DNA of 64,000 nt from an uncultured Lachnospiraceae bacterium. Its GTDB lineage: Bacteria > Bacillota > Clostridia > Lachnospirales > Lachnospiraceae. Shown here piece by piece: positions 1-64,000 of the stretch (within the stretch, counting starts at the first letter, position 1; each line of letters opens with the position of its first letter). The notes under the pieces were generated by a model. That model had not been told where the DNA came from. It was given only the letters and a program-made list of their open reading frames with translations, and searched no databases. Made by a program: the position numbers and the translations under genes. Location of the stretch: NCBI GenBank assembly GCA_947629385.1, contig CANRDO010000001.1:107535-171534 (forward strand), written 5' to 3'.

Positions 1-1
1 G

Positions 2-301
2 TTTTTCAACGGAATCTCTCGGGACAGCGCGGATCAGCCCCTTTCGTGGCTCGAGAATCCTTACACGCAGGACAATCTCGCGTTTTCCCTGCAGCTGCAG
101 CTTGCGGCTGAGGAGCTCTATCCAGGATTTACGAGAAATATCTACCTGAAGGCGGAACGCTTCAACCTTCACTTGCGGCCGCGTTCGTTGTTGATCGAGG
201 CGGGCACACAGCTGAACACGGTGGAAGAAGAGCAGAATGCGATGCGGCCGATCGCGAAGCTGCTGCATCGGGTGCTGGACGCCACGCCAACCTCTGGGTG
301 A
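2..301 (+). CDS. spoIIP: stage II sporulation protein P, C-terminal fragment (5' end lies outside the window)
   Basis: My translation of frame 2 reads ...NPYTQDNLAFSLQLQLAAEELYPGFTRNIYLKAERFNLHLRPRSLLIEAGTQLNTVEEEQNAMRPIAKLL..., ending at TGA 299-301. This resembles the conserved SpoIIP C-terminus. spoIIP also lies upstream of lepA in Bacillus. Confidence 0.6.
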   Translation, partial: FFNGISRDSADQPLSWLENPYTQDNLAFSLQLQLAAEELYPGFTRNIYLKAERFNLHLRPRSLLIEAGTQLNTVEEEQNAMRPIAKLLHRVLDATPTSG

Positions 302-319
302 CTGCGCTGCCTGTCCTCC

Positions 320-1015
320 TCAGACAGGAGTCTTCATATAGCTCCGGGCGTCGCGCCCGGTATTGAAGATCAGATCCAGAATGGAGACGGCGTGCTCGAA
401 CGCCCCGAAGAGCTGTGGGTATTCCGGATAGCCGTCGTAGTTCATGTAGGTGAGCTTGATGCCCGCGTCCGCAAACAGGTTGTCCTCAATATAATCCTGC
501 GCGGCCGGGCCGGACAGATACTCCGTCCCTCCGCTGTCCTTTACGAGGCTTACCAGGCGCTCTGTCTTGCCGTCTGCCAGCGTGTAATCGGACGACCAGG
601 AGATTTTTGTATTGATGTCGAGAATGTCGCAGATCTCTGTGATGAAGAGATGGTTGATCTTGCTCAAATAGTCTTCTTCCTTGCATCTTTGGTAGAGATC
701 GTGGATCCGCTCCGCGTATTCCTTATAATGCGGCGCGTGCGCGTAATTGACCGAGATTGCCTTCCAGTGGGAGTCGCACCACTCGTGGTCGGAAACGCGG
801 GTCTCGTTGATCTTCTGATAGTATTTCCCTTTCGAATCGACCGGGATCGTCAGCCACTGGGTGCCCGCCTGTGTCTTGATCTTGTTCCGGTTGCGCCAGT
901 CGCGGCGCGTGTACTGCATATCATCGTATAATATGAATTCATCGACCAGTCCGATCAAGTCAAAATAACCCTTCCACGGAATATAGTTCGACTGTAATAT
1001 GGCGACCTTCTTCAA
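320..1015 (-). CDS. WbqC-like family protein (polysaccharide-biosynthesis associated, exact function unknown)
   Basis: 231 aa. The N-terminus MKKVAILQSNYIPWKGYFDLI...YDDMQYTRRDWRNRNKIKT is typical of the WbqC family. TTG start at 1013-1015 lies 5 nt after GGAGGAG. The gene is divergent from the ATP-grasp operon. Confidence 0.7.
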   Translation of the reverse strand: MKKVAILQSNYIPWKGYFDLIGLVDEFILYDDMQYTRRDWRNRNKIKTQAGTQWLTIPVDSKGKYYQKINETRVSDHEWCDSHWKAISVNYAHAPHYKEYAERIHDLYQRCKEEDYLSKINHLFITEICDILDINTKISWSSDYTLADGKTERLVSLVKDSGGTEYLSGPAAQDYIEDNLFADAGIKLTYMNYDGYPEYPQLFGAFEHAVSILDLIFNTGRDARSYMKTPV

Positions 1016-1192
1016 AAGAGACTCCTCCTATCCCTTGATTTCTCCGCTATTATATACTAGCCAGCCACAAAAGAAAAGCATTGAGTTTTCAAAGTAATAA
1101 TGATATAATCGCGAAAGAGATTATATAGATGATATATCGGCGCCGGTTCGGTGCCGTCGCGGCTTATAAAAGAAGGACAAGAGTGGAACGCC

Positions 1193-2389
1193 ATGCATAA
1201 GATCATGATTCTTGGAGCCTCGTACTCGCTGGTTCCGCTTATCCAGGCGGCCAGGCGTCTTGGCTGTTATACGATCGCAACCAGTATTCCCGGTGATTAT
1301 CCGGGATTTTCTGTAGCGGATGAAAGCTGCTTCTGCGACATCACGAAGCCGGAGGAGATCCTGGAGGCGGCGCGAAACAATCAGATCGACGGTATCGCGA
1401 CCTGCTGCATGGATGTAGGGCTTCGCAGCCAGGGCTACGTCGCGTCGATGCTCGGCTTGCCGGGGCCGACGTGGGAGGGCGTGCAGATCTGCACGGACAA
1501 ATCACGTATGAAGGAAGCCTTCCGGAAGGGGCAGGTGAACACTGCGGCTTATCTGAAGGTTCGCAGCCGGGAGGAGCTGGAGAAGGCCTGCGAGACGCTT
1601 CGTTTTCCCGTGATGATCAAGGCGGTCGACCAGATGGGCGGGCGCGGGATGTCCCGCTGTGATACGAAAGAGGCTCTTTTAAAGGCGTATCAGTCGACGA
1701 TGGCTGCGACCGGCAAGGACTATTGCATCGTGGAGGAATTTCTGAACGGCACGGTGTTCGGCGTGGAGGCTTTGGTGGAGCAGGGAGAGCTGGCCTGCTT
1801 CCTGCCGGTTGGAAATGACCCGAACCGACGGAATCCGTTTTTCCATATGGGGCATTGGGCGCCCTGCGTGGAGCTGCAGCCGTATGAGGACAAGATACGG
1901 GAGCAGGTTGAGCGTGTGATCCGCGTTTACGGCGCAGTCAGCAATCCCATGGATTTCGATATGATGCTGATGGACGGAGAGGTCTATGTGATCGAGGCGA
2001 CGATGCGCGCCGGGGCGTCCTGCCTTCCGGAGCTTATGGGCATTCATTTTGGCGTCAATTATTATGAGATGCTGATCCGCCTGTGCCTGGGGGAGAGCGT
2101 GAGCCCTTACTTTCAGCGGTCTCGCGAAGAGCGCACCCCTGTGATCGTAAGGCAGCTGGAGGCGAAAAAAGCCGGGATCGTTGAAGAGGTGATACCGGGG
2201 ACAAAGGTGGGCGGCAATCTGACCGATCTGTCGTTTAACATCCACAAGGGGGACAGGGTTCGCCCGATGGAGAGCGGCAGGGACAGGATCGGTCAGGCGA
2301 TTGTGAAGGGCGATACCATGGAGAGCTGCGAGGCGCTTCTGGCGGAGGTGCTGGAAAGGATTCAGGTAAAGGTAAAAGATGGAGACTGA
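1193..2389 (+). CDS. ATP-grasp domain ligase (substrate unknown)
   Basis: MHKIMILGASY... is followed by the ATP-grasp core FPVMIKAVDQMGGRGMSRC ... IVEEFLNGTVFGVEAL. I prefer ATG 1193 over the upstream GTG 1151. The 3' end overlaps the next ORF by 11 nt. Confidence 0.75.
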   Translation: MHKIMILGASYSLVPLIQAARRLGCYTIATSIPGDYPGFSVADESCFCDITKPEEILEAARNNQIDGIATCCMDVGLRSQGYVASMLGLPGPTWEGVQICTDKSRMKEAFRKGQVNTAAYLKVRSREELEKACETLRFPVMIKAVDQMGGRGMSRCDTKEALLKAYQSTMAATGKDYCIVEEFLNGTVFGVEALVEQGELACFLPVGNDPNRRNPFFHMGHWAPCVELQPYEDKIREQVERVIRVYGAVSNPMDFDMMLMDGEVYVIEATMRAGASCLPELMGIHFGVNYYEMLIRLCLGESVSPYFQRSREERTPVIVRQLEAKKAGIVEEVIPGTKVGGNLTDLSFNIHKGDRVRPMESGRDRIGQAIVKGDTMESCEALLAEVLERIQVKVKDGD

Positions 2390-2738
2390 GAAGAGACGGA
2401 AGCTGCCCTTGATCTTTCTGCTGCTTCACGCCAGCCTGCTGTTCAATTCCTTAAGCGGCGTGACCTCCAAGATGGCGGCAAATGAATATGTGCTGTCCGG
2501 CCCCTGGCTCTTTTTTTTCGGGCTGACGCTGCTGATCATGTTTATCTATGCGATCGTATGGCAGCAGATCCTGAAGCGTCTGCCGCTGTCGGTGGCCTAT
2601 GCGAATAAGCCGGTCGGGCTGGTCTGGGCGATGGTCTGGGGTGCGTTTATCTTCGGGGAAAGGATTACCTGGAAAATGATCGTGGGAGCAGCGATCATAT
2701 TTGTCGGGATCTGTGTGGTGGTGACGGCGGATGAATAG
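2379..2738 (+). CDS. half-size EamA/SMR-like 4-TM membrane protein (ArnE/ArnF-like putative lipid-linked sugar flippase subunit)
   Basis: 119 aa and hydrophobic. EamA-type C-terminus ...GERITWKMIVGAAIIFVGICVV. Overlaps both neighbouring genes, consistent with translational coupling. Confidence 0.6.
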   Translation: METEKRRKLPLIFLLLHASLLFNSLSGVTSKMAANEYVLSGPWLFFFGLTLLIMFIYAIVWQQILKRLPLSVAYANKPVGLVWAMVWGAFIFGERITWKMIVGAAIIFVGICVVVTADE

Positions 2739-3075
2739 TGTGTGGCTGTATGTGGGGATCTATCTTTGTTCCGTGTTTGTCGCGTCCTTGTCGCAAATCC
2801 TTCTGAAGACGGCGGCGAATCGGGATTATCCGAATAAAATAAAGGAATACCTGAACCGCTATGTACTCGCGGGCTACGCGCTGCTGTTCGTGTCTATGCT
2901 GCTCACCATGACGGCGCTGAAAAAGGTGCCGCTCTCGTGGTCGAACGTGATTGAGTCAACGGGATATTTCTTTGTGTTTGTGATGGGCTATCTGATCCTC
3001 AAAGAGCGCTTTTCCAAGCGGAAGATCGTGGGGATCCTGATCATTTTTGCCGGGATTGCGGTATTCATATGGTAG
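2731..3075 (+). CDS. half-size EamA/SMR-like 4-TM membrane protein, second subunit
   Basis: 114 aa and a paralogue-like partner of the previous ORF (...LKERFSKRKIVGILIIFAGIAVFIW). Its start overlaps the upstream stop by 8 nt. Confidence 0.6.
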   Translation: MNSVWLYVGIYLCSVFVASLSQILLKTAANRDYPNKIKEYLNRYVLAGYALLFVSMLLTMTALKKVPLSWSNVIESTGYFFVFVMGYLILKERFSKRKIVGILIIFAGIAVFIW

Positions 3076-3087
3076 AAAGGGAAAAAT

Positions 3088-4008
3088 ATGCTTTTGTCTA
3101 TTGTGATTCCTTGCTACAACTCCGAAAAGACAATACGCAAGGTCGTGGAGCTGTGCATGGAAGTGGTCGGTAAAATCGAAGATCTGGACTGCGAGTTCGT
3201 GCTCGTCAATGATTTCTCGCGCGATGGCACGCGCGACGCGATCTGGCGGCTCGCGAAGGACTATCCGAACGTGAAGGGGATCAGCCTTGCGAAAAATTTC
3301 GGACAGCACAACGCGATCATGGCGGGGCTGCACGAGGCGGGCGGAGATTATGTCATGGGGATGGACGACGATCTGCAGACGCATCCGTCGCAGATTCCGG
3401 TTTTCATCGAGAAGATGCGTGAGGGCTATGACGTTGTCTTTGGCGTTTTCAAAAAGAGAAAATTCAATTTTGTGAAAAATCTGATGAGCAAGATCGCGTC
3501 GTTCATCATGTGGCATATGGTAGACCGCCCGAAGGGGCTGGAGGCGAGCAATTTCTGGTGTTGCAGCAAATATGTCCGGGACGAGCTTGTGAAGTACGAC
3601 GGCTACAATCTGTATCTGCAGATCTTGTTCTACCGCACGACGGGAAATATCGCGAACATAGAGATCGAGCATTTTTCGCGCGAGGAAGGGACGTCGAACT
3701 ACAATTTCAGGAAATCACTCAAGCTGTTCATGACGTTTCTGAACTATACGGTGGTTCCGCTGCGCATGGCGACGATCATGGGATCGCTGCTCTCGGCGAC
3801 AGGCTTCATCGCGACGGTGGTCGTGTTCATCCGGAAGCTTCTGGATCCGGAGATCACGATCGGATGGTCGTCTCTCATGTGTGTGATCATGCTGTTGTTC
3901 GGCTTCGCCTTTTTGATCCTGGGCATCATAGGAGAATACATTGGGAAGCTGATTCTGAATATCAATAAGACGCCTCAGTACGTGGTCAGGGAAAAGATCA
4001 ATACATAA
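3088..4008 (+). CDS. GT2 polyprenol-phosphate glycosyltransferase (GtrB/ArnC/CsbB-like)
   Basis: [14 protein letters not shown]..., [22 protein letters not shown] and a DDDLQ (DXD) motif, plus two C-terminal TM helices. This is the typical GtrB/ArnC architecture. Confidence 0.8.
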
Positions 4009-4048
4009 GCTGCATGGCACAGAGAGGCGGCTGACAGGAGGAACACAG

Positions 4049-5860
4049 GTGGCTATCAGTCAGGATAAGATCAGAAATTTTTGTATCATCGCGCACATCG
4101 ATCACGGCAAGTCGACGCTGGCAGACCGCATCATCGAGATGACGGGACTTTTGACGAGCCGCGAGATGCAGAATCAGGTGCTCGACAACATGGATCTGGA
4201 GCGTGAGCGCGGCATCACGATCAAGTCGCAGGCGGTGCGGCTGATCTACAAGGCGGACGACGGGGAGGAGTACATCTTCAACCTGATCGATACGCCGGGC
4301 CATGTCGATTTCAATTACGAGGTGTCGAGAAGCCTGGCGGCCTGCGACGGGGCGGTGCTCGTCGTGGACGCGGCGCAGGGCATCGAGGCGCAGACGCTCG
4401 CGAACGTCTATCTGGCGCTCGACCACGATCTGGACGTCATGCCGGTCATCAACAAGATCGACCTGCCGAGCGCGGACCCGGAGCGCGTGGTCCACGAAAT
4501 CGAGGACGTCATTGGCATCGAGGCGGAGGACGCCCCGAGGATCTCCGCGAAGACCGGGCAGAACGTCGAGGATGTACTGCGCAAGATTGTCGAGAAGATC
4601 CCGGCTCCTCAGGGGGATCCGGATGCGCCGCTGCAGGCGCTGATCTTTGATTCGGTCTACGATTCTTATAAGGGCGTGATCATCTTCGTGCGCATCATGC
4701 ACGGCACGGTCCGGAAAGGCACGCCGATCCGCATGATGGCGACGGGCGCGCAGGCCGAGGTCGTCGAGGCGGGCTATTTCGGCGCGGGGCAGTTTATTCC
4801 CTGCGAGGAGCTGAGCGCGGGCATGGTCGGCTACCTGACCGCCAGCTTGAAGAATGTGAAGGACACGCGCGTCGGCGACACGGTGACGAACGCGGAGAAC
4901 CCCTGCGCCGAGCCGCTGCCGGGCTACAAGAAGGTGAACCCGATGGTGTTCTGCGGCATGTATCCGGCAGACGGGGCAAAGTACCCGGATCTGCGGGACG
5001 CGCTGGAGAAGCTGCAGCTCAACGACGCTTCTTTGCAGTTCGAGCCGGAGACCTCCGTGGCGCTGGGCTTCGGTTTCCGCTGCGGCTTCCTGGGGCTTTT
5101 GCATCTGGAGATCATTCAGGAGCGGCTGGAGCGGGAGTACAATCTCGACCTCGTGACGACGGCGCCGAGCGTAATCTATAAGGTACACAAGACGAACGGA
5201 GAGGTCGTCGACCTGACGAACCCGACGAACCTGCCGGATCCGTCCGAGATTGAATACATGGAGGAGCCGGTGGTGGCGGCCGAGGTCATGGTGACGACCG
5301 AGTACATCGGTCCGATCATGGAGCTCTGCCAGGAGCGGCGCGGCATCTACGAGGGTATGGAGTACATCGAGGAGACGAGGGCGCTTTTGAAATACACGCT
5401 TCCGCTCAACGAGATCATCTACGATTTCTTCGACGCGCTGAAGTCGCGCTCGCGCGGGTACGCGTCGTTCGACTACGATATGAAGGGCTACATGCGCTCC
5501 GAGCTCGTGAAGCTTGACATTCTCGTAAACCACGAGGAGGTCGACGCGCTCTCGTTCATCGTGCACGGCGAGACGGCCTACGAGAGAGGGCGGAAGATGT
5601 GCGAGAAGCTGAAGCAGGAGATTCCGCGCCAGCTTTTCGAGATCCCGATCCAGGCCGCGATCGGCAGCAAGATCATCGCGCGCGAGACCGTCAAGGCGAT
5701 GCGCAAGGATGTGCTCGCGAAGTGCTATGGCGGCGACATCACGCGGAAGAAAAAGCTGCTGGAGAAGCAGAAGGAAGGCAAGAAGCGCATGCGCCAGGTA
5801 GGCAATGTGGAAATCCCGCAGAAGGCGTTCATGAGCGTGCTGAAGCTGGACGACAAGTGA
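4049..5860 (+). CDS. lepA: elongation factor 4 (LepA)
   Basis: 603 aa, [36 protein letters not shown] start. Confidence 0.97.
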
Positions 5861-6016
5861 GAAGAATGAGCAGAAAGATGAAAGGCTGGATCGGACAAAA
5901 CAGATAAGCAAGACGGATAGAACAAACCGGAGAAAACAAGACGGATCAGACAAGACAGGGACTGTTGCGAAGGATACTTAAACGTGTGCTTTGCGGCGGT
6001 CCTTTTTTGCTTGAAA

Positions 6017-6054
6017 GAAAATTCTGCCCGAAATAAGAAGCAGAATTTTCTTTT
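6017..6054 (+). terminator. rho-independent terminator after lepA
   Basis: An 11-bp perfect stem (gaaaattctgc 6017-6027 with gcagaattttc 6040-6050) followed by TTTT. Confidence 0.75.
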
Positions 6055-6156
6055 GTGCATAATGCACATAAAAAACCTGAGAAAACGATCTGGCAGGGCG
6101 AAATACAAATAATTTAAGTTAAAGCTACTGAAAACGGAAAATTTAATCTAACTTTA

Positions 6157-6185
6157 TTGACTGAATAAAGTAACGATGATATATT
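6157..6185 (+). promoter_or_regulatory. sigma-A type promoter of the mannan-utilisation operon
   Basis: TTGACT (6157-6162), 17-nt spacer, TATATT (6180-6185). It lies 41 nt upstream of the SBP start codon. Confidence 0.5.
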
Positions 6186-6226
6186 GATATAGACCAATTT
6201 TAATAAAAAAGAATGGAGGTACCACT

Positions 6227-7582
6227 ATGAAACTGAAAAAGATGTTGGCGTTGGGCCTGGCTGCATCGATGGTTCTTTCCCTTCCGGTGGCAGTATCTGC
6301 CGATGAGGGCGGCGTACCGGGATATGTGGACATCACGCTGGGCGAGGATTACACGGATCTGACCGCTACGATCAAATTTATCCATCATAAGACCGACCGT
6401 GAAGAGGACGGCACGATGGCTTCTCTGATCGCTGCGTTCAACGAAGTGTATCCGAACATTACGGTTGAGACCGAGGGCGTTACGGACTACGCTGAGGATT
6501 CCCTGCTTCGTCTTTCCACAGGCGACTGGGGCGACATCATGTTCATCCCGGCGGTCGACAAGGCTGATCTTCCGACCTACTTTGTACCGTACGGCACGGT
6601 GGAAGAGATGAACGAGGTTGTGAACTTCGCGGATGCATGGGCTTGCGACGGCAACTGCTACGGCATCGGCTACATGGCAAATGCGCAGGGTCTCGTTTAC
6701 AACAAGAAGGTATTCGCGGATGCAGGCATCACCGAGCTTCCGAAGACTCCGGACGAGTTCATCGCGGCTCTTCAGGCGATCAAGGACAACACGGACGCGA
6801 TCCCGCTTTACACGAACTATGCGGCAGGATGGACCATGGGTGCATGGGACGCTTACATAGGCATCGTGTCGAACGGCGACGACACCTACATGAACCAGAA
6901 GTTCGTGCATGATCCGGCTCCGTTTGAGGATCACGGCGACGGCACAGGCGCGTACGCAGTTTACAAGATTCTCTACGACGCAGTCGCGAACGGCCTCATC
7001 GAGGACGACTACACCACGACTGACTGGGAAGGCTGCAAGGGCATGATCAACCGCGGTGAGATCGGCTGCATGGCTCTCGGCTCCTGGGCGTACATCCAGA
7101 TGGTACAGGCCGGTGAGAACGGCGACGACATCGCTTACATGCCGTTCCCGATCACGGTAGACGGCACGCAGTATGCTTCCGTAGGCCCTGACTACAACTT
7201 CGCGATCAATGTGAACAGCTCCGACGACAACAAGACGGCTGCCATGGTATTCATTAAGTGGATGACCGAGGAGTCCGGATGGTGCTGTGACATTGAGGGC
7301 GGTTACCCGGTATCCAAGACGCAGGATACGCCGGCTTCGTACGAAGCGTTCAACGGCTGCACGCTGTTGTCTGACGTCGCTGCGATCGAAGGCGAGGAGA
7401 GCTTCCTGAACGACATGAACAGTGAGTCTGAGCTTTCCTTCAACGCAGGCGGAAACGCGAAGGTTCAGCAGATCGTAGAGGCTGCGTTCACGGGCAGCGA
7501 GAGCTTTGACGATATCATGGCAGACTGGACGACTGCATGGAACGACGCGCAGGAGAGCCTTGGTATTGAAGTAGCAGAATAA
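6227..7582 (+). CDS. ABC transporter extracellular solute-binding protein (family 1, oligosaccharide)
   Basis: 451 aa with an N-terminal signal peptide (MKLKKMLALGLAASMVLSL). Followed by two MalF/MalG-type permeases. RBS GGAGG. Confidence 0.85.
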   Translation: MKLKKMLALGLAASMVLSLPVAVSADEGGVPGYVDITLGEDYTDLTATIKFIHHKTDREEDGTMASLIAAFNEVYPNITVETEGVTDYAEDSLLRLSTGDWGDIMFIPAVDKADLPTYFVPYGTVEEMNEVVNFADAWACDGNCYGIGYMANAQGLVYNKKVFADAGITELPKTPDEFIAALQAIKDNTDAIPLYTNYAAGWTMGAWDAYIGIVSNGDDTYMNQKFVHDPAPFEDHGDGTGAYAVYKILYDAVANGLIEDDYTTTDWEGCKGMINRGEIGCMALGSWAYIQMVQAGENGDDIAYMPFPITVDGTQYASVGPDYNFAINVNSSDDNKTAAMVFIKWMTEESGWCCDIEGGYPVSKTQDTPASYEAFNGCTLLSDVAAIEGEESFLNDMNSESELSFNAGGNAKVQQIVEAAFTGSESFDDIMADWTTAWNDAQESLGIEVAE

Positions 7583-7619
7583 GATTTGCATACGCGGCAA
7601 CGCGGCATAATTTGACGGA

Positions 7620-7648
7620 GGGGCTGGAGCAGATTCAGCCCCTTTGTT
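7620..7648 (+). terminator. intra-operon stem-loop / partial terminator after the SBP gene
   Basis: ggggctg (7620-7626) pairs with cagcccc (7636-7642), followed by TTTGTTT. Confidence 0.5.
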
Positions 7649-7669
7649 TATAGAAAGAGGGGGATTCGG

Positions 7670-8677
7670 ATGAACACAAAAGCAGCGAAAAAGAGACGGC
7701 CGTTCAGCGTGTGGATCAAAAGCAGGGACGGTCAGAAGGTTCTGGTGATGCTCTCGTTTATGATCATTCCGCTTTTGTTGCTGTTTGTCTTTACCTATCT
7801 TCCGTTCGGGGAGATGTTCGGCTTTAGCTTTTACAAGATGAAATACACCGGCACGCGCAAATTTGTGGGCTGGGACAATTACCTGAAGGTATTTGAGCGC
7901 AAGGACTGTTTCGGCGCGCTGAAGCTGAGCCTGTACTACATGCTCGGCTCGATCATACAGCTTGTGCTCGCGCTGTATCTTGCCACGATCTTAAGCTTCA
8001 AGGTAAAGGGAGGAAAGATCTTCAAGGGATTCATGTTCTTCCCGTATCTGATCAATGGTATCGCCATCGGTTTTATCTTTAAATTCTTCTACACCAGAGG
8101 TTTCGTTTTTGATACCGTGCTTCAGTGGTGCGGTTTTAATCTGGATAACCTTCCGTACTGGCTGCGAGACCAGAGGATCAACAACTTCTCGCTGGTGGGA
8201 ACCTCCATCTGGCGCTATTTCGGACAGAACATGGTGCTTTTCATCGGCGCGATCATGTCGGTGGATTCCAGCCTGTACGAGTCGGCGATGCTCGACGGGG
8301 CGAATAAGTTCCAGCAGTTTATGTACATTATCCTTCCGAGCATCCGTACGATCGTCATGCTGAACGTGATCCTGTCGATCACCGGTTCTCTGAGCGCTTT
8401 CGAACCGCCATACGTCATCACGAGCGGCGCGAACGGGACGGGTACGTACTTCGTGGTCATGCATGAGATCGCGCACACGCAGCAGAAGGTAGGTCTTGCC
8501 TCGGCGATGGCGATTGTGCTGCTGATCATTATCATTATCGCGACCGTGCTTCAGAAGCTGTTCTTCAAGTATGTGTTCCGGGATGCCGAGGACGACGATC
8601 CGAAGGCAGGCATCCGCAGGGAAAAGAAACTTGCAAGACTGGCAAAGAGAACGGCCAGAGCAGCGGAAGGACGGTGA
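7670..8677 (+). CDS. sugar ABC transporter permease (MalF-type)
   Basis: 335 aa, multi-TM. EAA-like loop SLYESAMLDGANKFQQFMYIILPSIR. Confidence 0.85.
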   Translation: MNTKAAKKRRPFSVWIKSRDGQKVLVMLSFMIIPLLLLFVFTYLPFGEMFGFSFYKMKYTGTRKFVGWDNYLKVFERKDCFGALKLSLYYMLGSIIQLVLALYLATILSFKVKGGKIFKGFMFFPYLINGIAIGFIFKFFYTRGFVFDTVLQWCGFNLDNLPYWLRDQRINNFSLVGTSIWRYFGQNMVLFIGAIMSVDSSLYESAMLDGANKFQQFMYIILPSIRTIVMLNVILSITGSLSAFEPPYVITSGANGTGTYFVVMHEIAHTQQKVGLASAMAIVLLIIIIIATVLQKLFFKYVFRDAEDDDPKAGIRREKKLARLAKRTARAAEGR

Positions 8678-8683
8678 CAGATT

Positions 8684-9532
8684 ATGAGAACGATCGATTA
8701 TGTAAAAAGAGGATTTCTTGCTTTTCTGAAATATTTGTCGCTGGCGTTCTTCGCGTTCGTCGCGGTGATTCCGGTCGTATCCTGCGTGATCACGGCGTTT
8801 AAGACCGACACGGAGTACCAGCAGACAAACGTGATGACGCTCCCGAAGAACTGGCTGAATTTTGACAATTTCATCCAGGCGTTCCAGAAAGCGAACATGA
8901 GCAGGGCGTTTTTCAACTCGACGCTCATCCTGATCTGCGTGCTGATCGCGTCGGTATTTATCGGTACGCAGCTGGCCTATGTGCTGAATCGTTTCAAGTT
9001 CCCGGGAAACAACCTGATCCGCAATCTCTTCCTGTTCGCGTCGCTGCTTCCGGGCGTCGCCATGCAGGTATCGTTGTATGAGATTATGTACAATTTGGGC
9101 TTTATCAATTCCCTGATCGGGTATATAATCGTCATGTGCGGGACGGACGTCATATCGATCTATATCTACATACAGTTCTTTGAGAACATCGATATCTCGC
9201 TGGACGAGTCGGCGATCGTGGACGGCGCGAATTATTTCACGATCTTTTACAAGATTCATCTGCCGCTCTTAAAACCGGCGATCGTGACTTCCTGTATTTT
9301 GAAGGGCGTCGGTACCTACAACGAATACTACATGGCGAATCTGTATCTGCAGGATAAGAAGCTGTATCCGACGGTGGCTACATCGCTGTACACCTTTGTC
9401 GGCCCGTTGGGCAGCAAGTACAATCTGATCTGTGCGGGCGTGATCATCTCTCTGCTTCCGGCGCTGATCCTGTTCATTCTGTGTCAGGATCAGATCTACA
9501 GCGGACTGACGGCGGGAGCTGTGAAGGGCTGA
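8684..9532 (+). CDS. sugar ABC transporter permease (MalG-type)
   Basis: 282 aa. EAA loop LDESAIVDGANYFTIFYKIHLPLLKP. Confidence 0.85.
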   Translation: MRTIDYVKRGFLAFLKYLSLAFFAFVAVIPVVSCVITAFKTDTEYQQTNVMTLPKNWLNFDNFIQAFQKANMSRAFFNSTLILICVLIASVFIGTQLAYVLNRFKFPGNNLIRNLFLFASLLPGVAMQVSLYEIMYNLGFINSLIGYIIVMCGTDVISIYIYIQFFENIDISLDESAIVDGANYFTIFYKIHLPLLKPAIVTSCILKGVGTYNEYYMANLYLQDKKLYPTVATSLYTFVGPLGSKYNLICAGVIISLLPALILFILCQDQIYSGLTAGAVKG

Positions 9533-9597
9533 GTATATCATATTGTCCGGCCGGTTTGCATATCGGCCGGGCAGGACGATGAGACGGGAGGAATACC

Positions 9598-10539
9598 ATG
9601 GAATACATCAAGGGAGTCACCTTTGCGGCGTTTGCGCCGCGGGGCGCGCTTTCAAAGGCCTGCGCCGGAGAAAGCCTGGAAGATCTTGCGAGGCGCACCG
9701 GGGCGAACATGATCATGCTGGTTCCGGCTGCCATGCAGGAGACGGCGCAGTCGGAAAAGATCGATTTTCATTCGGACGCCACAATGTCGGACGACGAGCT
9801 GAAAAGAACTATCGACCACGCGCAAAGACTTGGGCTTTGGGTGGCGCTGAAGCCCACCGTGAACTGCATCAACGGAACCTGGCGGGCGCATATCAATTTC
9901 TTTGATGAGGATGTCCCGTGCGAGCCGAAGTGGAGCAACTGGTTTGCTTCCTATACGGATTTCCAGCTCCATTTCGCGAAGATCGCGCAGGAGAGCGGCT
10001 GCAAAATGTTCCTGCCAGGATGCGAGATGGTTCAGAGCCAGCGCAGGGAAAAGGAATGGCGCGCTCTGCTGGGCGAGCTGCGGGGCGTATTCCACGGCTT
10101 GCTGTCCTACAATACGGATAAGTATCAGGAGCATAACGTCAGCTGGTGGGACGCGGTGGACGTGATCTCCTCCAGCGGCTATTATCCGCTCGAGGACTGG
10201 GAAAGGCAGCTGGATCGGATTGAGCCGGTGGTGAAAAAGTACGGAAAACCCTTCTTTTTCGCGGAGTGCGGCTGTATGTCTGTGGAGGGTTCCTCGCGGG
10301 TGCCGAACGACTGGGGCTTTGCGGGCGGCGTCTCTTTGGAGGAGCAGGCGAACTGGTATAGGGCTATGTTCACCGCCTGCAAAAAGCGCGACTGGGTAGA
10401 AGGCTTTGCGCTCTGGGACTGGAGCTGGCAGCTGTATCCGCTCGCGGACGCTCTGAACAATAAAGGATATGACATATACGGAAAGCCGGCGGAGCAGGTG
10501 GTGGCGCAATTTTATCAGAATCCGGATTCTTTCTGCTGA
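9598..10539 (+). CDS. clan GH-A (beta/alpha)8 glycosidase, GH113-like beta-mannanase/mannosidase (no signal peptide)
   Basis: 313 aa. KPTVNCINGTWRAHINFFDEDVPCEPKW, candidate acid/base motif LPGCEMV and candidate nucleophile motif FFFAECGC. Sits in a mannan-locus context. The family assignment is from memory of GH113 sequences. Confidence 0.6.
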   Translation: MEYIKGVTFAAFAPRGALSKACAGESLEDLARRTGANMIMLVPAAMQETAQSEKIDFHSDATMSDDELKRTIDHAQRLGLWVALKPTVNCINGTWRAHINFFDEDVPCEPKWSNWFASYTDFQLHFAKIAQESGCKMFLPGCEMVQSQRREKEWRALLGELRGVFHGLLSYNTDKYQEHNVSWWDAVDVISSSGYYPLEDWERQLDRIEPVVKKYGKPFFFAECGCMSVEGSSRVPNDWGFAGGVSLEEQANWYRAMFTACKKRDWVEGFALWDWSWQLYPLADALNNKGYDIYGKPAEQVVAQFYQNPDSFC

Positions 10540-10629
10540 ACGGTTCACTTTTAAAATTTTAAGCTTGGAATGGCATACGAAAGATGTTAATATTACAGAA
10601 AATGCCAGAAAGAGAGGTAAGCTTAAGTT

Positions 10630-11799
10630 ATGTTGGTTCAGGAAGTAAAAGAACATTTGACACAAAAACTCATTCCGTTCTGGAAGGGCATGAGGGACGA
10701 CGAACAAGGCGGATATTACGGCTATATGGGCTATGACCGGGCGATCGACAAAAAGGCCGTCAAGGGCTGTATCCTGAATAGCAGGATCCTGTGGTTTTTC
10801 TCGAACGCGGCGCTGCTTCTGAAGGATGATTCGGTGAAGGCTGAGGCGGATCACGCGTACGCTTTTCTGCGCGATTCTTTTGTGGACCGGGAGAACGGCG
10901 GCGTGTACTGGTCCGTCACCTATGACGGGAAAGTGGAAGAAGGGATGAAGCACACCTACTGTCAGGCGTTCGCGATCTACGGGCTCTCCTCCTACTACAG
11001 ACTCACGAAAAACGAGGAAGCTCTCTCGCTGGCGAAAGAGCTTTTTGCGGTGATCGAGGAGAAATGTACGGATCCGCTCGGTTATCTGGAGGCGTTCTCG
11101 CAGGATTTTCAGCCGGTGGACAATGAGAAGCTTTCCGAGAACGGCGTGATGGCGGAGAAGACGATGAACACGCTTTTGCATGTGTTCGAGGCCTACACGG
11201 AGCTCTACGACGTCTCGCGCGACGAGGCGGTGGGGGAGCGGCTGCGCCATATCCTGCGCCTGTTCGCTGACCGGGTCTACAATCCGTCGAAGCGCCGTCT
11301 GGAGGTGTTCTTTGACAAGGAGTGGAACACGCTGATCGACCTTCACTCCTTCGGACACGACGTCGAGTCGGCGTGGCTGATCGACCGGGGCTGCGATGTG
11401 CTGGGCGATGAGGCGCTTTCCGAGGAGATGCGGAAGATCACAAGAACGCTGACGGAATGTGTTTACGAGGAGGCGTACCGCAGCCATTCGCTCGCGAACG
11501 AGTGCGAGAACGGCAAGGTCGATACCACCCGCGTCTGGTGGGTGCAGGCGGAGGCGATCGTCGGATTCACGAACGCGTGGCAGCAGGACCCGTCCGGGCT
11601 GAAGTACATGCAGGCGGCCGAGGACATCTGGGGATTTGTGAAGGAGTACTTTGTGGACAAGAGAGAAGGCTCCGAGTGGTTCCGCGATCTGAAGGAGAAC
11701 GGAGAGATCACGGAGGAGGAGCCGATCGTGGATCCGTGGAAGTGCCCGTACCACAACGGCCGTATGTGCATGGAGGTCATCAAAAGACTGTCCAGATAA
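10630..11799 (+). CDS. AGE-family epimerase (cellobiose/mannobiose 2-epimerase-like)
   Basis: 389 aa. LIPFWKGMRDDEQGGYYGYM..., ILNSRILWFFS, WWVQAEAIVGF and PWKCPYHNGRMC are typical of N-acylglucosamine/cellobiose 2-epimerases. Confidence 0.8.
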   Translation: MLVQEVKEHLTQKLIPFWKGMRDDEQGGYYGYMGYDRAIDKKAVKGCILNSRILWFFSNAALLLKDDSVKAEADHAYAFLRDSFVDRENGGVYWSVTYDGKVEEGMKHTYCQAFAIYGLSSYYRLTKNEEALSLAKELFAVIEEKCTDPLGYLEAFSQDFQPVDNEKLSENGVMAEKTMNTLLHVFEAYTELYDVSRDEAVGERLRHILRLFADRVYNPSKRRLEVFFDKEWNTLIDLHSFGHDVESAWLIDRGCDVLGDEALSEEMRKITRTLTECVYEEAYRSHSLANECENGKVDTTRVWWVQAEAIVGFTNAWQQDPSGLKYMQAAEDIWGFVKEYFVDKREGSEWFRDLKENGEITEEEPIVDPWKCPYHNGRMCMEVIKRLSR

Positions 11800-11906
11800 C
11801 GTTTGACCGGGATGCTGACATCGAAGGTATTTAAGCTGCAGAGCGGACGGAATTTGCCTGCGAGCGGTGAGAAGAATAAAATAAATTCAGATGCGAGGTA
11901 GAAAAA

Positions 11907-13040
11907 ATGCTGGTAAGACCTGATCATGAATACCTGCAGTACAGCGGCAGGATCGACGACACGAACCCCGGCGCGTACATGTTCATTTATCCGGCGACGC
12001 TGGTGAACATCCGCTTTCGGGGCACAAAGATCAGCGTGTATCTGGAAAATCAAAGGCAATACTGGGGTAATTACATGGGAGTTCTTCTGGACGGCGTGCA
12101 GAGTACGCTTTGTCTCTCGAAAGGAGAGGACGACGTGCAGGGCGATCCGGTCGAGGCTTCACCGGAGATGGCGGCCTGCCTTTTGGGAGGTGCGGCCTGC
12201 GGGTGCTCGGGTGTGAGACGCTTCGTGCTGGCGGAGGATCTGGAAGATACCGAGCACAGCCTGACATTTTTCAAGCGGCAGGACTCCTGCAACATGGTAC
12301 TCTTTCATGGTTTTGAACTGCCGGAGGGATCGGAGGTTCTGCCTCCGGTGCCGAAGCCGGAGCGCAGGATCGAGGTCTACGGTGATTCCGTGTCTGCGGG
12401 CGAGGTGTCCGAAGCGGTGGAGTACACCGGGAAGCCGGATCCGGAACACAACGGCGAGTATTCCAATGTCTGGTATTCTTATGCGTGGATGACTGCGCGC
12501 AAGCTGAACGCTGAGCTTCACGACATCGCGCAGGGCGGGATCGCGCTGCTCGATCGGACGGGGTATTTCAACGCGCCGGAGCTTACCGGTATGGAGCATG
12601 TGTGGGACAAGATGCAGTTCAATCCTGCGTTCGGCGAGGTGACGGACTGGGATTTCAGCCGCTATACGCCGCAGGTGGTCGTCGTCGCGATCGGGCAGAA
12701 CGACAATCACCCGGAGGATTACATGAAGGATGATTTCCAGGGGGAAAAAGCAGCTGTCTGGAAAAGGCACTACAAAATGCTGATTGAAAATATCCGAGGG
12801 AAGTACCCGCAGGCGCTGATCGTCCTCGCCACGACCATTCTGGAGCACGACAGGGGTTGGGACGACGCCATCGACGAAGTCTGCGAGGCGCTCGGCGACG
12901 ACAGGATCGTGCATTTCCTCTATAAGAGAAACGGCTGCGGGACGCCGGGACATATCCGCATCGGCGAGGCGGAGGAGATGTCGGACGAGCTGGCGGCGTT
13001 TATCGAGGAGCAGGCGAAGCGCAAGGGCTGCTTTGCCTGA
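11907..13040 (+). CDS. SGNH/GDSL hydrolase with N-terminal beta-sandwich, CE2-like acetyl(manno)oligosaccharide esterase
   Basis: 377 aa. Block I VYGDSVSAGE, block III AIGQNDN. About 150 aa of N-terminal domain, as in CE2 enzymes. Confidence 0.65.
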   Translation: MLVRPDHEYLQYSGRIDDTNPGAYMFIYPATLVNIRFRGTKISVYLENQRQYWGNYMGVLLDGVQSTLCLSKGEDDVQGDPVEASPEMAACLLGGAACGCSGVRRFVLAEDLEDTEHSLTFFKRQDSCNMVLFHGFELPEGSEVLPPVPKPERRIEVYGDSVSAGEVSEAVEYTGKPDPEHNGEYSNVWYSYAWMTARKLNAELHDIAQGGIALLDRTGYFNAPELTGMEHVWDKMQFNPAFGEVTDWDFSRYTPQVVVVAIGQNDNHPEDYMKDDFQGEKAAVWKRHYKMLIENIRGKYPQALIVLATTILEHDRGWDDAIDEVCEALGDDRIVHFLYKRNGCGTPGHIRIGEAEEMSDELAAFIEEQAKRKGCFA

Positions 13041-13063
13041 CAGATACGCAGTACGGAGGGAGT

Positions 13064-14071
13064 ATGGGAGAGGAGAGAAAACAGCGCGCGGTGACGCAGA
13101 CGGATATTGCCCGCGAGCTGAACGTCAGTGTGGTGAGCGTGTCCATCGCCCTGAACGGACGAAAAGGCGTCAGCGCGGAGCTTCGCCAGAAAATCCTCGA
13201 CGCTGCGGAGGAGATGGGATACGAGGGGGCGGTGGGACAGCCTCAGAAGAAGGACGCCATGATCCGGATCGGGGTGCTGATCTCCAGGCGATATCTGAGG
13301 TATACGCCGTCCTTTTACATGAACGTCTACCAGGAGATCGTGATCGCGGCGCTGGAAAAGAAGAGCATGACATTTCTGGAAATATTGGATCCGGAGGACG
13401 AGGAGAGCCTGAAGCTGCCGAAGCTGCTGGACGACCAGGTGAACGGAATTCTGGTGCTCGGGGAGCTGAGTCACGCCTATACGGAGGCGATACAGAACGA
13501 AAGCAGGGTTCCGGTTATTTTTGTGGACTACTACCAGCCGATTGGGGATGCCGATTTTATCATCAGCGACGGTTATGCGGGGGCATATCGGCTGACGAGG
13601 ATGATGCTGGAGGCCGGTTATCGGAAGATTGCTTTTGTGGGAACACTCCAGGCGACGTCCAGCATCCGGGATCGTTTTTTCGGATATCGGAAAGCGCTGA
13701 TGGAAAACCGGAGCGAACCCCGGCCGGATTGGATCATTCCGGATCGGATCGCGTTCGACGCGGATATTTTTATGAATCTGCCGGAGGAGATGCCGGAGGC
13801 GTTTTTCTGCAACTGCGATGTGACGGCGGCTTTTCTCATCGAGAAGCTTCGTCAGAACGGTTATCGGGTGCCGGAGGACGTTGGCGTGGCGGGCTTCGAC
13901 CATTTCTATATGAATAAGATCGATGGCATTGAGCTGACTACGTACGACGTCAATATAGAAGCGATGGCCAGGATCAGTGTGAATATGCTTCTGCGGAAGA
14001 TCAACCAGACGCATTTCGTGTCCCGCATGAGCGTCGTCACCGGAAAGATCATACGAGGGAACAGCTTCTAG
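13064..14071 (+). CDS. LacI family transcriptional regulator
   Basis: HTH VTQTDIARELNVSVVSVSIALNG plus a periplasmic-binding-protein fold. Confidence 0.85.
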   Translation: MGEERKQRAVTQTDIARELNVSVVSVSIALNGRKGVSAELRQKILDAAEEMGYEGAVGQPQKKDAMIRIGVLISRRYLRYTPSFYMNVYQEIVIAALEKKSMTFLEILDPEDEESLKLPKLLDDQVNGILVLGELSHAYTEAIQNESRVPVIFVDYYQPIGDADFIISDGYAGAYRLTRMMLEAGYRKIAFVGTLQATSSIRDRFFGYRKALMENRSEPRPDWIIPDRIAFDADIFMNLPEEMPEAFFCNCDVTAAFLIEKLRQNGYRVPEDVGVAGFDHFYMNKIDGIELTTYDVNIEAMARISVNMLLRKINQTHFVSRMSVVTGKIIRGNSF

Positions 14072-14087
14072 GAGAAAAGGAAACAAA

Positions 14088-15131
14088 ATGGAGAACAGCA
14101 CGGAAAAGAACGTTACCTTGAAAGATATCGCAGAGGCGATGCAGGTCAGCATCGTGACGGTGTCGAACGCGCTGGCCGGCCGCAGCGGAGTGGGCGAAGG
14201 GCTGCGCATGGAGATCGAGAAAAAGGCGCAGGAGATGGGTTACCGCAGGAAAACGCGCAGGGAAAAAAGACCTTCTTCCAAAAGCAGGGTATACCGGGCG
14301 GGGATGAGGATCGGCGTGACTGTGGAGGGCAAAATTCTAAAGAAATACACGTCCTTCTACTGGGAAATGTACCAGCGGGTCGTCGTGGCCGCGTCCGCGC
14401 TGGGCTGCTTTGTCTCGCTCGAGGTTCTGACGGACGAGCAGGAGCGGCGGCAGGAAATGCCCCTGTTGGTGGGCGACGAGGGGATAGGCGGACTGATCAT
14501 CCTTGGAATGCCGGAAAAGGCGTATCTGAGAAAGTTGTGCCAGACGGCAGTATGCCCGGTTCTTTTTCTTGATTTCGTTGACGACGAGCTGCCGTGCGAC
14601 GCGGTTATCTCAAATGGCTTTCACGGAATGTATCAGATGACAAATTATCTGATCGATCTGGGCCATACCGAGATTGGATTCATCGGAAACTATCTTGCGA
14701 CGGGCAGCATCATGGATCGCTATCAGGGATTCTGCAAATCCCTATTGGAGCATGGGATCAGCGAGAACAGGGAATGGATCCTGTCGGATCGGGATCCGGC
14801 GACGGGAAAGGTAGGGATTCGGCTTCCGGATCGCCTGCCGACCGCTTTTGTCTGCAACTGTGATTTTACCGCAGGAATGGCAGCGGAACTTCTTGCCGAG
14901 GCAGGATATCGGATTCCGGAGGACATTTCGCTTGTCGGGTTCGACGATTTCCTGGTGGGCGGGAGCCTGCAGGGAAAGCTGACGACCTACGCCGTGGACA
15001 TGGACGCGATGGCGCACCAGGGGTTGAAGCTGCTGCTCAGAAGGATCAATGAAGGGGCGCAGGAACGGACGGTACGCATGGTCGATGGTAAAATGGTGAT
15101 CCGGCAGAGCGCGAGACGGCTTGAGAAATGA
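14088..15131 (+). CDS. LacI family transcriptional regulator (second, tandem)
   Basis: HTH VTLKDIAEAMQVSIVTVSNALAG plus a sugar-binding fold. Confidence 0.85.
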   Translation: MENSTEKNVTLKDIAEAMQVSIVTVSNALAGRSGVGEGLRMEIEKKAQEMGYRRKTRREKRPSSKSRVYRAGMRIGVTVEGKILKKYTSFYWEMYQRVVVAASALGCFVSLEVLTDEQERRQEMPLLVGDEGIGGLIILGMPEKAYLRKLCQTAVCPVLFLDFVDDELPCDAVISNGFHGMYQMTNYLIDLGHTEIGFIGNYLATGSIMDRYQGFCKSLLEHGISENREWILSDRDPATGKVGIRLPDRLPTAFVCNCDFTAGMAAELLAEAGYRIPEDISLVGFDDFLVGGSLQGKLTTYAVDMDAMAHQGLKLLLRRINEGAQERTVRMVDGKMVIRQSARRLEK

Positions 15132-15154
15132 TAGAGATCAAAAAGGAGAACATT

Positions 15155-16111
15155 ATGCAGACTACAGTAAATCCAAACGCGACAAAAGAAGCCAGAGAGC
15201 TTCTGAATTATCTCTCGGACATAGCAGGGAAGAAGATCATCACGGGACAGCACACGCAGACGAACCCGATGGAGGAAGCGCGGTACATTCTCGAAAAGAC
15301 GGGAAAGCTGCCGAAGCTGTTCGGCTTTGAGCTGCTGGCCTATTCTCCGAACATCAACTACGACGACGCGTCCGAGGAATGCCTGACAGAGATTTATGAG
15401 GACAGAGGCACGCTGGACACGGCCATGAAGCTGGCGAAAAATTCCGACGTGATCCTCACGTTCACCTTCCACTGGTACTCGCCGCTCGGGGGCAGGGACA
15501 AGAGCTTCTATGCCGAGCACACGGATTTTGACGCGTCGAAGGTCCTCGTTGAGGGAACCCCGGAGCGGGCCGCCTTTTATCACGACATGGACGCCATCGC
15601 GGAGCACCTGAAGAAATTCCGGGATGAGAAGATTCCGATTCTCTGGAGACCGTTCCACGAGTCGGACGGACAGTGGTTCTGGTGGGGCGCGAAGGGACCG
15701 GAGGTCGCGCGGGAACTCTATAAGCTGATGTTCCAATATTATACGGAGCACCATCATCTCGACAATCTGCTCTGGGTGTGGAACTGCCCGCTCGCCGAGG
15801 GCTATCCGGGGGACGAGTATGTCGATGTGATATCGATGGACATCTATCTGACCGAATACGCGCCGACGGATTATTCGAAGGAGTATGAAAGGTTGATCGC
15901 GCAGACCACAGACAAGAAAGTCGCAGCGCTCGCGGAGATCGGCTACCTTCCGGATATCAGGATGCTGGAGCAGTCGCACACGCCTTGGGCGTACTACATG
16001 ACCTGGTCCCACGAGTTCTGCATCGGGGAGAAGTTCAACAAGACCGACGCGCTGAAGGCGATCTACGAGAGCGAGTATGCGGTCACGTCGGACCTGGAGC
16101 GGCTGCCGTAA
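15155..16111 (+). CDS. GH26 beta-mannanase (intracellular, no signal peptide)
   Basis: WRPFHESDGQWFWWGAKG is the GH26 signature around the acid/base Glu. I prefer ATG 15155 (preceded by GGAG) over ATG 15128. Confidence 0.8.
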   Translation: MQTTVNPNATKEARELLNYLSDIAGKKIITGQHTQTNPMEEARYILEKTGKLPKLFGFELLAYSPNINYDDASEECLTEIYEDRGTLDTAMKLAKNSDVILTFTFHWYSPLGGRDKSFYAEHTDFDASKVLVEGTPERAAFYHDMDAIAEHLKKFRDEKIPILWRPFHESDGQWFWWGAKGPEVARELYKLMFQYYTEHHHLDNLLWVWNCPLAEGYPGDEYVDVISMDIYLTEYAPTDYSKEYERLIAQTTDKKVAALAEIGYLPDIRMLEQSHTPWAYYMTWSHEFCIGEKFNKTDALKAIYESEYAVTSDLERLP

Positions 16112-16363
16112 GCTGTTATGGAGTGGTTGCCGCAGATTGCGGAGTGACCGCCGCAGGCTATGGAGCGGCTGTATGCCACGCAAACAAATTTCAGAAAGAA
16201 GTCAAGATGACTATTTTGCGAGACAGGCTCTTAAAGTATGGATTCCATATTTTTGGGAGTCTGTTTTTTGAAAAAACGCTTAAAAGGAAATACGTATGGC
16301 TTGTCTTGTTTTATGACGTATGATATGATGTGATAAGAATTAAGGTAGAGAGAGGAAAAAAAG

Positions 16364-17464
16364 TTGAATAATAAATCTCAGTTAAAAGAAATAAAGATTT
16401 GCGGATATAAATCTTTAGGGACGGATATACGGCCAATCGAATTGGAGCTGAATGATTTAAATATTGTAATAGGAGCAAATGGCGCCGGAAAAAGTAATTT
16501 TATCTCTTTTTTTAGGATGCTTTCAAATATAATGACAGGTGCACTGCAAGTCTATGTTGGAAAAAACGGATCGGCGGAGTCTTTGTTGCAGTTTGGGTCA
16601 AAAAAAACGAAGATGATTTCCGCAAGTTTGAAGTTTAGAAACAAGAAATTTACTGATACCTACGAGTTTTCTCTGGTGAAAGCAGTCAATGATACACTGA
16701 TTTTTGCGGAGGAAACGATCATTACCGATAAGCAAAAATTTGAACTGCACAGCGGGCAAAAGGAAAGCTTTTTACTGACAGAAGAAGCATCTCATAAAAG
16801 TGAGCGTGCTGTTCGTGCGATACTTTCCGGCTGCAAGACGTTTCAATTTCATGACACATCACCAGAAGCGCACATTAGAAATGCCGCGTATCTGGACAAT
16901 AATCGCTTTTTGATGAGTGACGGTGGGAACGTTGCGGCATATTTATATATGCTCAAACTGAAATATGGGCAATACTATGATCGGATTGTGGAACATGTTC
17001 GATATGTAATGCCGACTTTTCAGGATTTCTTGCTCGAGCCGCAAACTTTGAATCCCCAATGGATCAAACTTCAATGGTTCGAAAAAGGAAACAGTGAATA
17101 TGTGTTTGGACCAGAGCACTTTTCAGATGGCACGCTGCGGTTTATTGCCTTAGCAACGTTGCTTTTGCAGCCTCCGGATCTTTTGCCACAGGTGATATTT
17201 ATAGATGAGCCGGAATTGGGACTTCATCCGCAGGCGGTAGACGTATTGGCATCTATGGTACAAAAGGCAAGAGAATATACACAGGTGATTATGGCAACAC
17301 AGTCCCCAAGACTAGTGGATAATTTTGAGTGCAGGGATATTATTGTAGCAGAAAGGGACAGGGAGACGGGAAACACAACATTAAAACGTTTGGAGGAAGA
17401 TGATTTGAAGATTTGGCTTGAAGATTACAGCCTTTCTCAGATTTGGGAGAAGAATATACTCTAA
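16364..17464 (+). CDS. soluble ABC-type / OLD-like AAA ATPase (AAA_15/AAA_21-like)
   Basis: 366 aa. Walker A GANGAGKSN, signature-like SDGTLRF, Walker B/D-loop IFIDEPELGLHP, H-loop region MATQSP. No TM segments. TTG start after GAGAGG. Confidence 0.8.
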   Translation: MNNKSQLKEIKICGYKSLGTDIRPIELELNDLNIVIGANGAGKSNFISFFRMLSNIMTGALQVYVGKNGSAESLLQFGSKKTKMISASLKFRNKKFTDTYEFSLVKAVNDTLIFAEETIITDKQKFELHSGQKESFLLTEEASHKSERAVRAILSGCKTFQFHDTSPEAHIRNAAYLDNNRFLMSDGGNVAAYLYMLKLKYGQYYDRIVEHVRYVMPTFQDFLLEPQTLNPQWIKLQWFEKGNSEYVFGPEHFSDGTLRFIALATLLLQPPDLLPQVIFIDEPELGLHPQAVDVLASMVQKAREYTQVIMATQSPRLVDNFECRDIIVAERDRETGNTTLKRLEEDDLKIWLEDYSLSQIWEKNIL

Positions 17465-18045
17465 TTCCTAACACGGTTATTACAAGTACTGACAGAAAGC
17501 ATGGAAGGATATATAAAGGTGGAGTGGTAAATTATGAGCAAATTAGAAATACGATGCTGAAAACATTGGCTGTTGCATCAAAAAATAGAGATTCTTATGT
17601 GACGACGATGTTTGATTTTTATAAGTTGCCGGCAGATGTACCCGGAGTTGCTGATATTGAAAAAATAAATGATCCGTATGAAAAAGTGAGACATATAGAG
17701 AGACAAATACAGAAAGCAGAGGAATACGGGGAAGGTTTCTTTTTTCCATACATTGAATTGCATGAGTTTGAAGCAATGATTTTCTCTGATTTATCAAAAC
17801 TGAAGGAGACATATTTTGAATATGATCTTGAAGCGTTGGAAGAATGTGTTAAAGAGCAAAATAATCCGGAATTAATTAACAGCGGAATAGAAACTGCACC
17901 TTCAAAACGGATCATTAATTGTATTGACTGTTATGATAAGGCAAATGTAGGAGTAGATGTGCTTGCAAAAATCGGAGTCCAAAACATAGCAGAAAAATGT
18001 CATCATTTTTCAGAATGGCTAAAGCGTATTGAAGGGAAACTTTGA
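17443..18045 (+). CDS. DUF4276-like protein (apparently N-terminally truncated)
   Basis: 200 aa. YVTTMFDFYKLP, FFPYIELHEFEAMIFSD, TAPSKRII and KCHHFSEWLKRIE match my recollection of DUF4276. TTG start overlaps the ATPase gene by 22 nt. The frame opens only at 17422. Confidence 0.6.
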   Translation: MGEEYTLIPNTVITSTDRKHGRIYKGGVVNYEQIRNTMLKTLAVASKNRDSYVTTMFDFYKLPADVPGVADIEKINDPYEKVRHIERQIQKAEEYGEGFFFPYIELHEFEAMIFSDLSKLKETYFEYDLEALEECVKEQNNPELINSGIETAPSKRIINCIDCYDKANVGVDVLAKIGVQNIAEKCHHFSEWLKRIEGKL

Positions 18046-18208
18046 CTTCTCCGTCGGAAAGCATATGAAAGCTATGATATACTATTAATCATACTGACAA
18101 CTGCTTCGCAGCAACGCTCATTTACTGTACAAGTATGCCGCGAACGGGGGAATACAGATTGCCTGAGTTTTTCGTGACAGATGAAATTTTGTCGCTAATT
18201 AGGAGTAG

Positions 18209-18244
18209 GAGAGGGCATTGTGCGTGACACCCTCTCTTTTTTTT
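18209..18244 (+). terminator. rho-independent terminator after the ATPase/DUF4276 pair
   Basis: gagaggg (18209-18215) pairs with ccctctc (18230-18236), followed by T8. Confidence 0.7.
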
Positions 18245-18273
18245 GCTGTGTTATAGGTGATGAGAATAAGTGC

Positions 18274-18513
18274 CTATCGTAACAGCTCATCAACAGTAAT
18301 ATCCAGTACTTGGGAAATAATCTTCAATTCGATATCTGTGACAAATCTTTTGCCGGCTTCAATCCGTTGCACAGCGTTCTTGTCGATGTCAAGGCCGGCA
18401 ATCTGGAGACGGTCGGCAAGCGCGCGTTGCGATATTTTCAGATTGGATCGTAAAACAGCGATTTTTTCGCCGCATAAATTGTTTTTTCCATCACTCGTCT
18501 TATTTATGAACAT
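18274..18513 (-). CDS. XRE-family helix-turn-helix transcriptional regulator
   Basis: LRSNLKISQRALADRLQIAGLDIDKNAVQRIEAGKRFVTDIEL. ATG at 18513 lies 7 nt after GGGGG. The longer 97-aa ORF start is rejected. Confidence 0.8.
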   Translation of the reverse strand: MFINKTSDGKNNLCGEKIAVLRSNLKISQRALADRLQIAGLDIDKNAVQRIEAGKRFVTDIELKIISQVLDITVDELLR

Positions 18514-18792
18514 AAAATAACCCCCTTGGTAATTATCTGCATAAACAGTATAAAAAGTATATTGCAAAGGTTGTGTAGTTGCAAAACATATAGTAAAATT
18601 ATAAAAAAATTCGTAGCTGAGTTGTTAAAAAGTTGAAGCCCGGACTTGCAGTATATTTTTATCGGTCAGATGAAAAAGCCGATAAAAGTACGGATAAAGT
18701 ATGGATAATAATTCTGAAGGACGGTATACCGTGCCATTCGGAAGCAGTTGAACTCGGGAGATACGAAGTAGTGGAAAGGGCTTTTGAAACAT

Positions 18793-19498
18793 ATGATAAA
18801 AGGCTGGAGAGATTTATTCAGAACACATATATTGGAACGCGGGTTGGATTATTATGAGAGCCGTGCCATTAAGTCGCTGAAACAGACGGAAAAGGGATAT
18901 GAGGCGACGGTGGAGGGAACGGAAGAATATCATGTTGAGATAGAAATCAGTGACAATAGAATATATGATATGTTCTGCGACTGTCCATACGCGGAGGATG
19001 GAAATTACTGTAAGCATATGGCGGCTGTTCTTTATGAGATTACGGAAGGACAAGCTGAATCGACAGAAAGTACGTTGGATAAGCATTGAAGATTTTCTTC
19101 TAAACGAGTTTCAAGATTCGGATCTGCTAAAGCAAAGATTGAAAATGCTGGATAAGCTGATAGAGAAAGCTGGAAACGATACGGATGTCGGCAGCTGGTA
19201 TTCTGCGTATTACGGCTATGAGGATATCGTCCTGAAGCGTCTGCAGATCATGCAAAAGCTTGGATGCAGTGAACAGGAGATTTGGGAGTACAGGCAGAAA
19301 TTCAGACACTTTTCTGCTATCCGTAAGATGGAGATCGAGGAATATCTGGATAGGAATGACTATGAGAAAGCAATAGAAGTATTGCAGGAGAGCAAGAAGC
19401 TGGACCAGAAATATCCGGGGCTGGTCGCGGAATACAGCCGCCGATTGATAGAAATTTATAAGGGGATCGGACGGACTGACGCATATAAAACGGAGTAG
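18793..19498 (+). pseudogene. SWIM zinc-finger protein, frameshifted
   Basis: Frame A (to 19089) carries the SWIM CxCx(n)CxH motif (FCDCPYAEDGNYCKHMAAVLYE) and stops at DKH*. The reading continues in another frame (ORF 18950-19498, ...ISIEDFLLNEFQDSDLL...). Confidence 0.55.
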
Positions 19499-19513
19499 GT
19501 ATAAAGGCAGGAG

Positions 19514-20087
19514 GTGAGGGGATTGAAGGGAAATCTAAGCTCTGCGGATTATGAAATCATGCATGGGTCTGACATGGTGGCCAGAATAAGTCGCACAGGC
19601 AAAGCAATCGTGTATAAAGAAAAATTTCTGCCCTATGATCTTTATCTGGAGGAAAGACAGGACATTGATGATCTGGTCAATAATCTGCTCAACTTCTATC
19701 AATCATGACTTGAATACAGTGGACGAGTGCATACGGATCGACAAAAAGACGTATTACGGGATGAATATCATTGACTATCTGGTCGGAAATACAGACAGAC
19801 ATCCGGAAAACTGGGGATTCCTGGTCGACAATAGGACAAATGACTATATCTCCCTTTATCCGTTGATGGATTTTAATCAGAGTTTTTACAGCTATGAGAC
19901 GATTGATGGCGCGAATTGCCAGACGGTCTATCCCAAAAGAATGACACAGAGAGAAGCGGCGGAAGAGGCAGTCAGACAGATCGGGCTGAATCAGATACAG
20001 GAAGTGGATCCGGCGATTTTCGGAAATGAAGATGAGTGGAGAGAAATGTTCTCTAAAAGGCTTGATGTGCTGAGGCAAGCTGTTTAA
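19514..20087 (+). pseudogene. HipA-like kinase remnant (frameshifted and internally deleted)
   Basis: ORF 19514-19708 and ORF 19635-20087 lie in different frames. The latter has the HipA_C catalytic-loop-like motif YLVGNTDRHPENWGF. The total length is far shorter than a full HipA. Confidence 0.5.
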
Positions 20088-20100
20088 TTTTATATCCGGC

Positions 20101-20149
20101 TTGACATCAGGATAAGTTTATGATATATTCTCAGCACACACTGTGCTGA
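20101..20149 (+). promoter_or_regulatory. promoter of the TetR gene with an overlapping palindromic operator
   Basis: TTGACA (20101-20106), 17-nt spacer, TATATT (20124-20129). The palindrome tcagcaca-cac-tgtgctga (20131-20149) lies directly downstream. Confidence 0.65.
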
Positions 20150-20163
20150 AAGGGAGTGAAGAC

Positions 20164-20745
20164 ATGCCGGAGAGCGAACCGCTTATTCACGATGAGATGA
20201 GCGGCAGGATCGTGGACGAGGCGGCCAGGCTCGCCATGAGCGAAGGGGCAGGGGATGTCACAGTGCGGAAGATCATCCGGGCGCTGAATGTGACGAACAG
20301 AGTTTTTTACAACCGCTTTCACAATGTGGAGGAGGTACTTGCTCTCGTCTATCGGGATATGGCTGTCAGAATGCGCCAGAGCATTGTGGACCGTTTTGAT
20401 CCGGAGGGGGATTTTTTCGGGCAGATCACGGACATTGCCGCAGGAACGCTGACGCTCTCGTATAAGTTGAAGTCCGGCATGAACCAGTATGTCTTTGCTC
20501 AGGACAGTACGTCGCAGGAGAATTACCGCTGGTGGCAGGAGCGGATCTGCGGGCTTATCGAACTTGGCAAGAGCCGCGGCATTGCCAGAGCGGATCTGGA
20601 TTCCGAAACGATGAGCTATGCCATCTGGTGCTTTATCCGGGGCTACAATGCGGATGCGCTCGCAAGGGAATTGCCTGAGGAGGAAGCCGTGCGCGGTTTC
20701 CGCTATGCCTTTGGCATATTTCTGGACGGAATGAAGATAAAATAA
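20164..20745 (+). CDS. TetR/AcrR family transcriptional regulator (candidate fab regulator)
   Basis: HTH region VTVRKIIRALNVTNRVFYNRFHNVEEVL. ATG 20164 follows AAGGGAG. The gene sits immediately upstream of the fab operon. Confidence 0.8.
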   Translation: MPESEPLIHDEMSGRIVDEAARLAMSEGAGDVTVRKIIRALNVTNRVFYNRFHNVEEVLALVYRDMAVRMRQSIVDRFDPEGDFFGQITDIAAGTLTLSYKLKSGMNQYVFAQDSTSQENYRWWQERICGLIELGKSRGIARADLDSETMSYAIWCFIRGYNADALARELPEEEAVRGFRYAFGIFLDGMKIK

Positions 20746-20785
20746 ATGCAGGCAGCGTCGCTGTGCGGCGCCTTGTTTTAGCCAT

Positions 20786-20816
20786 TCTCAGCACACAGTG
20801 TGCTGAGAGAGATAAT
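20786..20816 (+). promoter_or_regulatory. second copy of the palindromic operator, abutting a -10-like GATAAT upstream of acpP
   Basis: tctcagcacac-a-gtgtgctgaga (20786-20808) has perfect 11-bp arms. GATAAT is at 20811-20816. No T-tract follows. Confidence 0.55.
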
Positions 20817-20959
20817 GAAGAAAGCATGATAATAATAGTTTCACCATAATTTGTGCCGCTGCCTGAAGAGCGGAGGAATATGGAAGTCAGATGGGTAATT
20901 CCTTACTTTATGAAGGAATATTAGCCATAAATTATTATTGCGGAAAAGAGGAGAACATT

Positions 20960-21193
20960 ATGTTGGAGAAATTGGTTTCAATCGTAGCGGAGCAGCTGCA
21001 TGTGGAGGAAAGCCGGGTGGTTCCGGAGGCAGATTTTAAGGCGGATTTGGGCGCGGATTCCCTTGATCTGTTTGAGCTTGTGAGTGCGTTGGAGGAAGAG
21101 TACGACATTGAGATTCCGGCGGAGGAGCTGGAGAACCTGACGACGGTTCAGTCTGTTGTGGATTATCTGGCCGGAAAGGGGATCGACGAATGA
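20960..21193 (+). CDS. acpP: acyl carrier protein
   Basis: 77 aa with the DLGADSLDLFELV phosphopantetheine-Ser motif. ATG 20960 follows AAGAGGAG. Confidence 0.9.
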   Translation: MLEKLVSIVAEQLHVEESRVVPEADFKADLGADSLDLFELVSALEEEYDIEIPAEELENLTTVQSVVDYLAGKGIDE

Positions 21194-22131
21194 TCAGGAC
21201 GGCGTTGACAGAGCTGCTCGGCATCCGGCATCCGATCATTCAGGGCGGGATGGCCTGGGTGGCGGAGAGCAGCCTGGCCTCCGCGGTGTCGAACGCCGGA
21301 GGGCTTGGGATCATCGCGGCGGCGAATGCGCCGGCGGACTATGTCAGAGCGGAGGTCCGGAAAACCAGAGAAAAGACAGATCGGCCTTTTGGCGTCAATG
21401 TGATGCTGCTGAGTCCGTACGCGGAGGAGGTCGCGGCGATCGCAGCGGAGGAAAGGGTTCCGGTCGTGACGACCGGCGCGGGAAATCCGGGTCCCTATAT
21501 GGCACAGTGGAAGGAAGCGGGGATTAAGGTGCTTCCGGTGGTAGCGTCCGTGGCGCTGGCCAAGATGATGCAGCGCGCGGGAGCGGACGCAGTGATTGCA
21601 GAGGGCTGCGAGTCCGGCGGACATATCGGCGAGGCGACGACGATGGCGTTGGTTCCGCAGGTTGCGGATGCGGTGCAGATACCGGTAGTGGCGGCAGGCG
21701 GCATCGGGGACGGGCGCGGTCTTGCCGCGGCGCTGATGCTCGGCGCGGACGGCGTGCAGATGGGGACGCGCTTTCTTGTGGCGGAGGAATGTGTGATCCA
21801 TCCAAATTACAAGGAAAGCGTGCTGAAGGCGAAGGATATCGGTACGGCTGTGACAGGCCGGTCGACCGGACATCCGGTGCGCACCCTGCGCAATCAGATG
21901 ACAAAGGAATACCTGAAGCGTGAAAAGGAAGGCTGCAGCTTCGAGGAGCTTGAGGAGATGACGATCGGTTCCCTGCGCCGCGCGGTGCAGGAGGGCGATA
22001 CGAAGAACGGTTCCTTGATGGCCGGACAGATTGCGGGTCTGATATCCAGAAAGCAGACCTGCGGGGAAATGGTTCAGGAGATCGCGCAGCAGGCGGAGGA
22101 ACTGTTATCCCATGCCGGTCGGTTCATGTAA
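21190..22131 (+). CDS. fabK: enoyl-ACP reductase II (FMN-dependent, FabK)
   Basis: 313 aa. IRHPIIQGGMAWV...GGLGIIAA (nitronate-monooxygenase fold). Occupies the position of S. pneumoniae fabK. Confidence 0.85.
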   Translation: MIRTALTELLGIRHPIIQGGMAWVAESSLASAVSNAGGLGIIAAANAPADYVRAEVRKTREKTDRPFGVNVMLLSPYAEEVAAIAAEERVPVVTTGAGNPGPYMAQWKEAGIKVLPVVASVALAKMMQRAGADAVIAEGCESGGHIGEATTMALVPQVADAVQIPVVAAGGIGDGRGLAAALMLGADGVQMGTRFLVAEECVIHPNYKESVLKAKDIGTAVTGRSTGHPVRTLRNQMTKEYLKREKEGCSFEELEEMTIGSLRRAVQEGDTKNGSLMAGQIAGLISRKQTCGEMVQEIAQQAEELLSHAGRFM

Positions 22132-22143
22132 GAGGAAAATGGT

Positions 22144-23064
22144 ATGTGTAAAACAGTGTTTTTGTTCCCGGGTCAGGGAGCGCAATATGCCGGCATGGCC
22201 CGGAAATTTTACGATTCGTATGGGGTCAGCCGCGCGGTGTTTGAAAAGGCGTCAAAGTTGAGCGGATATTCCATGGAAAAGCTATGTTTTACCGAGAATT
22301 CCCGTCTGGATGAGACGAGGTACACGCAGCCCGCGCTTCTGACGGCGTGCTGTGCGATCCTGGCGGCGGTGCGCAGCGAAGGGATACAGGCGGAAGCCAC
22401 AGCAGGGCTGAGCCTGGGTGAATACTGTGCGCTGACAGCGGCAGGCACTTTTGAATTTGAAGATGCGCTGCGCACGGTGTGCGAAAGAGGTTCCTACATG
22501 CAGGAGGCTGTCCCGGAAGGTCAGGGAATGATGGCTGCCGTGCTGAGCCGCAGACCGGTTCCTGTGGAGGAGATCTGCGAAAGCGTCCCCGGGATCGTCG
22601 CGGTCGCAAACGATAACTGTCCGGGGCAGAAGGTAATCTCCGGTGAGACGGAGGCGGTGAAAACAGCGGCGCAGAAGCTGCTGGAAGCGGGCGCGGCCCG
22701 CGTGGTCCCGCTGAAGGTGAGCGGCCCGTTCCATTCTCCCATGCTGAAAGAAGCAGGGGAAAAGCTGAAAGGGGTTCTGGAGCAGGTTCCGCTGAAAATG
22801 CCGGAGCTGACCTTCGTATCGAACGTGACGGCCCGTGCGGAGAGGGATCCGGAACACATAAAGGGACTTCTGGCCCGACAGGTCTGCTCTTCCGTGCTGT
22901 GGAGGCAGAGTATGGAATATCTGATCTCTGAGGGCGCGGATACGTTTATCGAGATCGGACCGGGAAAGACGCTGTGCGGTTTCCTGAAAAAGATCAACCG
23001 CACGGCGCGGTCGTTTTCCGTGGAGACGCCGGAGGATCTGGCGCAGGTAAAGCAGATGCTGTGA
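22144..23064 (+). CDS. fabD: malonyl-CoA:ACP transacylase
   Basis: FPGQGAQYAGM, GLSLGEYCAL, VSGPFHSP. Confidence 0.92.
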   Translation: MCKTVFLFPGQGAQYAGMARKFYDSYGVSRAVFEKASKLSGYSMEKLCFTENSRLDETRYTQPALLTACCAILAAVRSEGIQAEATAGLSLGEYCALTAAGTFEFEDALRTVCERGSYMQEAVPEGQGMMAAVLSRRPVPVEEICESVPGIVAVANDNCPGQKVISGETEAVKTAAQKLLEAGAARVVPLKVSGPFHSPMLKEAGEKLKGVLEQVPLKMPELTFVSNVTARAERDPEHIKGLLARQVCSSVLWRQSMEYLISEGADTFIEIGPGKTLCGFLKKINRTARSFSVETPEDLAQVKQML

Positions 23065-23134
23065 AGCAGGATCTCATGCCGGAAACTTGCGGGAAGCACT
23101 CCGCTAGACCTCGGAAAGACAGGAAAGAGGTGCT

Positions 23135-23254
23135 GGAAGGAAAGATAATGGAAGGAAAGATAATGGAAGGAAAGATAATGGAAGGAAAGATAGTGGAAGG
23201 AAAGATGCCGGAAGGAAGGATATCGGAAGAAAAGATGCTGGAAGGAAAAATAGC
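23135..23254 (+). repeat. eight tandem 15-bp units (GGAAGGAAAGATAAT-like) spanning the fabG ribosome-binding site and start codon
   Basis: Units start at 23135, 23150, 23165, 23180, 23195, 23210, 23225 and 23240. Units 1-3 are identical and the later ones diverge. The array reads in frame as MEGKI MEGKI MEGKI VEGKM PEGRI SEEKM LEGKI. Confidence 0.9.
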
Positions 23255-23975
23255 GCTTGTTACCGGCGGAGGACGCGGAATCGGGCGGGAGGTCGCGCTG
23301 ACGCTGGCACGTCTGGGCGCGGATGTGGCGGTAAATTACAGCGGTTCGGAAGATGCGGCCAGGAGAACAGCACAGGAGATCCGTGATCTGGGAAGACAGG
23401 CTATCGCGGTTCGCGCGGATGTATCAGATGCGGCGCAGTGCGAAGCGATGTTCCGGGACATGGAGCGGCAGCTCGGGAGCATCGACATTCTGGTCAACAA
23501 TGCGGGCATCACCAGAGATAATCTGGCTGTGCGCATGAGCGAGGAAGAATTTGACCGGGTGATCGAGACGAACCTGAAGGGAGCGTTTCTGTGCATGAAG
23601 CTGGCGGGAAAACGCATGATCAAAAAACGTTCCGGCAGGATCGTCAGCATCTCGTCGATCTCGGGGGTGCATGGGAATCCCGGACAGATCAATTACTGCG
23701 CGTCAAAGGCAGGCGTGATCGGTATGACAAAGTGTCTGGCGAAGGAACTGGCCGGCCGCAATGTTACAGTGAACGCGGTCGCGCCCGGCTATATCGACAC
23801 AGACATGACGGCGGTCTTGTCGGACAGTGTAAAGGATGCCATACTTGCGCAGATTCCATTGAAACGGATGGGGAACCCGCAGGATGTAGCGCGGACGGTT
23901 GCTTTTCTTGCCTCGGACTACGCGGGCTACATCACGGGGCAGACGATTCTGGTAGATGGAGGAATGGGAATTTGA
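23235..23975 (+). CDS. fabG: 3-oxoacyl-ACP reductase
   Basis: MLEGKIALVTGGGRGIG..., NNAG and YCASKAG. At 246 aa this is the canonical length. In-frame ATG/GTG alternatives lie at 23148, 23163, 23178, 23193 and 23205. Confidence 0.85.
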   Translation: MLEGKIALVTGGGRGIGREVALTLARLGADVAVNYSGSEDAARRTAQEIRDLGRQAIAVRADVSDAAQCEAMFRDMERQLGSIDILVNNAGITRDNLAVRMSEEEFDRVIETNLKGAFLCMKLAGKRMIKKRSGRIVSISSISGVHGNPGQINYCASKAGVIGMTKCLAKELAGRNVTVNAVAPGYIDTDMTAVLSDSVKDAILAQIPLKRMGNPQDVARTVAFLASDYAGYITGQTILVDGGMGI

Positions 23976-25207
23976 GAAAGCGGGTAGTTGTGACAGGAAT
24001 GGGAATCATCTCTCCTGTCGGAAATACAGTTCAGACATTCTGGGACAGTCTGAGAGCGTCGAGAGTGGGGGTCGGGAAACTGACCAGATTTGATACCTCG
24101 GACTACCGGGTAAAGCTGGCGGCCGAAGTCCATGATTTTGATCCGGAAGCCTACATGGATTTCAAGGAAGCGAAAAAGATGGAGCTGTTCAGCCAGTACG
24201 CGGTCGCTGCGGCGTCGGACGCGATCCGGGATGCGGCTCTCGCGACGGAGAACGAGGACCGCACCAGAATTGGCGTGTCGGTCGGCTGCGGCATCGGAAG
24301 CTTGCAGATATTGGAACAGGCGGCGGACAAATTGAAAAGCAAGGGTCCAAAGGCGGTCCCGCCGCTGATGGTTCCGCGCATGATCACCAATATGGCGGCG
24401 GGAAATGTGGCGATCCATTTCGGGCTGAAAGGAAAATGCATAAATGTCGTCACAGCCTGCGCGACGGGAACCCATTCCATTGGAGAGGCGTACCGCTGCA
24501 TCCAGTACGGAGACGCGGACGTTATGCTTGCGGGAGGGACGGAAGCTGCTATCACGCCGCTGGGGATCAGCGGTTTTGCGGCGCTGACCGCTCTGTCCGT
24601 GAGTGAGGATCCGCTGCGCGCCTCCATTCCGTTTGACAGAGAGCGCGGAGGTTTCGTGATGGGAGAAGGCGCGGCGGTGCTTGTGCTGGAATCACTGGAG
24701 CACGCGCGGGAGAGAGGAGCGCGTATCCTGGCGGAGATCGGCGGATACGGAGCCACCTGCGACGCGTACCATATGACTTCCCCGGAGGAGACAGGGGACG
24801 GCGCGGCGCGCGCGATGACGCTGGCGATGCAGGAGGCGGGGATCGCCCCGGCGGAAGTCCAGTACGTCAACGCGCACGGAACAGGAACTTACCATAACGA
24901 TCTGTGCGAGACACGCGCGATCAAAAAGGCGTTCGGAGAAGACGCGTATTCCCTGAATGTGAATTCAACCAAGTCGATGACAGGGCATATGCTCGGCGCG
25001 GCGGGTGCGGCGGAGTGCATCGTCTGCGTAAAGAGCGTGATGGAGGACTATATCCACGCCACGGCGGGTTTCCGAGAGGCGGAGGAGGAAATGGATCTAA
25101 ACTACACGAAAGAAGGCGTTTCCCGGATCGTCGATGCGGCGATCAGCAATTCGCTTGGGTTCGGCGGGCACAACGGCAGCCTGCTGATCAGAAAGTTTGT
25201 GGGGTGA
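23972..25207 (+). CDS. fabF: 3-oxoacyl-ACP synthase II
   Basis: TTG start overlaps the fabG stop; GGAGG is 9 nt upstream. RKRVVVTGMGIISPVG, ACATGTHSIG, NAHGTGT, GHMLGAAG. Confidence 0.9.
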   Translation: MRKRVVVTGMGIISPVGNTVQTFWDSLRASRVGVGKLTRFDTSDYRVKLAAEVHDFDPEAYMDFKEAKKMELFSQYAVAAASDAIRDAALATENEDRTRIGVSVGCGIGSLQILEQAADKLKSKGPKAVPPLMVPRMITNMAAGNVAIHFGLKGKCINVVTACATGTHSIGEAYRCIQYGDADVMLAGGTEAAITPLGISGFAALTALSVSEDPLRASIPFDRERGGFVMGEGAAVLVLESLEHARERGARILAEIGGYGATCDAYHMTSPEETGDGAARAMTLAMQEAGIAPAEVQYVNAHGTGTYHNDLCETRAIKKAFGEDAYSLNVNSTKSMTGHMLGAAGAAECIVCVKSVMEDYIHATAGFREAEEEMDLNYTKEGVSRIVDAAISNSLGFGGHNGSLLIRKFVG

Positions 25208-25211
25208 AAGG

Positions 25212-25724
25212 ATGAAACTGGAACTGGATGAGATTTTTAACGTGATCGATAAGGTAAACGAGGCGGAGCTGGATTCCTTTGCATACAAAGATGCGGATAT
25301 CAAACTGTCGATCAAGAGAAAAGGCGGCGGTGAGGAAGAGGCTGTACACTCGCCGATTCCCCAAAAAGTGAATCCTGCGTCGCAGATCGTGCAGGCTGCT
25401 GACGGCGGAGACGGGCCGGGCAAAGCGGCAGGAGGAGCAAAGGCTGAAAAGGCAGGAAATGCAGAAAACGCGGAGAACGCAGCAGGAGTTACGATTGACT
25501 GTCCGATGGTGGGCACCTTTTACGCTGCGCCGGCGGAGGACAAGGAACCGTTTGTCACCGAAGGAGACACAGTGAAAAAGGGACAGGTCGTAGGGATCGT
25601 GGAGGCCATGAAACTGATGAACGAGATCGAGTCGGAGTACGACGGTATCGTGGAGAAGGTTCTGGTCGAAAATGAACAGCTCGTGGAATACGGACAGCCG
25701 CTGATGCGGATCAGGGAGGTATAA
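25212..25724 (+). CDS. accB: acetyl-CoA carboxylase biotin carboxyl carrier protein
   Basis: EAMKLMNEIESE biotinyl-Lys motif, preceded by an Ala/Gly/Pro-rich linker. Confidence 0.9.
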   Translation: MKLELDEIFNVIDKVNEAELDSFAYKDADIKLSIKRKGGGEEEAVHSPIPQKVNPASQIVQAADGGDGPGKAAGGAKAEKAGNAENAENAAGVTIDCPMVGTFYAAPAEDKEPFVTEGDTVKKGQVVGIVEAMKLMNEIESEYDGIVEKVLVENEQLVEYGQPLMRIREV

Positions 25725-26150
25725 ATGAGATTAAATACAAAACAGATCATGGAAATTCTGCCGCACCGCGCGCCGTTTCTGCTGGTGGATTGCATCGATG
25801 AGCTGGAACCTGGAAAGAGGGCAGTCGGGCGCAAGGCGGTCACTTACAATGAGCCGTTTTTCGCCGGGCATTTCCCGGCTGAGCCGGTGATGCCGGGCGT
25901 GCTGATCTGCGAGGCGCTGGCACAGGTGGGCGCTGTGGCGCTGTTGTCCTGCGAGCAGTACAAAGGCAGGATCGCCTTTTTCGGAGGGATCAAAAACGCA
26001 CGTTTCCGGCAAAAGGTCGTGCCGGGGGACGTGCTTACGCTCGAGACCGAGTTGGTGAAGATCAAGGGACCGGTAGGGGTCGGGCAGGCGAAGGCCTACG
26101 TGCAGGGACGGCTCTGCGCGGAGGCGGAGCTGACCTTTGCGATACAATGA
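25725..26150 (+). CDS. fabZ: 3-hydroxyacyl-ACP dehydratase
   Basis: [12 protein letters not shown]...[16 protein letters not shown]. Confidence 0.92.
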
Positions 26151-26351
26151 GCCATACAGGACCGAGGGTTACTGTTCAGACCATGCCGAAGCGTTTGCTG
26201 CTGGGGTTGTAAGAAAGTAGGAAGCAGTTTGGGCTTCGCGTCGCTGGGCGCGGAATGAACAGTGATGATCAAAGAATTTCAGAAAGGATTTTCTGGGGAG
26301 ATGCGGCTCATGGTATTGCCGCGAAACAGACATGAGAAAGAAGGGAATGGC

Positions 26352-27704
26352 ATGTACCACAAGATCCTGATCGCAAACCGCGGAGAGATCGCCGTGCGCA
26401 TTATCCGCGCATGCAGGGAGATGGACATACGGACGGTTGCCGTGTGCTCGGAAGCGGATCGGGAGGCGCTGCACGCCCAGCTTGCTGACGAGTGTATCTG
26501 CATCGGAGGACCGCGTCCCGCGGACAGCTATCTGAATATAGAGAGTGTCCTGAGCGCGGCGCTTGCTTCGGGAGCTCAGGCCATCCATCCCGGTTATGGT
26601 TTCCTCTCAGAGAACACGAAGTTTGCACGGATGTGCAGGCAGTGCGGGATCGATTTTATCGGGCCTTCCCCGGAGATCATGGAGCAGATGGGGGACAAGG
26701 CCGCGGCCCGCAGAGCTATGAAAAAGGCGGGCGTGCCGGTCATACCGGGCACGGATGAGGCGGTGAGCGACGTGAATGAGGCAAAAAAGTTGGCGTCCGC
26801 GGTCGGTTACCCGCTCATCGTCAAGGCGTCGGCCGGGGGCGGCGGCAAGGGGATGCGCGTCGCAGAACGGGAAAAGGATTTTGAAAAACTGTTCGAGATG
26901 GCTCAGCAGGAGACGATACAGGCGTTCGGGGACGATCGGATGTATCTGGAAAAGTACCTCCCGCATGCGCGCCATATCGAAATCCAGATCCTCGCGGACC
27001 GGTACGGAAACAGCGTCCATCTGGGGGAACGGGACTGCAGCATCCAGAGAAGACATCAGAAGCTGATCGAAGAGACGCCGGCAGTTTTTCTGCCGGACGA
27101 TATGCTTGTCCGGATGGGAGACGCGGCTGTGCGCGCGGCGCGCTCGGTTGGGTACGACAGCGCGGGGACGGTCGAGTTTCTGGCGGAGGATGACGGGCAG
27201 TTCTATTTTATGGAGATGAATACCCGGATCCAGGTAGAACATCCGGTGACGGAGATGGTGACAGGGATTGATCTGGTGAAGGAAATGATCCGTATCAGCG
27301 CCGGGGAGAGGCTTGCGTTTGAGCAGAAGGACATCGTCCGCCGCGGCCATGCGATCGAGTGCAGGATCTGCGCGGAAGACCCCAAGAGAGGTTTTCTGCC
27401 CGGCACGGGAACCGTCAGGGAGCTTTATCTGCCGGGCGGCAACGGCGTGCGCGTGGACACGATGCTCTATCAGGGGTACGCCGTCCCTCCGTTCTATGAC
27501 TCGATGCTTGCGAAGGTGATTGTCTGCGGCGGCGACAGACAGGAGGCGATCCACAAAATGAGAGGAGCGCTGGGAGAGCTGGTAATAGAAGGAATCGCTA
27601 CAAATCTGGATTTCCAGTACGAACTCGTCAGCAGTCGGGAATTTGCCTCAGGCGACGTGCGGGCGGTCAATCAGAGAATAGAACTTGACATGGAAGAAAG
27701 ATAG
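26352..27704 (+). CDS. accC: acetyl-CoA carboxylase biotin carboxylase subunit
   Basis: MYHKILIANRGEIAVRIIRA..., MEMNTRIQVEHPVTE. ATG 26352 follows AAGAAGGGAA. The upstream extension of the ORF is rejected. Confidence 0.92.
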   Translation: MYHKILIANRGEIAVRIIRACREMDIRTVAVCSEADREALHAQLADECICIGGPRPADSYLNIESVLSAALASGAQAIHPGYGFLSENTKFARMCRQCGIDFIGPSPEIMEQMGDKAAARRAMKKAGVPVIPGTDEAVSDVNEAKKLASAVGYPLIVKASAGGGGKGMRVAEREKDFEKLFEMAQQETIQAFGDDRMYLEKYLPHARHIEIQILADRYGNSVHLGERDCSIQRRHQKLIEETPAVFLPDDMLVRMGDAAVRAARSVGYDSAGTVEFLAEDDGQFYFMEMNTRIQVEHPVTEMVTGIDLVKEMIRISAGERLAFEQKDIVRRGHAIECRICAEDPKRGFLPGTGTVRELYLPGGNGVRVDTMLYQGYAVPPFYDSMLAKVIVCGGDRQEAIHKMRGALGELVIEGIATNLDFQYELVSSREFASGDVRAVNQRIELDMEER

Positions 27705-27722
27705 ATGAAAAGGTGACGCTGT

Positions 27723-28583
27723 ATGCTGAAAGAGCATTTCAAAAAGCCCGCCGGGGAGGCGGAGGCAGAAATATCCTATGAAAAACCGCAGGCGCCGGAC
27801 GGATTCTTTCAAAAGTGCGACGGGTGCGGGAAGATCGTGCTCGAGGAGGACATAGAAAATAACTGGTACAGCTGCCCGAAATGCGGCAGATATTACCGCA
27901 TCGGAGCGCGGGAGCGCATCCCGATGATAGCAGATGAGAATACCTTTCAGGAATGGGACAGCGGACTGACGGGAGAAAATCCTCTGCAGTTTGAGGGCTA
28001 TGAGGAAAAGCTGGAAACGCTTCAGAAAAGCACGGGCTATACAGAGGCGGTCGTGACGGGAGAAGCGCGCATTTGCGGGATACAGACGGCGCTGGGCGTG
28101 ATGTCCGCAGATTTCCTGATGGGAAGCATGGGGACGGCTGTGGGAGAGAAGATCACGCGGATGATCGGACGGGCGACAGCAAAACGGCTCCCGGTCGTCT
28201 TGTTCTGCTGCTCCGGAGGCGCCCGCATGCAGGAGGGGATCTTCTCCCTGATGCAGATGGCCAGGACGGCGCAGGCGATCAAGGAACATGACGAGGCAGG
28301 CCTTCTGTATATTCCGGTGCTGACAGACCCGACGACCGGCGGTGTGACGGCGAGCTTTGCCATGCTCGGGGATGTAATCCTTGCGGAGCCGGGAGCGCTG
28401 ATCGGGTTCGCGGGACCGCGCGTGATCCGGCAGACGATCGGACAAAAGCTGCCTCAGGGTTTCCAGAGCGCGGAATACCTGCTGAAGCATGGGTTTGTGG
28501 ATCGGATCGTGAGACGCGAGCGGCTGCGCAGCACGCTTGGAATTTTGTTGAGGAGCAGTGGATATGGAAGAAAAGAATCATGA
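27723..28583 (+). CDS. accD: acetyl-CoA carboxylase carboxyltransferase beta subunit
   Basis: Zn ribbon CDGCGKIV...CPKCG, followed by GSMG and the carboxyltransferase fold. Confidence 0.92.
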
Positions 28584-29382
28584 GAGCGCTGTGAGCGCGT
28601 GGGACCGGGTTCAGATCGCCCGCAGCGCTGAAAGGCCTTATATAAAAGATTATATTTCCAGGATATTTGACGGTTTTCTCGAGCTGCACGGAGACCGTCT
28701 TTTTGGCGACGACAGGGCGGTGATCGGCGGAATCGCGGCAATCGACAGGCAGTATGTCACGGTCATCGGTCAGCAAAAGGGACGGAACGCGAAAGAGAAT
28801 AAGCGCCGCAATTTCGGAATGCCGAATCCCGAGGGATATCGGAAAGCGCTGCGTCTCGCGAAGCAGGCAGAGAAATTTTCCCGCCCTGTCATCTTTTTTG
28901 TCGACACGCCGGGGGCGTTCTGCGGGATGGAGGCGGAGGAGCGCGGGCAGGGGGAGGCGATCGCCCGGAACCTGTTTGAGCTGTCAGATCTGAGCGTGCC
29001 GGTTTTGTCGATCATCACAGGGGAAGGAGGCTCCGGGGGAGCGCTGGCTTTCGCCGTGGCGAACGAGGTATGGATGCTGGAAAACGCAGTGTATTCGGTG
29101 CTCTCTCCGGAAGGTTTCGCCGCCATCCTGTGGAAAGACAAAAAGCGGGCGGAAGAGGCGGCTGAGATCATGAAAATGACAGCGGCCGAACTGAAGGGTA
29201 TGGGAATCATCGAAAAAGTGATCCCGGAACCACAGCCGGCAAATACAGCGGATATGGATGAGCTTGCGCTGTCCATGAGACGTGAGATTCTGACGTTTTT
29301 AAAAGCTTATCAGGAAGTGCCTGCGGAGGAGATCTTGAAGCGCAGGAAGGAGCGGTTCCGCGGTTATGGAGTTTTCGACTGA
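28564..29382 (+). CDS. accA: acetyl-CoA carboxylase carboxyltransferase alpha subunit
   Basis: RPYIKDYI..., [20 protein letters not shown]. Confidence 0.92.
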
Positions 29383-29546
29383 TTTTTGCTCCGGCGTCGC
29401 TTGCGGACGCATTCGGTCAGCAGGTACTCGATCTGTCCGTTGACGGAGCGGAAGTCGTCCTCCGCCCACGCCGCGAGTTCATCGTAGAGAGAGGAGGACA
29501 GCCGCAGAGGAATCTGTTTTTTGGCGTTCTCTTTTTTCTTGTCCAT
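29364..29546 (-). CDS. Arc/MetJ-type ribbon-helix-helix DNA-binding protein
   Basis: 60 aa. [35 protein letters not shown] is a typical Arc-like RHH. GGAGG lies 7 nt before the ATG. The 3' end overlaps accA convergently by 19 nt. Confidence 0.7.
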
Positions 29547-29593
29547 GCGCTGTCCTCCTTTCTGCTATGAATATGTCAATCAATTCTGTTTTG

Positions 29594-29619
29594 ATATCAG
29601 ACCAGTATATCAGACTGGT
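29594..29619. promoter_or_regulatory. direct/inverted repeats in the RHH gene upstream region (candidate RHH operator)
   Basis: ATATCAGAC occurs at 29594-29602 and at 29607-29615 (13-bp period). They are embedded in accagt-N7-actggt (29601-29619). On the minus strand the repeats overlap a TATACT -10-like box. Confidence 0.45.
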
Positions 29620-29696
29620 TTTTGCTGCAACTTACTTTTTCGAGAGTTTTTTTCACATTGGTTTCCGGCCGAACAGCTTTTGATTAAGCAAATAGA

Positions 29697-30665
29697 TCAA
29701 TAGATTGATCCGCTGTTTACGATCGGCTGCGCGTCCTTGTTGCCGCAGAGCACGACGAGCAGATTGCTCACCATCGCGGCCTTGCGCTCTTCGTCCAGTT
29801 CCACAATATCATTTTCATTCAATTTTTGCAATGCCATATCTACCATTGACACCGCGCCCTCCACGATCTTCTGGCGCGCGTCGATGATCGCGGCGGCCTG
29901 CTGGCGCTGCAGCATCGCGGAGGCAATCTCCGGCGCGTAGGCGAGGCGGGAAATACGCACCTCCAGGACCGTGATGCCCGCGTTCTCTACTTTCTCCTGA
30001 AGCTCTTTTTTCAGAATCTCCGCGACCTCCTGCGTGCTGCTGCGCAGGGTCTTCTCATCGTCGTCGTTCGTGTCGTAGGGGTAGCAGCGGGCGATGTTGC
30101 GCGTGATCGCGTCGCACTGGATCGAGAGATAGCTCTTGTAATTCTCAACGTTCAGCACAGCCTTCGTCGGATTCGTGACTTGCCAGATGACAATCGTCCC
30201 GATCTCAATCGGATTGCCGAGCTGGTCGTTGACCTTCTGCTGTTCGTTGTTCAGCGTCAGGATCTTGGTGGAGATCTTTTTGCTGAGCGAGGTGTAGGTG
30301 ATGCCACCGCTTCCGGCGGAGACCACGCCGGGCTTGACCGTCGGATTCAGCGCGCCGCAGAACGGGTTGATCCAGTAAAATCCCGGCTTCTTCATGGTAC
30401 CGTAATACTGGCCGAAAAGGGCGAAGACCAGGGCTTCGTTCGGATTGATGACGTGCAGACCGCACAGGATGAGAATACCGCCGATCACGAGGACTGCGCC
30501 GAGAACGGCGCCCAGGACGATGACGGGCACAGGCAGGCCGAGCACCGCCGGTGCGATAAAGCAGGGCAGGGAGAGCAGAATGCCGACGATGCCCACAAGC
30601 AGCATCAGGAAGCCGGATTTTCCGGCAATTTCTTTCTCTTCTACGTTGATCAGTTTTTCTTTCAT
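29697..30665 (-). CDS. SPFH/band-7 domain membrane protein
   Basis: 322 aa. Two N-terminal TM helices followed by an SPFH core (…[19 protein letters not shown]…[20 protein letters not shown]). Confidence 0.75.
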
Positions 30666-30843
30666 AGCTATCCTCCGTTCTTGGAAAGTGATATTAAAAT
30701 GATATCAAAATTATATATAATAATATATAGGTTGTCAAGGAAAAGATAAATTGGTTTGCATTGCAATTTGTTAACAGTTTGTTTATAATGTGAACTGTAG
30801 AATTGAACTGCGCAGAAGCACATCGGAAGGGAGTCTTGACGGA

Positions 30844-32424
30844 ATGGATACAAATGAACAGAGCAGCGGACTGAGTCTGCTGAAAAAGGGACAGAAGGGA
30901 ATCATGCACGCGCTGTTCAGCCGTGTGGGGATCATGCTGGTACTTCTGGTGCTGCAGGCGCTGATGTTGTTCAGCCTGTTTCGGTGGTTTCAGCAGTTTC
31001 TGCCGCATGTGTTGGGCGGGACGGTGCTCTTTATGGTGGTTATGGTGCTCTACCTGATCAACAGCACGCTGGATCCAACGGCAAAGATTACCTGGCTGAT
31101 TGTGATCATGCTGGTGCCGGTGTTCGGGGCGTTATTGTTCTGGTATACGCAGAGTGAGACCGGGCACCGCGCGGAGAAAAAGAGGCTCGAAAACATTCTA
31201 GCGGCTACAAAAGACAAGCTCTCACAGGATGAGAAAGTGATTGAGGCGTTGGAGCAGGAAGATCCGCACGAAGCGGCGCTGGCGCGCTATTTTCGCAGGA
31301 GCGGCTGCTTTCCGGTTTACGCGAATACGCAGACGACATTTTTCTCGCTGGGCGAGGACAAATTCGCGGAGATGCTGCGGCAGCTCGAACAGGCGAAGAA
31401 GTATATTTTTATAGAATATTTTATCGTGGACGAGGGCCTGATGTGGGGCAGGATCCTGGAGATCCTCGCGAAGAAGGTCAAGGAGGGCGTGGAGGTTCGC
31501 GTCATGTATGACGGTACTTGCGAGTTTTCCACGCTTCCGCATGATTACCCGAAGAAGCTGCAGGCGCTCGGGATACAGTGCAAGGCATTCTCGCCGATGT
31601 CGCCGTTTTTGTCGACGCATTACAACTACCGCGACCACCGCAAGATCCTCGTGATCGACGGGCATACGGCGTTCACGGGCGGCGTAAACCTGGCGGACGA
31701 GTACATCAATCATATCGTGAAGTTTGGGCATTGGAAAGATACCGCGGTCATGTTGAGAGGTGAGGCGGCGAAGAGCTTCGCACTCATGTTTCTGCAGATG
31801 TGGAATATCACCGAGCGGCATGAGGAGTACGACAAGTATCTGAATGAGGAGACTGTTCCGACGACACGGCAACTGGATGGCTACGTCATTCCTTACGGCG
31901 ACTGCCCGCTCGACGCGGACAAGGTGGGCGAGCGCGTCTACATGGACATCCTGAACCGCGCGATCCGCTATGTGCATATCATGTCGCCGTATCTGATCCT
32001 GGACGGCGAGATGGAGACCGCGCTGAAATTCGCGGCGGAGCGTGGCGTGGACGTCCGGCTGATCCTGCCGGGGATCCCGGACAAGACCGCGCCTTATTCG
32101 CTCGCGAAGACGCATTACAAGTCTCTGCTGGCGTCCGGGGTGAAGATTTACGAGTACACGCCGGGCTTTGTGCACGCAAAGCTGTTTGTCAGTGACGATT
32201 GCAGGGCCGTGGTCGGCACGATCAATCTGGACTATCGCAGTCTGTATCATCATTTTGAGTGCGCCACCTACATGTATCAGACATCCTGTATCCCGGAGAT
32301 AGAGGCAGACTTCCACAAGACGCTGGAGAAGTGCCGCGTTGTCACAAATGAGACGATCCGCCAGGAGAAGCGCTCTCTGAAGATCGAGGGCGCGCTGCTG
32401 AAGGCAATCTCGCCGCTGCTGTAG
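30844..32424 (+). CDS. cls: cardiolipin synthase
   Basis: Two HKD motifs (HRKILVIDGHTAFTGGVNL and HAKLFVSDDCRAVVGTINLD) and N-terminal TM helices. Confidence 0.9.
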   Translation: MDTNEQSSGLSLLKKGQKGIMHALFSRVGIMLVLLVLQALMLFSLFRWFQQFLPHVLGGTVLFMVVMVLYLINSTLDPTAKITWLIVIMLVPVFGALLFWYTQSETGHRAEKKRLENILAATKDKLSQDEKVIEALEQEDPHEAALARYFRRSGCFPVYANTQTTFFSLGEDKFAEMLRQLEQAKKYIFIEYFIVDEGLMWGRILEILAKKVKEGVEVRVMYDGTCEFSTLPHDYPKKLQALGIQCKAFSPMSPFLSTHYNYRDHRKILVIDGHTAFTGGVNLADEYINHIVKFGHWKDTAVMLRGEAAKSFALMFLQMWNITERHEEYDKYLNEETVPTTRQLDGYVIPYGDCPLDADKVGERVYMDILNRAIRYVHIMSPYLILDGEMETALKFAAERGVDVRLILPGIPDKTAPYSLAKTHYKSLLASGVKIYEYTPGFVHAKLFVSDDCRAVVGTINLDYRSLYHHFECATYMYQTSCIPEIEADFHKTLEKCRVVTNETIRQEKRSLKIEGALLKAISPLL

Positions 32425-32554
32425 GAGAGCGGGTTTTGCTCTGTTCTTTTTCATGTCATGTAGGAGACGTTTCGTGAGAAGCTATTGACAAAAAGCCAAA
32501 TTCTCCATTAAATAAGAGCAAAAGAGCGATGTCTGACCAAAGGAGGACTGGTGT

Positions 32555-32933
32555 ATGAAGAGAAAGAGAAGTCAAATCCGTGCTTTTCGATCAGGGCTAT
32601 ATCGCGGAAAAATCCGGACACAGCCGGGGCAGCACCTTGGATCTGACCCTTTTTGATATGGATGCGGGGAAAGAACTGGACATGGGCGGCACGTTCGACT
32701 ATTTCGGCGAACTCTCGCATCCGGATTACACCGGCGAGCTGACCGAGGAGCAGATCGGGAACAGAAATATACTGCGGGATATCATGGTTGGGAATGGTTT
32801 CAAGCCGCTGGATACGGAGTGGTGGCATTTCACGCTGGAGGATGAGCCATACCCGGATACTTACTTTGCATTTCCGGTGAGGGAAGAATCCGTCCCGGCG
32901 CCTGAGGCAGACGATGCAGAGCCGCAGACATAG
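32555..32933 (+). pseudogene. D-Ala-D-Ala dipeptidase (VanX/DdpX, M15) remnant
   Basis: GGAGG plus ATG 32555 opens a 33-codon frame (MKRKRSQIRAF...) that stops at 32654-32656. A different frame (32580-32933) encodes only the C-terminal half, with SGHSRGSTLDLTL and EWWHF. The roughly 90 N-terminal residues are missing. Confidence 0.6.
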
Positions 32934-33010
32934 AAGGATCCAGCCAAACAGACGATTGAGGGGAAAAAAGAAGAGCGTAGAGCTTTTCGGAAATCTTGGA
33001 GGACGGGATC

Positions 33011-33964
33011 ATGGATATCCAATATTTACTATTGCTGCAAAATCTGCGCGAGGCTACGGGTGGGGTACTGAACGGCGCGTTCGAGCTGATCACAAAGCTC
33101 GGCGAGGCGTCTGTTGTCACGCTTCTCGTGGCGTTTGTCTACTGGTGTGTCGATAAGCGCGAAGGTATCTTTTTGATGCTCACGTTTTATTATAATCGCG
33201 TGATCAATGGTTTCCTGAAGATCACGGCTTGTGTGTATCGCCCGTGGATCCGGGACGCGCGTGTGCTGCCGGTTCCGGAGGCGATGGCGGACGCCACAGG
33301 TTACTCTTTCCCGAGCGGCCATTCTGCGAATGCCACCAGCTTTTTCGGCGGGCTTGCGATCAATAAAAAATATCCCAAAATCTTTCGCGGAGTTATGGCT
33401 GCCCTGGTACTGCTGGTCGGATTTTCGCGCAACTACCTGGGTGTGCACACGCCGCAGGACGTTATCGTTTCTATTGTTCTGGCGATTGTGCTGCTGTTTG
33501 CGTTTCGCAGGCTGCTCGACTGGGTGGATCAGAATCCGGAAAAGGATTGGATCGTCCTGCTGGCAGGCGCGGCGCTTTGCATTCTGCTCGTCGTCTACGC
33601 CTCTCTGAAAGGCTATCCGATAGACTACGACGCGGCTGGAGAGGTGATCGTGGATCCGGCCAAGATGTCGATCGATTCATTCAAAAACGCGGGCATGGGG
33701 CTCGGCTTCATCGTAGGCTGGTTTCTGGAGCGAAGATTCATAAAATTTGAGACGGACGGTAAATGGTATTTTCGCGTACTCCGCTATGCCGTCTGCATCG
33801 CGGTCTATGAGCTTCTGAAGACCTATGCCGCGCCGCTGATCACAGGCGCGATCGCGGGTGGGGTCGGCAAGGCGGTGGAGCAGTTCGTGCTGATCCTCTA
33901 TATCACGGCGGGAGCGCCTGTGATCATAAAGCTTCTGGGAATCGTGCAGAAACGTGCAGAATGA
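33011..33964 (+). CDS. PAP2-family lipid phosphate phosphatase
   Basis: Motifs KITACVYRP, PSGHS and SRNYLGVHTPQD. Multi-TM. ATG 33011 lies 8 nt after GGAGG. Confidence 0.8.
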   Translation: MDIQYLLLLQNLREATGGVLNGAFELITKLGEASVVTLLVAFVYWCVDKREGIFLMLTFYYNRVINGFLKITACVYRPWIRDARVLPVPEAMADATGYSFPSGHSANATSFFGGLAINKKYPKIFRGVMAALVLLVGFSRNYLGVHTPQDVIVSIVLAIVLLFAFRRLLDWVDQNPEKDWIVLLAGAALCILLVVYASLKGYPIDYDAAGEVIVDPAKMSIDSFKNAGMGLGFIVGWFLERRFIKFETDGKWYFRVLRYAVCIAVYELLKTYAAPLITGAIAGGVGKAVEQFVLILYITAGAPVIIKLLGIVQKRAE

Positions 33965-34034
33965 ATTAAGCAATCAATCGTGCTTTGTTTGAGACAGGCG
34001 CTCATGCTCTCCGGACAGCTATGCTACCGGGCAG

Positions 34035-34403
34035 TCATGTTCCCGGACAGGCGATCTCCATGACCTGTTCGATCATTTCGTGGAGCAGCCTGGCTTGCGG
34101 AGTGTCGGCCGCGCGGTAGTAGACTTCTTTTCCTTCGCGGCGGCTGATGATCAGCCCGCTGTTTTTCAGCGGACGCAGGTGGTGGGAGACGGCGGGGCTT
34201 GACATTTCCAGCATGGCGGAGATGTTGATCACACACTCCTCACAGTGACAGAGAAGCCAGAAGATGCGGATTCTGGTAGTATCGCCGAGCATCTTGAAAA
34301 TGTCCGCCACGATCTGAAAATGTTCCGTGCGGTCGATCTGATTCTGAATCATCTCGATCTCCTGCGGTTCGCTGTGGTGGTGGGGTAATTCGATTTTATG
34401 CAT
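34035..34403 (-). CDS. ArsR/SmtB family metalloregulator
   Basis: LGDTTRIRIFWLLCHCEECVINISAMLEMSSPAVSHHLRPLKNSGLI. Divergent from the HMA/ATPase genes. Confidence 0.85.
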   Translation of the reverse strand: MHKIELPHHHSEPQEIEMIQNQIDRTEHFQIVADIFKMLGDTTRIRIFWLLCHCEECVINISAMLEMSSPAVSHHLRPLKNSGLIISRREGKEVYYRAADTPQARLLHEMIEQVMEIACPGT

Positions 34404-34497
34404 GGAGTCTCTCCTTTCTTTTTGCTATTTCTATTTCCTGCTTTCGGGACTGCTGCAGATATCACGACGATATTTTGCAACAGTCTCATTTTTTGTA

Positions 34498-34557
34498 TTG
34501 ACGTTTCTTCTTTTCTGTATTATACTACAAACATAAAGATTAAACAAGTGCTTAATC
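34498..34557 (+). promoter_or_regulatory. promoter of the HMA/P-type ATPase operon plus an imperfect inverted repeat (candidate ArsR-family operator)
   Basis: TTGACG (34498-34503), 17-nt spacer, TATACT (34521-34526). Then gattaa-N8-ttaatc at 34538-34557. Confidence 0.5.
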
Positions 34558-34587
34558 GTAAAATTATAAAATCGGGAGGATTCTATC

Positions 34588-34806
34588 ATGAAAAAGACGT
34601 ACAAGATCGAAGTTGACTGCGCCAACTGCGCGAATCTGATGGAGGAGGCGACACGCAAGACCGCAGGTGTAGCCTCCGCCACGGTAAATTTTATGACACA
34701 GAAGATGATCGTGGAATTTGAGGACGGACAGGATCCGAAGAGTGTGATGAAGGATGTGCTGAAGGCCTGCAAAAAGGTCGAGCCGGACTGCGAGATCGAG
34801 TTTTGA
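34588..34806 (+). CDS. heavy-metal-associated (HMA) domain protein
   Basis: 72 aa. YKIEVDCANCANLMEE...ATVNF has a ferredoxin-like HMA layout with a CxxC. Confidence 0.7.
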   Translation: MKKTYKIEVDCANCANLMEEATRKTAGVASATVNFMTQKMIVEFEDGQDPKSVMKDVLKACKKVEPDCEIEF

Positions 34807-34839
34807 AACAATTAAGTATAGCTTGAAAGGAAATGTATC

Positions 34840-36855
34840 ATGCAGGATATTATCATAGACATATTGCTTGCAATCGTGGTGCTGACAGCGGCCGGGCTTC
34901 TTCTATTTATCGGCAGGCGTGAGGGCGGTATGACGAAAAAACAGCGGAAGATGATGGTTCGTATTTTCATATCTGCCGCGATCCTTCTGGCGCTTCAGTT
35001 TGCCCCGGCAAAGCTGTTTGATCAGCTCGACCGCTATCTGTTCCCGACGGCGGGGCGCTGGATCCGTTTTGCCTGCTATCTGATCGATTACTTCATCATC
35101 GGATATGACATCTTGAGAAAGGCGTTGCAGGGGATCCGGAACGGACGCGTGTTTGATGAGAATTTCCTGATGGCGGTCGCGACGATCGGCGCGATGGCGC
35201 TTGCGATCTACGAGAACGGAGAGTATCTGGAGGCAATCGCCGTCATGCTGTTTTACCAGATCGGTGAATGGTTTCAGAGCTATGCTGTGGGCAAAAGCCG
35301 CCGCAACATCAGCAATCTGATGGACATCCGTCCGGACTACGCGAATATCGAGAGAGACGGCAAGCTGGAGCAGGTCGATCCGGACGAGGTGGAGACCGGC
35401 AGCGTGATCGTCGTACAACCGGGAGAAAAAGTGCCGATCGACGGCGTGATCATCGAGGGCAGCTCCAGCCTGAACACGAGCGCGCTGACCGGGGAGAGCC
35501 TTCCAAGAGAAGCGAAGGCGGGGGACGAGGTGATCAGCGGCTGCATCAGCATGACCGGCGTATTGAAGATACAGACCACGAAGGAATTCGGGGAATCGAC
35601 CGTATCGAAGATCCTCGATCTGGTAGAGAACGCCAGTTCCCGCAAGTCGAGATCCGAGGATTTCATCTCGAAATTCGCGAAGGTCTACACTCCGGCGGTC
35701 TGCTGCAGCGCGCTGGCGCTGGCAATTCTTCCGCCGCTTGTCCGTATGCTGTTTATGGGACTTTCCGCAAACTGGAGTGTGTGGATCTATCGCGCGCTCA
35801 CATTCCTTGTCATCAGCTGTCCGTGTGCGCTCGTCATCAGCATCCCGCTGAGCTTCTTCGCCGGGATCGGCGGCGCGAGCCAGCAGGGCGTCCTGGTGAA
35901 AGGCTCCAATTTTCTGGAACTGCTCTCAAAGACGAAAGTGGTGGTGTTTGACAAGACCGGCACGCTGACGCAAGGCGTGTTTGAAGTGGACGGGATCCAT
36001 CACAATGAGATGGAGGACGCGAAGCTGATCGAGTATGCGGCGCTGGCGGAGAGCGCGTCGTCCCATCCGATCAGCAAGAGCCTGCAGCGCGCTTATGGAA
36101 AAGAACCGGACCGCAGCCGCGTGAGCGACATTCAGGAGATCAGCGGCAACGGCGTGATCGCGAAGGTAGACGGCGTGGAGGTCGCGGCAGGGAACGACAA
36201 GCTGATGAAGCATCTGGGCGTTTCCTATATCGAATGCCACTCGGCCGGGACGATCATCCATGTCGCCGTCGATGGGGCTTACGCCGGACATATTGTTATT
36301 TCCGACATCGTGAAGCCTCACTCGAAGGACGCCATCGCCTCGCTCAGATCGTCGGGCATCGAAAAGACGGTGATGCTGACTGGCGACGCGAAAAAAGTAG
36401 CGGATCAGGTGGCGGTCTCTCTCGGGATCGACGAAGTTTACAGTGAGCTTCTTCCGGCCGACAAGGTGGAGAAGGTCGAAGAGTTGCTGCGCGTGAAATC
36501 TGAAAAGGCTAAGCTTGCCTTTGTCGGAGACGGCATCAACGACGCGCCCGTGCTGTCGCGGGCAGACATCGGCATCGCGATGGGCGCGATGGGTTCGGAC
36601 GCGGCAATCGAGGCGGCGGATATCGTATTGATGGACGACGATCCGCTGAAGATCTCCAAGGCAATCCGAATCTCCCGCAAGTGCTTGCGCATTGTCTATC
36701 AGAACATCGTCTTCGCGCTGGCTGTCAAGTTTGCCTGCCTCGCGCTGGGAGCTATTGGCATCGCGAATATGTATCTGGCGATTTTTGCGGACGTGGGCGT
36801 CATGGTTCTGGCGGTGCTCAACGCGATCCGCTGCCTGTTTGTAAAGAAGCTGTGA
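34840..36855 (+). CDS. heavy-metal translocating P1B-type ATPase (Cd/Zn/Co-type)
   Basis: SCPCALVIS (CPC), DKTGTLT, TGDA, GDGINDAP. Confidence 0.9.
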   Translation: MQDIIIDILLAIVVLTAAGLLLFIGRREGGMTKKQRKMMVRIFISAAILLALQFAPAKLFDQLDRYLFPTAGRWIRFACYLIDYFIIGYDILRKALQGIRNGRVFDENFLMAVATIGAMALAIYENGEYLEAIAVMLFYQIGEWFQSYAVGKSRRNISNLMDIRPDYANIERDGKLEQVDPDEVETGSVIVVQPGEKVPIDGVIIEGSSSLNTSALTGESLPREAKAGDEVISGCISMTGVLKIQTTKEFGESTVSKILDLVENASSRKSRSEDFISKFAKVYTPAVCCSALALAILPPLVRMLFMGLSANWSVWIYRALTFLVISCPCALVISIPLSFFAGIGGASQQGVLVKGSNFLELLSKTKVVVFDKTGTLTQGVFEVDGIHHNEMEDAKLIEYAALAESASSHPISKSLQRAYGKEPDRSRVSDIQEISGNGVIAKVDGVEVAAGNDKLMKHLGVSYIECHSAGTIIHVAVDGAYAGHIVISDIVKPHSKDAIASLRSSGIEKTVMLTGDAKKVADQVAVSLGIDEVYSELLPADKVEKVEELLRVKSEKAKLAFVGDGINDAPVLSRADIGIAMGAMGSDAAIEAADIVLMDDDPLKISKAIRISRKCLRIVYQNIVFALAVKFACLALGAIGIANMYLAIFADVGVMVLAVLNAIRCLFVKKL

Positions 36856-36963
36856 TATCATTATCTGATGATTGAAGATGCGGTGAGTGTAGGGCAGATC
36901 ATCATGGAGGCGTTGGTGGGGATATTCTGAAGAATACTGCTTTTATTTGCAGATATATTACAG

Positions 36964-36992
36964 TTGAATCAAGGACATAATTATGGTATAAT
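36964..36992 (+). promoter_or_regulatory. sigma-A type promoter of the toxin-antitoxin pair
   Basis: TTGAAT, 17-nt spacer, TATAAT. Confidence 0.55.
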
Positions 36993-37017
36993 TCGACCAT
37001 ATTAAGGAGGTGAAAAA

Positions 37018-37278
37018 ATGCCACAGATTATTCCTATTAAAGATTTGAAAAATACATCGGAGATTTCTGAATGGTGTCATAAGTCGGCTGAACCAATTTA
37101 CATCACAAAAAACGGATATGGAGATATGGTTATTATGAGTATGGAAACCTATGAAAATACTATGCGGCGGCTTTCTGTATACAAGGATATCGAATTGTCA
37201 GAAAAGCAAGCCCAAAATGGTCAGGTTAAGGAGGCCAGATCGGCTTTAGCGGGGATAAGAACAAAATATGGTATATAA
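37018..37278 (+). CDS. type II antitoxin, Phd/YefM family
   Basis: MPQIIPIKDLKNTSEISEWCHKSAEPIYITKNGYGDMVIMSMETYE. Overlaps the downstream toxin gene by 11 nt. Confidence 0.8.
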   Translation: MPQIIPIKDLKNTSEISEWCHKSAEPIYITKNGYGDMVIMSMETYENTMRRLSVYKDIELSEKQAQNGQVKEARSALAGIRTKYGI

Positions 37279-37579
37279 ATTGATAATTACAGAGCATGCA
37301 AATGAACTGCTGGATTCTGCTTTGCGATATTTGATATATCAACTGAAAAATGAACAAGCGACCGTGCATTTATTAGATGAAGTGGAAAAGGTATATGATC
37401 GTTTGGAAGAAAACCCAATGCAATTTCCGCTTAGCAGGGATGCCTATTTGGCAGGAAAAGGATACCATGAGGCCGTTGTTGGACAAATGAATTATATCAT
37501 ACTGTTTCGTATAGAAACAGATTTTGTATTGATAGCAGGGATTTTTCATCAGTTGGAAAATTATTGGAAGAAATTATAA
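37268..37579 (+). CDS. type II toxin, RelE/ParE family
   Basis: 103 aa. Position directly after the antitoxin and a ...YIILFRIETDFVLIAGIFHQLENY C-terminus are typical of ParE/RelE. Confidence 0.7.
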   Translation: MVYKLIITEHANELLDSALRYLIYQLKNEQATVHLLDEVEKVYDRLEENPMQFPLSRDAYLAGKGYHEAVVGQMNYIILFRIETDFVLIAGIFHQLENYWKKL

Positions 37580-37613
37580 CGGCTGCATGCTTTTAGATGT
37601 CGGAGGTAATCAA

Positions 37614-37844
37614 ATGCGCTTGGAGAAATTGCAGGATTATTTGAGAGGGAAAGGCTGGAAGTATTCCTATGCGGAGGAGGACGGCTGCGGAAGCATCGAC
37701 TGGGAGCACAGAGGCCTTACGTATCATGTATGGGAATTCCCGGAGAACGGCGCGGAGAGCAATGTGAAAAACGTGGGAAAGATGGAAGACTATATCGGAG
37801 ATTATGAGACGGAGATCCTGAGAATCATAGAAAGCTGGGGTTGA
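37614..37844 (+). CDS. hypothetical small protein
   Basis: 76 aa from ATG 37614 (GGAGG 7 nt upstream). I recognise no motif. Confidence 0.4.
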   Translation: MRLEKLQDYLRGKGWKYSYAEEDGCGSIDWEHRGLTYHVWEFPENGAESNVKNVGKMEDYIGDYETEILRIIESWG

Positions 37845-38126
37845 TGCTTGCCCCGCAAACGGATTTATGCTAAGATAGAACAGTAGTTATTTCGTTATTA
37901 TTTGTCTGGAAAATGACAGTTCGGCTGTCAGGGAAGGAATTACAGAGGTGCTGTTAATCATTGCTTACACTCCATGCAAGGTTTGAGGACACTGCATGGA
38001 GGATGACAAGACGGATATTTCGGAGGGAGATTCTGAAATCTGTTCCGCAGCTGTCCTCGGACTTTGCATCTTGATTTGTAGCTGAAAAAGGAAATATGAT
38101 ATCAAATCAAAGGAGCAAAGTCAAAA

Positions 38127-39494
38127 ATGAAAAAAGAAAATAGAGGGAAAAATGTTGTCTCAAAAGACAAAGCAGGAAAGGGAGGAACAAGGAAAACCGG
38201 AGTTGAGAGCCTCAGGCCGTATCTGCTGCTCTGGAGCACACAGTCGCTCTCGGGGCTCGGCAGCGGCATGACAAGCTACGCGCTGGTGCTGTGGCTGTAT
38301 CTGCGTACCGGTTCCGCGCTCGGGACCGCGCTTTTGTCGGTTTGCTCATACGCGCCATATGTAGCGATGAGTATTTTTGCGGGCGCCTTGAGTGACCGTT
38401 GGAACAAAAAGCGCACGATGCTGGTCTGCGATCTGATCGCGGCGCTTAGCACGGTGGTTGTGTTCGGGCTGATCCGGACGGATTTGCTTGTCGCGGGGCA
38501 TTTATATGTGTTGAATGCGCTGAACGGTTTGATGAACACGATCCAGCAGCCTGCGGGCGAGGTGGCGGCGACGCTTTTGATCCCGAAGGAGTATTATCAA
38601 AAGACGAGCGGTCTGCGATCCTTTTCGCAGTCGCTGACCTCGATCCTGACGCCGATCCTGGCGACGGCGTTTTTCGCGTTCGGAGGGATCGAAGTGGTGA
38701 TTGTCTTCGATCTGTTTACGTTTGCGCTTGCGTTTCTGACACTTCTGCTGTTCATCGAGGTGCCGGAGGACAAGACGGCAAAGCAGGCGGAGGAGAAGCT
38801 GCTCACATCCGCGAAAGCAGGGCTTGCGTGGCTGAGGCACAATCCGCTGATCACGAATCTGATCCTGTTCCTCGCGGCGATCAATCTGGTAGCGTCGATG
38901 TACGACGCGGCGCTTCCGGCGATGCTTCTGTCGAAGTCGAACGGTGGAGAGACAGTGCTCGGGATCGTCAATACGAGCGTCGGTATCGCGACGCTTCTGG
39001 GCAGCGTGTTTGTCACGATGCTTCCGGCGCCGAAAAATCGGGTGCGTGTGATCTGCCTTACGCTTTTTCTCTCAATGAGCACGGAGAATTTTCTGCTCGC
39101 ATTCGGGCGCACGCCGCTTGTCTGGTGTATCGGAGCGGTGCTCGGCTGGGTGGTGATCCCGTTGATGAACGCGAATATGGACGTGATCTTTCGCAGTTCG
39201 ATACCGGTCGATATGCAGGGACGTGTCTACTCCTGCCGTAATACGCTGCAGTTTTTCACGATACCGGCAGGCTTCCTTGCGGGCGGTTTCTTCGTTGACA
39301 AGGTTTTTGAGCCTTTTATGGCGTCACAGACAGATGGCCTTTGGATGACCCTTTTCGGGTCGGGAAAGGGCTCCGGCGCGGCCTTTCTGTTTTTCGTGAT
39401 CGGCGTCGCTGGGGTGCTGATCTGCATGTTCTTTGGCGCGAAGCTCTGGAACTATGAATGGCGGGAGCCGGAAAGCGATGAATTGAAAAAGTAG
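38127..39494 (+). CDS. MFS transporter (EntS/macrolide-efflux-like subfamily)
   Basis: 455 aa, about 12 TM. FAGALSDRWNKKRTM loop motif. Confidence 0.8.
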   Translation: MKKENRGKNVVSKDKAGKGGTRKTGVESLRPYLLLWSTQSLSGLGSGMTSYALVLWLYLRTGSALGTALLSVCSYAPYVAMSIFAGALSDRWNKKRTMLVCDLIAALSTVVVFGLIRTDLLVAGHLYVLNALNGLMNTIQQPAGEVAATLLIPKEYYQKTSGLRSFSQSLTSILTPILATAFFAFGGIEVVIVFDLFTFALAFLTLLLFIEVPEDKTAKQAEEKLLTSAKAGLAWLRHNPLITNLILFLAAINLVASMYDAALPAMLLSKSNGGETVLGIVNTSVGIATLLGSVFVTMLPAPKNRVRVICLTLFLSMSTENFLLAFGRTPLVWCIGAVLGWVVIPLMNANMDVIFRSSIPVDMQGRVYSCRNTLQFFTIPAGFLAGGFFVDKVFEPFMASQTDGLWMTLFGSGKGSGAAFLFFVIGVAGVLICMFFGAKLWNYEWREPESDELKK

Positions 39495-39509
39495 GCAAAA
39501 TGATCTATA

Positions 39510-39545
39510 CCGGGGGAGAACTCAGGTTCTTTCCCGGTCTTTTGG
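39510..39545 (+). terminator. rho-independent terminator after the MFS gene
   Basis: A 12-bp stem (ccgggggagaac with gttctttcccgg, two G-U pairs), loop tcag, then TCTTTTGG. Confidence 0.8.
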
Positions 39546-39605
39546 ATATTCAGGTGTTCAGGATCGATTGCGGATCAAAAACAGCATGAAAGAAAAGGAG
39601 ACAGT

Positions 39606-40550
39606 ATGGCGTCAGAAAGCAACAATGTTCAAAGAGATGAAATGTCAGCGATTGACATGAACGGGCAGGCTGCGAAGCCGGGCAAAGAGCAGGCCAGGTT
39701 TCCGCTCTGCGCTGTGATGAGTTTGGAGAAATTCCGGGAATGCAGGGATCAGTTCGCGCATTATGGAGAGTTGATGCACAGTCTCAGCAGGGCGATCCGC
39801 TACTGCAAGGCGGAGGCATATAAGGACTGTGTGATCGGTACAATCCGGGTTCCGCAGAAGAAGGAAGGAAAAGAACCTGCCTTCACATTTGCGTATTATC
39901 TGACCGAACAGGCTGTCGTTTTTATTGAGAGTGAGGGAAAACTCAAGACATGGCTTTCCAAGCACGCGGCGACGCTTCCGCAGTCGGGCACGCCCGCACA
40001 AATTCTTGTGTCGATTTTGAAGCAGATGACAGACGACGATCTGCTGTACCTTCTTCACATTGAAACTGAGATCGAGCAGATGGAAGAGGAGGTCGAGACA
40101 GGTATCGCGAAGGAATTTTTTGCGACATTGACACAGCGCAGGCACAAGCTGTCTGAGCTGAATGCCTACTATATGCAACTGGGGGAGATCGGGGAGTTTT
40201 TCCAGTCCGAGGTTTGCCGGCCGATCGTCCAAAACGAGCAGGAGTGGGATCGTTTTGCCCACCGTGCGGAGCGGCTGCAGGGCCATGTACAGCTATTGCG
40301 CGAGAATATGACACAGCTGCGCGAACTCTTCCAGTCGGTGCAGGACGCGCGGCAGAACCGGATCATGGGGATCATTACGATCATCACCACAGTGTTCTTC
40401 CCGCTGTCACTGCTGACCGGCTGGTACGGCATGAACTTCGTCAACATGCCGGAGCTGCAGTGGGAGTACAGCTATTTTGTCATGATCTTTGTGGTCGTCG
40501 TGATCGTGACGGCGGAGATCATTTACTTTAAGAAAAAGAAATTCTTTTGA
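39606..40550 (+). CDS. corA: CorA-family Mg2+/Co2+ transporter
   Basis: GWYGMNF (GMN motif) followed by two C-terminal TM helices. Confidence 0.85.
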   Translation: MASESNNVQRDEMSAIDMNGQAAKPGKEQARFPLCAVMSLEKFRECRDQFAHYGELMHSLSRAIRYCKAEAYKDCVIGTIRVPQKKEGKEPAFTFAYYLTEQAVVFIESEGKLKTWLSKHAATLPQSGTPAQILVSILKQMTDDDLLYLLHIETEIEQMEEEVETGIAKEFFATLTQRRHKLSELNAYYMQLGEIGEFFQSEVCRPIVQNEQEWDRFAHRAERLQGHVQLLRENMTQLRELFQSVQDARQNRIMGIITIITTVFFPLSLLTGWYGMNFVNMPELQWEYSYFVMIFVVVVIVTAEIIYFKKKKFF

Positions 40551-40652
40551 TTCCGGCTGCTTCAGTGACGGAAAAGCTGATAGCAAGGGTATTATTATAT
40601 TTAGGATACGTGGGAAAAAGGAAGTTGTGAGATCATTGGAGGCTGCGGTCAG

Positions 40653-41804
40653 ATGAGAAATCTGGAGCTTTATCTGCATATTCCGTTTTGCGTCAGGAAA
40701 TGCGCGTATTGTGATTTTCTGTCCGCTCCGGCTGAACGAGAGCAACAGGAGGTTTATCTTCGCGCGCTGAAAAGAGAGATTGAAGCGTTTCCGGATAAGG
40801 AGACATATCAGGTCAGCTCGGTCTTTTTCGGCGGCGGGACGCCGTCGATCCTGCCTGCAGAGCGGATCGCGGAGCTGATGGAGCTTTTATACCGGAAGTT
40901 TCGGATTGGGCAGGACGCGGAAGTGACGATCGAGTGCAATCCGGGAACGGCGGACGCAGAGAAGCTGCGGATTTATCGGGAGGCCGGGATTAACCGGCTC
41001 AGTCTGGGCCTGCAGTCGGCGGATGACCGAGAGCTTGCCCTGCTCGGGCGCATCCATACGTGGGAGGATTTTCTGCGCACGTATGAGGAGGCGCGGGAGG
41101 CGGGTTTTGCGAATCTCAATGTCGACCTGATGTCGGCGCTGCCGGGGCAGACGCTGCGGTCGTGGGAGCGGACGCTGGAGCAGGTGCTTGCTCTTGCGCC
41201 GGAGCATGTTTCCGCGTACAGCCTGATCATAGAAGAGGGAACGCCTTTTTACGAACGGTATCATGAGGACGCTGAAAGGCGGGAGCGCGGGGAGCAGACG
41301 CGGGAACTGCCCTCCGAGGATGAGGAGCGGGAAATGTACCGGCTCACGGAGCAGATGCTTTTAGAGACCGGGATGCGGCGGTATGAGATCTCCAACTATG
41401 CGATTCCCGGATATGAGTGCCGGCATAATATCGGTTACTGGACCGGCGTGGAGTATGTGGGTTTCGGGCTCGGGGCGGCGTCGTATTTAAAATTTACCCG
41501 GTATCGCAATCCGGAGAATATGCAGGCGTACCTAGCTGGAGATTTTTCCGGACGGGAGATCACGCCGCTCTCTGAAAACGAGCGGATGGAGGAATTCATG
41601 TTCCTCGGACTGCGCATGACGCGGGGCATATCGGAACGAGAATTTCGGGAGAAATTCGGGAGAACAGTCGAGAAGGTATACGGTCCGGTGCTGAGGAAGC
41701 ATTGCGCCGACGGCTTGCTGCGTCGGGAGGGCGGAAGGATTGCCCTGACCGCGCGCGGAATGGATCTGAGCAATGTAGTGATGGCGGATTTTCTGCTGGA
41801 ATGA
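40653..41804 (+). CDS. hemW: radical SAM heme chaperone HemW (coproporphyrinogen III oxidase-like)
   Basis: YLHIPFCVRKCAYCDF (CxxxCxxC), GGGTPS, HemN_C-type tail. Confidence 0.9.
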   Translation: MRNLELYLHIPFCVRKCAYCDFLSAPAEREQQEVYLRALKREIEAFPDKETYQVSSVFFGGGTPSILPAERIAELMELLYRKFRIGQDAEVTIECNPGTADAEKLRIYREAGINRLSLGLQSADDRELALLGRIHTWEDFLRTYEEAREAGFANLNVDLMSALPGQTLRSWERTLEQVLALAPEHVSAYSLIIEEGTPFYERYHEDAERRERGEQTRELPSEDEEREMYRLTEQMLLETGMRRYEISNYAIPGYECRHNIGYWTGVEYVGFGLGAASYLKFTRYRNPENMQAYLAGDFSGREITPLSENERMEEFMFLGLRMTRGISEREFREKFGRTVEKVYGPVLRKHCADGLLRREGGRIALTARGMDLSNVVMADFLLE

Positions 41805-41919
41805 AAACGTAGTATTTAGAATATTCTTTATTCGAATCATATAGAAGAAAAATAAAAGCAAAAAAACGGGAATAGAAACAGAACGATAATAGAAAACGAA
41901 TCGACAGGAGGCAGAGAAG

Positions 41920-43371
41920 ATGAAGGTATTACAAGGGTTGGAGCCGCAGAGCGTTTTTGATTTTTTTGAGCAGATCTGCGCGATCCCGCACACCTCGCGC
42001 CATGAGAAGGCGCTGAGCGATTTCTGCGTGGAATTTGCGAGGGAGCGCTCTCTGGAGCACATGCAGGACGAGATGGGAAATGTGATCATCGTCAAGGAGG
42101 CGACGTCCGGCTATGAGGAGGTGGAGCCGCTGATCATTCAGGGACATCTCGACATGGTGGGTGACAAGACGGCTGAGTGTGATCTGGATCTGGAGAAGGA
42201 CGGACTGCGCCTGAGAGTGGATGGCGATTTTATCAGCGCGGAGGGCACGACGCTGGGCGGAGACGACGGGATCGCGATCGCCTACGCGCTGGCGATCCTG
42301 GACGCGCAGGATATCCCGCATCCACGCATTGAGGCGGTGATGACAGTGGACGAGGAGATCGGGCTGCTTGGAGCGACAGAGATCGATCTGTCGATGTGCC
42401 GTGGAAGGCGCCTGCTGAACCTCGACTCGGAGGAGGAAGGAGTCCTGACGACAGGTTGCGCCGGAGGAAGAAGAGCGCACTGCCGGATTCCGGTGAAGCG
42501 TGTGAAGCAGCAGGGGATCAGCGTGCAGCTGAGGCTGGAAGGACTGCTGGGCGGGCATTCCGGGACGGAGATCAACAAAGGGCGCGTGAACGCATGCGTG
42601 GAGATGGGCAGATTCTTTGCGCTCCTGCGGGAGAAAACAGAGTACGGTCTGGCTGAATTCTCCGGGGGCGTCAAGGACAATGTGATCCCCAAGAGCGCCG
42701 ACGCCAGGATTGTGATCGGACAGAAGGAGATCGATACTCTCCGGGCGGTCGTGGCGGAGTTTGAGAGGCAGATGCGCGCGGAGTACGGCACAGCGGATCC
42801 GGAGCTTCGTCTCACCACGGATGAGCGGGGGCAATGCGAACTGCCGGTTCTGGATAGGGACTCGCTCGGTCTTGTCCTGGACGCGCTGAATCTGATGCCG
42901 AACGGCGTCCAGTCCATGAGCGCGGATCTGCCGGGGCTTGTGGAGACTTCTATGAACATGGGAGTGGCAGAGCTCGGGGAGGACGCGCTGATGCTGGACG
43001 AGTCGATCCGAAGCTCCGTGACGTCCGCGAAGGAGCAGATGGCGCGCAAGGTGCAGACGCTTGTCAGACGGCTCGGCGGAAGCGTGGAATTTTCCGGCGA
43101 TTATCCGGCCTGGCCGTACGCGAAGGATTCGAAGCTGCGTGAGATCTGCGTGGAGCTTTTTGAGAAGCTCTACCACAGGAAGCCGGAGGTTCTGGTAATC
43201 CATGCGGGCCTGGAATGCGGCATCCTCTCCGACAAGCTTCCGGGGCTGGACTGCATCTCCATGGGTCCGAATCTTCTGGATATCCACACTCCTCAGGAGC
43301 GCATGTCGATCTCATCAGTCGAACGGACGTGGGAATATCTGAAGGCGATTCTTGCCTACAAGGAAGAGTAA
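41920..43371 (+). CDS. pepD: aminoacyl-histidine (Xaa-His) dipeptidase, M20C
   Basis: 483 aa. VFDFFEQICAIPHTSRHEK, IIQGHLDMV, TVDEEIGLLGA. Confidence 0.85.
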   Translation: MKVLQGLEPQSVFDFFEQICAIPHTSRHEKALSDFCVEFARERSLEHMQDEMGNVIIVKEATSGYEEVEPLIIQGHLDMVGDKTAECDLDLEKDGLRLRVDGDFISAEGTTLGGDDGIAIAYALAILDAQDIPHPRIEAVMTVDEEIGLLGATEIDLSMCRGRRLLNLDSEEEGVLTTGCAGGRRAHCRIPVKRVKQQGISVQLRLEGLLGGHSGTEINKGRVNACVEMGRFFALLREKTEYGLAEFSGGVKDNVIPKSADARIVIGQKEIDTLRAVVAEFERQMRAEYGTADPELRLTTDERGQCELPVLDRDSLGLVLDALNLMPNGVQSMSADLPGLVETSMNMGVAELGEDALMLDESIRSSVTSAKEQMARKVQTLVRRLGGSVEFSGDYPAWPYAKDSKLREICVELFEKLYHRKPEVLVIHAGLECGILSDKLPGLDCISMGPNLLDIHTPQERMSISSVERTWEYLKAILAYKEE

Positions 43372-43407
43372 CACGGAGGCCGTTCAGGATTTGGAGGATA
43401 TAGACAA

Positions 43408-46400
43408 ATGAAGAATCCCCTGTTTGATACGACACTTTCCGTCGAGGAGCGCCTGGACTGGCTGCTCGCTGAGCTGACAATGGATGAGAAGCTGCGCTGC
43501 TTCGCGACGACCGCGCCCGCGATTGAGCGGCTTGGGATCGCAGGCTTCGCCCTGGGCGGCGAGGCGGCCCATGGTGTAGTGAATCGCAACGACCAGAACG
43601 GCCGGGGCGGGCCGGATGTGACGACCTCGTTCGTACAGCCGATCGGTATGAGCGCCACCTGGGATCCGGAGGTGATCCGCGAGGCCGGCGTGGTGACAGG
43701 AACGGAAGCAAGGGTCGTTTTTCACCGCCATCCGCGAGGAGGCTTAAGCCGCTGGGCGCCCACGGTAGATCTGGAGCGCGACCCTCGCTGGGGCCGCACC
43801 GAGGAGGGCTACGGGGAAGATCCGCTGCTGACCGGGGTCATGGCCTCGGCCTACATACAGGGCATGCAGGGCGACGATCCGGAGCATCTGCGCATCGCCG
43901 CTACCTTGAAGCATTTTTACGCGAACAACACAGAGGATGGCCGCTGCAGCAAGTCGGCGTCCGTCGACCCGCGCAACCGCTATGAGCTGTACCTGGAGCC
44001 GTTCCGCAGATGTATCCGCGACGGTCATGCCGAGGCGGTGATGACCGCTTACAACAAGATCAACGGAACTCCCGGGATGCTGAACCCGGAGGTTCGCGAT
44101 ATCCTGAAAAAACAGTACGGCCTTCATCACGCGGTCTGTGACGGCGGAGCGATGGATCTGTGTACAAACAGACATCACTATTTCGGCACGAACGCCGAGA
44201 CCTTCGCATACGCTTTGAAAGCCGGCGTCGACGCCATACCGGACAGGCCGGATGCTGTTGAAGCGGCGGCCAGGGAAGCGTATGAGCTGGGCCTTGTGAC
44301 CCGCGAGGAACTCGACAACGCCCTTCGCAATGTATTCCGCACGCGGATCCGTCTCGGTCTTTTTGACGACGAAAATCCTTATGACAATGTGAGCGAGGCG
44401 GATATCGGCAATTCTGAACACCGCGCGCTCAGCCGCAAGGTCGCGCAGGAATCCATTGTTCTGCTTAAAAATGAAAACAGAACCCTTCCGATCTCAAAAT
44501 CTTCCGTCGGTTCAATCGCGCTGATCGGGCCGCTCGCGGACGCATGGGATCCGGACTGGTACGGAGGCATACCGCCCTATCGAACTACGCTGCGCGAGGG
44601 TATAGAGCGTGAGCTTGGCGGCAAGGACGCACTGGAGGCCTCCGGGCAACTGCTATACTGCGACGGCTACAACCGCGTCCGATTCCTGCTCGGGAACGAG
44701 GAAGGCAGCGGCGGTAGGGGCATCACAGTCTCTGATGACGGCTCCCTTTTGATCACGGAGCATCCCGATCTCTTTGTCCTGCAAGACTGGGGAGAGGGGA
44801 GCTTTCTGATCCGCTGCGAGCGCACCGGAAAATATCTGAACCTTGATCTGCCGCCGGATCAGGAGGCCCGAGGGCAGGATTCGTTCCTGGTGAAAGCAGA
44901 TTCCGACAGCCCGTTCGGCTGGCTTGTGACAGAGCTCATGCACCTGCATGAAGCGGGAAACGGTCGGATTACGCTGACGACGCGCTTGGAACTGCCGCTG
45001 GTCGTGGGCGAGGATGGCGTGCTCGTCTCATGTCAGGGTGGGGTGGCCGCAGAGTTCCTGATGGATGTCGTGGTATCCGGCACAGAGCAGGCATGCGCGC
45101 TTGCCGAAAGCTGCGACACGGTTATTCTCGCGCTTGGCTGCAATCCTGTTATCAACGCCAAGGAGGAGATCGACCGCTCGACGATCGCACTTCCTTTGGC
45201 GCAGGAGAGACTGATGAAGCAGGTATTTGAGACAAACTCAAACGTGATCCTGACCTTGTTCTCCAACTATCCTTACTCAATCTGCTGGGCCGGCGAGCAT
45301 ATTCCCGCGATCCTCTGGAGCGCGACCGGCAGCCAGGATATGGGATCGGCCATGTCGGATATCCTTTTCGGAAAAGCGGCTCCTGCCGGGCGTCTGAACA
45401 TGAGCTGGTACCGTTCTGACGATCAGCTTCCGGACATCGACGACTACGACATTATCAAGGGTGGCCGTACCTACCGATATTTTGAGGGCGAGGTTCTGTA
45501 TCCGTTCGGACACGGCCTGACCTATACGGATTTTGCATATTCCGAACTTTGCGCGAAGCTTTCGGATACACCCGATGGCAGAGCGGACTCGATCGGTCAG
45601 GCATCAGACTCTGCAGGTCGGTCGCCAGGCGGCTGCATTTGCGTATCCTTCCGCGTGACCAACACAGGCGACGCGGCGAGCGACGAGGTGGCGCAGGTCT
45701 ACGGAAAGGCTCCGCGCTCCCGCGTGAAAAAACCGCTGCGCCAGCTGCTCGCATTCCGGCGCATAAAAAATGTCCTGCCCGGAGAGACAAGGCAGGTAGA
45801 GTTTTGGATCCCGGTGGAGGAGCTGCGCTTCTATGACACCGTCAGCGGCACCTTGATGGTCGAGGAGGGAGAATATCAGATTTTCGCGGGACGATCCAGC
45901 GCGGACCTGCCGTTGCAGACCTCCGTCCGGATTCCGGGTGAGCATCCCGGGCACAGGATGCTGGGCGCAGGCCGCCACAAAGCCGATCACTATGATGACT
46001 ACGAGAATATCTTGCTCACCGAGGGACATTTCGGATACACGGCAGTCGCCCCGAAGGCTGATTCTGCCGCGGACGCCGTTGCAACAGTCGTTCAGACGAC
46101 AGGCACGCTCATCTACCGGGACTGTGAGTTCCCACCGAATGCGCGCGTGCTCTGGCTCCATCTGAAAAGTCAAAACGGCTGCTCTGTGGAGATCCTGATC
46201 GACGGAAGACCGGCCGGAAGCTGGTCAGGCGACACCAGGGCCTACACAACTGAACCGAGATTTCTGCCGGACGAGCGGGCGCGCCGCGAGGAAGCTGCCA
46301 TTCAGGCGAACCCTCGCGCGGTCTACACTGACGTCCGGCTCGAGCTGAGATTGTCGCCGGATCGTCCCTGCACGCTTGAGATCAGAATAAGCGGCGACGT

Positions 46401-46428
46401 CAATCTCTGCTATTTCAGGGCAGAGTAA
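43408..46428 (+). CDS. GH3 glycoside hydrolase (beta-glucosidase/xylosidase type) with Fn3-like and extra C-terminal domains
   Basis: 1006 aa. KHFYANN, GH3 N- and C-terminal domains, an Fn3-like segment (EVAQVYGKAPRSRVKKPLRQLLAFRRI). No signal peptide. Confidence 0.8.
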   Translation: MKNPLFDTTLSVEERLDWLLAELTMDEKLRCFATTAPAIERLGIAGFALGGEAAHGVVNRNDQNGRGGPDVTTSFVQPIGMSATWDPEVIREAGVVTGTEARVVFHRHPRGGLSRWAPTVDLERDPRWGRTEEGYGEDPLLTGVMASAYIQGMQGDDPEHLRIAATLKHFYANNTEDGRCSKSASVDPRNRYELYLEPFRRCIRDGHAEAVMTAYNKINGTPGMLNPEVRDILKKQYGLHHAVCDGGAMDLCTNRHHYFGTNAETFAYALKAGVDAIPDRPDAVEAAAREAYELGLVTREELDNALRNVFRTRIRLGLFDDENPYDNVSEADIGNSEHRALSRKVAQESIVLLKNENRTLPISKSSVGSIALIGPLADAWDPDWYGGIPPYRTTLREGIERELGGKDALEASGQLLYCDGYNRVRFLLGNEEGSGGRGITVSDDGSLLITEHPDLFVLQDWGEGSFLIRCERTGKYLNLDLPPDQEARGQDSFLVKADSDSPFGWLVTELMHLHEAGNGRITLTTRLELPLVVGEDGVLVSCQGGVAAEFLMDVVVSGTEQACALAESCDTVILALGCNPVINAKEEIDRSTIALPLAQERLMKQVFETNSNVILTLFSNYPYSICWAGEHIPAILWSATGSQDMGSAMSDILFGKAAPAGRLNMSWYRSDDQLPDIDDYDIIKGGRTYRYFEGEVLYPFGHGLTYTDFAYSELCAKLSDTPDGRADSIGQASDSAGRSPGGCICVSFRVTNTGDAASDEVAQVYGKAPRSRVKKPLRQLLAFRRIKNVLPGETRQVEFWIPVEELRFYDTVSGTLMVEEGEYQIFAGRSSADLPLQTSVRIPGEHPGHRMLGAGRHKADHYDDYENILLTEGHFGYTAVAPKADSAADAVATVVQTTGTLIYRDCEFPPNARVLWLHLKSQNGCSVEILIDGRPAGSWSGDTRAYTTEPRFLPDERARREEAAIQANPRAVYTDVRLELRLSPDRPCTLEIRISGDVNLCYFRAE

Positions 46429-46464
46429 ATGGAATACAGATCGGTGAGAAAAAGGAGGACAGTT

Positions 46465-47940
46465 ATGTATAACATGCAGCCATACCTGGAAGAGATCGAG
46501 CGCGTGATCGCGCGCGGCCCGTACCGCGACGACTGGCAGTCGCTTGCCGCCTACCGTGTGCCGGAGTGGTACAGGGAACTGAAATTCGGCATTTTCATTC
46601 ACTGGGGCGTGTTCAGCGTCCCGGCGTTCGCCAACGAATGGTACCCGAGGTGCATGTACATCAAGGACAGCCCGGAGTACGAGCACCACAGGAAAACCTA
46701 CGGGCCGCACACGCAGTTCGGCTACAAGGATTTCATCCCGATGTTCCGCGCGGAAAAGTTCGACCCGGAGGCATGGATCGAGCTGCTTGAGCGCTCCGGC
46801 GCGCAGTATGTGGTGCCGGTGGCAGAGCATCACGACGGATTCCAGATGTATAAGAGCGAGATCTCCAGGTGGAATGCGGCGGAGATGGGGCCGAAGCGCG
46901 ATGTGCTCGGAGAGCTTTCGGAGACGGCCCGCGCGCACGGACTGGTTGCCGGGGCGTCGTCGCACCGGATCGAGCACTGGTTTTTCCTCGGGCGCGGGAA
47001 GGAATTTGACAGCGATATCCGCGGGGAACTGGAGCGGGGAGACCTGTACTGGCCGTCGATGCCGGAGGCGGATTTCTTTGATCTGTACAGCGAGCCTGTC
47101 CCGACGGAGGAATTCCTGCAGGACTGGCTGGTGCGCAGCTGTGAGATCATCGACCGCTATCATCCGCGCATCCTGTACTTCGACTGGTGGATCCAGCACT
47201 CGGCGGCAAAGCCGTATCTTCGGAAGCTGACGGCTTACTACTACAACCGCGCGGCCGAGTGGGGGACGCCCGTCGTCATCAACTACAAGCACGACGCGTT
47301 TCCGTTTGGGACGGCGGTGCCTGATGTGGAGCGCGGGCAGTTTTCGCAGGCGCAGACCTTCGACTGGCAGGCGGACACGTCGATCGCGCTGAACTCCTGG
47401 TGCTACACCGAGAACAATCAGTTCCGGCGCGCGGGGGAGCTTCTGCAGGTGCTCGTGGATGTCGTGAGCAAGAACGGACGTCTGCTTCTGAACGTGGGGC
47501 CGAAGTCAGACGGGACGATCTGTGAGACAGAGCAGAACGTGCTCCGGGAGATCGGCGAGTGGATGGATATAAATAAAGAAGCGATCTACAGCTCGCGCCC
47601 CTGGAAGATCTGGGGCGAGGGCGAGGCGAAGACAGAGGATCGGAAATTTTCCGAGGGCACCGATCCCGGCTACACGAGCAGGGATTTTCGTTTCACGGTG
47701 GCGAACGGCAGCATATACGCGATTGCGATGGTGTGCAGCGGCGACGGAAAATATTGCGTCAGATCCCTGAGAAGGTCGGGAGACGAGAACGCGAACCTGA
47801 GCTTTCAGGGCATTATAAAGCGCATCCGGGTACTCGGATGCGCGCAGGAGCCTGTGTGGAAGCAGACGGAGGAGGGACTCATGATCGAGACCAGCTTCCG
47901 CAGCGATAAGCCGGTGGTGTTCCGGATCGAAGCGGAATAA
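46465..47940 (+). CDS. GH29 alpha-L-fucosidase
   Basis: WYRELKFGIFIHWGVFSVPAF, AEHHDGF. ATG 46465 follows GGAGG. Confidence 0.85.
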   Translation: MYNMQPYLEEIERVIARGPYRDDWQSLAAYRVPEWYRELKFGIFIHWGVFSVPAFANEWYPRCMYIKDSPEYEHHRKTYGPHTQFGYKDFIPMFRAEKFDPEAWIELLERSGAQYVVPVAEHHDGFQMYKSEISRWNAAEMGPKRDVLGELSETARAHGLVAGASSHRIEHWFFLGRGKEFDSDIRGELERGDLYWPSMPEADFFDLYSEPVPTEEFLQDWLVRSCEIIDRYHPRILYFDWWIQHSAAKPYLRKLTAYYYNRAAEWGTPVVINYKHDAFPFGTAVPDVERGQFSQAQTFDWQADTSIALNSWCYTENNQFRRAGELLQVLVDVVSKNGRLLLNVGPKSDGTICETEQNVLREIGEWMDINKEAIYSSRPWKIWGEGEAKTEDRKFSEGTDPGYTSRDFRFTVANGSIYAIAMVCSGDGKYCVRSLRRSGDENANLSFQGIIKRIRVLGCAQEPVWKQTEEGLMIETSFRSDKPVVFRIEAE

Positions 47941-48019
47941 GCGATGCTCTGCCTCTTTTGCGGTCGTTTACCAGATTTTGTTATTTGAATTGAAATAAGG
48001 CATTTGAATCAGATTACGT

Positions 48020-48802
48020 TTACGGTTCGGCCGGCCAAGCTTCCTCGATCCGCGCGATCTGACCGACCGCGTAATCGTAGATGAAGCGGTAGTCGTCCTG
48101 CGAGTAGTGGATGCCGTCGATCGTTTCGATCTCTGCAGACTTGATCTGCGTGTAGCTGTCCAGATAGGTGTCCGGTGAGAGCTCCTTCAGATGCGCGTTG
48201 AAATCCGCGATGTCTTCGTTCGTGATGTTGTGGCATTCCTCCGGGTCGATGGGATTCACCGACAGGAAATAGAAATGCGTGTCCGGATACTCCGCGAACA
48301 GCTGTCCGTACAGATCGATATATCTGTCCAGGTTATCGTAATCGTTGACGCCTAAATTGAATACGACCACGGATTCCGGATGCGCCTTGATCGCGTCGCG
48401 CATTTCGTCCAGTCCGGTCTCGGTAAACCATTTGTAGCCTTCGCCGGCAGCGCCTATATAGACATCGCTGTTGGCGACGGCTTTTTGCATGCCGAGCGTA
48501 CGGGAATCGCCGACCCAGATCACGGAGGGAGCCTGAGCGGACAAGGATGTATCCGATGAGGCCTTGCCGGAGGAAGTCACAGCGCCAGGCTCTGGCGATT
48601 CGGAGCCTTCTGCTTCTGATTGTTTTTCCGCCGCAGTCTCCTGCAGCGCCTGGATGACGGCGTCCGCGTCAGATTCCACGCTCTCGCCCAGGGCGGGGAG
48701 CAGCTGGTCGCGAAACTGCCAGGTCAGAAATCCGGCGAGCAGACCAAGCGCTGCGATCGCCAGAACTGACAGGACAATGCCGACAATAGTTTCTTTTTTC
48801 AT
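48020..48802 (-). CDS. membrane-anchored SGNH/GDSL-type hydrolase
   Basis: N-terminal TM helix, then VIWVGDSRTLG (block I) and FNLGVNDY (block III). Confidence 0.65.
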   Translation of the reverse strand: MKKETIVGIVLSVLAIAALGLLAGFLTWQFRDQLLPALGESVESDADAVIQALQETAAEKQSEAEGSESPEPGAVTSSGKASSDTSLSAQAPSVIWVGDSRTLGMQKAVANSDVYIGAAGEGYKWFTETGLDEMRDAIKAHPESVVVFNLGVNDYDNLDRYIDLYGQLFAEYPDTHFYFLSVNPIDPEECHNITNEDIADFNAHLKELSPDTYLDSYTQIKSAEIETIDGIHYSQDDYRFIYDYAVGQIARIEEAWPAEP

Positions 48803-48956
48803 ATAATATGTCCTCTTGTAAAAATCAAACAGTTAAATTCTGCTGACATCTACTATACCATACAAATCAGAAATGTCAAACAATATCATATGTGTGATTT
48901 CGACATGAGACGGAATAAAAAGACTAAATCTGAGAACAAATAAATGAAAAAAACTA

Positions 48957-48985
48957 TTGACAAAAGAGAGAAGCGGTATTATATT
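48957..48985 (+). promoter_or_regulatory. sigma-A promoter of the hrcA-grpE-dnaK-dnaJ operon
   Basis: TTGACA (48957-48962), 17-nt spacer, TATATT (48980-48985). Confidence 0.7.
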
Positions 48986-48998
48986 ATCAGCGTAGATG

Positions 48999-49025
48999 TT
49001 AGCACTCGATTAAGAGGAGTGCTAA
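48999..49025 (+). promoter_or_regulatory. CIRCE element (HrcA operator)
   Basis: TTAGCACTC-N9-GAGTGCTAA, a perfect match to the CIRCE consensus. It lies between the promoter and the hrcA start. Confidence 0.95.
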
Positions 49026-49049
49026 CAGAGCGGGAAAGGAGGAGCTCAG

Positions 49050-50075
49050 ATGCAGTTGGATGACCGGAAGTGGACGATCCTGAAAGCGATCATCAAGACC
49101 TATCTGGAGACGGGCGAGCCGGTTGGATCCAGGACGATATCGAAATATGCGGATCTGAATTTGAGCTCTGCCACCATACGAAATGAGATGTCAGATCTCG
49201 AGGAGATGGGATTGATCCTTCAGCCGCACACCTCGGCGGGGCGTATTCCCTCTGACGCGGGCTATCGACTCTATGTGGATTACATGCTGGAGGAGAAGGA
49301 CCGCGAGGTCACGGAGATGAAGGAGCTTGTGTTGCAGAGGCAGGACAAGATGGAGCTTCTGCTCAAGCAGATGGCGAAGCTGCTCGCGGCGAACACGAAC
49401 TATGCGGCGATGATTTCCGGGCCGCAGTACCACAGGACGAAGCTGAAGTTCATTCAGCTCTCGATCGTCAGCGAGACGCAGATCCTCGCGGTGATCGTCG
49501 CCGAGGGGAATATCGTCAAGAACAAGATGCTCGAGCTTGAGCACGGACTGGATCAGAAGACGATTCTGGAGCTGAATATTCTGCTTAACACCGCGCTGAA
49601 CGGACTGACGCTCGAGGAGATCAATCTCGGGACGATCGCGAAGCTCAAGGAGCAGGCGGGTATCCACAGCGAAGTGGTCAACCGGGTGCTGGATGCGGTC
49701 GCGGAGTCGATCCAGAAGGAAGAAGAGGTCGAGATCTACACGAGCGGCGCGACCAACATTTTCAAATATCCGGAGCTGAGCAGCAGCGAGAAGGCAAGCG
49801 AGCTGATCAGCGCGTTCGAGGAGAAGAAGGATCTGGTCGATATGATCAGCCAGGACGCTCAGACGGACGAGACCGGGATCCAGGTATATATCGGGCAGGA
49901 GGCGCCGCTTGCGACCATGCAGGACTGCAGCGTGGTCACGGCCACATACGAGCTCGGTGAAGGAATGTATGGAAGGATCGGCGTGATCGGGCCGAAGCGT
50001 ATGGACTACGATAAAGTGGTCAACACGTTGCGGACGCTGATGGCGCAGCTTGATCAGATATTCAAAAAAGAATAG
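49050..50075 (+). CDS. hrcA: heat-inducible transcription repressor HrcA
   Basis: 341 aa. ILKAIIKTYLETGEPVGSRTISK and a GRIGVIGPKRMDY C-terminus. Confidence 0.95.
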   Translation: MQLDDRKWTILKAIIKTYLETGEPVGSRTISKYADLNLSSATIRNEMSDLEEMGLILQPHTSAGRIPSDAGYRLYVDYMLEEKDREVTEMKELVLQRQDKMELLLKQMAKLLAANTNYAAMISGPQYHRTKLKFIQLSIVSETQILAVIVAEGNIVKNKMLELEHGLDQKTILELNILLNTALNGLTLEEINLGTIAKLKEQAGIHSEVVNRVLDAVAESIQKEEEVEIYTSGATNIFKYPELSSSEKASELISAFEEKKDLVDMISQDAQTDETGIQVYIGQEAPLATMQDCSVVTATYELGEGMYGRIGVIGPKRMDYDKVVNTLRTLMAQLDQIFKKE

Positions 50076-50093
50076 TAAAGAGGTGAAGGACCG

Positions 50094-52869
<2,776 letters not shown>

Positions 52870-52991
52870 GCGGCGGAACTGACGAGTCAGACGTGAGAAC
52901 CGTGCGCAAAGCGAAATAAAAGGCATGCGATACCCCTGGAGCGGTAAACTTCAGGGGCATCGTTGAGTAAGCAGGCGGAGGTTAGTGGAGT

Positions 52992-54176
52992 ATGGCGGAG
53001 AGCAAACGTGATTATTACGAGGTCCTCGGCGTGGACAAAAACGCGGACGACGCGGCTCTGAAAAAAGCATACCGCGCTCTGGCAAAGAAATATCATCCGG
53101 ACATGAATCCGGGGGACGCTGAGGCGGAGAAAAAATTTAAGGAAGCGTCGGAGGCGTATGCGGTCTTAAGCGACCCTGAGAAGCGCAGACAGTACGACCA
53201 GTTTGGTCACGCGGCGTTCGAGCAGGGCGGTCCTGGCGGCTTCGGCGGCTTTGACGGATTCAATTTCAGCGGGGATATGGGCGATATCTTTGGCGATATT
53301 TTCGGTGATCTCTTCGGAGGCGGGAGACGTCGGGGCGGTTCGAACGGCCCGATGCAGGGCGCGAACCTGCGGACGAGCGTGCGTGTCACCTTCGAGGAGG
53401 CGGTCTTCGGCTGTGAGAAGGAGATCGAGCTGACGCTGAAGGATGAGTGTACGAATTGCCACGGCACCGGCGCAAAGCCCGGGACCTCGCCGGAGACCTG
53501 CCCGAAGTGCGGCGGCAGGGGTCAGGTTGTCTTCACGCAGCAGTCGCTGTTCGGCACAGTGCAGAACGTGCAGACCTGCCCGGATTGTCACGGCAGCGGA
53601 AAGATCGTAAAGGAAAAATGCCCGCATTGCTCCGGCACAGGCTACACCTCCAGCAGGAAGAAGATCAAGGTGACGGTTCCGGCCGGCATCGACAACGGGC
53701 AGAGCATCCGCATCCGAGAGAAGGGCGAGCCGGGTACGAACGGCGGCCCGAGGGGCGATCTGCTCGTGGAGGTGATCGTTGGCAGACATCCGACGTTCGA
53801 GCGCCAGGATATGGACATCTACTCGACAGTGCCGATGACGTTTGCGCAGGCGGCGCTCGGCGGAGACATCCGCATCAGCACGGTGGACGGCGATATCATG
53901 TATACGATCAAGCCTGGGACACAGACCGACACAAGAGTGCGCTTCAAGGGCAAGGGCGTTCCGTCTCTGCGCAACAAGAACGTGCGAGGCGATCATTACG
54001 TGACGCTCGTGATTCAGGTGCCGACGAAGCTGAACGAGACCGCGAAGCAGGCGCTGCGCGAGTTCGACCAGGCGACGGGCAACAGCCTGAATCAGGCTGC
54101 GAATACGGAGAAGAAGGGCGAAAAAGGAAAAAAGAAAAGCTTTGTGGATAAGCTGAAGGAAACGTTTGAGGACTGA
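52992..54176 (+). CDS. dnaJ: molecular chaperone DnaJ
   Basis: J domain DYYEVLGV...KYHPD, a G/F region and four CxxCxGxG zinc motifs. Confidence 0.97.
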
Positions 54177-54186
54177 TGAGGAAACT

Positions 54187-55140
54187 ATGCGCTGGAATAA
54201 ATTTACACTGAAGACACTGACCGAGGCCGAGGATATCGTGATCTCTTCCCTGGCGGATGCCGGAGTGGAGGGCGTCGAGATCGAGGACAAGGTGCCGCTC
54301 TCGGAGTCAGACAAGAAGCAGATGTTCGTGGATATTCTGCCGGACGGACCGGAGGACGACGGGATCGCGTACCTGAGTTTCTATCTGGAGGAGGATGCGG
54401 ACTGTGACGCGATTCTCGCCCGCGTGCAGGAAGAGCTGGATTCGCTGCGGATGTTTATGGACATCGGCGAAGGGACGATCATGCGAAGCCAGACCGAGGA
54501 TAAGGACTGGGTCAACAATTGGAAGGAGTATTTTCATCAGTTCTACGTGGACGACATCCTGATCATTCCCTCATGGGAGGAGATGAAGGCGGAAGACCGC
54601 GACAAGATGGTGATCCATATCGACCCGGGCACCGCGTTCGGGACCGGCATGCACGAGACGACGCAGCTGTGTATGCGGCAGCTGAAGAAATATGTGACGC
54701 CCGAGACAGAGCTTCTGGACGTGGGGACGGGCAGCGGTATCTTGTCGATTGCCGCGCTGAAGCTCGGCGCGAAGCACGCAGTTGGGACGGATCTCGACCC
54801 TTGCGCGATCACAGCGACGAAAGAGAATCTCGAGGCGAACGGCATCCCGGAGGGCGCGATGGACGTTATGATCGGGAATATCATCGACGATAAGCAGGTG
54901 CAGGACGCGGTTGGTTACGGAAAGTATGACATCGTGGTGGCGAACATCCTGGCGGAGGTGCTGTTGCCGCTCACGCCTGTCATCCTGAACCAGCTGAAGC
55001 CGGGCGGGATCTATATCACGTCGGGGATTATCGATGAGAAAGAGGAGACGGTTGTCGCGGCCGTGAAGGCGGCCGGACTCGAGGTGCTTGAAGTCACGCA
55101 CCAGAATGATTGGGTGTCGGTGACGGCGCGGAAATTATAA
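54187..55140 (+). CDS. prmA: ribosomal protein L11 methyltransferase
   Basis: FGTGMHETTQLC, LDVGTGSGILSIAA. ATG 54187 is preferred over 54166. Confidence 0.9.
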   Translation: MRWNKFTLKTLTEAEDIVISSLADAGVEGVEIEDKVPLSESDKKQMFVDILPDGPEDDGIAYLSFYLEEDADCDAILARVQEELDSLRMFMDIGEGTIMRSQTEDKDWVNNWKEYFHQFYVDDILIIPSWEEMKAEDRDKMVIHIDPGTAFGTGMHETTQLCMRQLKKYVTPETELLDVGTGSGILSIAALKLGAKHAVGTDLDPCAITATKENLEANGIPEGAMDVMIGNIIDDKQVQDAVGYGKYDIVVANILAEVLLPLTPVILNQLKPGGIYITSGIIDEKEETVVAAVKAAGLEVLEVTHQNDWVSVTARKL

Positions 55141-55155
55141 ATTTTGGAGAATACC

Positions 55156-55908
55156 ATGCATCATTTTTTCGTAGCGTCCGAACAGATAGGTGAGAAGTTC
55201 GTCCGCATCACAGGCGGGGATGTGAATCATATCCGAAATGTCCTGCGCATGCAGCCGGGAGAGCAGATCACGGTGAGCGACGGCGGGGACGGGAAGGAAT
55301 ACCGCTGTGAGATCGCGCAGATTGAAGAGGATTATGTCGCCGCGAAAATCATGTGGGTGGAGGAGTCCGGCGCGGAGCTTCCTTCGCGGATCTGTCTGTT
55401 TCAGGGATTACCGAAGGGCGATAAGATGGAGCTGATCATTCAGAAGGCGGTGGAGCTTGGGGCGGCACAGATCGTTCCGATGGCGACGAAGCGCGCGGTT
55501 GTTCGTCTGGACGCGAAGAAGGAGGAGGCGAAGCGGAAACGCTGGAACGCGATCTCCGCGAGCGCGGCCAAGCAGTCGAAGCGAGGGATTGTGCCTGAGG
55601 TGACGCGTGTCATGACGTTCGCCGAGGCGGTTAAATACGCGGGGCAGTTTGACAAAAAGCTGATTCCGTATGAACTTGCGGAGGGGATGGAGCGGACGCG
55701 CAAGCTGATCGATGAGATCAAACCGGGCGAGTCCGTGGCGGTCTTTATCGGGCCGGAGGGTGGATTCGACGAGCAGGAGATTGAGCTTGCGCGAACGGCG
55801 GGTGTAGAACCGCTCACGCTCGGCCGAAGGATTCTGCGCACAGAGACCGCCGGAATGGCGGTGCTGTCCGTGCTGATGTTTCAGCTGGAGGCAGGGAAAT
55901 GTTCGTAG
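55156..55908 (+). CDS. rsmE: 16S rRNA (uracil1498-N3)-methyltransferase RsmE
   Basis: MHHFFV..., FIGPEGGFDEQEIE, LGRRILRTETA. Confidence 0.9.
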   Translation: MHHFFVASEQIGEKFVRITGGDVNHIRNVLRMQPGEQITVSDGGDGKEYRCEIAQIEEDYVAAKIMWVEESGAELPSRICLFQGLPKGDKMELIIQKAVELGAAQIVPMATKRAVVRLDAKKEEAKRKRWNAISASAAKQSKRGIVPEVTRVMTFAEAVKYAGQFDKKLIPYELAEGMERTRKLIDEIKPGESVAVFIGPEGGFDEQEIELARTAGVEPLTLGRRILRTETAGMAVLSVLMFQLEAGKCS

Positions 55909-56045
55909 CAGATACGAAGCTTCCTTGCCGTTTTTGCATTCTGTGAAACAGAACGGATCTAAGCCGGAGCAGTTGTCGTGCCGTGTACGGCAAATATGCA
56001 CAAATGTATTAGAGCGAAAGACAGAAAATTTGGTTCGGAAAGCTC

Positions 56046-56074
56046 TTGACATCTTAGTCGAAGCAAAGTAAGAT
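56046..56074 (+). promoter_or_regulatory. sigma-A type promoter upstream of glyA
   Basis: TTGACA (56046-56051), 17-nt spacer, TAAGAT (56069-56074). Confidence 0.5.
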
Positions 56075-56128
56075 GAAAACACTACTGTGTTTACGGCGCA
56101 GAAAGGGCTGCGCCACGTAAACGGAAAA

Positions 56129-56158
56129 ATGCGTCGCCGGATGGGACGCATCTTTTGT
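56129..56158 (+). promoter_or_regulatory. terminator-like hairpin inside the glyA 5' leader (candidate attenuator/riboswitch expression platform)
   Basis: atgcgtc (56129-56135) pairs with gacgcat (56145-56151), followed by CTTTTGT. It is preceded by a second hairpin, ggcgcag/ctgcgcc (56095-56114). Confidence 0.45.
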
Positions 56159-56203
56159 GCTGATACGAGATGGTGTGACAAAACACAACAGGAGGACGAA
56201 GAA

Positions 56204-57442
56204 ATGTATTCACTTGAGGAGGTCAGGCGCGTGGACCCGGAGGTGGCCGACGCGATTGTGGCAGAGCAGGAGCGGCAGAACAGCCATATCGAGCTGATCG
56301 CTTCCGAGAACTGGGTGTCGAAGGCTGTGATGGCGGCGATGGGAAGCCCGCTGACGAACAAGTACGCGGAGGGGTATCCGGGCAAGCGTTACTATGGCGG
56401 CTGTGAATGTGTGGATGTGGTTGAGGATCTGGCGAGAGACCGCGCGATGAAGCTGTTTGGTTGTACGTACGCGAATGTGCAGCCGCATTCCGGTGCGCAG
56501 GCGAACATGGCGGTGTTCTTTGCGCTGCTGAAGCCGGGCGACACGGTGATGGGGATGAACCTCGCGCACGGCGGACACTTGAGCCACGGGAGCCCGGCGA
56601 ATTTCTCAGGCGCGTATTTCAATATCGTGCCGTACGGCGTGAACGACGACGGTGTGATCGACTATGAGAACGTGCGAAAGATCGCGTTGGAATGCCGTCC
56701 GAAGATGATTGTGGCGGGCGCGAGCGCCTACGCGCGTATCATAGATTTCAAGAAATTCCGTGAGATCGCCGACGAGGTCGGCGCGTATCTGATGGTGGAC
56801 ATTGCGCATATCGCCGGACTTGTGGCAGCCGGGATCCACCCGAGCCCGATTCCGTATGCGCATGTGACGACCACGACAACGCACAAGACGCTGCGTGGGC
56901 CGCGCGGAGGCATGATTCTCTCGAGCGCGGAGTTCGCGAAGGAAGCGAACTTCAACAAGGCGATTTTCCCGGGTACGCAGGGCGGCCCGCTGATGCATGT
57001 GATTGCGGCGAAGGCCGTCTGCCTGCAGGAGGCGCTGCAGCCGGAATTTAAGACCTATCAGCAGAACGTGGCGAAGAACGCGAAGGCGCTCTGCGCGGGT
57101 CTGATGAACCGCGGTGTGAAGATCGTCTCCGGCGGTACGGACAACCACCTGATGCTCGTGGATCTCACGAGTGTGGGCCGCACCGGCAAGGAGACCGAGC
57201 ACCTGCTCGACAGCGTCAACATCACCTGCAACAAGAACACGATCCCGAACGATCCGCAGTCCGCGTTTGTGACGAGCGGCATCCGTCTTGGGACGCCGGC
57301 GGTCACCTCGCGCGGCATGAACGAGGCAGACATGGATCAGATCGCCGAGGCGATTGCGTGTATGCTGAAGAATGAGGACGGCTGTGAGGAGAGAGCGAAG
57401 GCAATCGTGAAGGGGTTGACGGAGAAATATCCGTTAATCTGA
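56204..57442 (+). CDS. glyA: serine hydroxymethyltransferase
   Basis: [22 protein letters not shown] (PLP lysine). ATG 56204 lies 8 nt after GGAGG. Confidence 0.96.
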
Positions 57443-57877
57443 CCTGCCACAGCATGCTGCAGGCAATTATCGGCGGCGATGAGCATGAAAAGTCAAGCAT
57501 GGTTGCCGGCTGAAGATCCGAAGCATAAAAAGGCATATTGGTAACAGAAGAATATATCAGACGAACAGGCTGCCGCAGAACGGGTTTTCCATTCGACGGA
57601 TGGGAAAAGATACCGGGACGCGGCGGCCCTTTTCTGTGGTATACTTGCGGAAATATAGGCTGTCGGATGCTTGAGCATGGTCGCGAGAATTCAATAAGAG
57701 ACGAGGTGCTCATCGTGAGCGCAACTTTGAATAGAACACAAGTATTTGTGCCTCGATGTGTCCAAAATGTGAAAATTTAGTGTTTTTAAGAAGTCTTAAG
57801 AAAAAATCACTTTTTTTTCGGATAAGTTGTGGTATAGTGTTATAGGAAATGAATCTATCCGAAGGGAAGTATATATA

Positions 57878-59359
57878 ATGAAGAAGTTTATCATTGTCGT
57901 ACTGATCCTCGCAATTCTGGGCGGAGGCGGATATGCGGCTTATCATTTTTACTTTGAGGAGAAGCTCGGTTCGGAGGAGAGAGTCTCCTCGGACGCAGAG
58001 AATGCGGTGTACGTGGATCAGGTGTCTGTGATCACGGGATATGGCACCGGTACGGGTCTGATCGAGCGTTTCGGCGGCGAGGTCAGTCCGCAGGCGACGC
58101 TTGAGGTGAAGCTTGACGGCGACCGCAAGGTAAAGCAGTGTTATGTCAAGGAGGGCGACGAGGTCAAGGAGGGGCAGCGGCTCTTCACTTACGACACGCG
58201 GGAGGATGAGGATAAGCTCGCACAGGCCGAGATCGATATCGACAAGGCGAAGTCGGATATTGAGCTTGCCGAGCAGAGCATTGCACGGCTTGAAAAGGAC
58301 AAGAAAGAGGCGAGCGCGGACGATCAGCTCATGATCACGACAGATATCCTGTCGGCGCAGAATGAGATCAAGCAGCATGAATATGACATCCAGAGCAAGG
58401 AGCTCGAGATGGAGCAGCTCAAGGAGACGATCGACAACGCGACCGTGACAGCCGAGATGGAAGGTATTGTACAGAAGATCAATGATTCTACCGACAGCGG
58501 ACAGGATTATTATGGTTCCAGCGACAGTTCTGCATATATCACGATCCTTGCAGTCGGGGATTTTCGCATCAAGGGTTCGGTGAATGAGCAGAATCTCAGC
58601 CAGATTCAGGAGGGCATGACAATGCTCGTGCACTCCCGAGTAGACGAGACGCAGACGTGGACGGGCGTGGTGTCTGAGATTTCCACGGACAACAAGGAAG
58701 AAGAGGAGAATACTTACTATTATTCCGGGATGGACAACGATTCGGGTTCGTCCAACTATAAGTTCTACGTGGAGCTGGATGATTCGACCGGACTGATTCT
58801 TGGACAGCATGTGTATATGGAGGAGGATCGCGGGCAGACCGAGGAGAAGACCGGCATGTGGCTGGAGGAGTATTACATCATGCAGGAGGACGACGCGGCT
58901 TATGTATGGCTGGCAAATTCTTCCAATGTGCTTGAAAAGCATGAGATCACGCTCGGGGAGTATGACGAAGAGCTCATGAAATATGAGATCCTTGACGGGC
59001 TTAAGCCGGAGGATTACATTGCATATCCGATTGATACGGTGTCCGAGGGCGACCCGGTTATCTACAATGACGTTGAGTCCGGCGCCGAGGGCGGCATGGA
59101 TGACATGAGTTACGATGAAAGCGGCATGGATGATATGGGCTACGACGAAGGCATGGACGACATGAGCTACTATGAGGGCGACATGGACGGCATGAGCTAC
59201 GACGAAAGCATGGATGATATGAGCTACGATGAGGACAGCATGGACGACATGAGTTACGACGAAGGCATGGACGACATGAGTTACGATGAGGACAGCATGG
59301 ACGATATGAGCTACGACGAGGGCGACATGAGCTATGACGAGGAGGCCGGACTCGGCTGA
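57878..59359 (+). CDS. membrane-fusion (HlyD/MacA-type) adaptor protein with a Met/Asp/Tyr-rich C-terminal repeat tail
   Basis: N-terminal TM (FIIVVLILAILGGGGYAAY), lipoyl-like VKEGDEVKEGQRLFTYD, a coiled coil, then TVTAEMEGIVQKI and a beta-barrel part. Confidence 0.75.
   Translation: MKKFIIVVLILAILGGGGYAAYHFYFEEKLGSEERVSSDAENAVYVDQVSVITGYGTGTGLIERFGGEVSPQATLEVKLDGDRKVKQCYVKEGDEVKEGQRLFTYDTREDEDKLAQAEIDIDKAKSDIELAEQSIARLEKDKKEASADDQLMITTDILSAQNEIKQHEYDIQSKELEMEQLKETIDNATVTAEMEGIVQKINDSTDSGQDYYGSSDSSAYITILAVGDFRIKGSVNEQNLSQIQEGMTMLVHSRVDETQTWTGVVSEISTDNKEEEENTYYYSGMDNDSGSSNYKFYVELDDSTGLILGQHVYMEEDRGQTEEKTGMWLEEYYIMQEDDAAYVWLANSSNVLEKHEITLGEYDEELMKYEILDGLKPEDYIAYPIDTVSEGDPVIYNDVESGAEGGMDDMSYDESGMDDMGYDEGMDDMSYYEGDMDGMSYDESMDDMSYDEDSMDDMSYDEGMDDMSYDEDSMDDMSYDEGDMSYDEEAGLG
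59094..59343 (+). repeat. about nine tandem 24-30-bp coding repeats (MDDMSYDE[GDS])
   Basis: Protein tail: GMDDMSYDESGMDDMGYDEGMDDMSYYEGDMDGMSYDESMDDMSYDEDSMDDMSYDEGMDDMSYDEDSMDDMSYDEGDMSYDEE. Confidence 0.85.
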
Positions 59360-59398
59360 TTTGCGGGAATGAATATTTGACATAGAGGAGGGGTTTTT

Positions 59399-60085
59399 TT
59401 GATCCTCAAGCTAGAGCATATATACAAGGACTATATTCAAGGCAAGCTGACGGTTCCTGTGTTGAAGGATGTCTGCCTGAATGTGGATAAAGGAGAATAT
59501 GTGGCGATCATGGGACCTTCCGGCTCCGGAAAATCTACGCTGATGAACATCATCGGCTGTCTGGATCGCCCGACGTCGGGCAGCTATGAGCTGACGGGAA
59601 AGAATGTCCTTTCGTTGAACGAACGGCAACTGGCGGACGTACGTCTGCACAACATTGGATTTGTATTTCAGAACTTTCAGCTGCTTCCGCGCATGACGGC
59701 GCTGGACAATGTAGCGCTCCCGCTGATCTATGCGGGGGTTCGCAAGCGTGCGCGCCGGGCGAAGGCAAGGGAAGCGCTCATACGCGTAGGCCTGGAGGAC
59801 CGTGTCACATTCAAGCCGACGCAGCTGTCCGGAGGACAGAAGCAGAGGGTGGCGATTGCGCGCGCGATGGTGAACAAGCCAGATATTTTGCTGGCGGATG
59901 AGCCGACTGGCGCGCTTGACTCCAAGTCGAGTAAGCAGGTCATGGAATTGTTCCAGAAGCTGAACGACGAGGGAGTTACTGTGATCATGATCACGCATGA
60001 CAGCGGGATCGCCGGTTATGCCAAGCGTGTAGTTACCATCTTTGACGGTGAGCTTGCGGAGCAGAAAGGAGAGAACGAGCAATGA
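59399..60085 (+). CDS. MacB/LolD/FtsE-type ABC transporter ATP-binding protein
   Basis: GPSGSGKST, LSGGQKQRVAIARA, LLADEPTGALD. TTG start follows GAGGAGGGG. Confidence 0.9.
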   Translation: MILKLEHIYKDYIQGKLTVPVLKDVCLNVDKGEYVAIMGPSGSGKSTLMNIIGCLDRPTSGSYELTGKNVLSLNERQLADVRLHNIGFVFQNFQLLPRMTALDNVALPLIYAGVRKRARRAKAREALIRVGLEDRVTFKPTQLSGGQKQRVAIARAMVNKPDILLADEPTGALDSKSSKQVMELFQKLNDEGVTVIMITHDSGIAGYAKRVVTIFDGELAEQKGENEQ

Positions 60086-63000
60086 AGCTGAGAACTGTGT
60101 TGATCAGTGTCGTGGTGTCCGCCGCGCTGATAGGCGGTGCCGGCTATGGCGCGTACTATGCCACACAGAGTCAGAAATCTCCGATCGAGGTCGTGCCTGT
60201 AGCAAATGTCAGGGGCTATTCCTGGATGGACGAGCGACAGACTATCTACGGTTCTGTCACGTCTCAGGTGGCACAGACCGTTCAGTTGAATGAAGAATAC
60301 GGAATTGACAAGATATACGTGGAAGTCGGGGACGAGGTCAAGGAAGGCACGCCTCTTTTTTCCTATGACATGACGCTCCAGGAGCTTGAGCTCGAGATGC
60401 AGCAGCTGGAGCTTCAGACGAATGAGCTGACACTGACGCGTCTGGAAAAAGAGCTGGAGAAGCTGAAAAAGACTCCGGCGACAGCGGCGTTGGAGCGTGA
60501 TTTCCTTACAATGACTGCGTCGGCTGAGGAGAGCATGGAATCGGGCGAATCGGAAAAGATCGAAGAATCGGAAGAATTGAAGGAGCCGGACGACTCGGAT
60601 GAGCCGGATGAGGTCGTGCCGGATGAAACTGAGGATCCGGAGCCGGCTCCTGATTCAGACGGAGCGGATACCGACAGGCAAGCCGCGGACGGGCAGGACG
60701 GCGTAGCGGTTGACGACGTGGAGAATGTAGGCGGAAGCAAGGAAGGCTCTGAGCTTTCTACGGTCGAGAACAGTGTGCTCAGCTTTGAGGCGTTGGTGCT
60801 CGAACTGCAGATGACCTTCCTTACCTGTGGCGATGATCTCAAGGCAAGCGATGTAGGCGAGGCAATCGAACAGGCTGTATTGTATTATAGAAGAAATTTA
60901 GCGGATGAGAAGAAGACGGAGGAAGAGCAGGAGGATGGATCGGTAAGAGAAGTCTGCTCTCATGTACTCAAGGATTCCGTCAAGGCAGCCCTGGATAAGG
61001 AAGAGACGGAGACGCTTAGAAAGAGATGCAGGACGCTGGAGGAGTATCAGGTTGCATATGTAGAGATGCTGATCGCGGAGGCGCAGGAGCTGGAAGCGTC
61101 CGCGCTTTCTGAGGCAGTTTCGCAGATCGGAGAAGCGTATGAGCTGCTGGATACGGCCCAGCGGGATAGTGTAGAGAATATTGACCGTCTGGAGGAGCTG
61201 AAGACGCTGGCTGAAGCGGCGCAGGGTCAGGATGGTGCCAATGAGGCGGGCGAGACCAGTGGAACGGATGAGACGGATGGAGCTGCTGAGACGGACGGCT
61301 CTGCCGAGAGCGGGCAGCCGCAGGACGGCGATTCGCAGACAGACGCGGATCAGTCTGCGGACGGCGTGCGTCGGAATACGGTTACATTTGACGTGTCGGA
61401 CGGAGCTGCGGCGACAGTGAACGGCGAGGACGTCACAAACTCGATTGCGATGGCAGAGAACGGCAGGATTGTATTTGGGCTAAGTCTGGAGGACGGCTAC
61501 GAGCTTACCGAGGTTCTGGTTGACGGATCAATCCCGGCGAGAAAAAATGAAGAAAGCGACGACCCGGACGATTACATAATCGAAGGAATACAGACGAACG
61601 AGACGATTGTGTCCGTGCGGACGCAGCTTGATCCGGACGTGGAGCCGCAGAGTGGCGATGTGGCGTCGGCGATTGCGGAGGATGAGGCAGCGGGCGGCGC
61701 TGCGAACATAAGTGAGCCTGCCGGCGCAGACGGTACGGGCGACGGAGCGACCAACGGAGACGGACAGAACGGCGAGACTGGCGGAGACGCGCAGAATGGC
61801 GAGACCGGCGGAGACGGACAGAATGACGAGACCGGCGGAAATGGTACGGGCAGCGGGGATACAGGTGAGGGATCGACGAACGGAGAAGGCTCGGGCGGAT
61901 CGACCGCTGAGGATAGCCAGAGCGGCGAGCCGACGAAGGGAAAGGAATTCACGGTTACGATCAATCCGGGCAATAGGACGGAGAAGCACGAAGTCGGAAG
62001 ACTGGTTCCTCTGCAGGCGGATCTGAGCGATGTGACACTTGTGTTTATGGGATGGAGCGTTGTGCCGACCACAGCAGCTTCCGGAGAAGGCGGACAGGCG
62101 AGTGCACCGACGGCTGACGGAAACGGACAGACGGGTACACCGACAGCCGGAAATGACGCTCGTACGGTTGAGCTGACTTCTGAGGATGTCGCGGGCGGCT
62201 ATGCGAGCTTTACGATGCCGGAGTTTGATGTGACGGCGACCGCAAAATATGAGAATGCGCCGGATGCGATTGAGAGCTATGTGACGACATTCCTTGCGGA
62301 GGCGGAAAAGCTTCTGGCGGAGAATGCGGCACAGACTTATTCCGATCAGGGAAAGGACTTCCTGACAGAGCTGGAGAGCGCCATCGTATTTTATCAGCAG
62401 TGGCTCTCAAATCCTATGGAGGAGATTCTGGAAGAGTCGGAGACGACGGCTCCCGATATGGAGAAATATCAGCTTCTTGGCAATGTGAGCGATTACCTGA
62501 CGGCGCATGGCAAGGAATTCCAGGTCAAGCAGCTTAAGGAGCGCTACAGGGAGCTCTGCTTGTTATACGCAAAATCCCTGTTCGAGGCGATCAATCCTGC
62601 GGCTATCGATAAGGACCTGCTCGAGAAGGCGTTGGATACTTACGAGCAGCTTGGCGAGAATTGGAGAAAGAAGCTGGAGAACCGCTGGAAGGAGGAGCAG
62701 GCAGATCTGGCGGAGCAGAACGGGCAGCCCTGGGAGGAGAACAAGAAGGGCAAGAAAATTCCTCCGGAGAGCTTTCTGGGGATCGGGGATACTCTGAAGG
62801 CATACTCTGTCTTGCAGATGTTCCAGGAGTTTTTGAATCTTCCGCCGGACACGCCGGAGGAAGAACGATATGATATGATTCTGGACATTTGGGCCGGCTA
62901 TCTGGATCTCAGCGAAGCACAGAAGCTTGTGGTGGGCAGTGATCCATCCTTTGCCGAGACGTTTCGGCAGTATGGGCTTTGGGAGGATGAGCCGGAGACA

Positions 63001-63798
63001 GAGTTCCCGGATTATGGCGGCGATGACTATGGCGATTACGGCGGAGACGAGCCGATGTACACGGCCGCCGAGCTCGCGGAGATGATCAAGGATAAGGAAC
63101 AGGAAATCAAGTCCTGCACGCTCGACGTCAGACAGAGTGAGCTCGATCTGAGGCAGAAGCAGCGGATCATCGACGGAAAGGTCGTCAAGAGTACGATGGA
63201 AGGCACTGTAGTCAGCGTAGGCAATCTGAATGGAGAGTCGGATGAGGATTACTTTGTAAAGGTTGCAAACGAGGCAGGGCTGTACGCGAAGGGTTCGATG
63301 AGCGAGCTGGCGCTGGAGAAGCTCAATGTCGGAGATACGATCACTGGGATGCTGACGACAAACGGAACGGAATTCAGTGCGGTGATCAAGGAAGTATCCG
63401 AGTACCCGGACGGGAGCAACGACGCTTACTATTACGGGCAGGAGAACACAAACGCTTCCTATTATCCGTTCTATGCGCTGATCGAGGATACGGAAGGCCT
63501 GGAAGAGGGAGAAGCAGAAATCTACCTTGCCGGGGGAAGCGGCGGGCAGGACGACGCGATTTACCTGGACAATTATTTTATTCGTTCCGAGTCGGACGGA
63601 AGGACCTACGTCTACAAGAAGGGCGACGATGGCAAGCTGACGAAGCAGTACGTTAAGATAGGCAAAAAGACAGGTTACTCGCAGGAGATCAAGGAAGGTC
63701 TCAGCCTTGAGGACATGATTGCGTTCCCATATGGCAAGAATGTCAAGGAGGGCGCGAAGACGAAAGACGTAGATATGCTGCAGGATGCCTTTATGTAG
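60082..63798 (+). CDS. giant membrane-fusion-type adaptor protein with an insertion of about 860 aa in the coiled-coil hairpin
   Basis: Residues 1-130 give a TM helix, lipoyl half KIYVEVGDEVKEGTPLFSYD and helix 1. Residues from about 993 give helix 2, lipoyl half GKVVKSTMEGTVVSVG and a beta-barrel. The middle is acidic low-complexity sequence plus helical and beta modules. The start overlaps the ATPase stop (ATGA). Confidence 0.7.
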   Translation: MKLRTVLISVVVSAALIGGAGYGAYYATQSQKSPIEVVPVANVRGYSWMDERQTIYGSVTSQVAQTVQLNEEYGIDKIYVEVGDEVKEGTPLFSYDMTLQELELEMQQLELQTNELTLTRLEKELEKLKKTPATAALERDFLTMTASAEESMESGESEKIEESEELKEPDDSDEPDEVVPDETEDPEPAPDSDGADTDRQAADGQDGVAVDDVENVGGSKEGSELSTVENSVLSFEALVLELQMTFLTCGDDLKASDVGEAIEQAVLYYRRNLADEKKTEEEQEDGSVREVCSHVLKDSVKAALDKEETETLRKRCRTLEEYQVAYVEMLIAEAQELEASALSEAVSQIGEAYELLDTAQRDSVENIDRLEELKTLAEAAQGQDGANEAGETSGTDETDGAAETDGSAESGQPQDGDSQTDADQSADGVRRNTVTFDVSDGAAATVNGEDVTNSIAMAENGRIVFGLSLEDGYELTEVLVDGSIPARKNEESDDPDDYIIEGIQTNETIVSVRTQLDPDVEPQSGDVASAIAEDEAAGGAANISEPAGADGTGDGATNGDGQNGETGGDAQNGETGGDGQNDETGGNGTGSGDTGEGSTNGEGSGGSTAEDSQSGEPTKGKEFTVTINPGNRTEKHEVGRLVPLQADLSDVTLVFMGWSVVPTTAASGEGGQASAPTADGNGQTGTPTAGNDARTVELTSEDVAGGYASFTMPEFDVTATAKYENAPDAIESYVTTFLAEAEKLLAENAAQTYSDQGKDFLTELESAIVFYQQWLSNPMEEILEESETTAPDMEKYQLLGNVSDYLTAHGKEFQVKQLKERYRELCLLYAKSLFEAINPAAIDKDLLEKALDTYEQLGENWRKKLENRWKEEQADLAEQNGQPWEENKKGKKIPPESFLGIGDTLKAYSVLQMFQEFLNLPPDTPEEERYDMILDIWAGYLDLSEAQKLVVGSDPSFAETFRQYGLWEDEPETEFPDYGGDDYGDYGGDEPMYTAAELAEMIKDKEQEIKSCTLDVRQSELDLRQKQRIIDGKVVKSTMEGTVVSVGNLNGESDEDYFVKVANEAGLYAKGSMSELALEKLNVGDTITGMLTTNGTEFSAVIKEVSEYPDGSNDAYYYGQENTNASYYPFYALIEDTEGLEEGEAEIYLAGGSGGQDDAIYLDNYFIRSESDGRTYVYKKGDDGKLTKQYVKIGKKTGYSQEIKEGLSLEDMIAFPYGKNVKEGAKTKDVDMLQDAFM
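61756..61836 (+). repeat. three tandem 27-bp coding repeats (GD[GA]QN[GD]ETG)
   Basis: Units at 61756, 61783 and 61810: ggagacggacagaacggcgagactggc / ggagacgcgcagaatggcgagaccggc / ggagacggacagaatgacgagaccggc. Confidence 0.85.
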
Positions 63799-63849
63799 CG
63801 GGAGGTATGGGATGAAGGACGAAACGGTTACGGCAGGGGGTGTTGAGAC

Positions 63850-64000
63850 TTGCTTGAGAATATAAGACTGTCGTTTCAGGGGATATGGTCGCACAAGATG
63901 CGTTCTTTCCTGACGATGCTCGGTATCATCATCGGTATCGCCTCCATTATTTCAATCGCGTCGACGATCAAGGGCACAAACGAGCAGATCAAGAATAACC
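63850..64000 (+). CDS. MacB/FtsX-type ABC transporter permease, N-terminal fragment (runs off the window)
   Basis: My translation from TTG 63850 reads MLENIRLSFQGIWSHKMRSFLTMLGIIIGIASIISIASTIKGTNEQIKNN, a typical MacB-permease N-terminus and TM1. It is absent from the ORF track because it is shorter than 60 aa. Confidence 0.75.
   Translation, partial: MLENIRLSFQGIWSHKMRSFLTMLGIIIGIASIISIASTIKGTNEQIKNN

Follow-up and report, generated by a model that had tools for sequence, protein, structure and literature searches.

The gene pair at positions 16364-18045 of the 64,000-nucleotide stretch of DNA analysed here (the window) is very probably a copy of the two-gene HEC-01 module that has been inactivated recently, in a horizontally acquired, low-GC and variable islet of a Lachnospiraceae genome. 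Judged by sequence, the combination of a soluble ABC ATPase and a DUF4276 protein corresponds to the already catalogued candidate anti-phage system HEC-01. The locus descends from such a module, yet it is not an intact member of the system, a deletion of 107 bp having removed the junction between the two genes.

The pair consists of ORF1 (16364-17464, 366 aa) and ORF2 (17443-18045, 200 aa), both on the plus strand, both called with a TTG start and overlapping by 22 nt as called. A motif search of ORF1 located a Walker A motif (GANGAGKS, 16472-16495), a signature-like SDGTLR (17123-17140), a Walker B/D-loop (IFIDEPELGLHP, 17195-17230) and an H-loop-like MATQSP (17291-17308), while ORF2 was found to contain YVTTMFDFYKLP (17596-17631), FFPYIELHEFEAMIFSD (17740-17790) and TAPSKRI (17893-17913), all on the plus strand. 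These ORFs and motifs had been quoted in a preliminary description of the locus and all were confirmed, as was its Pfam forecast: ORF1 matches AAA_21 (3.2e-26) and AAA_15 (9.4e-11), and ORF2 matches DUF4276 (PF14103, 3e-36), although over profile positions 24-192 of 192 only. Against the PADLOC models, ORF1 matched HEC-01A (PDLC04175) with an E-value of 7.7e-131, residues 4-366 aligning to profile positions 3-358 of 363, and ORF2 matched HEC-01B (PDLC04188) with an E-value of 2.4e-56 over positions 47-225 of 230, leaving positions 1-46 unmatched. Other PADLOC matches of ORF1 were to mad3, AriA, AbiLi, Old, GajA, PtuA and ATPase-Toprim_I-B, and its closest relatives in the PDB were the ATPase of the retron Eco8 OLD nuclease, AriA and the OLD-family nuclease 6p74. 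The architectural class is that of a soluble OLD/AriA-like ABC ATPase beside a small partner; an ABC/OLD-type assignment had been made earlier and agrees with the matches to the AriA, AbiLi, Old, GajA and PtuA models.

The same preliminary description considered an ATPase paired with DUF4276 to be an uncharacterised system, a view that was not upheld, as the PADLOC search leads to HEC-01 and two experimental tests exist in the literature. HEC-01 (Hma-embedded candidate 01, PADLOC-DB v2) was discovered embedded in Hma (helicase-methylase-ATPase) defence systems, and no protection was obtained from it in that work (Payne et al., 2024; bioRxiv 10.1101/2024.01.29.577857). A cold-seep study reports that E. 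coli B carrying a HEC-01 representative was protected from one or more of the phages T4, T5 and T7. Publications on MADS, Menshen and PARIS have likewise already discussed the ATPase and DUF4276 domains.

The lesion was identified by DNA alignment with approximately 94–95% identical DNA in two relatives, L001 and L009 (the latter being the Lachnospiraceae MAG Lapin-007__bin20), in comparison with which the window is missing 107 bp at 17458/17459 (in BLAST coordinates, 105 absent bases and a 2-nt overlap at the junction). The deletion takes the last five codons and the stop codon of the ATPase gene, the intergenic base and codons 1 to ~30 of the DUF4276 gene, and with these the ribosome-binding site, the start codon and the nearly invariant TEGxSETNFV motif of the effector are gone. 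The locus had been put forward as a candidate anti-phage module, and it is on these losses that the proposal fails for the local copy.

What is left of the effector gene is a 5'-truncated DUF4276/HEC-01B remnant (17461-18045, plus strand), equivalent to approximately residues 31-224 of a 224-aa protein according to the Pfam and PADLOC matches and the homologue alignment. DUF4276 homologues are almost all 224 aa in length, with ~29 N-terminal residues more than ORF2, and when P0003 was used in a tblastn search only its residues 31-224 aligned to the window. No intact HEC-01B was found elsewhere in the window by tblastn of its whole length; what lies immediately downstream of the ATPase gene is a truncated homologue and not a complete HEC-01B. 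In the homologue alignment, the invariant residues E9, G10, E13, F16 and V17 and the nearly invariant V7, T8 and T14 are absent from the window copy. Across 44 homologues E9 and E13 never vary, and both fall within the deleted segment, which leaves the effector's conserved set of metal-binding acidic residues incomplete; the equivalents of D82, E132 and E134 are kept, within YVTTMFDFY and HEFEA. The DUF4276 gene of the window is probably a pseudogene. The 22-nt overlap and the TTG "start" of ORF2 are ORF-calling artefacts due to the deletion junction; the overlap reported previously does exist as called, but it is a by-product of the deletion and not a coupled-gene design. The pair illustrates that mechanical ORF calls spanning a deletion can look like translationally coupled genes.

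The HEC-01A-type ATPase gene (AAA_21; 16364-17464, plus strand) is essentially intact. Relative to L009, its ancestral ATG has been mutated to AAG, with a TTG start used instead, and its five C-terminal codons (IGGQP) have been replaced through the deletion by L and a stop codon. In the sister genome L009 the pair occupies the equivalent chromosomal position, flanked by GH26 on the upstream side and by XRE on the downstream side, and co-linearity with the window reaches window position 18526. Its junction is intact and its DUF4276 gene has a TAC to TAG stop, a knock-out which is independent of the deletion in the window. The dN/dS between the window and L009 was found to be 0.105 for ORF1 and 0.115 for ORF2, both from small counts (11.5 synonymous and 5.5 non-synonymous differences for ORF2), and most of the divergence has therefore accumulated under constraint.

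The G+C content of the pair is 38.4% (40.3% for ORF1 and 34.7% for ORF2) and that of the surrounding islet (16112-20100) is 40.5%, compared with 54–57% in the islet flanks and 54.5% for the whole window. The contrast noted in the preliminary description is real, but smaller than the 33–38% within ~60% it had given. A promoter-like site (TTGTCT, a 17 nt spacer and TATGAT with an upstream TG; 16301-16329, plus strand), which is a consensus match only (9/12), lies ~35 nt before ORF1 in a region conserved in L009. RNA folding indicated a hairpin at ~18200-18245 (-17.3 kcal/mol, z = -2.2) followed by T8, the whole feature occupying 18200-18252 on the plus strand, where the DUF4276 and XRE genes converge, and this is probably a terminator. 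The strong terminator previously placed at 18209-18244 stands as a folding hairpin with T8, but a consensus terminator scan of 16000-20300 returned no match, because the loop exceeds the limit of the scan.

Downstream of the hairpin, and convergent with the pair, is an XRE/HTH_3 gene (18274-18567, minus strand; Pfam HTH_3 8.7e-07) encoding 79-97 aa depending on the start, a homologue of which adjoins the pair in L009 (at 9905-10144). It is followed by a series of decayed genes (18784-20087, plus strand), where overlapping ORFs in shifting frames comprise a SWIM zinc-finger fragment (Pfam 9.4e-08), a TPR-like ORF read in a different frame and HipA_C-like kinase fragments divided between two frames (Pfam 2.1e-04), with PADLOC matches to positions 20-98 of 566 of PDC-S62 and to positions ~130-190 of ~293 of PDC-M03A. 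An XRE regulator and toxin-like remnants are thus neighbours of the pair, as had been described, and the islet (16.1-20.1 kb) resembles a small graveyard of conflict genes, holding the truncated HEC-01B together with SWIM/PDC-S62-like and HipA-like fragments. With regard to signs of a mobile element, no tRNA gene was found in the whole window and no convincing direct repeats were found around the islet.

In the literature, DUF4276 is described as belonging to the Toprim superfamily and as related to Mad4 of MADS (PMC12065111), and HEC-01B is placed in Toprim on account of a conserved metal site that it shares with the BpOLD Toprim (bioRxiv 10.1101/2024.01.29.577857). An AlphaFold model of an intact homologue, P0001 (pLDDT 91.8), has the order beta1 (2-8), alpha1, beta2, alpha, beta3 (75-82), alpha, beta4, where invariant E9 follows beta1, D82 ends beta3 and E132/E134 follow beta4. 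This order is compatible with Toprim (a beta2-beta1-beta3-beta4 sheet, Glu after beta1 and an acidic motif after beta3), and beta1, the first and central strand of the sheet in the model, is the part missing from the window copy. A Foldseek comparison with OLD/AriB Toprim folds had been proposed earlier and gave no significant Toprim or nuclease match: searching the PDB and BFVD with full-length P0001 returned nothing at E <= 0.001, and the top 50 contained no structure of a Toprim, OLD or AriB protein, the best full-length resemblance being to a phage RloB-like protein (TM 0.45, E 0.28, not significant). A model of the N-terminal 140 residues (pLDDT 81) likewise had no match in the PDB at this threshold and no Toprim structure in its top 50, its hits being generic alpha/beta folds (REC, Arf and Rossmann-like). 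A profile of the DUF4276 alignment found nothing relevant among PDB sequences, its sole match being a spurious one to a DNA ligase (E 0.015), and Pfam searches of 44 homologues at E <= 5 gave no Toprim, RloB or DUF4435 signal. A weak PIN_4 match on three of these homologues (0.015) was treated as noise. The putative Toprim assignment of DUF4276 accordingly draws on the literature, the modelled topology and the conserved acidic residues, with no confirmation from structure searches.

By analogy with OLD, Gabija, PARIS and AbiL, an intact module would combine an OLD/AriA-like soluble ABC ATPase (HEC-01A), acting as sensor and scaffold, with a 224-aa DUF4276 protein (HEC-01B); the ATPase would hold or license this metal-dependent Toprim-like nuclease, which would cleave nucleic acid in response to a phage or mobile-element trigger. 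Such a sensing-and-release mechanism is put forward for HEC-01 entirely by analogy. In the window, the deletion has deprived the effector of the central strand beta1 and of the invariant Glu9/Gly10/Glu13 of TEGxSE, and the ATPase frame now meets a stop codon at once. The effector would then be dead and the module non-functional, leaving an almost intact orphan ATPase with its ATG changed to AAG.

The association of the two genes extends well beyond this locus. An ORF1-like ATPase gene was found directly upstream, on the same strand, at 77 of the 80 genome loci of DUF4276 homologues, and two of the three unpaired loci sit at contig ends. Homologous pairs occur in many bacterial phyla and in methanogenic archaea, with a patchy distribution and scattered contexts, and the pair is present on 13 plasmids; a search of 50,697 phage records turned up no homologue. 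The immediate neighbours of the 77 pairs (124 proteins) include DEAD (5), ResIII (4), Methylase_S (2) and mad5 (2), but are otherwise heterogeneous and mostly housekeeping genes. The guilt-by-association check suggested in the preliminary description, performed as a plain tally over the two immediate neighbours of each of the 77 pairs and not as an enrichment statistic, showed no dominant defence partner. Some close relatives do adjoin HEPN, RloB/AAA_21, OLD-like, BrxC/PglY and PAPS_reduct/DUF4007 genes. The Foldseek and neighbour tests are too weak to overturn the published Toprim assignment.

It could be argued from these data that the HEC-01 family is not primarily anti-phage, but a selfish module of addiction or stabilisation, or else a nuclease accessory to restriction-modification-like systems, hitch-hiking on mobile DNA. 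The negative result of Payne et al., the housekeeping neighbours, the plasmid copies, the patchy and scattered occurrence that takes in archaea, and the frequency of lesions (8 of 80 representative genome loci) are all consistent with this. However, phage protection by a HEC-01 representative was obtained in one study, the family was discovered inside Hma defence systems, some of its close relatives lie beside the genes of defence type listed above, and its ATPase is closest to known defence ATPases; a primary role other than an anti-phage one is considered unlikely.

The lesions in homologous pairs were also examined for a bias between the two genes. At L089 the DUF4276 start has been lost, and at L092 and L093 the DUF4276 gene is frameshifted, with the ATPase intact in each. 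Effector-only lesions outnumber ATPase-only lesions by 5 to 2 among the 80 representative genomes, despite the 1.65-fold greater length of the ATPase gene; this bias is not significant (one-sided binomial p ~0.08, calculated by hand from gene lengths). Two further loci, L042 and L024, were flagged at first as damaged and were found to be intact on inspection. That the decay is informatively asymmetric, the effector being repeatedly lost (by the 107-bp deletion and by a nonsense codon) while a full-length ATPase stays under purifying selection, is a tentative suggestion and probably not correct. If it were true in an unbiased census, HEC-01A may hold a toxic HEC-01B effector in check, on a toxin/antitoxin logic like that of PARIS; alternatively, an orphan HEC-01A may have a function of its own, such as neutralising incoming homologous effectors.

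A related explanation is that the orphan ATPase has been kept because it is useful alone, for example as an antitoxin-like restraint or decoy against incoming related Toprim effectors, or that losing the effector first is the only safe route of decay. The independent loss of DUF4276 in two sister lineages, with a full-length ATPase at a dN/dS of 0.105, points in this direction, as do the three loci with an intact ATPase and a damaged DUF4276 gene, the excess of effector-only lesions in the shorter gene and the deposition of AriA in the PDB as "AriA antitoxin". That excess is not significant, however, the additional close-clade cases are biased in that they were chosen for short DUF4276 proteins, some of the lesions in MAGs may be sequencing errors, and the ATPase of the window has itself lost its ATG start. 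The explanation is therefore judged to be rather improbable.

A still-working module, in which a shortened DUF4276 protein translated from the internal TTG at 17443 or ATG at 17554 acts with the ATPase, is very unlikely. ORF2 does remain open for 200 codons, its dN/dS against L009 is low and the truncated allele persists in several samples. However, a low dN/dS is equally expected after recent inactivation and here derives from few differences, and in L009, the genome compared, the DUF4276 gene is interrupted by a stop codon of its own. The product would moreover be without three invariant residues (E9, G10, E13) and without the first strand, which is central in the sheet, and no Shine-Dalgarno-like motif was seen by eye before 17443 or 17554. 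Finally, the window seems to be a metagenome-type assembly with MAGs as its closest matches, but that the deletion is an assembly or sequencing artefact in a genome with an intact pair is scarcely credible, as the same truncated allele, encoding the exact 366-aa ATPase product ending in EKNIL, occurs in identical gene order on 9 contigs that come from six or more samples (independent ENA and Logan assemblies), and is therefore no assembly error, and L003 and the window share 99.99% identity across 12.2 kb.

As a recently inactivated HEC-01 locus, the window copy is unable to work as a two-gene system and is an ordinary decaying remnant with little discovery value. It is intact homologues, for example L010 or L001, that are reasonable experimental targets. 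The islet and the knocked-out sister allele together illustrate the fast turnover of defence modules in gut Lachnospiraceae.

Among known systems, HEC-01 itself is the closest, since both window proteins match its models best and the gene order, strand and layout of an ABC ATPase with a DUF4276/Toprim-like protein are the same. Unlike HEC-01, the local HEC-01B has neither its first ~30 codons nor a proper start, and the local pair lies outside any Hma system, between GH26 glycosidase and XRE genes, its neighbours being GH26, LacI regulators, XRE and the SWIM/HipA fragments. Most of the 77 homologous pairs are likewise not beside helicase or methylase genes, and Hma embedding is the route by which HEC-01 was discovered and not a strict requirement.

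Mad3-Mad4 of MADS similarly pairs an AAA15/21 ABC ATPase with a DUF4276-type protein, a combination designated MADS3-4 and grouped with ABC ATPase plus Toprim systems in a phylogeny of PARIS (PMC11464382). ORF1 matches PADLOC mad3 (6e-28) and NCBIfam antiphage_MADS3 (7.5e-29), but its antiphage_MADS3 score of 101 bits, against a cut-off of 420, means that it is no Mad3 equivalog. Neither ORF2 nor intact P0001 matched the mad4 model, and no mad model besides mad3 was matched by the six islet ORFs scanned (16364-20087). In the AbiL/OLD family, ORF1 matches AbiLi (7.7e-23), Old (3.2e-18) and GajA (7.6e-14), and the structure of the retron Eco8 OLD nuclease is matched at 2.9e-06; in OLD and GajA, however, ATPase and Toprim domain form one protein, whereas the HEC-01 partner has a gene of its own. 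As regards RloB-type pairs, the RloB-like protein mentioned above is the best full-length resemblance of the DUF4276 model, below significance.

PARIS shares with HEC-01 a gene for a soluble ABC ATPase followed by one for a small Toprim-class effector, and ORF1 matches the AriA model at 2.4e-26 and the AriA structures 8ux9 and 8v45 at 4.8e-4. The two differ in that the HEC-01 effector is DUF4276 and not DUF4435 (ORF2 and P0001 have no AriB/DUF4435 match) and in the length of the ATPase (366-371 aa compared with 464 aa for AriA), and the HEC-01 family is not known to cleave tRNA. By analogy, PARIS is the best mechanistic template for HEC-01, with an ATPase scaffold that holds a nuclease and releases it on a trigger.

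Two ORFs were found on the plus strand, at 16364-17464 (ORF1, 366 aa) and 17443-18045 (ORF2, 200 aa), with an apparent overlap of 22 nt. The motifs quoted for them in the preliminary description were all present and the predicted families were confirmed by Pfam, with matches of ORF1 to AAA_21 (3.2e-26) and AAA_15 (9.4e-11) and of ORF2 to DUF4276 (3e-36). The pair had been proposed as an uncharacterised conflict module belonging to the class of ATPases with a small nuclease-like partner. The class is sound; however, the system has already been catalogued and experimentally tested. In PADLOC-DB, ORF1 matches HEC-01A over the whole profile (E 7.7e-131) and ORF2 matches HEC-01B (E 2.4e-56), and the pair is thus the known system HEC-01. 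Payne et al. listed it among their 'Hma-embedded candidates', describing an ABC ATPase whose TOPRIM-like partner has a metal-binding site in common with BpOLD, and saw no protection by HEC-01 in their assays (bioRxiv 10.1101/2024.01.29.577857). A cold-seep metagenome study tested a randomly picked representative of HEC-01 in E. coli B and reports protection from one or more of the phages T4, T5 and T7.

The ORF2 alignments begin at profile position 24 (Pfam) and 47 (PADLOC). Among 2,426 relatives retrieved from 5.8 billion proteins, those of the close clade were almost all 224 aa in length, and alignment to homologues indicated that ORF2 is without the first ~29 residues (MKKIFVVTEGQSETNFVNRVMxPYFAxRC). 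DNA alignment against metagenomic contig L001 (~95% identical) and a sister genome (L009) revealed a clean break at 17458/17459, where 107 bp are missing from the window. Lost with them are the ATPase stop codon and the five codons before it (IGGQP), the one base separating the two genes, and DUF4276 codons 1 to about 30, start codon included. As the length of this gap is not divisible by three, the ATPase now meets TAA one codon past the junction (ending ...EKNIL), and the 22-nt overlap exists only because the first TTG of the DUF4276 frame falls inside the ATPase gene. The genes and families first described stand, but the integrity of the cassette does not, the overlap being a by-product of a chance in-frame TTG after the 107-bp loss. 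By eye, neither this TTG (17443) nor the earliest ATG in frame (17554) is preceded by a Shine-Dalgarno-like motif. A second, subtler sign of erosion is found in the surviving ATPase gene, where the ancestral ATG is now AAG (16361-16366, compared with L009 7880-7888), leaving the following TTG as the only remaining start. No second copy of ORF1 or ORF2 occurs elsewhere in the window. As the DUF4276 copy has lost three invariant residues and its first, central strand, it is best read as a pseudogene, whatever its exact fold, and we infer that the local HEC-01 copy is non-functional.

The deletion is genuine and recent. Nine contigs, drawn from six or more samples, encode precisely this 366-aa truncated-allele ATPase amid the same neighbours, and L003 shares 99.99% identity with the window over 12.2 kb. 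In the nearest named genome identified by genome scan, the uncultured Lachnospiraceae MAG Lapin-007__bin20 (L009), the pair occupies the corresponding chromosomal position, with GH26 on its upstream and XRE on its downstream side, and is ~94% identical at the nucleotide level. L009 retains an undamaged junction and a 371-aa ATPase, but a TAC to TAG nonsense codon lies ~120 codons into DUF4276, an inactivation independent of the window deletion. Comparison of the window with L009 gave dN/dS values, from small counts, of 0.105 (ATPase) and 0.115 (DUF4276 remnant); most divergence therefore arose under constraint on both genes, and the knock-outs are young.

The G+C content of the pair is 38.4%, compared with 40.5% for the surrounding islet (16112-20100) and 54–57% for its flanks, a contrast which is genuine although weaker than earlier hand counts. 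The reported strong terminator corresponds to a hairpin followed by T8 at ~18200-18252, which folds as RNA at -17.3 kcal/mol (z -2.2) but received no call in a consensus terminator scan. The XRE regulator and toxin-like remnants adjoining the pair were recovered as a minus-strand XRE/HTH_3 gene downstream (Pfam), then fragments within 18784-20087. These comprise a SWIM zinc-finger ORF that aligns to just 20-98 of the 566 positions in the PDC-S62 model, a TPR-like ORF overlapping it in another frame, and HipA_C/PDC-M03A-like kinase pieces split over two frames. They are further decayed conflict-type genes of the same low-GC islet, and the pattern recurs in other samples (L004-L007). Beyond the common XRE gene, L009 (10157-19671) and the window (18527 onward) carry wholly different DNA, that of L009 holding a 682-aa ORF (10222-12270), a 409-aa ORF (13117-14346) with a GPNGGGKSN P-loop motif, and small ORFs. 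This difference suggests a variable hotspot lying between the GH26 gene and the fab operon.

Near this operon, a near-perfect palindrome with a TCAGCACACAGTGTGCTGA core is present in two copies that are 90% identical. The first (20127-20155) overlaps the start of a 200-aa ORF (20143-20745) that is TetR-like by eye, and the second (20784-20812) lies ~80 nt upstream of a 100-aa ORF at 20891, which with the next three ORFs resembles acpP, fabK, fabD and fabG by eye. The palindrome looks like a putative operator of the TetR-like regulator, positioned so that the protein could act on its own gene and on the fatty-acid synthesis operon. A 15-nt tandem repeat (TGGAAGGAAAGATAA; 7.9 copies, 85% matches) at 23134-23252 is located just upstream or at the 5' end of an ORF, FabG-like by eye (22974-23975), and would read as (K/M)EGKI repeats if the extended ORF were translated.

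Among representative genomes, an ORF1-like ATPase gene immediately precedes DUF4276 in the same orientation at 77 of 80 loci, with two of the three others at contig ends, and the two genes are an obligate pair. Hosts include Lachnospiraceae, Treponema, Fibrobacter, Bacteroidales, Chloroflexota, Cyanobacteria, Myxococcota, Acidobacteriota and methanogenic archaea; 13 plasmids carry the pair, and a search of a phage collection found it in no record. Adjoining proteins are heterogeneous (DEAD 5, ResIII 4, Methylase_S 2 and mad5 2 among 124), with some close relatives in defence-island contexts (HEPN, RloB/AAA_21, an OLD-like gene, BrxC/PglY, PAPS_reduct/DUF4007). One such contig (L091, 5041-7186) has NTP_transf_2/HEPN pairs, a transposase, an AAA_21 and RloB pair and an OLD-like gene, and another (L092, 3001-8193) has HEPN, ParB_N, PAPS_reduct with DUF4007, and a BrxC/PglY N-terminal gene. 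Lesions were detected at 8 of the 80 loci (effector only in five, ATPase only in two, both in one), and an effector bias relative to gene length did not reach significance (p about 0.08). Further effector-damaged relatives (L089, L092, L093) were chosen for short products and are hence a biased sample. It is quite improbable that effector-first decay with ATPase retention reflects a toxin/restraint logic or an independent role of orphan ATPases. Elsewhere (L024, 1935-2681), an otherwise intact DUF4276 homologue reads TERQTE in place of the invariant TEGQTE, and this Gly10 to Arg change may represent a naturally inactivated or divergent active site.

The AlphaFold model of an intact DUF4276 homologue (P0001, pLDDT 91.8) runs beta1 (2-8), alpha1, beta2, hairpin, alpha2, beta3 (75-82), helices, a short beta4 and a C-terminal helical bundle. 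Invariant E9, G10 and E13 follow beta1, D82 lies at the end of beta3, and E132 and E134 follow beta4; the modelled layout and acidic residues are compatible with the published Toprim description. The structure comparison proposed earlier did not confirm this fold and gave no Toprim structure among the 50 best hits; Foldseek against PDB and BFVD returned nothing at E <= 0.001 for either the full or the N-terminal 140-residue model, the sole full-length resemblance being a phage RloB-like protein (TM 0.45, E 0.28). Sequence profiles likewise matched nothing in PDB and none of the Pfam Toprim families. By analogy with PARIS, OLD and Gabija, we slightly favour a mechanism in which the ATPase of intact HEC-01 modules would detect a signal from a phage or mobile element and would then license a metal-dependent DUF4276 nuclease. 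The Menshen paper (PMC12065111) assigned DUF4276 to the Toprim superfamily and tied it to Mad4 of MADS, and the PARIS paper (PMC11464382) grouped 'MADS3-4' with the ABC ATPase and Toprim systems. The pair in the window is related to MADS3-4, and its ATPase most closely resembles the retron Eco8 OLD nuclease, AriA and an OLD-family enzyme.

Follow-up and report, generated by a model that had tools for sequence, protein, structure and literature searches.

A conserved MacB-type ABC export locus of Clostridia with two divergent membrane-fusion adaptors, one of them carrying a large hairpin-tip insert

In a 64,000-nucleotide stretch of DNA from an uncultured Gram-positive gut bacterium of the Lachnospiraceae (GCA_947629385.1 CANRDO010000001.1:107535-171534; the window), we analyzed four consecutive genes that probably (at a rough probability of 0.55) encode a four-component envelope pump of the MacB type (type VII ABC), conserved in Clostridia, in which two anciently diverged, non-equivalent adaptors would jointly serve one pump. 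This reading starts from the observed gene content, homology, conservation, and domain architecture of the locus. Judged by homology, this monoderm lineage has one compact MacB-type cluster in which two of the genes encode genuine and different membrane-fusion proteins (MFPs). The most unusual feature of the system, which was absent from the first-pass annotation, is a large insert in the second adaptor.

An ORF check of the window returned the four genes with exactly the coordinates and the strand that the first-pass annotation had given. Adaptor 1 (57878..59359, 493 aa) lies on the plus strand, as do all further features described here, and its ATG is found just behind the ribosome-binding site GAAGGGAAG. 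The gene is followed by that of the ABC ATPase (NBD, MacB/LolD-type; 59399..60085, 228 aa, TTG start), by adaptor 2 (60082-63798, 1238 aa), whose ATG overlaps the TGA of the ATPase in an ATGA, and by the 5' part of a MacB/FtsX-type permease (63850..64000, TTG start), which is cut by the window end. With gaps of 39 and 51 nt and one overlap of 4 nt, the cluster is tightly packed. A scan reaching from adaptor 1 up to the end of the window detected no plus-strand terminator-like site, and plus-strand promoter-like matches within the genes occurred at chance level only. The remainder of the permease and the downstream region, which had been recommended for inspection, could be read from an identical contig (L001), in which the full permease of 419 aa is followed by rpsB and the cluster is preceded by glyA; a search for a terminator 3' of the permease found none. 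Lying beside housekeeping genes, the pump locus belongs to the vertically inherited core and is not an accessory resistance island; the neighbors differ from clade to clade and gave no hint of the substrate. A YknW-like gene was not found in this locus.

The region directly 5' of adaptor 1 (57766..57838) is a predicted promoter/operator region that showed long invariant runs in an alignment of nine species, whereas the distal portion of the spacer behind glyA was not conserved. It contains, in this order, TTGTGAAAATTTAGTG, the repeat TTAAGAA-N3-TTAAGAA (57786-57802), a weak -35 element, and an extended -10 element, TGG-TATAGT (57830-57838). Allowing up to two mismatches, the repeat occurs once in the window, with 0.16 occurrences expected. 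A longer ORF of adaptor 1 could start with a TTG at 57827, but as it would begin within the conserved promoter, 57878 is the better start.

The ATPase matched ABC_tran of Pfam with an E-value of 2.4e-35 (122.5 bits, cut-off 25), and its best NCBIfam match was the ATPase region of MacB (E = 4e-84). The first 50 aa of the permease matched MacB_PCD with 30.2 bits, which passes the Pfam cut-off of 27, and the full-length protein from L001 matched MacB_PCD and FtsX. It could be aligned end to end with MacB (5lil, E = 3.5e-53) and Spr0695 (5xu1_M, E = 1.5e-44), being much nearer to these two than to FtsX or LolC. By these matches, the ATPase and the permease are assigned to the MacB-type (type VII) ABC transporters, whose permeases carry a large extracytoplasmic MacB_PCD between helices one and two of a four-helix FtsX-type domain, and a role in export is predicted.

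Adaptor 1 is composed of an N-terminal hydrophobic segment, which was read from the sequence as a transmembrane (TM) anchor (about residues 4-26), an MFP core with lipoyl, hairpin, beta-barrel, and membrane-proximal parts, and an acidic C-terminal tail. It matched TIGR01730 (RND_mfp, NCBIfam) at residues 65-381 with an E-value of 3.8e-22 and 78.7 bits, below the cut-off of 94.9, and HlyD_D23 (Pfam-A) with 28.2 bits, under the cut-off of 30. Alignments with Spr0693 (5xu0, 3.6e-7) and MacA (1.3e-5) covered residues 83-305, and the precomputed families PF25984 (BSH_YknX) and PF25990 (Beta-barrel_YknX) were assigned to the protein. In the copies of Pfam-A and NCBIfam that were searched, neither adaptor scored above a curated cut-off, but the homology clearly identifies adaptor 1 as an MFP of the MacA/YknX type. 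The protein has a pI of 4.05, and tandem DNA repeats with periods of 30 and 57 (59092..59342; Tandem Repeats Finder) encode its acidic (G)MDDMSYDE repeat tail; relatives have acidic tails as well, with unrelated sequences. Distant adaptor 1 proteins carry lipoboxes, whereas the protein in the window is TM-anchored instead.

As adaptor 2 matched only Biotin_lipoyl_2 in Pfam-A alone, and this below the cut-off (E = 0.009), its identification as an MFP relies on other searches. Residues 57-96 and 1006-1216 were similar to adaptor 1 (BLASTP, E = 2e-15, 27% identity), with the N-terminal part pairing with adaptor 1 residues 67-106, and TIGR01730 and type_I_hlyD matched residues 49-158. Spr0693 (5xu0) was matched with an E-value of 1.6e-6 by the single sequence, in the C-terminal part at residues 1022-1132, and of 1.6e-13 by the family profile. 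When the AlphaFold2 (AF2) model was used in Foldseek, 50 of the 50 matches listed (E ≤ 0.001) were MFPs, and MacA (5nik_D, 1.2e-8) was the top fold match among them. Adaptor 2 is an MFP in which the split lipoyl domain, the beta-barrel, and the membrane-proximal domain are present. Its N-terminal part (residues 1-130, 60082..60471) comprises a conserved TM anchor, read from a hydrophobic segment of the sequence and present in every adaptor 2, the N-terminal lipoyl half, and the ascending stalk helix; its C-terminal part (residues 995-1238, 63064..63798) comprises the descending stalk helix, the C-terminal lipoyl half, the beta-barrel, and the membrane-proximal domain. The stalk helices in the AF2 model (residues 98-130 and 995-1030) have lengths of 33 and 36 aa and thereby resemble the hairpin helices of adaptor 1, whose lengths are a sequence-based estimate. 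A simple two-helix alpha-hairpin is ruled out for adaptor 2, as about 860 aa lie between the two stalk helices in the model. The inter-domain arrangement in this model is uncertain (pTM 0.41), and the modeled protein is a variant of the MFP architecture. The first-pass annotation had described both adaptors as TM-anchored proteins with lipoyl-like halves around a coiled coil. The TM anchors and the MFP homology held for both, and the objection foreseen there, namely that one of the two might lack adaptor-domain homology, did not materialize, nor did the terminator scan point to the separate transcription units named there as the other objection; the halves of adaptor 2, however, flank the long insert and not a plain coiled coil.

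The insert occupies residues 131-994 at the hairpin tip (60472..63063), where AF2 predicted a helical domain A (helA, 60742-61239), a beta domain 1 (61375-61629), a B-repeat-like beta domain 2 (61945-62256), and a helical domain B (helB, 62260-62970). These ordered domains have pLDDT values of 85-95 and are connected by acidic disordered linkers with values below 50; about one quarter of adaptor 2 is of low complexity and disordered. The two helical domains are homologous (hhalign probability 96%, E = 1.2e-9). helB, which reached a pLDDT of 94.9 when modeled alone, gave no significant match among PDB folds (best E = 0.039) and occurred in just 26 clusters of 1.84 billion; the helical domain is confined to this protein family. 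Flg_new_2 (PF18998, InlB B-repeat) was matched by 8 of 16 adaptor 2 homologues, with a best E-value of 3.8e-11. The window's own beta domain 2 scored only an E-value of 2.9 against PF18998, although it aligns with the matching region of the homologues, and is a beta domain in the AF2 model. No hydrolase or other catalytic domain was detectable in the insert. Across the family, identity is 73-78% in the N-terminal and 59-68% in the C-terminal MFP part of adaptor 2, versus about 40% in the helical domains and about 30% in the linkers, which are often absent. Between clades, the content of the insert is wholly different, and its site, the hairpin tip, is an insertion hot spot. In the present clade, the roughly 860 aa comprise the duplicated helical domain, one or two small beta domains, and the long acidic linkers.

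The survey of the four-gene arrangement that the first-pass annotation had suggested covered 65 related genome loci, nearly all labeled Lachnospiraceae, a monoderm family of the Clostridia; at 96% identity, a Lachnospiraceae MAG was the nearest genome. The gene order was the same in all 50 complete loci, each of which has kept both adaptor genes. It was also found in four more distant contigs (L076-L079, one labeled Oscillospiraceae) that have different neighbors and in all of which the overlap of ATPase and adaptor 2 genes is present. The two-adaptor arrangement is a conserved module of about 60 related species-level genomes and more distant Clostridia contigs. When the C-terminus of the window's adaptor 2 was compared with these proteins, adaptor 2 proteins showed 34-59% identity (E = 1e-25 to 1e-82), versus 25-37% for adaptor 1 proteins (E = 1e-9 to 1e-19). 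The adaptors are accordingly classified as two separate orthologous groups and ancient paralogues, and a recent duplication is rejected.

The first-pass annotation had considered a mixed adaptor assembly unusual. This view calls for correction, as the layout recurs across relatives and has precedents: the RND pump adaptors TriA and TriB are both required and are thought to be hetero-oligomeric with distinct roles (PMC4338810), and Desulfitobacterium hafniense DSY0927 is a fused two-MFP protein of an ABC transporter (PMC4446572; PMC4338810). TriABC-OpmH of Pseudomonas aeruginosa, in which two different MFP genes share an operon with the transporter, is the best functional analogy. It differs by its RND transporter, its Gram-negative host, its outer-membrane channel, and adaptors that both lack a large insert; as the transporter here is a MacB-type ABC protein in a monoderm, the comparison implies no family membership. 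DSY0927, compared by description, is a Firmicute protein with two different MFP units and an ABC-type transporter, but its units are fused in one polypeptide, whereas here they are encoded by separate, interleaved genes. The earlier statement that Gram-positive pumps use one adaptor agrees with the descriptions of YknWXYZ and Spr0693-0695 (PMC5985334). Spr0693-Spr0694-Spr0695 of Streptococcus pneumoniae (5xu0/5xu1) shares the Gram-positive MacB-type organization, in which the ATPase is a separate protein and the MFP is anchored by a TM segment, and its permease also has 419 aa; Spr0693 is the best solved-structure sequence match for both adaptors, while Spr0695 ranks among the best matches of the permease. 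It has, however, a single adaptor gene with an ordinary hairpin, in contrast to the two paralogous adaptors here, one with the tip insert. YknWXYZ of Bacillus subtilis and B. amyloliquefaciens is also a four-component Gram-positive MacB-type system, and the YknX-derived PF25984 and PF25990 are precomputed families on both adaptors, but its fourth component YknW is a four-TM Yip1-like protein and not a second MFP (PMC5985334; PMC4338810). In Escherichia coli MacAB-TolC, permease and ATPase are homologous to those described here and MacA is the top fold match named above, but MacB is a fused NBD-permease and its one adaptor docks to the outer-membrane channel TolC, whereas our monoderm host has no outer-membrane partner.

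We propose that the two adaptors most likely assemble into one mixed ring, which could consist of three adaptor 1/adaptor 2 heterodimers, with a division of labor that may resemble that of TriA/TriB. Adaptor 2, with its invariable TM anchor and a start codon that overlaps the ATPase stop, would provide the transmembrane contact coupling the ring to permease and ATPase, and adaptor 1 would complete the ring. The compact cluster with its conserved upstream region, the constancy of the gene order, the well-conserved MFP parts of adaptor 2, and the similar stalk lengths of the two adaptors speak for this reading. The lipobox of adaptor 1 in distant relatives, versus the invariable TM segment of adaptor 2, suggests that the two are not equivalent and, together with their separate orthologous lineages, lends indirect support to a joint complex. 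From the top of the adaptor barrel, the tip insert may extend into the cell wall or even through it. The analogy with Spr0693-0695 and YknWXYZ suggests that the pump would rid the outer face of the membrane of a membrane-active or wall-zone compound, for instance an antimicrobial peptide. Speculatively, the strong negative charge of the insert and tails might serve to capture or guide cationic substrates.

An unlikely alternative is that the same MacB dimer can be served by either of two homo-hexamers, one built from each adaptor. The pump would then exist in two versions, perhaps a plain one and one bearing the large surface module, that differ in substrate or cell-wall context. The characterized MacA, YknX, and Spr0693 are homo-hexameric (PMC5985334; PMC8277102), each adaptor here has retained a complete MFP core, and conserved co-occurrence suits homo-oligomers just as well as a mixed ring. 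Both proteins are also TM-anchored in this clade and share a similar GG-x-GY-x-AY motif, and either could therefore in principle contact the permease. However, both genes are present in every complete locus, and the interleaved, compact cluster without plus-strand terminator-like sites or internal promoter-like matches above chance offers no evident means to choose between the adaptors. Moreover, stimulation of the ATPase by MacA and Spr0693 depends on their N-terminal TM region (PMC5985334), and it is this segment that the distant lipoprotein forms of adaptor 1 lack.

Also unlikely is a reading in which adaptor 2, anchored to the pump but outside the conduit, would act mainly as an effector at the surface or in the cell wall, with adaptor 1 as the conventional adaptor and the MacB ATPase cycle moving the extracellular module to act on or sense the wall, as in FtsEX. 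MacB-family proteins act by mechanotransmission, with FtsEX and LolCDE as non-efflux members (PMC5985334), and FtsEX with its coiled-coil partners belongs to the same ABC superfamily and also has an extracellular partner with coiled-coil elements. The surface-protein-type B-repeat domains of the homologues, the conserved family-specific helical domain, and the vertically inherited core locus would fit such a role. Against it, true MacB and Spr0695, and not FtsX or LolC, are the nearest matches of the permease, the insert has no detectable domain related to hydrolases, and its complete divergence among clades fits one fixed effector function poorly. A chance adjacency of the genes, a split into unrelated transcription units, and a decaying or mis-called adaptor 2 are all highly improbable: the sub-threshold Pfam-A match of adaptor 2 and its disordered quarter might suggest otherwise, but its 1238-aa ORF is intact and is conserved across dozens of species, in which the MFP parts share 59-78% identity, its ordered domains are confidently predicted by AF2, and the invariant gene order contradicts this explanation.

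Returning to the jointly used pump, a bolder version, which we regard as doubtful and clearly improbable, is a wall-spanning machine, in which the mixed adaptor ring would be the base and the tip modules of adaptor 2 a gated extension through the peptidoglycan. The extension would functionally stand in for the outer-membrane channel of Gram-negative tripartite pumps, and the acidic linkers and tails would form a cation or peptide trap. If true, an export apparatus that spans the cell wall and belongs to a class not described before would be widespread in gut Clostridia. The two-adaptor system could help to reveal the role of such adaptors in bacteria without an outer membrane.

The six-frame ORF list exactly reproduced the coordinates of the four genes that the first-pass annotation had assigned to a MacB-type operon with two adaptors, i.e., two membrane-fusion proteins (MFPs). 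All lie on the + strand: adaptor 1 (57878-59359), the ATG start of which lies within a longer TTG ORF and has a ribosome-binding site (GAAGGGAAG) 8 nt upstream; the ABC ATPase (59399-60085); adaptor 2 (60082-63798; 1238 aa), the ATG of which overlaps the ATPase stop; and the permease ORF, which starts at 63850 and continues beyond the window end. The 50 visible permease residues already passed the MacB_PCD cut-off of Pfam, and the rest of the gene was found on L001, a contig with an identical adaptor 2 that extends past the window end. There, the full permease has 419 aa with MacB_PCD and FtsX, glyA lies upstream of the pump genes, and rpsB is the next gene after the permease. Aligned end to end, the full permease matched MacB (5lil, E = 3.5e-53) and S. 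pneumoniae Spr0695 (5xu1_M, E = 1.5e-44), and for the ATPase, the best alignment was to the MacB ATPase region (E = 4e-84).

By its sequence, adaptor 1 is clearly homologous to MFPs. It was matched by TIGR01730 over residues 65-381 (E = 3.8e-22) and also by models of MacA, DevB, EmrA, and HlyD type, with scores below the curated cut-offs of the Pfam and NCBIfam copies used, and the closest solved relatives are Spr0693 (3.6e-7) and MacA (1.3e-5). The precomputed annotation of the collection places the newer, YknX-derived families PF25984 and PF25990 on this protein. For adaptor 2, the Pfam-A result was nearly empty (Biotin_lipoyl_2, E = 0.009). Its residues 57-96 and 1006-1216 aligned to adaptor 1 (E = 2e-15, 27% identity), and Spr0693 was matched at 1.6e-6 by adaptor 2 alone and at 1.6e-13 by a 16-member family profile. 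The AF2 model of adaptor 2 had a mean pLDDT of 71, with 80-95 in the ordered parts, and all 50 listed Foldseek matches of this model (E <= 0.001) were MFPs, the top one being MacA in the MacAB-TolC structure (1.2e-8). These comparisons show adaptor 2 to be an MFP, despite the near-empty Pfam-A result. As both proteins match MFPs, neither of them lacks adaptor homology, and the view that both are adaptors holds. In public records, such proteins carry generic names ("efflux RND transporter periplasmic adaptor subunit" or "biotin/lipoyl-binding protein").

The domain order of adaptor 2 was taken from the AF2 model and the family alignment. The TM anchor (residues 1-27), the N-terminal lipoyl half (to about residue 97), and the ascending stalk helix (98-130) are followed by an acidic disordered linker and then by helical domain A (221-386), a linker, beta domain 1 (432-516), a Gly/Asp/Glu-rich linker, beta domain 2 (622-725), and helical domain B (727-963). 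After a short acidic linker, the descending stalk helix (995-1030) leads to the C-terminal lipoyl half, the beta-barrel, and the membrane-proximal domain (to residue 1238). Helical domains A and B share homology (hhalign probability 96%, E = 1.2e-9), and domain B modelled alone was predicted very confidently (pLDDT 94.9, pTM 0.90). Foldseek gave no significant match of helical domain B in the PDB (best E = 0.039, TM <= 0.29); the designed helical repeats that made up the bulk of its matches were dismissed at E >= 0.039 and TM <= 0.29. With Pfam, all four insert domains, including helical domain B, returned only noise. When 1.84 billion cluster representatives were searched exhaustively with phmmer, helical domain B turned up in only 26 proteins, and their lengths of 497-1241 aa would fit full-length giant adaptors, i.e., those with an insert of about 860 aa, or possible fragments thereof. 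Beta domain 2 aligned with a region for which 8 of 16 homologues gave an InlB B-repeat (Flg_new_2) match; beta domain 1 is present in the closest relatives only, and hhalign found no relationship between the two beta domains. Adaptors 1 and 2 are both extremely acidic (pI ~4.05), with 263 Asp+Glu versus 97 Lys+Arg in adaptor 2. Across 52 homologues, identity to the window adaptor 2 was 59-78% in the MFP parts, ~40% in the helical domains, and ~30% in the often absent linkers, and the degree of conservation thereby follows predicted function.

Among the loci, adaptor 2 ranges in size from ~1240 aa down to ~550-600 aa, and short orthologues of 535-706 aa were found at L071 (7966-9735) and on the more distant contigs L076-L079. 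The short forms also have an insert at the hairpin-tip position, composed of Pro/Glu-rich linkers and an unrelated small domain. Since different content occupies the same position, the hairpin tip of adaptor 2 is a hot spot for insertions. One short form, P0315, had a faint Peptidase_M23 match, which may be due to nothing more than a resemblance to the lipoyl-like fold.

With each GTDB species represented by one genome, a scan yielded 65 loci, nearly all labelled Lachnospiraceae or unclassified Clostridiales, one of them in a rabbit-gut MAG with 96% identity; cultured carriers include Parablautia sp. Marseille-Q6255, strain 1XD42-54, and Hominifimenecus sp. rT4P-3, and Robinsoniella is another culturable one. 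When the gene order was mapped by tblastn with six proteins, the four-gene arrangement seen in the window (adaptor 1, ATPase, adaptor 2, permease) recurred in 50 of 50 loci with room for the whole cluster, and the other 15 were cut by contig ends and had consistent partial orders. Most loci have glyA upstream and rpsB downstream. Searching with the short adaptor 2 of Hominifimenecus revealed differently flanked contigs, one of them submitter-labelled Oscillospiraceae, all of which had the same gene order and the ATPase/adaptor 2 overlap. On these distant contigs, adaptor 1 bears a lipoprotein signal and adaptor 2 retains a TM segment. As the two adaptors fall into separate orthologous groups, their duplication is older than the lineages carrying the distant loci. 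The C-terminus of adaptor 2 had no tblastn match in 72,556 plasmids, and there was therefore no sign of plasmid carriage.

On one metagenome contig (L007, 9206-15968), adaptor 2 is followed not by the permease but by an acetyltransferase gene and a Flp/Tad-type pilus cluster, reflecting either a rearrangement or an assembly chimera. Elsewhere in the window, a low-GC island (16000-20000; GC 0.40-0.42 versus about 0.55) looks like a horizontally acquired insertion, possibly defence-related or of toxin-antitoxin type; it carries an AAA_21 ATPase (16364-17464), a DUF4276 protein after it (17443-18045), a HipA_C-like fragment (19635-20087), and a TetR regulator (20143-20745).

In the giant-insert clade, a similar Gly/Tyr motif closes the TM segment of both adaptors (LGGGGYAAYHFYF and IGGAGYGAYYA; 57878-57960 and 60082-60165), which could be a shared permease contact site or the result of an N-terminus swap. 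Adaptor 1 of the short-insert clade is a lipoprotein instead. Tandem DNA repeats (59092-59342; periods 30 and 57) encode the C-terminal tail of adaptor 1 as (G)MDDMSYDE units, and adaptor 1 of the 96%-identical relative is 8 aa shorter (485 versus 493 aa), perhaps owing to a different number of repeats. In distant adaptor 1 proteins, the tail is also acidic but of unrelated sequence.

On the + strand, no terminator-like site was found from adaptor 1 to the window end. The ~110 non-coding nt upstream of adaptor 1 (57766-57877) are strikingly conserved in nine species, the adaptor 1 proteins of which are only 58-80% identical. This block contains an invariant extended -10 (TGTGGTATAGT), a weak -35, TTGTGAAAATTTAGTG, and a TTAAGAA-N3-TTAAGAA repeat (57786-57802) that is unique in the window (0.16 chance matches expected with <=2 mismatches) and upstream of which the conserved sequence continues. 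The block is probably a regulated, activator-dependent promoter with a putative activator site. An ECF-sigma reading was rejected because the would-be -10 "GTC" is not conserved. Rfam gave no RNA family in 50000-64000 at E <= 0.1, nor window-wide at gathering score, and the 435-nt spacer downstream of glyA has no known riboswitch or leader. The 218-nt permease-rpsB spacer (L001 15029-15246, just past the window end) has no terminator-like hairpin after the permease; it holds a promoter-like TTGCGC-17-TATAAT and then a long leader before rpsB. Accordingly placed, this site appears to be rpsB's own, and transcription from the pump operon possibly runs on into rpsB-tsf.

In Gram-negatives, the hairpin tip of adaptors contacts TolC, and the Zgurskaya laboratory reportedly found that TriA and TriB differ in their roles relative to the outer channel and transporter. 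The first-pass annotation had left the choice between a hetero-oligomeric ring and alternative adaptors. The reading that we favor, with a probability of roughly 55%, is a single complex in which the two adaptors are not equivalent, in analogy to TriA/TriB; it is suggested by the interleaved overlapping genes, the single conserved promoter, the strict co-retention of the paralogues, and their different anchoring. That adaptor 1 and adaptor 2 each form a homo-hexameric ring of their own seems rather unlikely, and we consider it quite unlikely that adaptor 2 is a pump-anchored wall effector. In the favored single complex, both adaptors would contribute to one helical barrel, with the inserts projecting from its upper end, which is geometrically plausible as the stalk helices of adaptor 2 have roughly the length that was estimated for the adaptor 1 hairpin helices.

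MacB-family transporters work by mechanotransmission and act from the external face of the membrane, and ATPase stimulation requires the N-terminal TM region of MacA and Spr0693 (PMC5985334). Among Gram-positive systems, YknWXYZ and Spr0693-0695 confer protection from peptide toxins and antimicrobial peptides, and the role of adaptors where no outer membrane exists is acknowledged as open and is debated (PMC5985334, PMC4338810, PMC4446572). It is speculation that the anionic insert and tails handle cationic peptides.

All pump components belong to known families, and mixed adaptors already have precedents; V. cholerae VarABCDEF was rejected as a two-adaptor one, as VarB is a 40-aa MFP remnant and not a second adaptor. 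In the literature, we found no description of a two-adaptor MacB operon or of giant adaptors, and Firmicutes, Clostridia, and Lachnospiraceae yielded general reviews only. New are an ABC module with two adaptors that is conserved in monoderms, the use of the hairpin tip as an insertion platform, and the helical domain specific to this family. This domain, confidently predicted and with no solved structural relative, offers a new domain family to study, and the conserved promoter region provides a handle on the inducing signal. The hairpin tip of adaptor 2 has been turned into a platform for large, lineage-specific extracellular modules, and with two non-equivalent adaptors on one MacB pump, many abundant gut Clostridia present a natural experiment on the role of adaptors. 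If the mixed ring is true, the adaptor division of labor, demonstrated until now for an RND pump, would also apply to ABC pumps and in monoderms.
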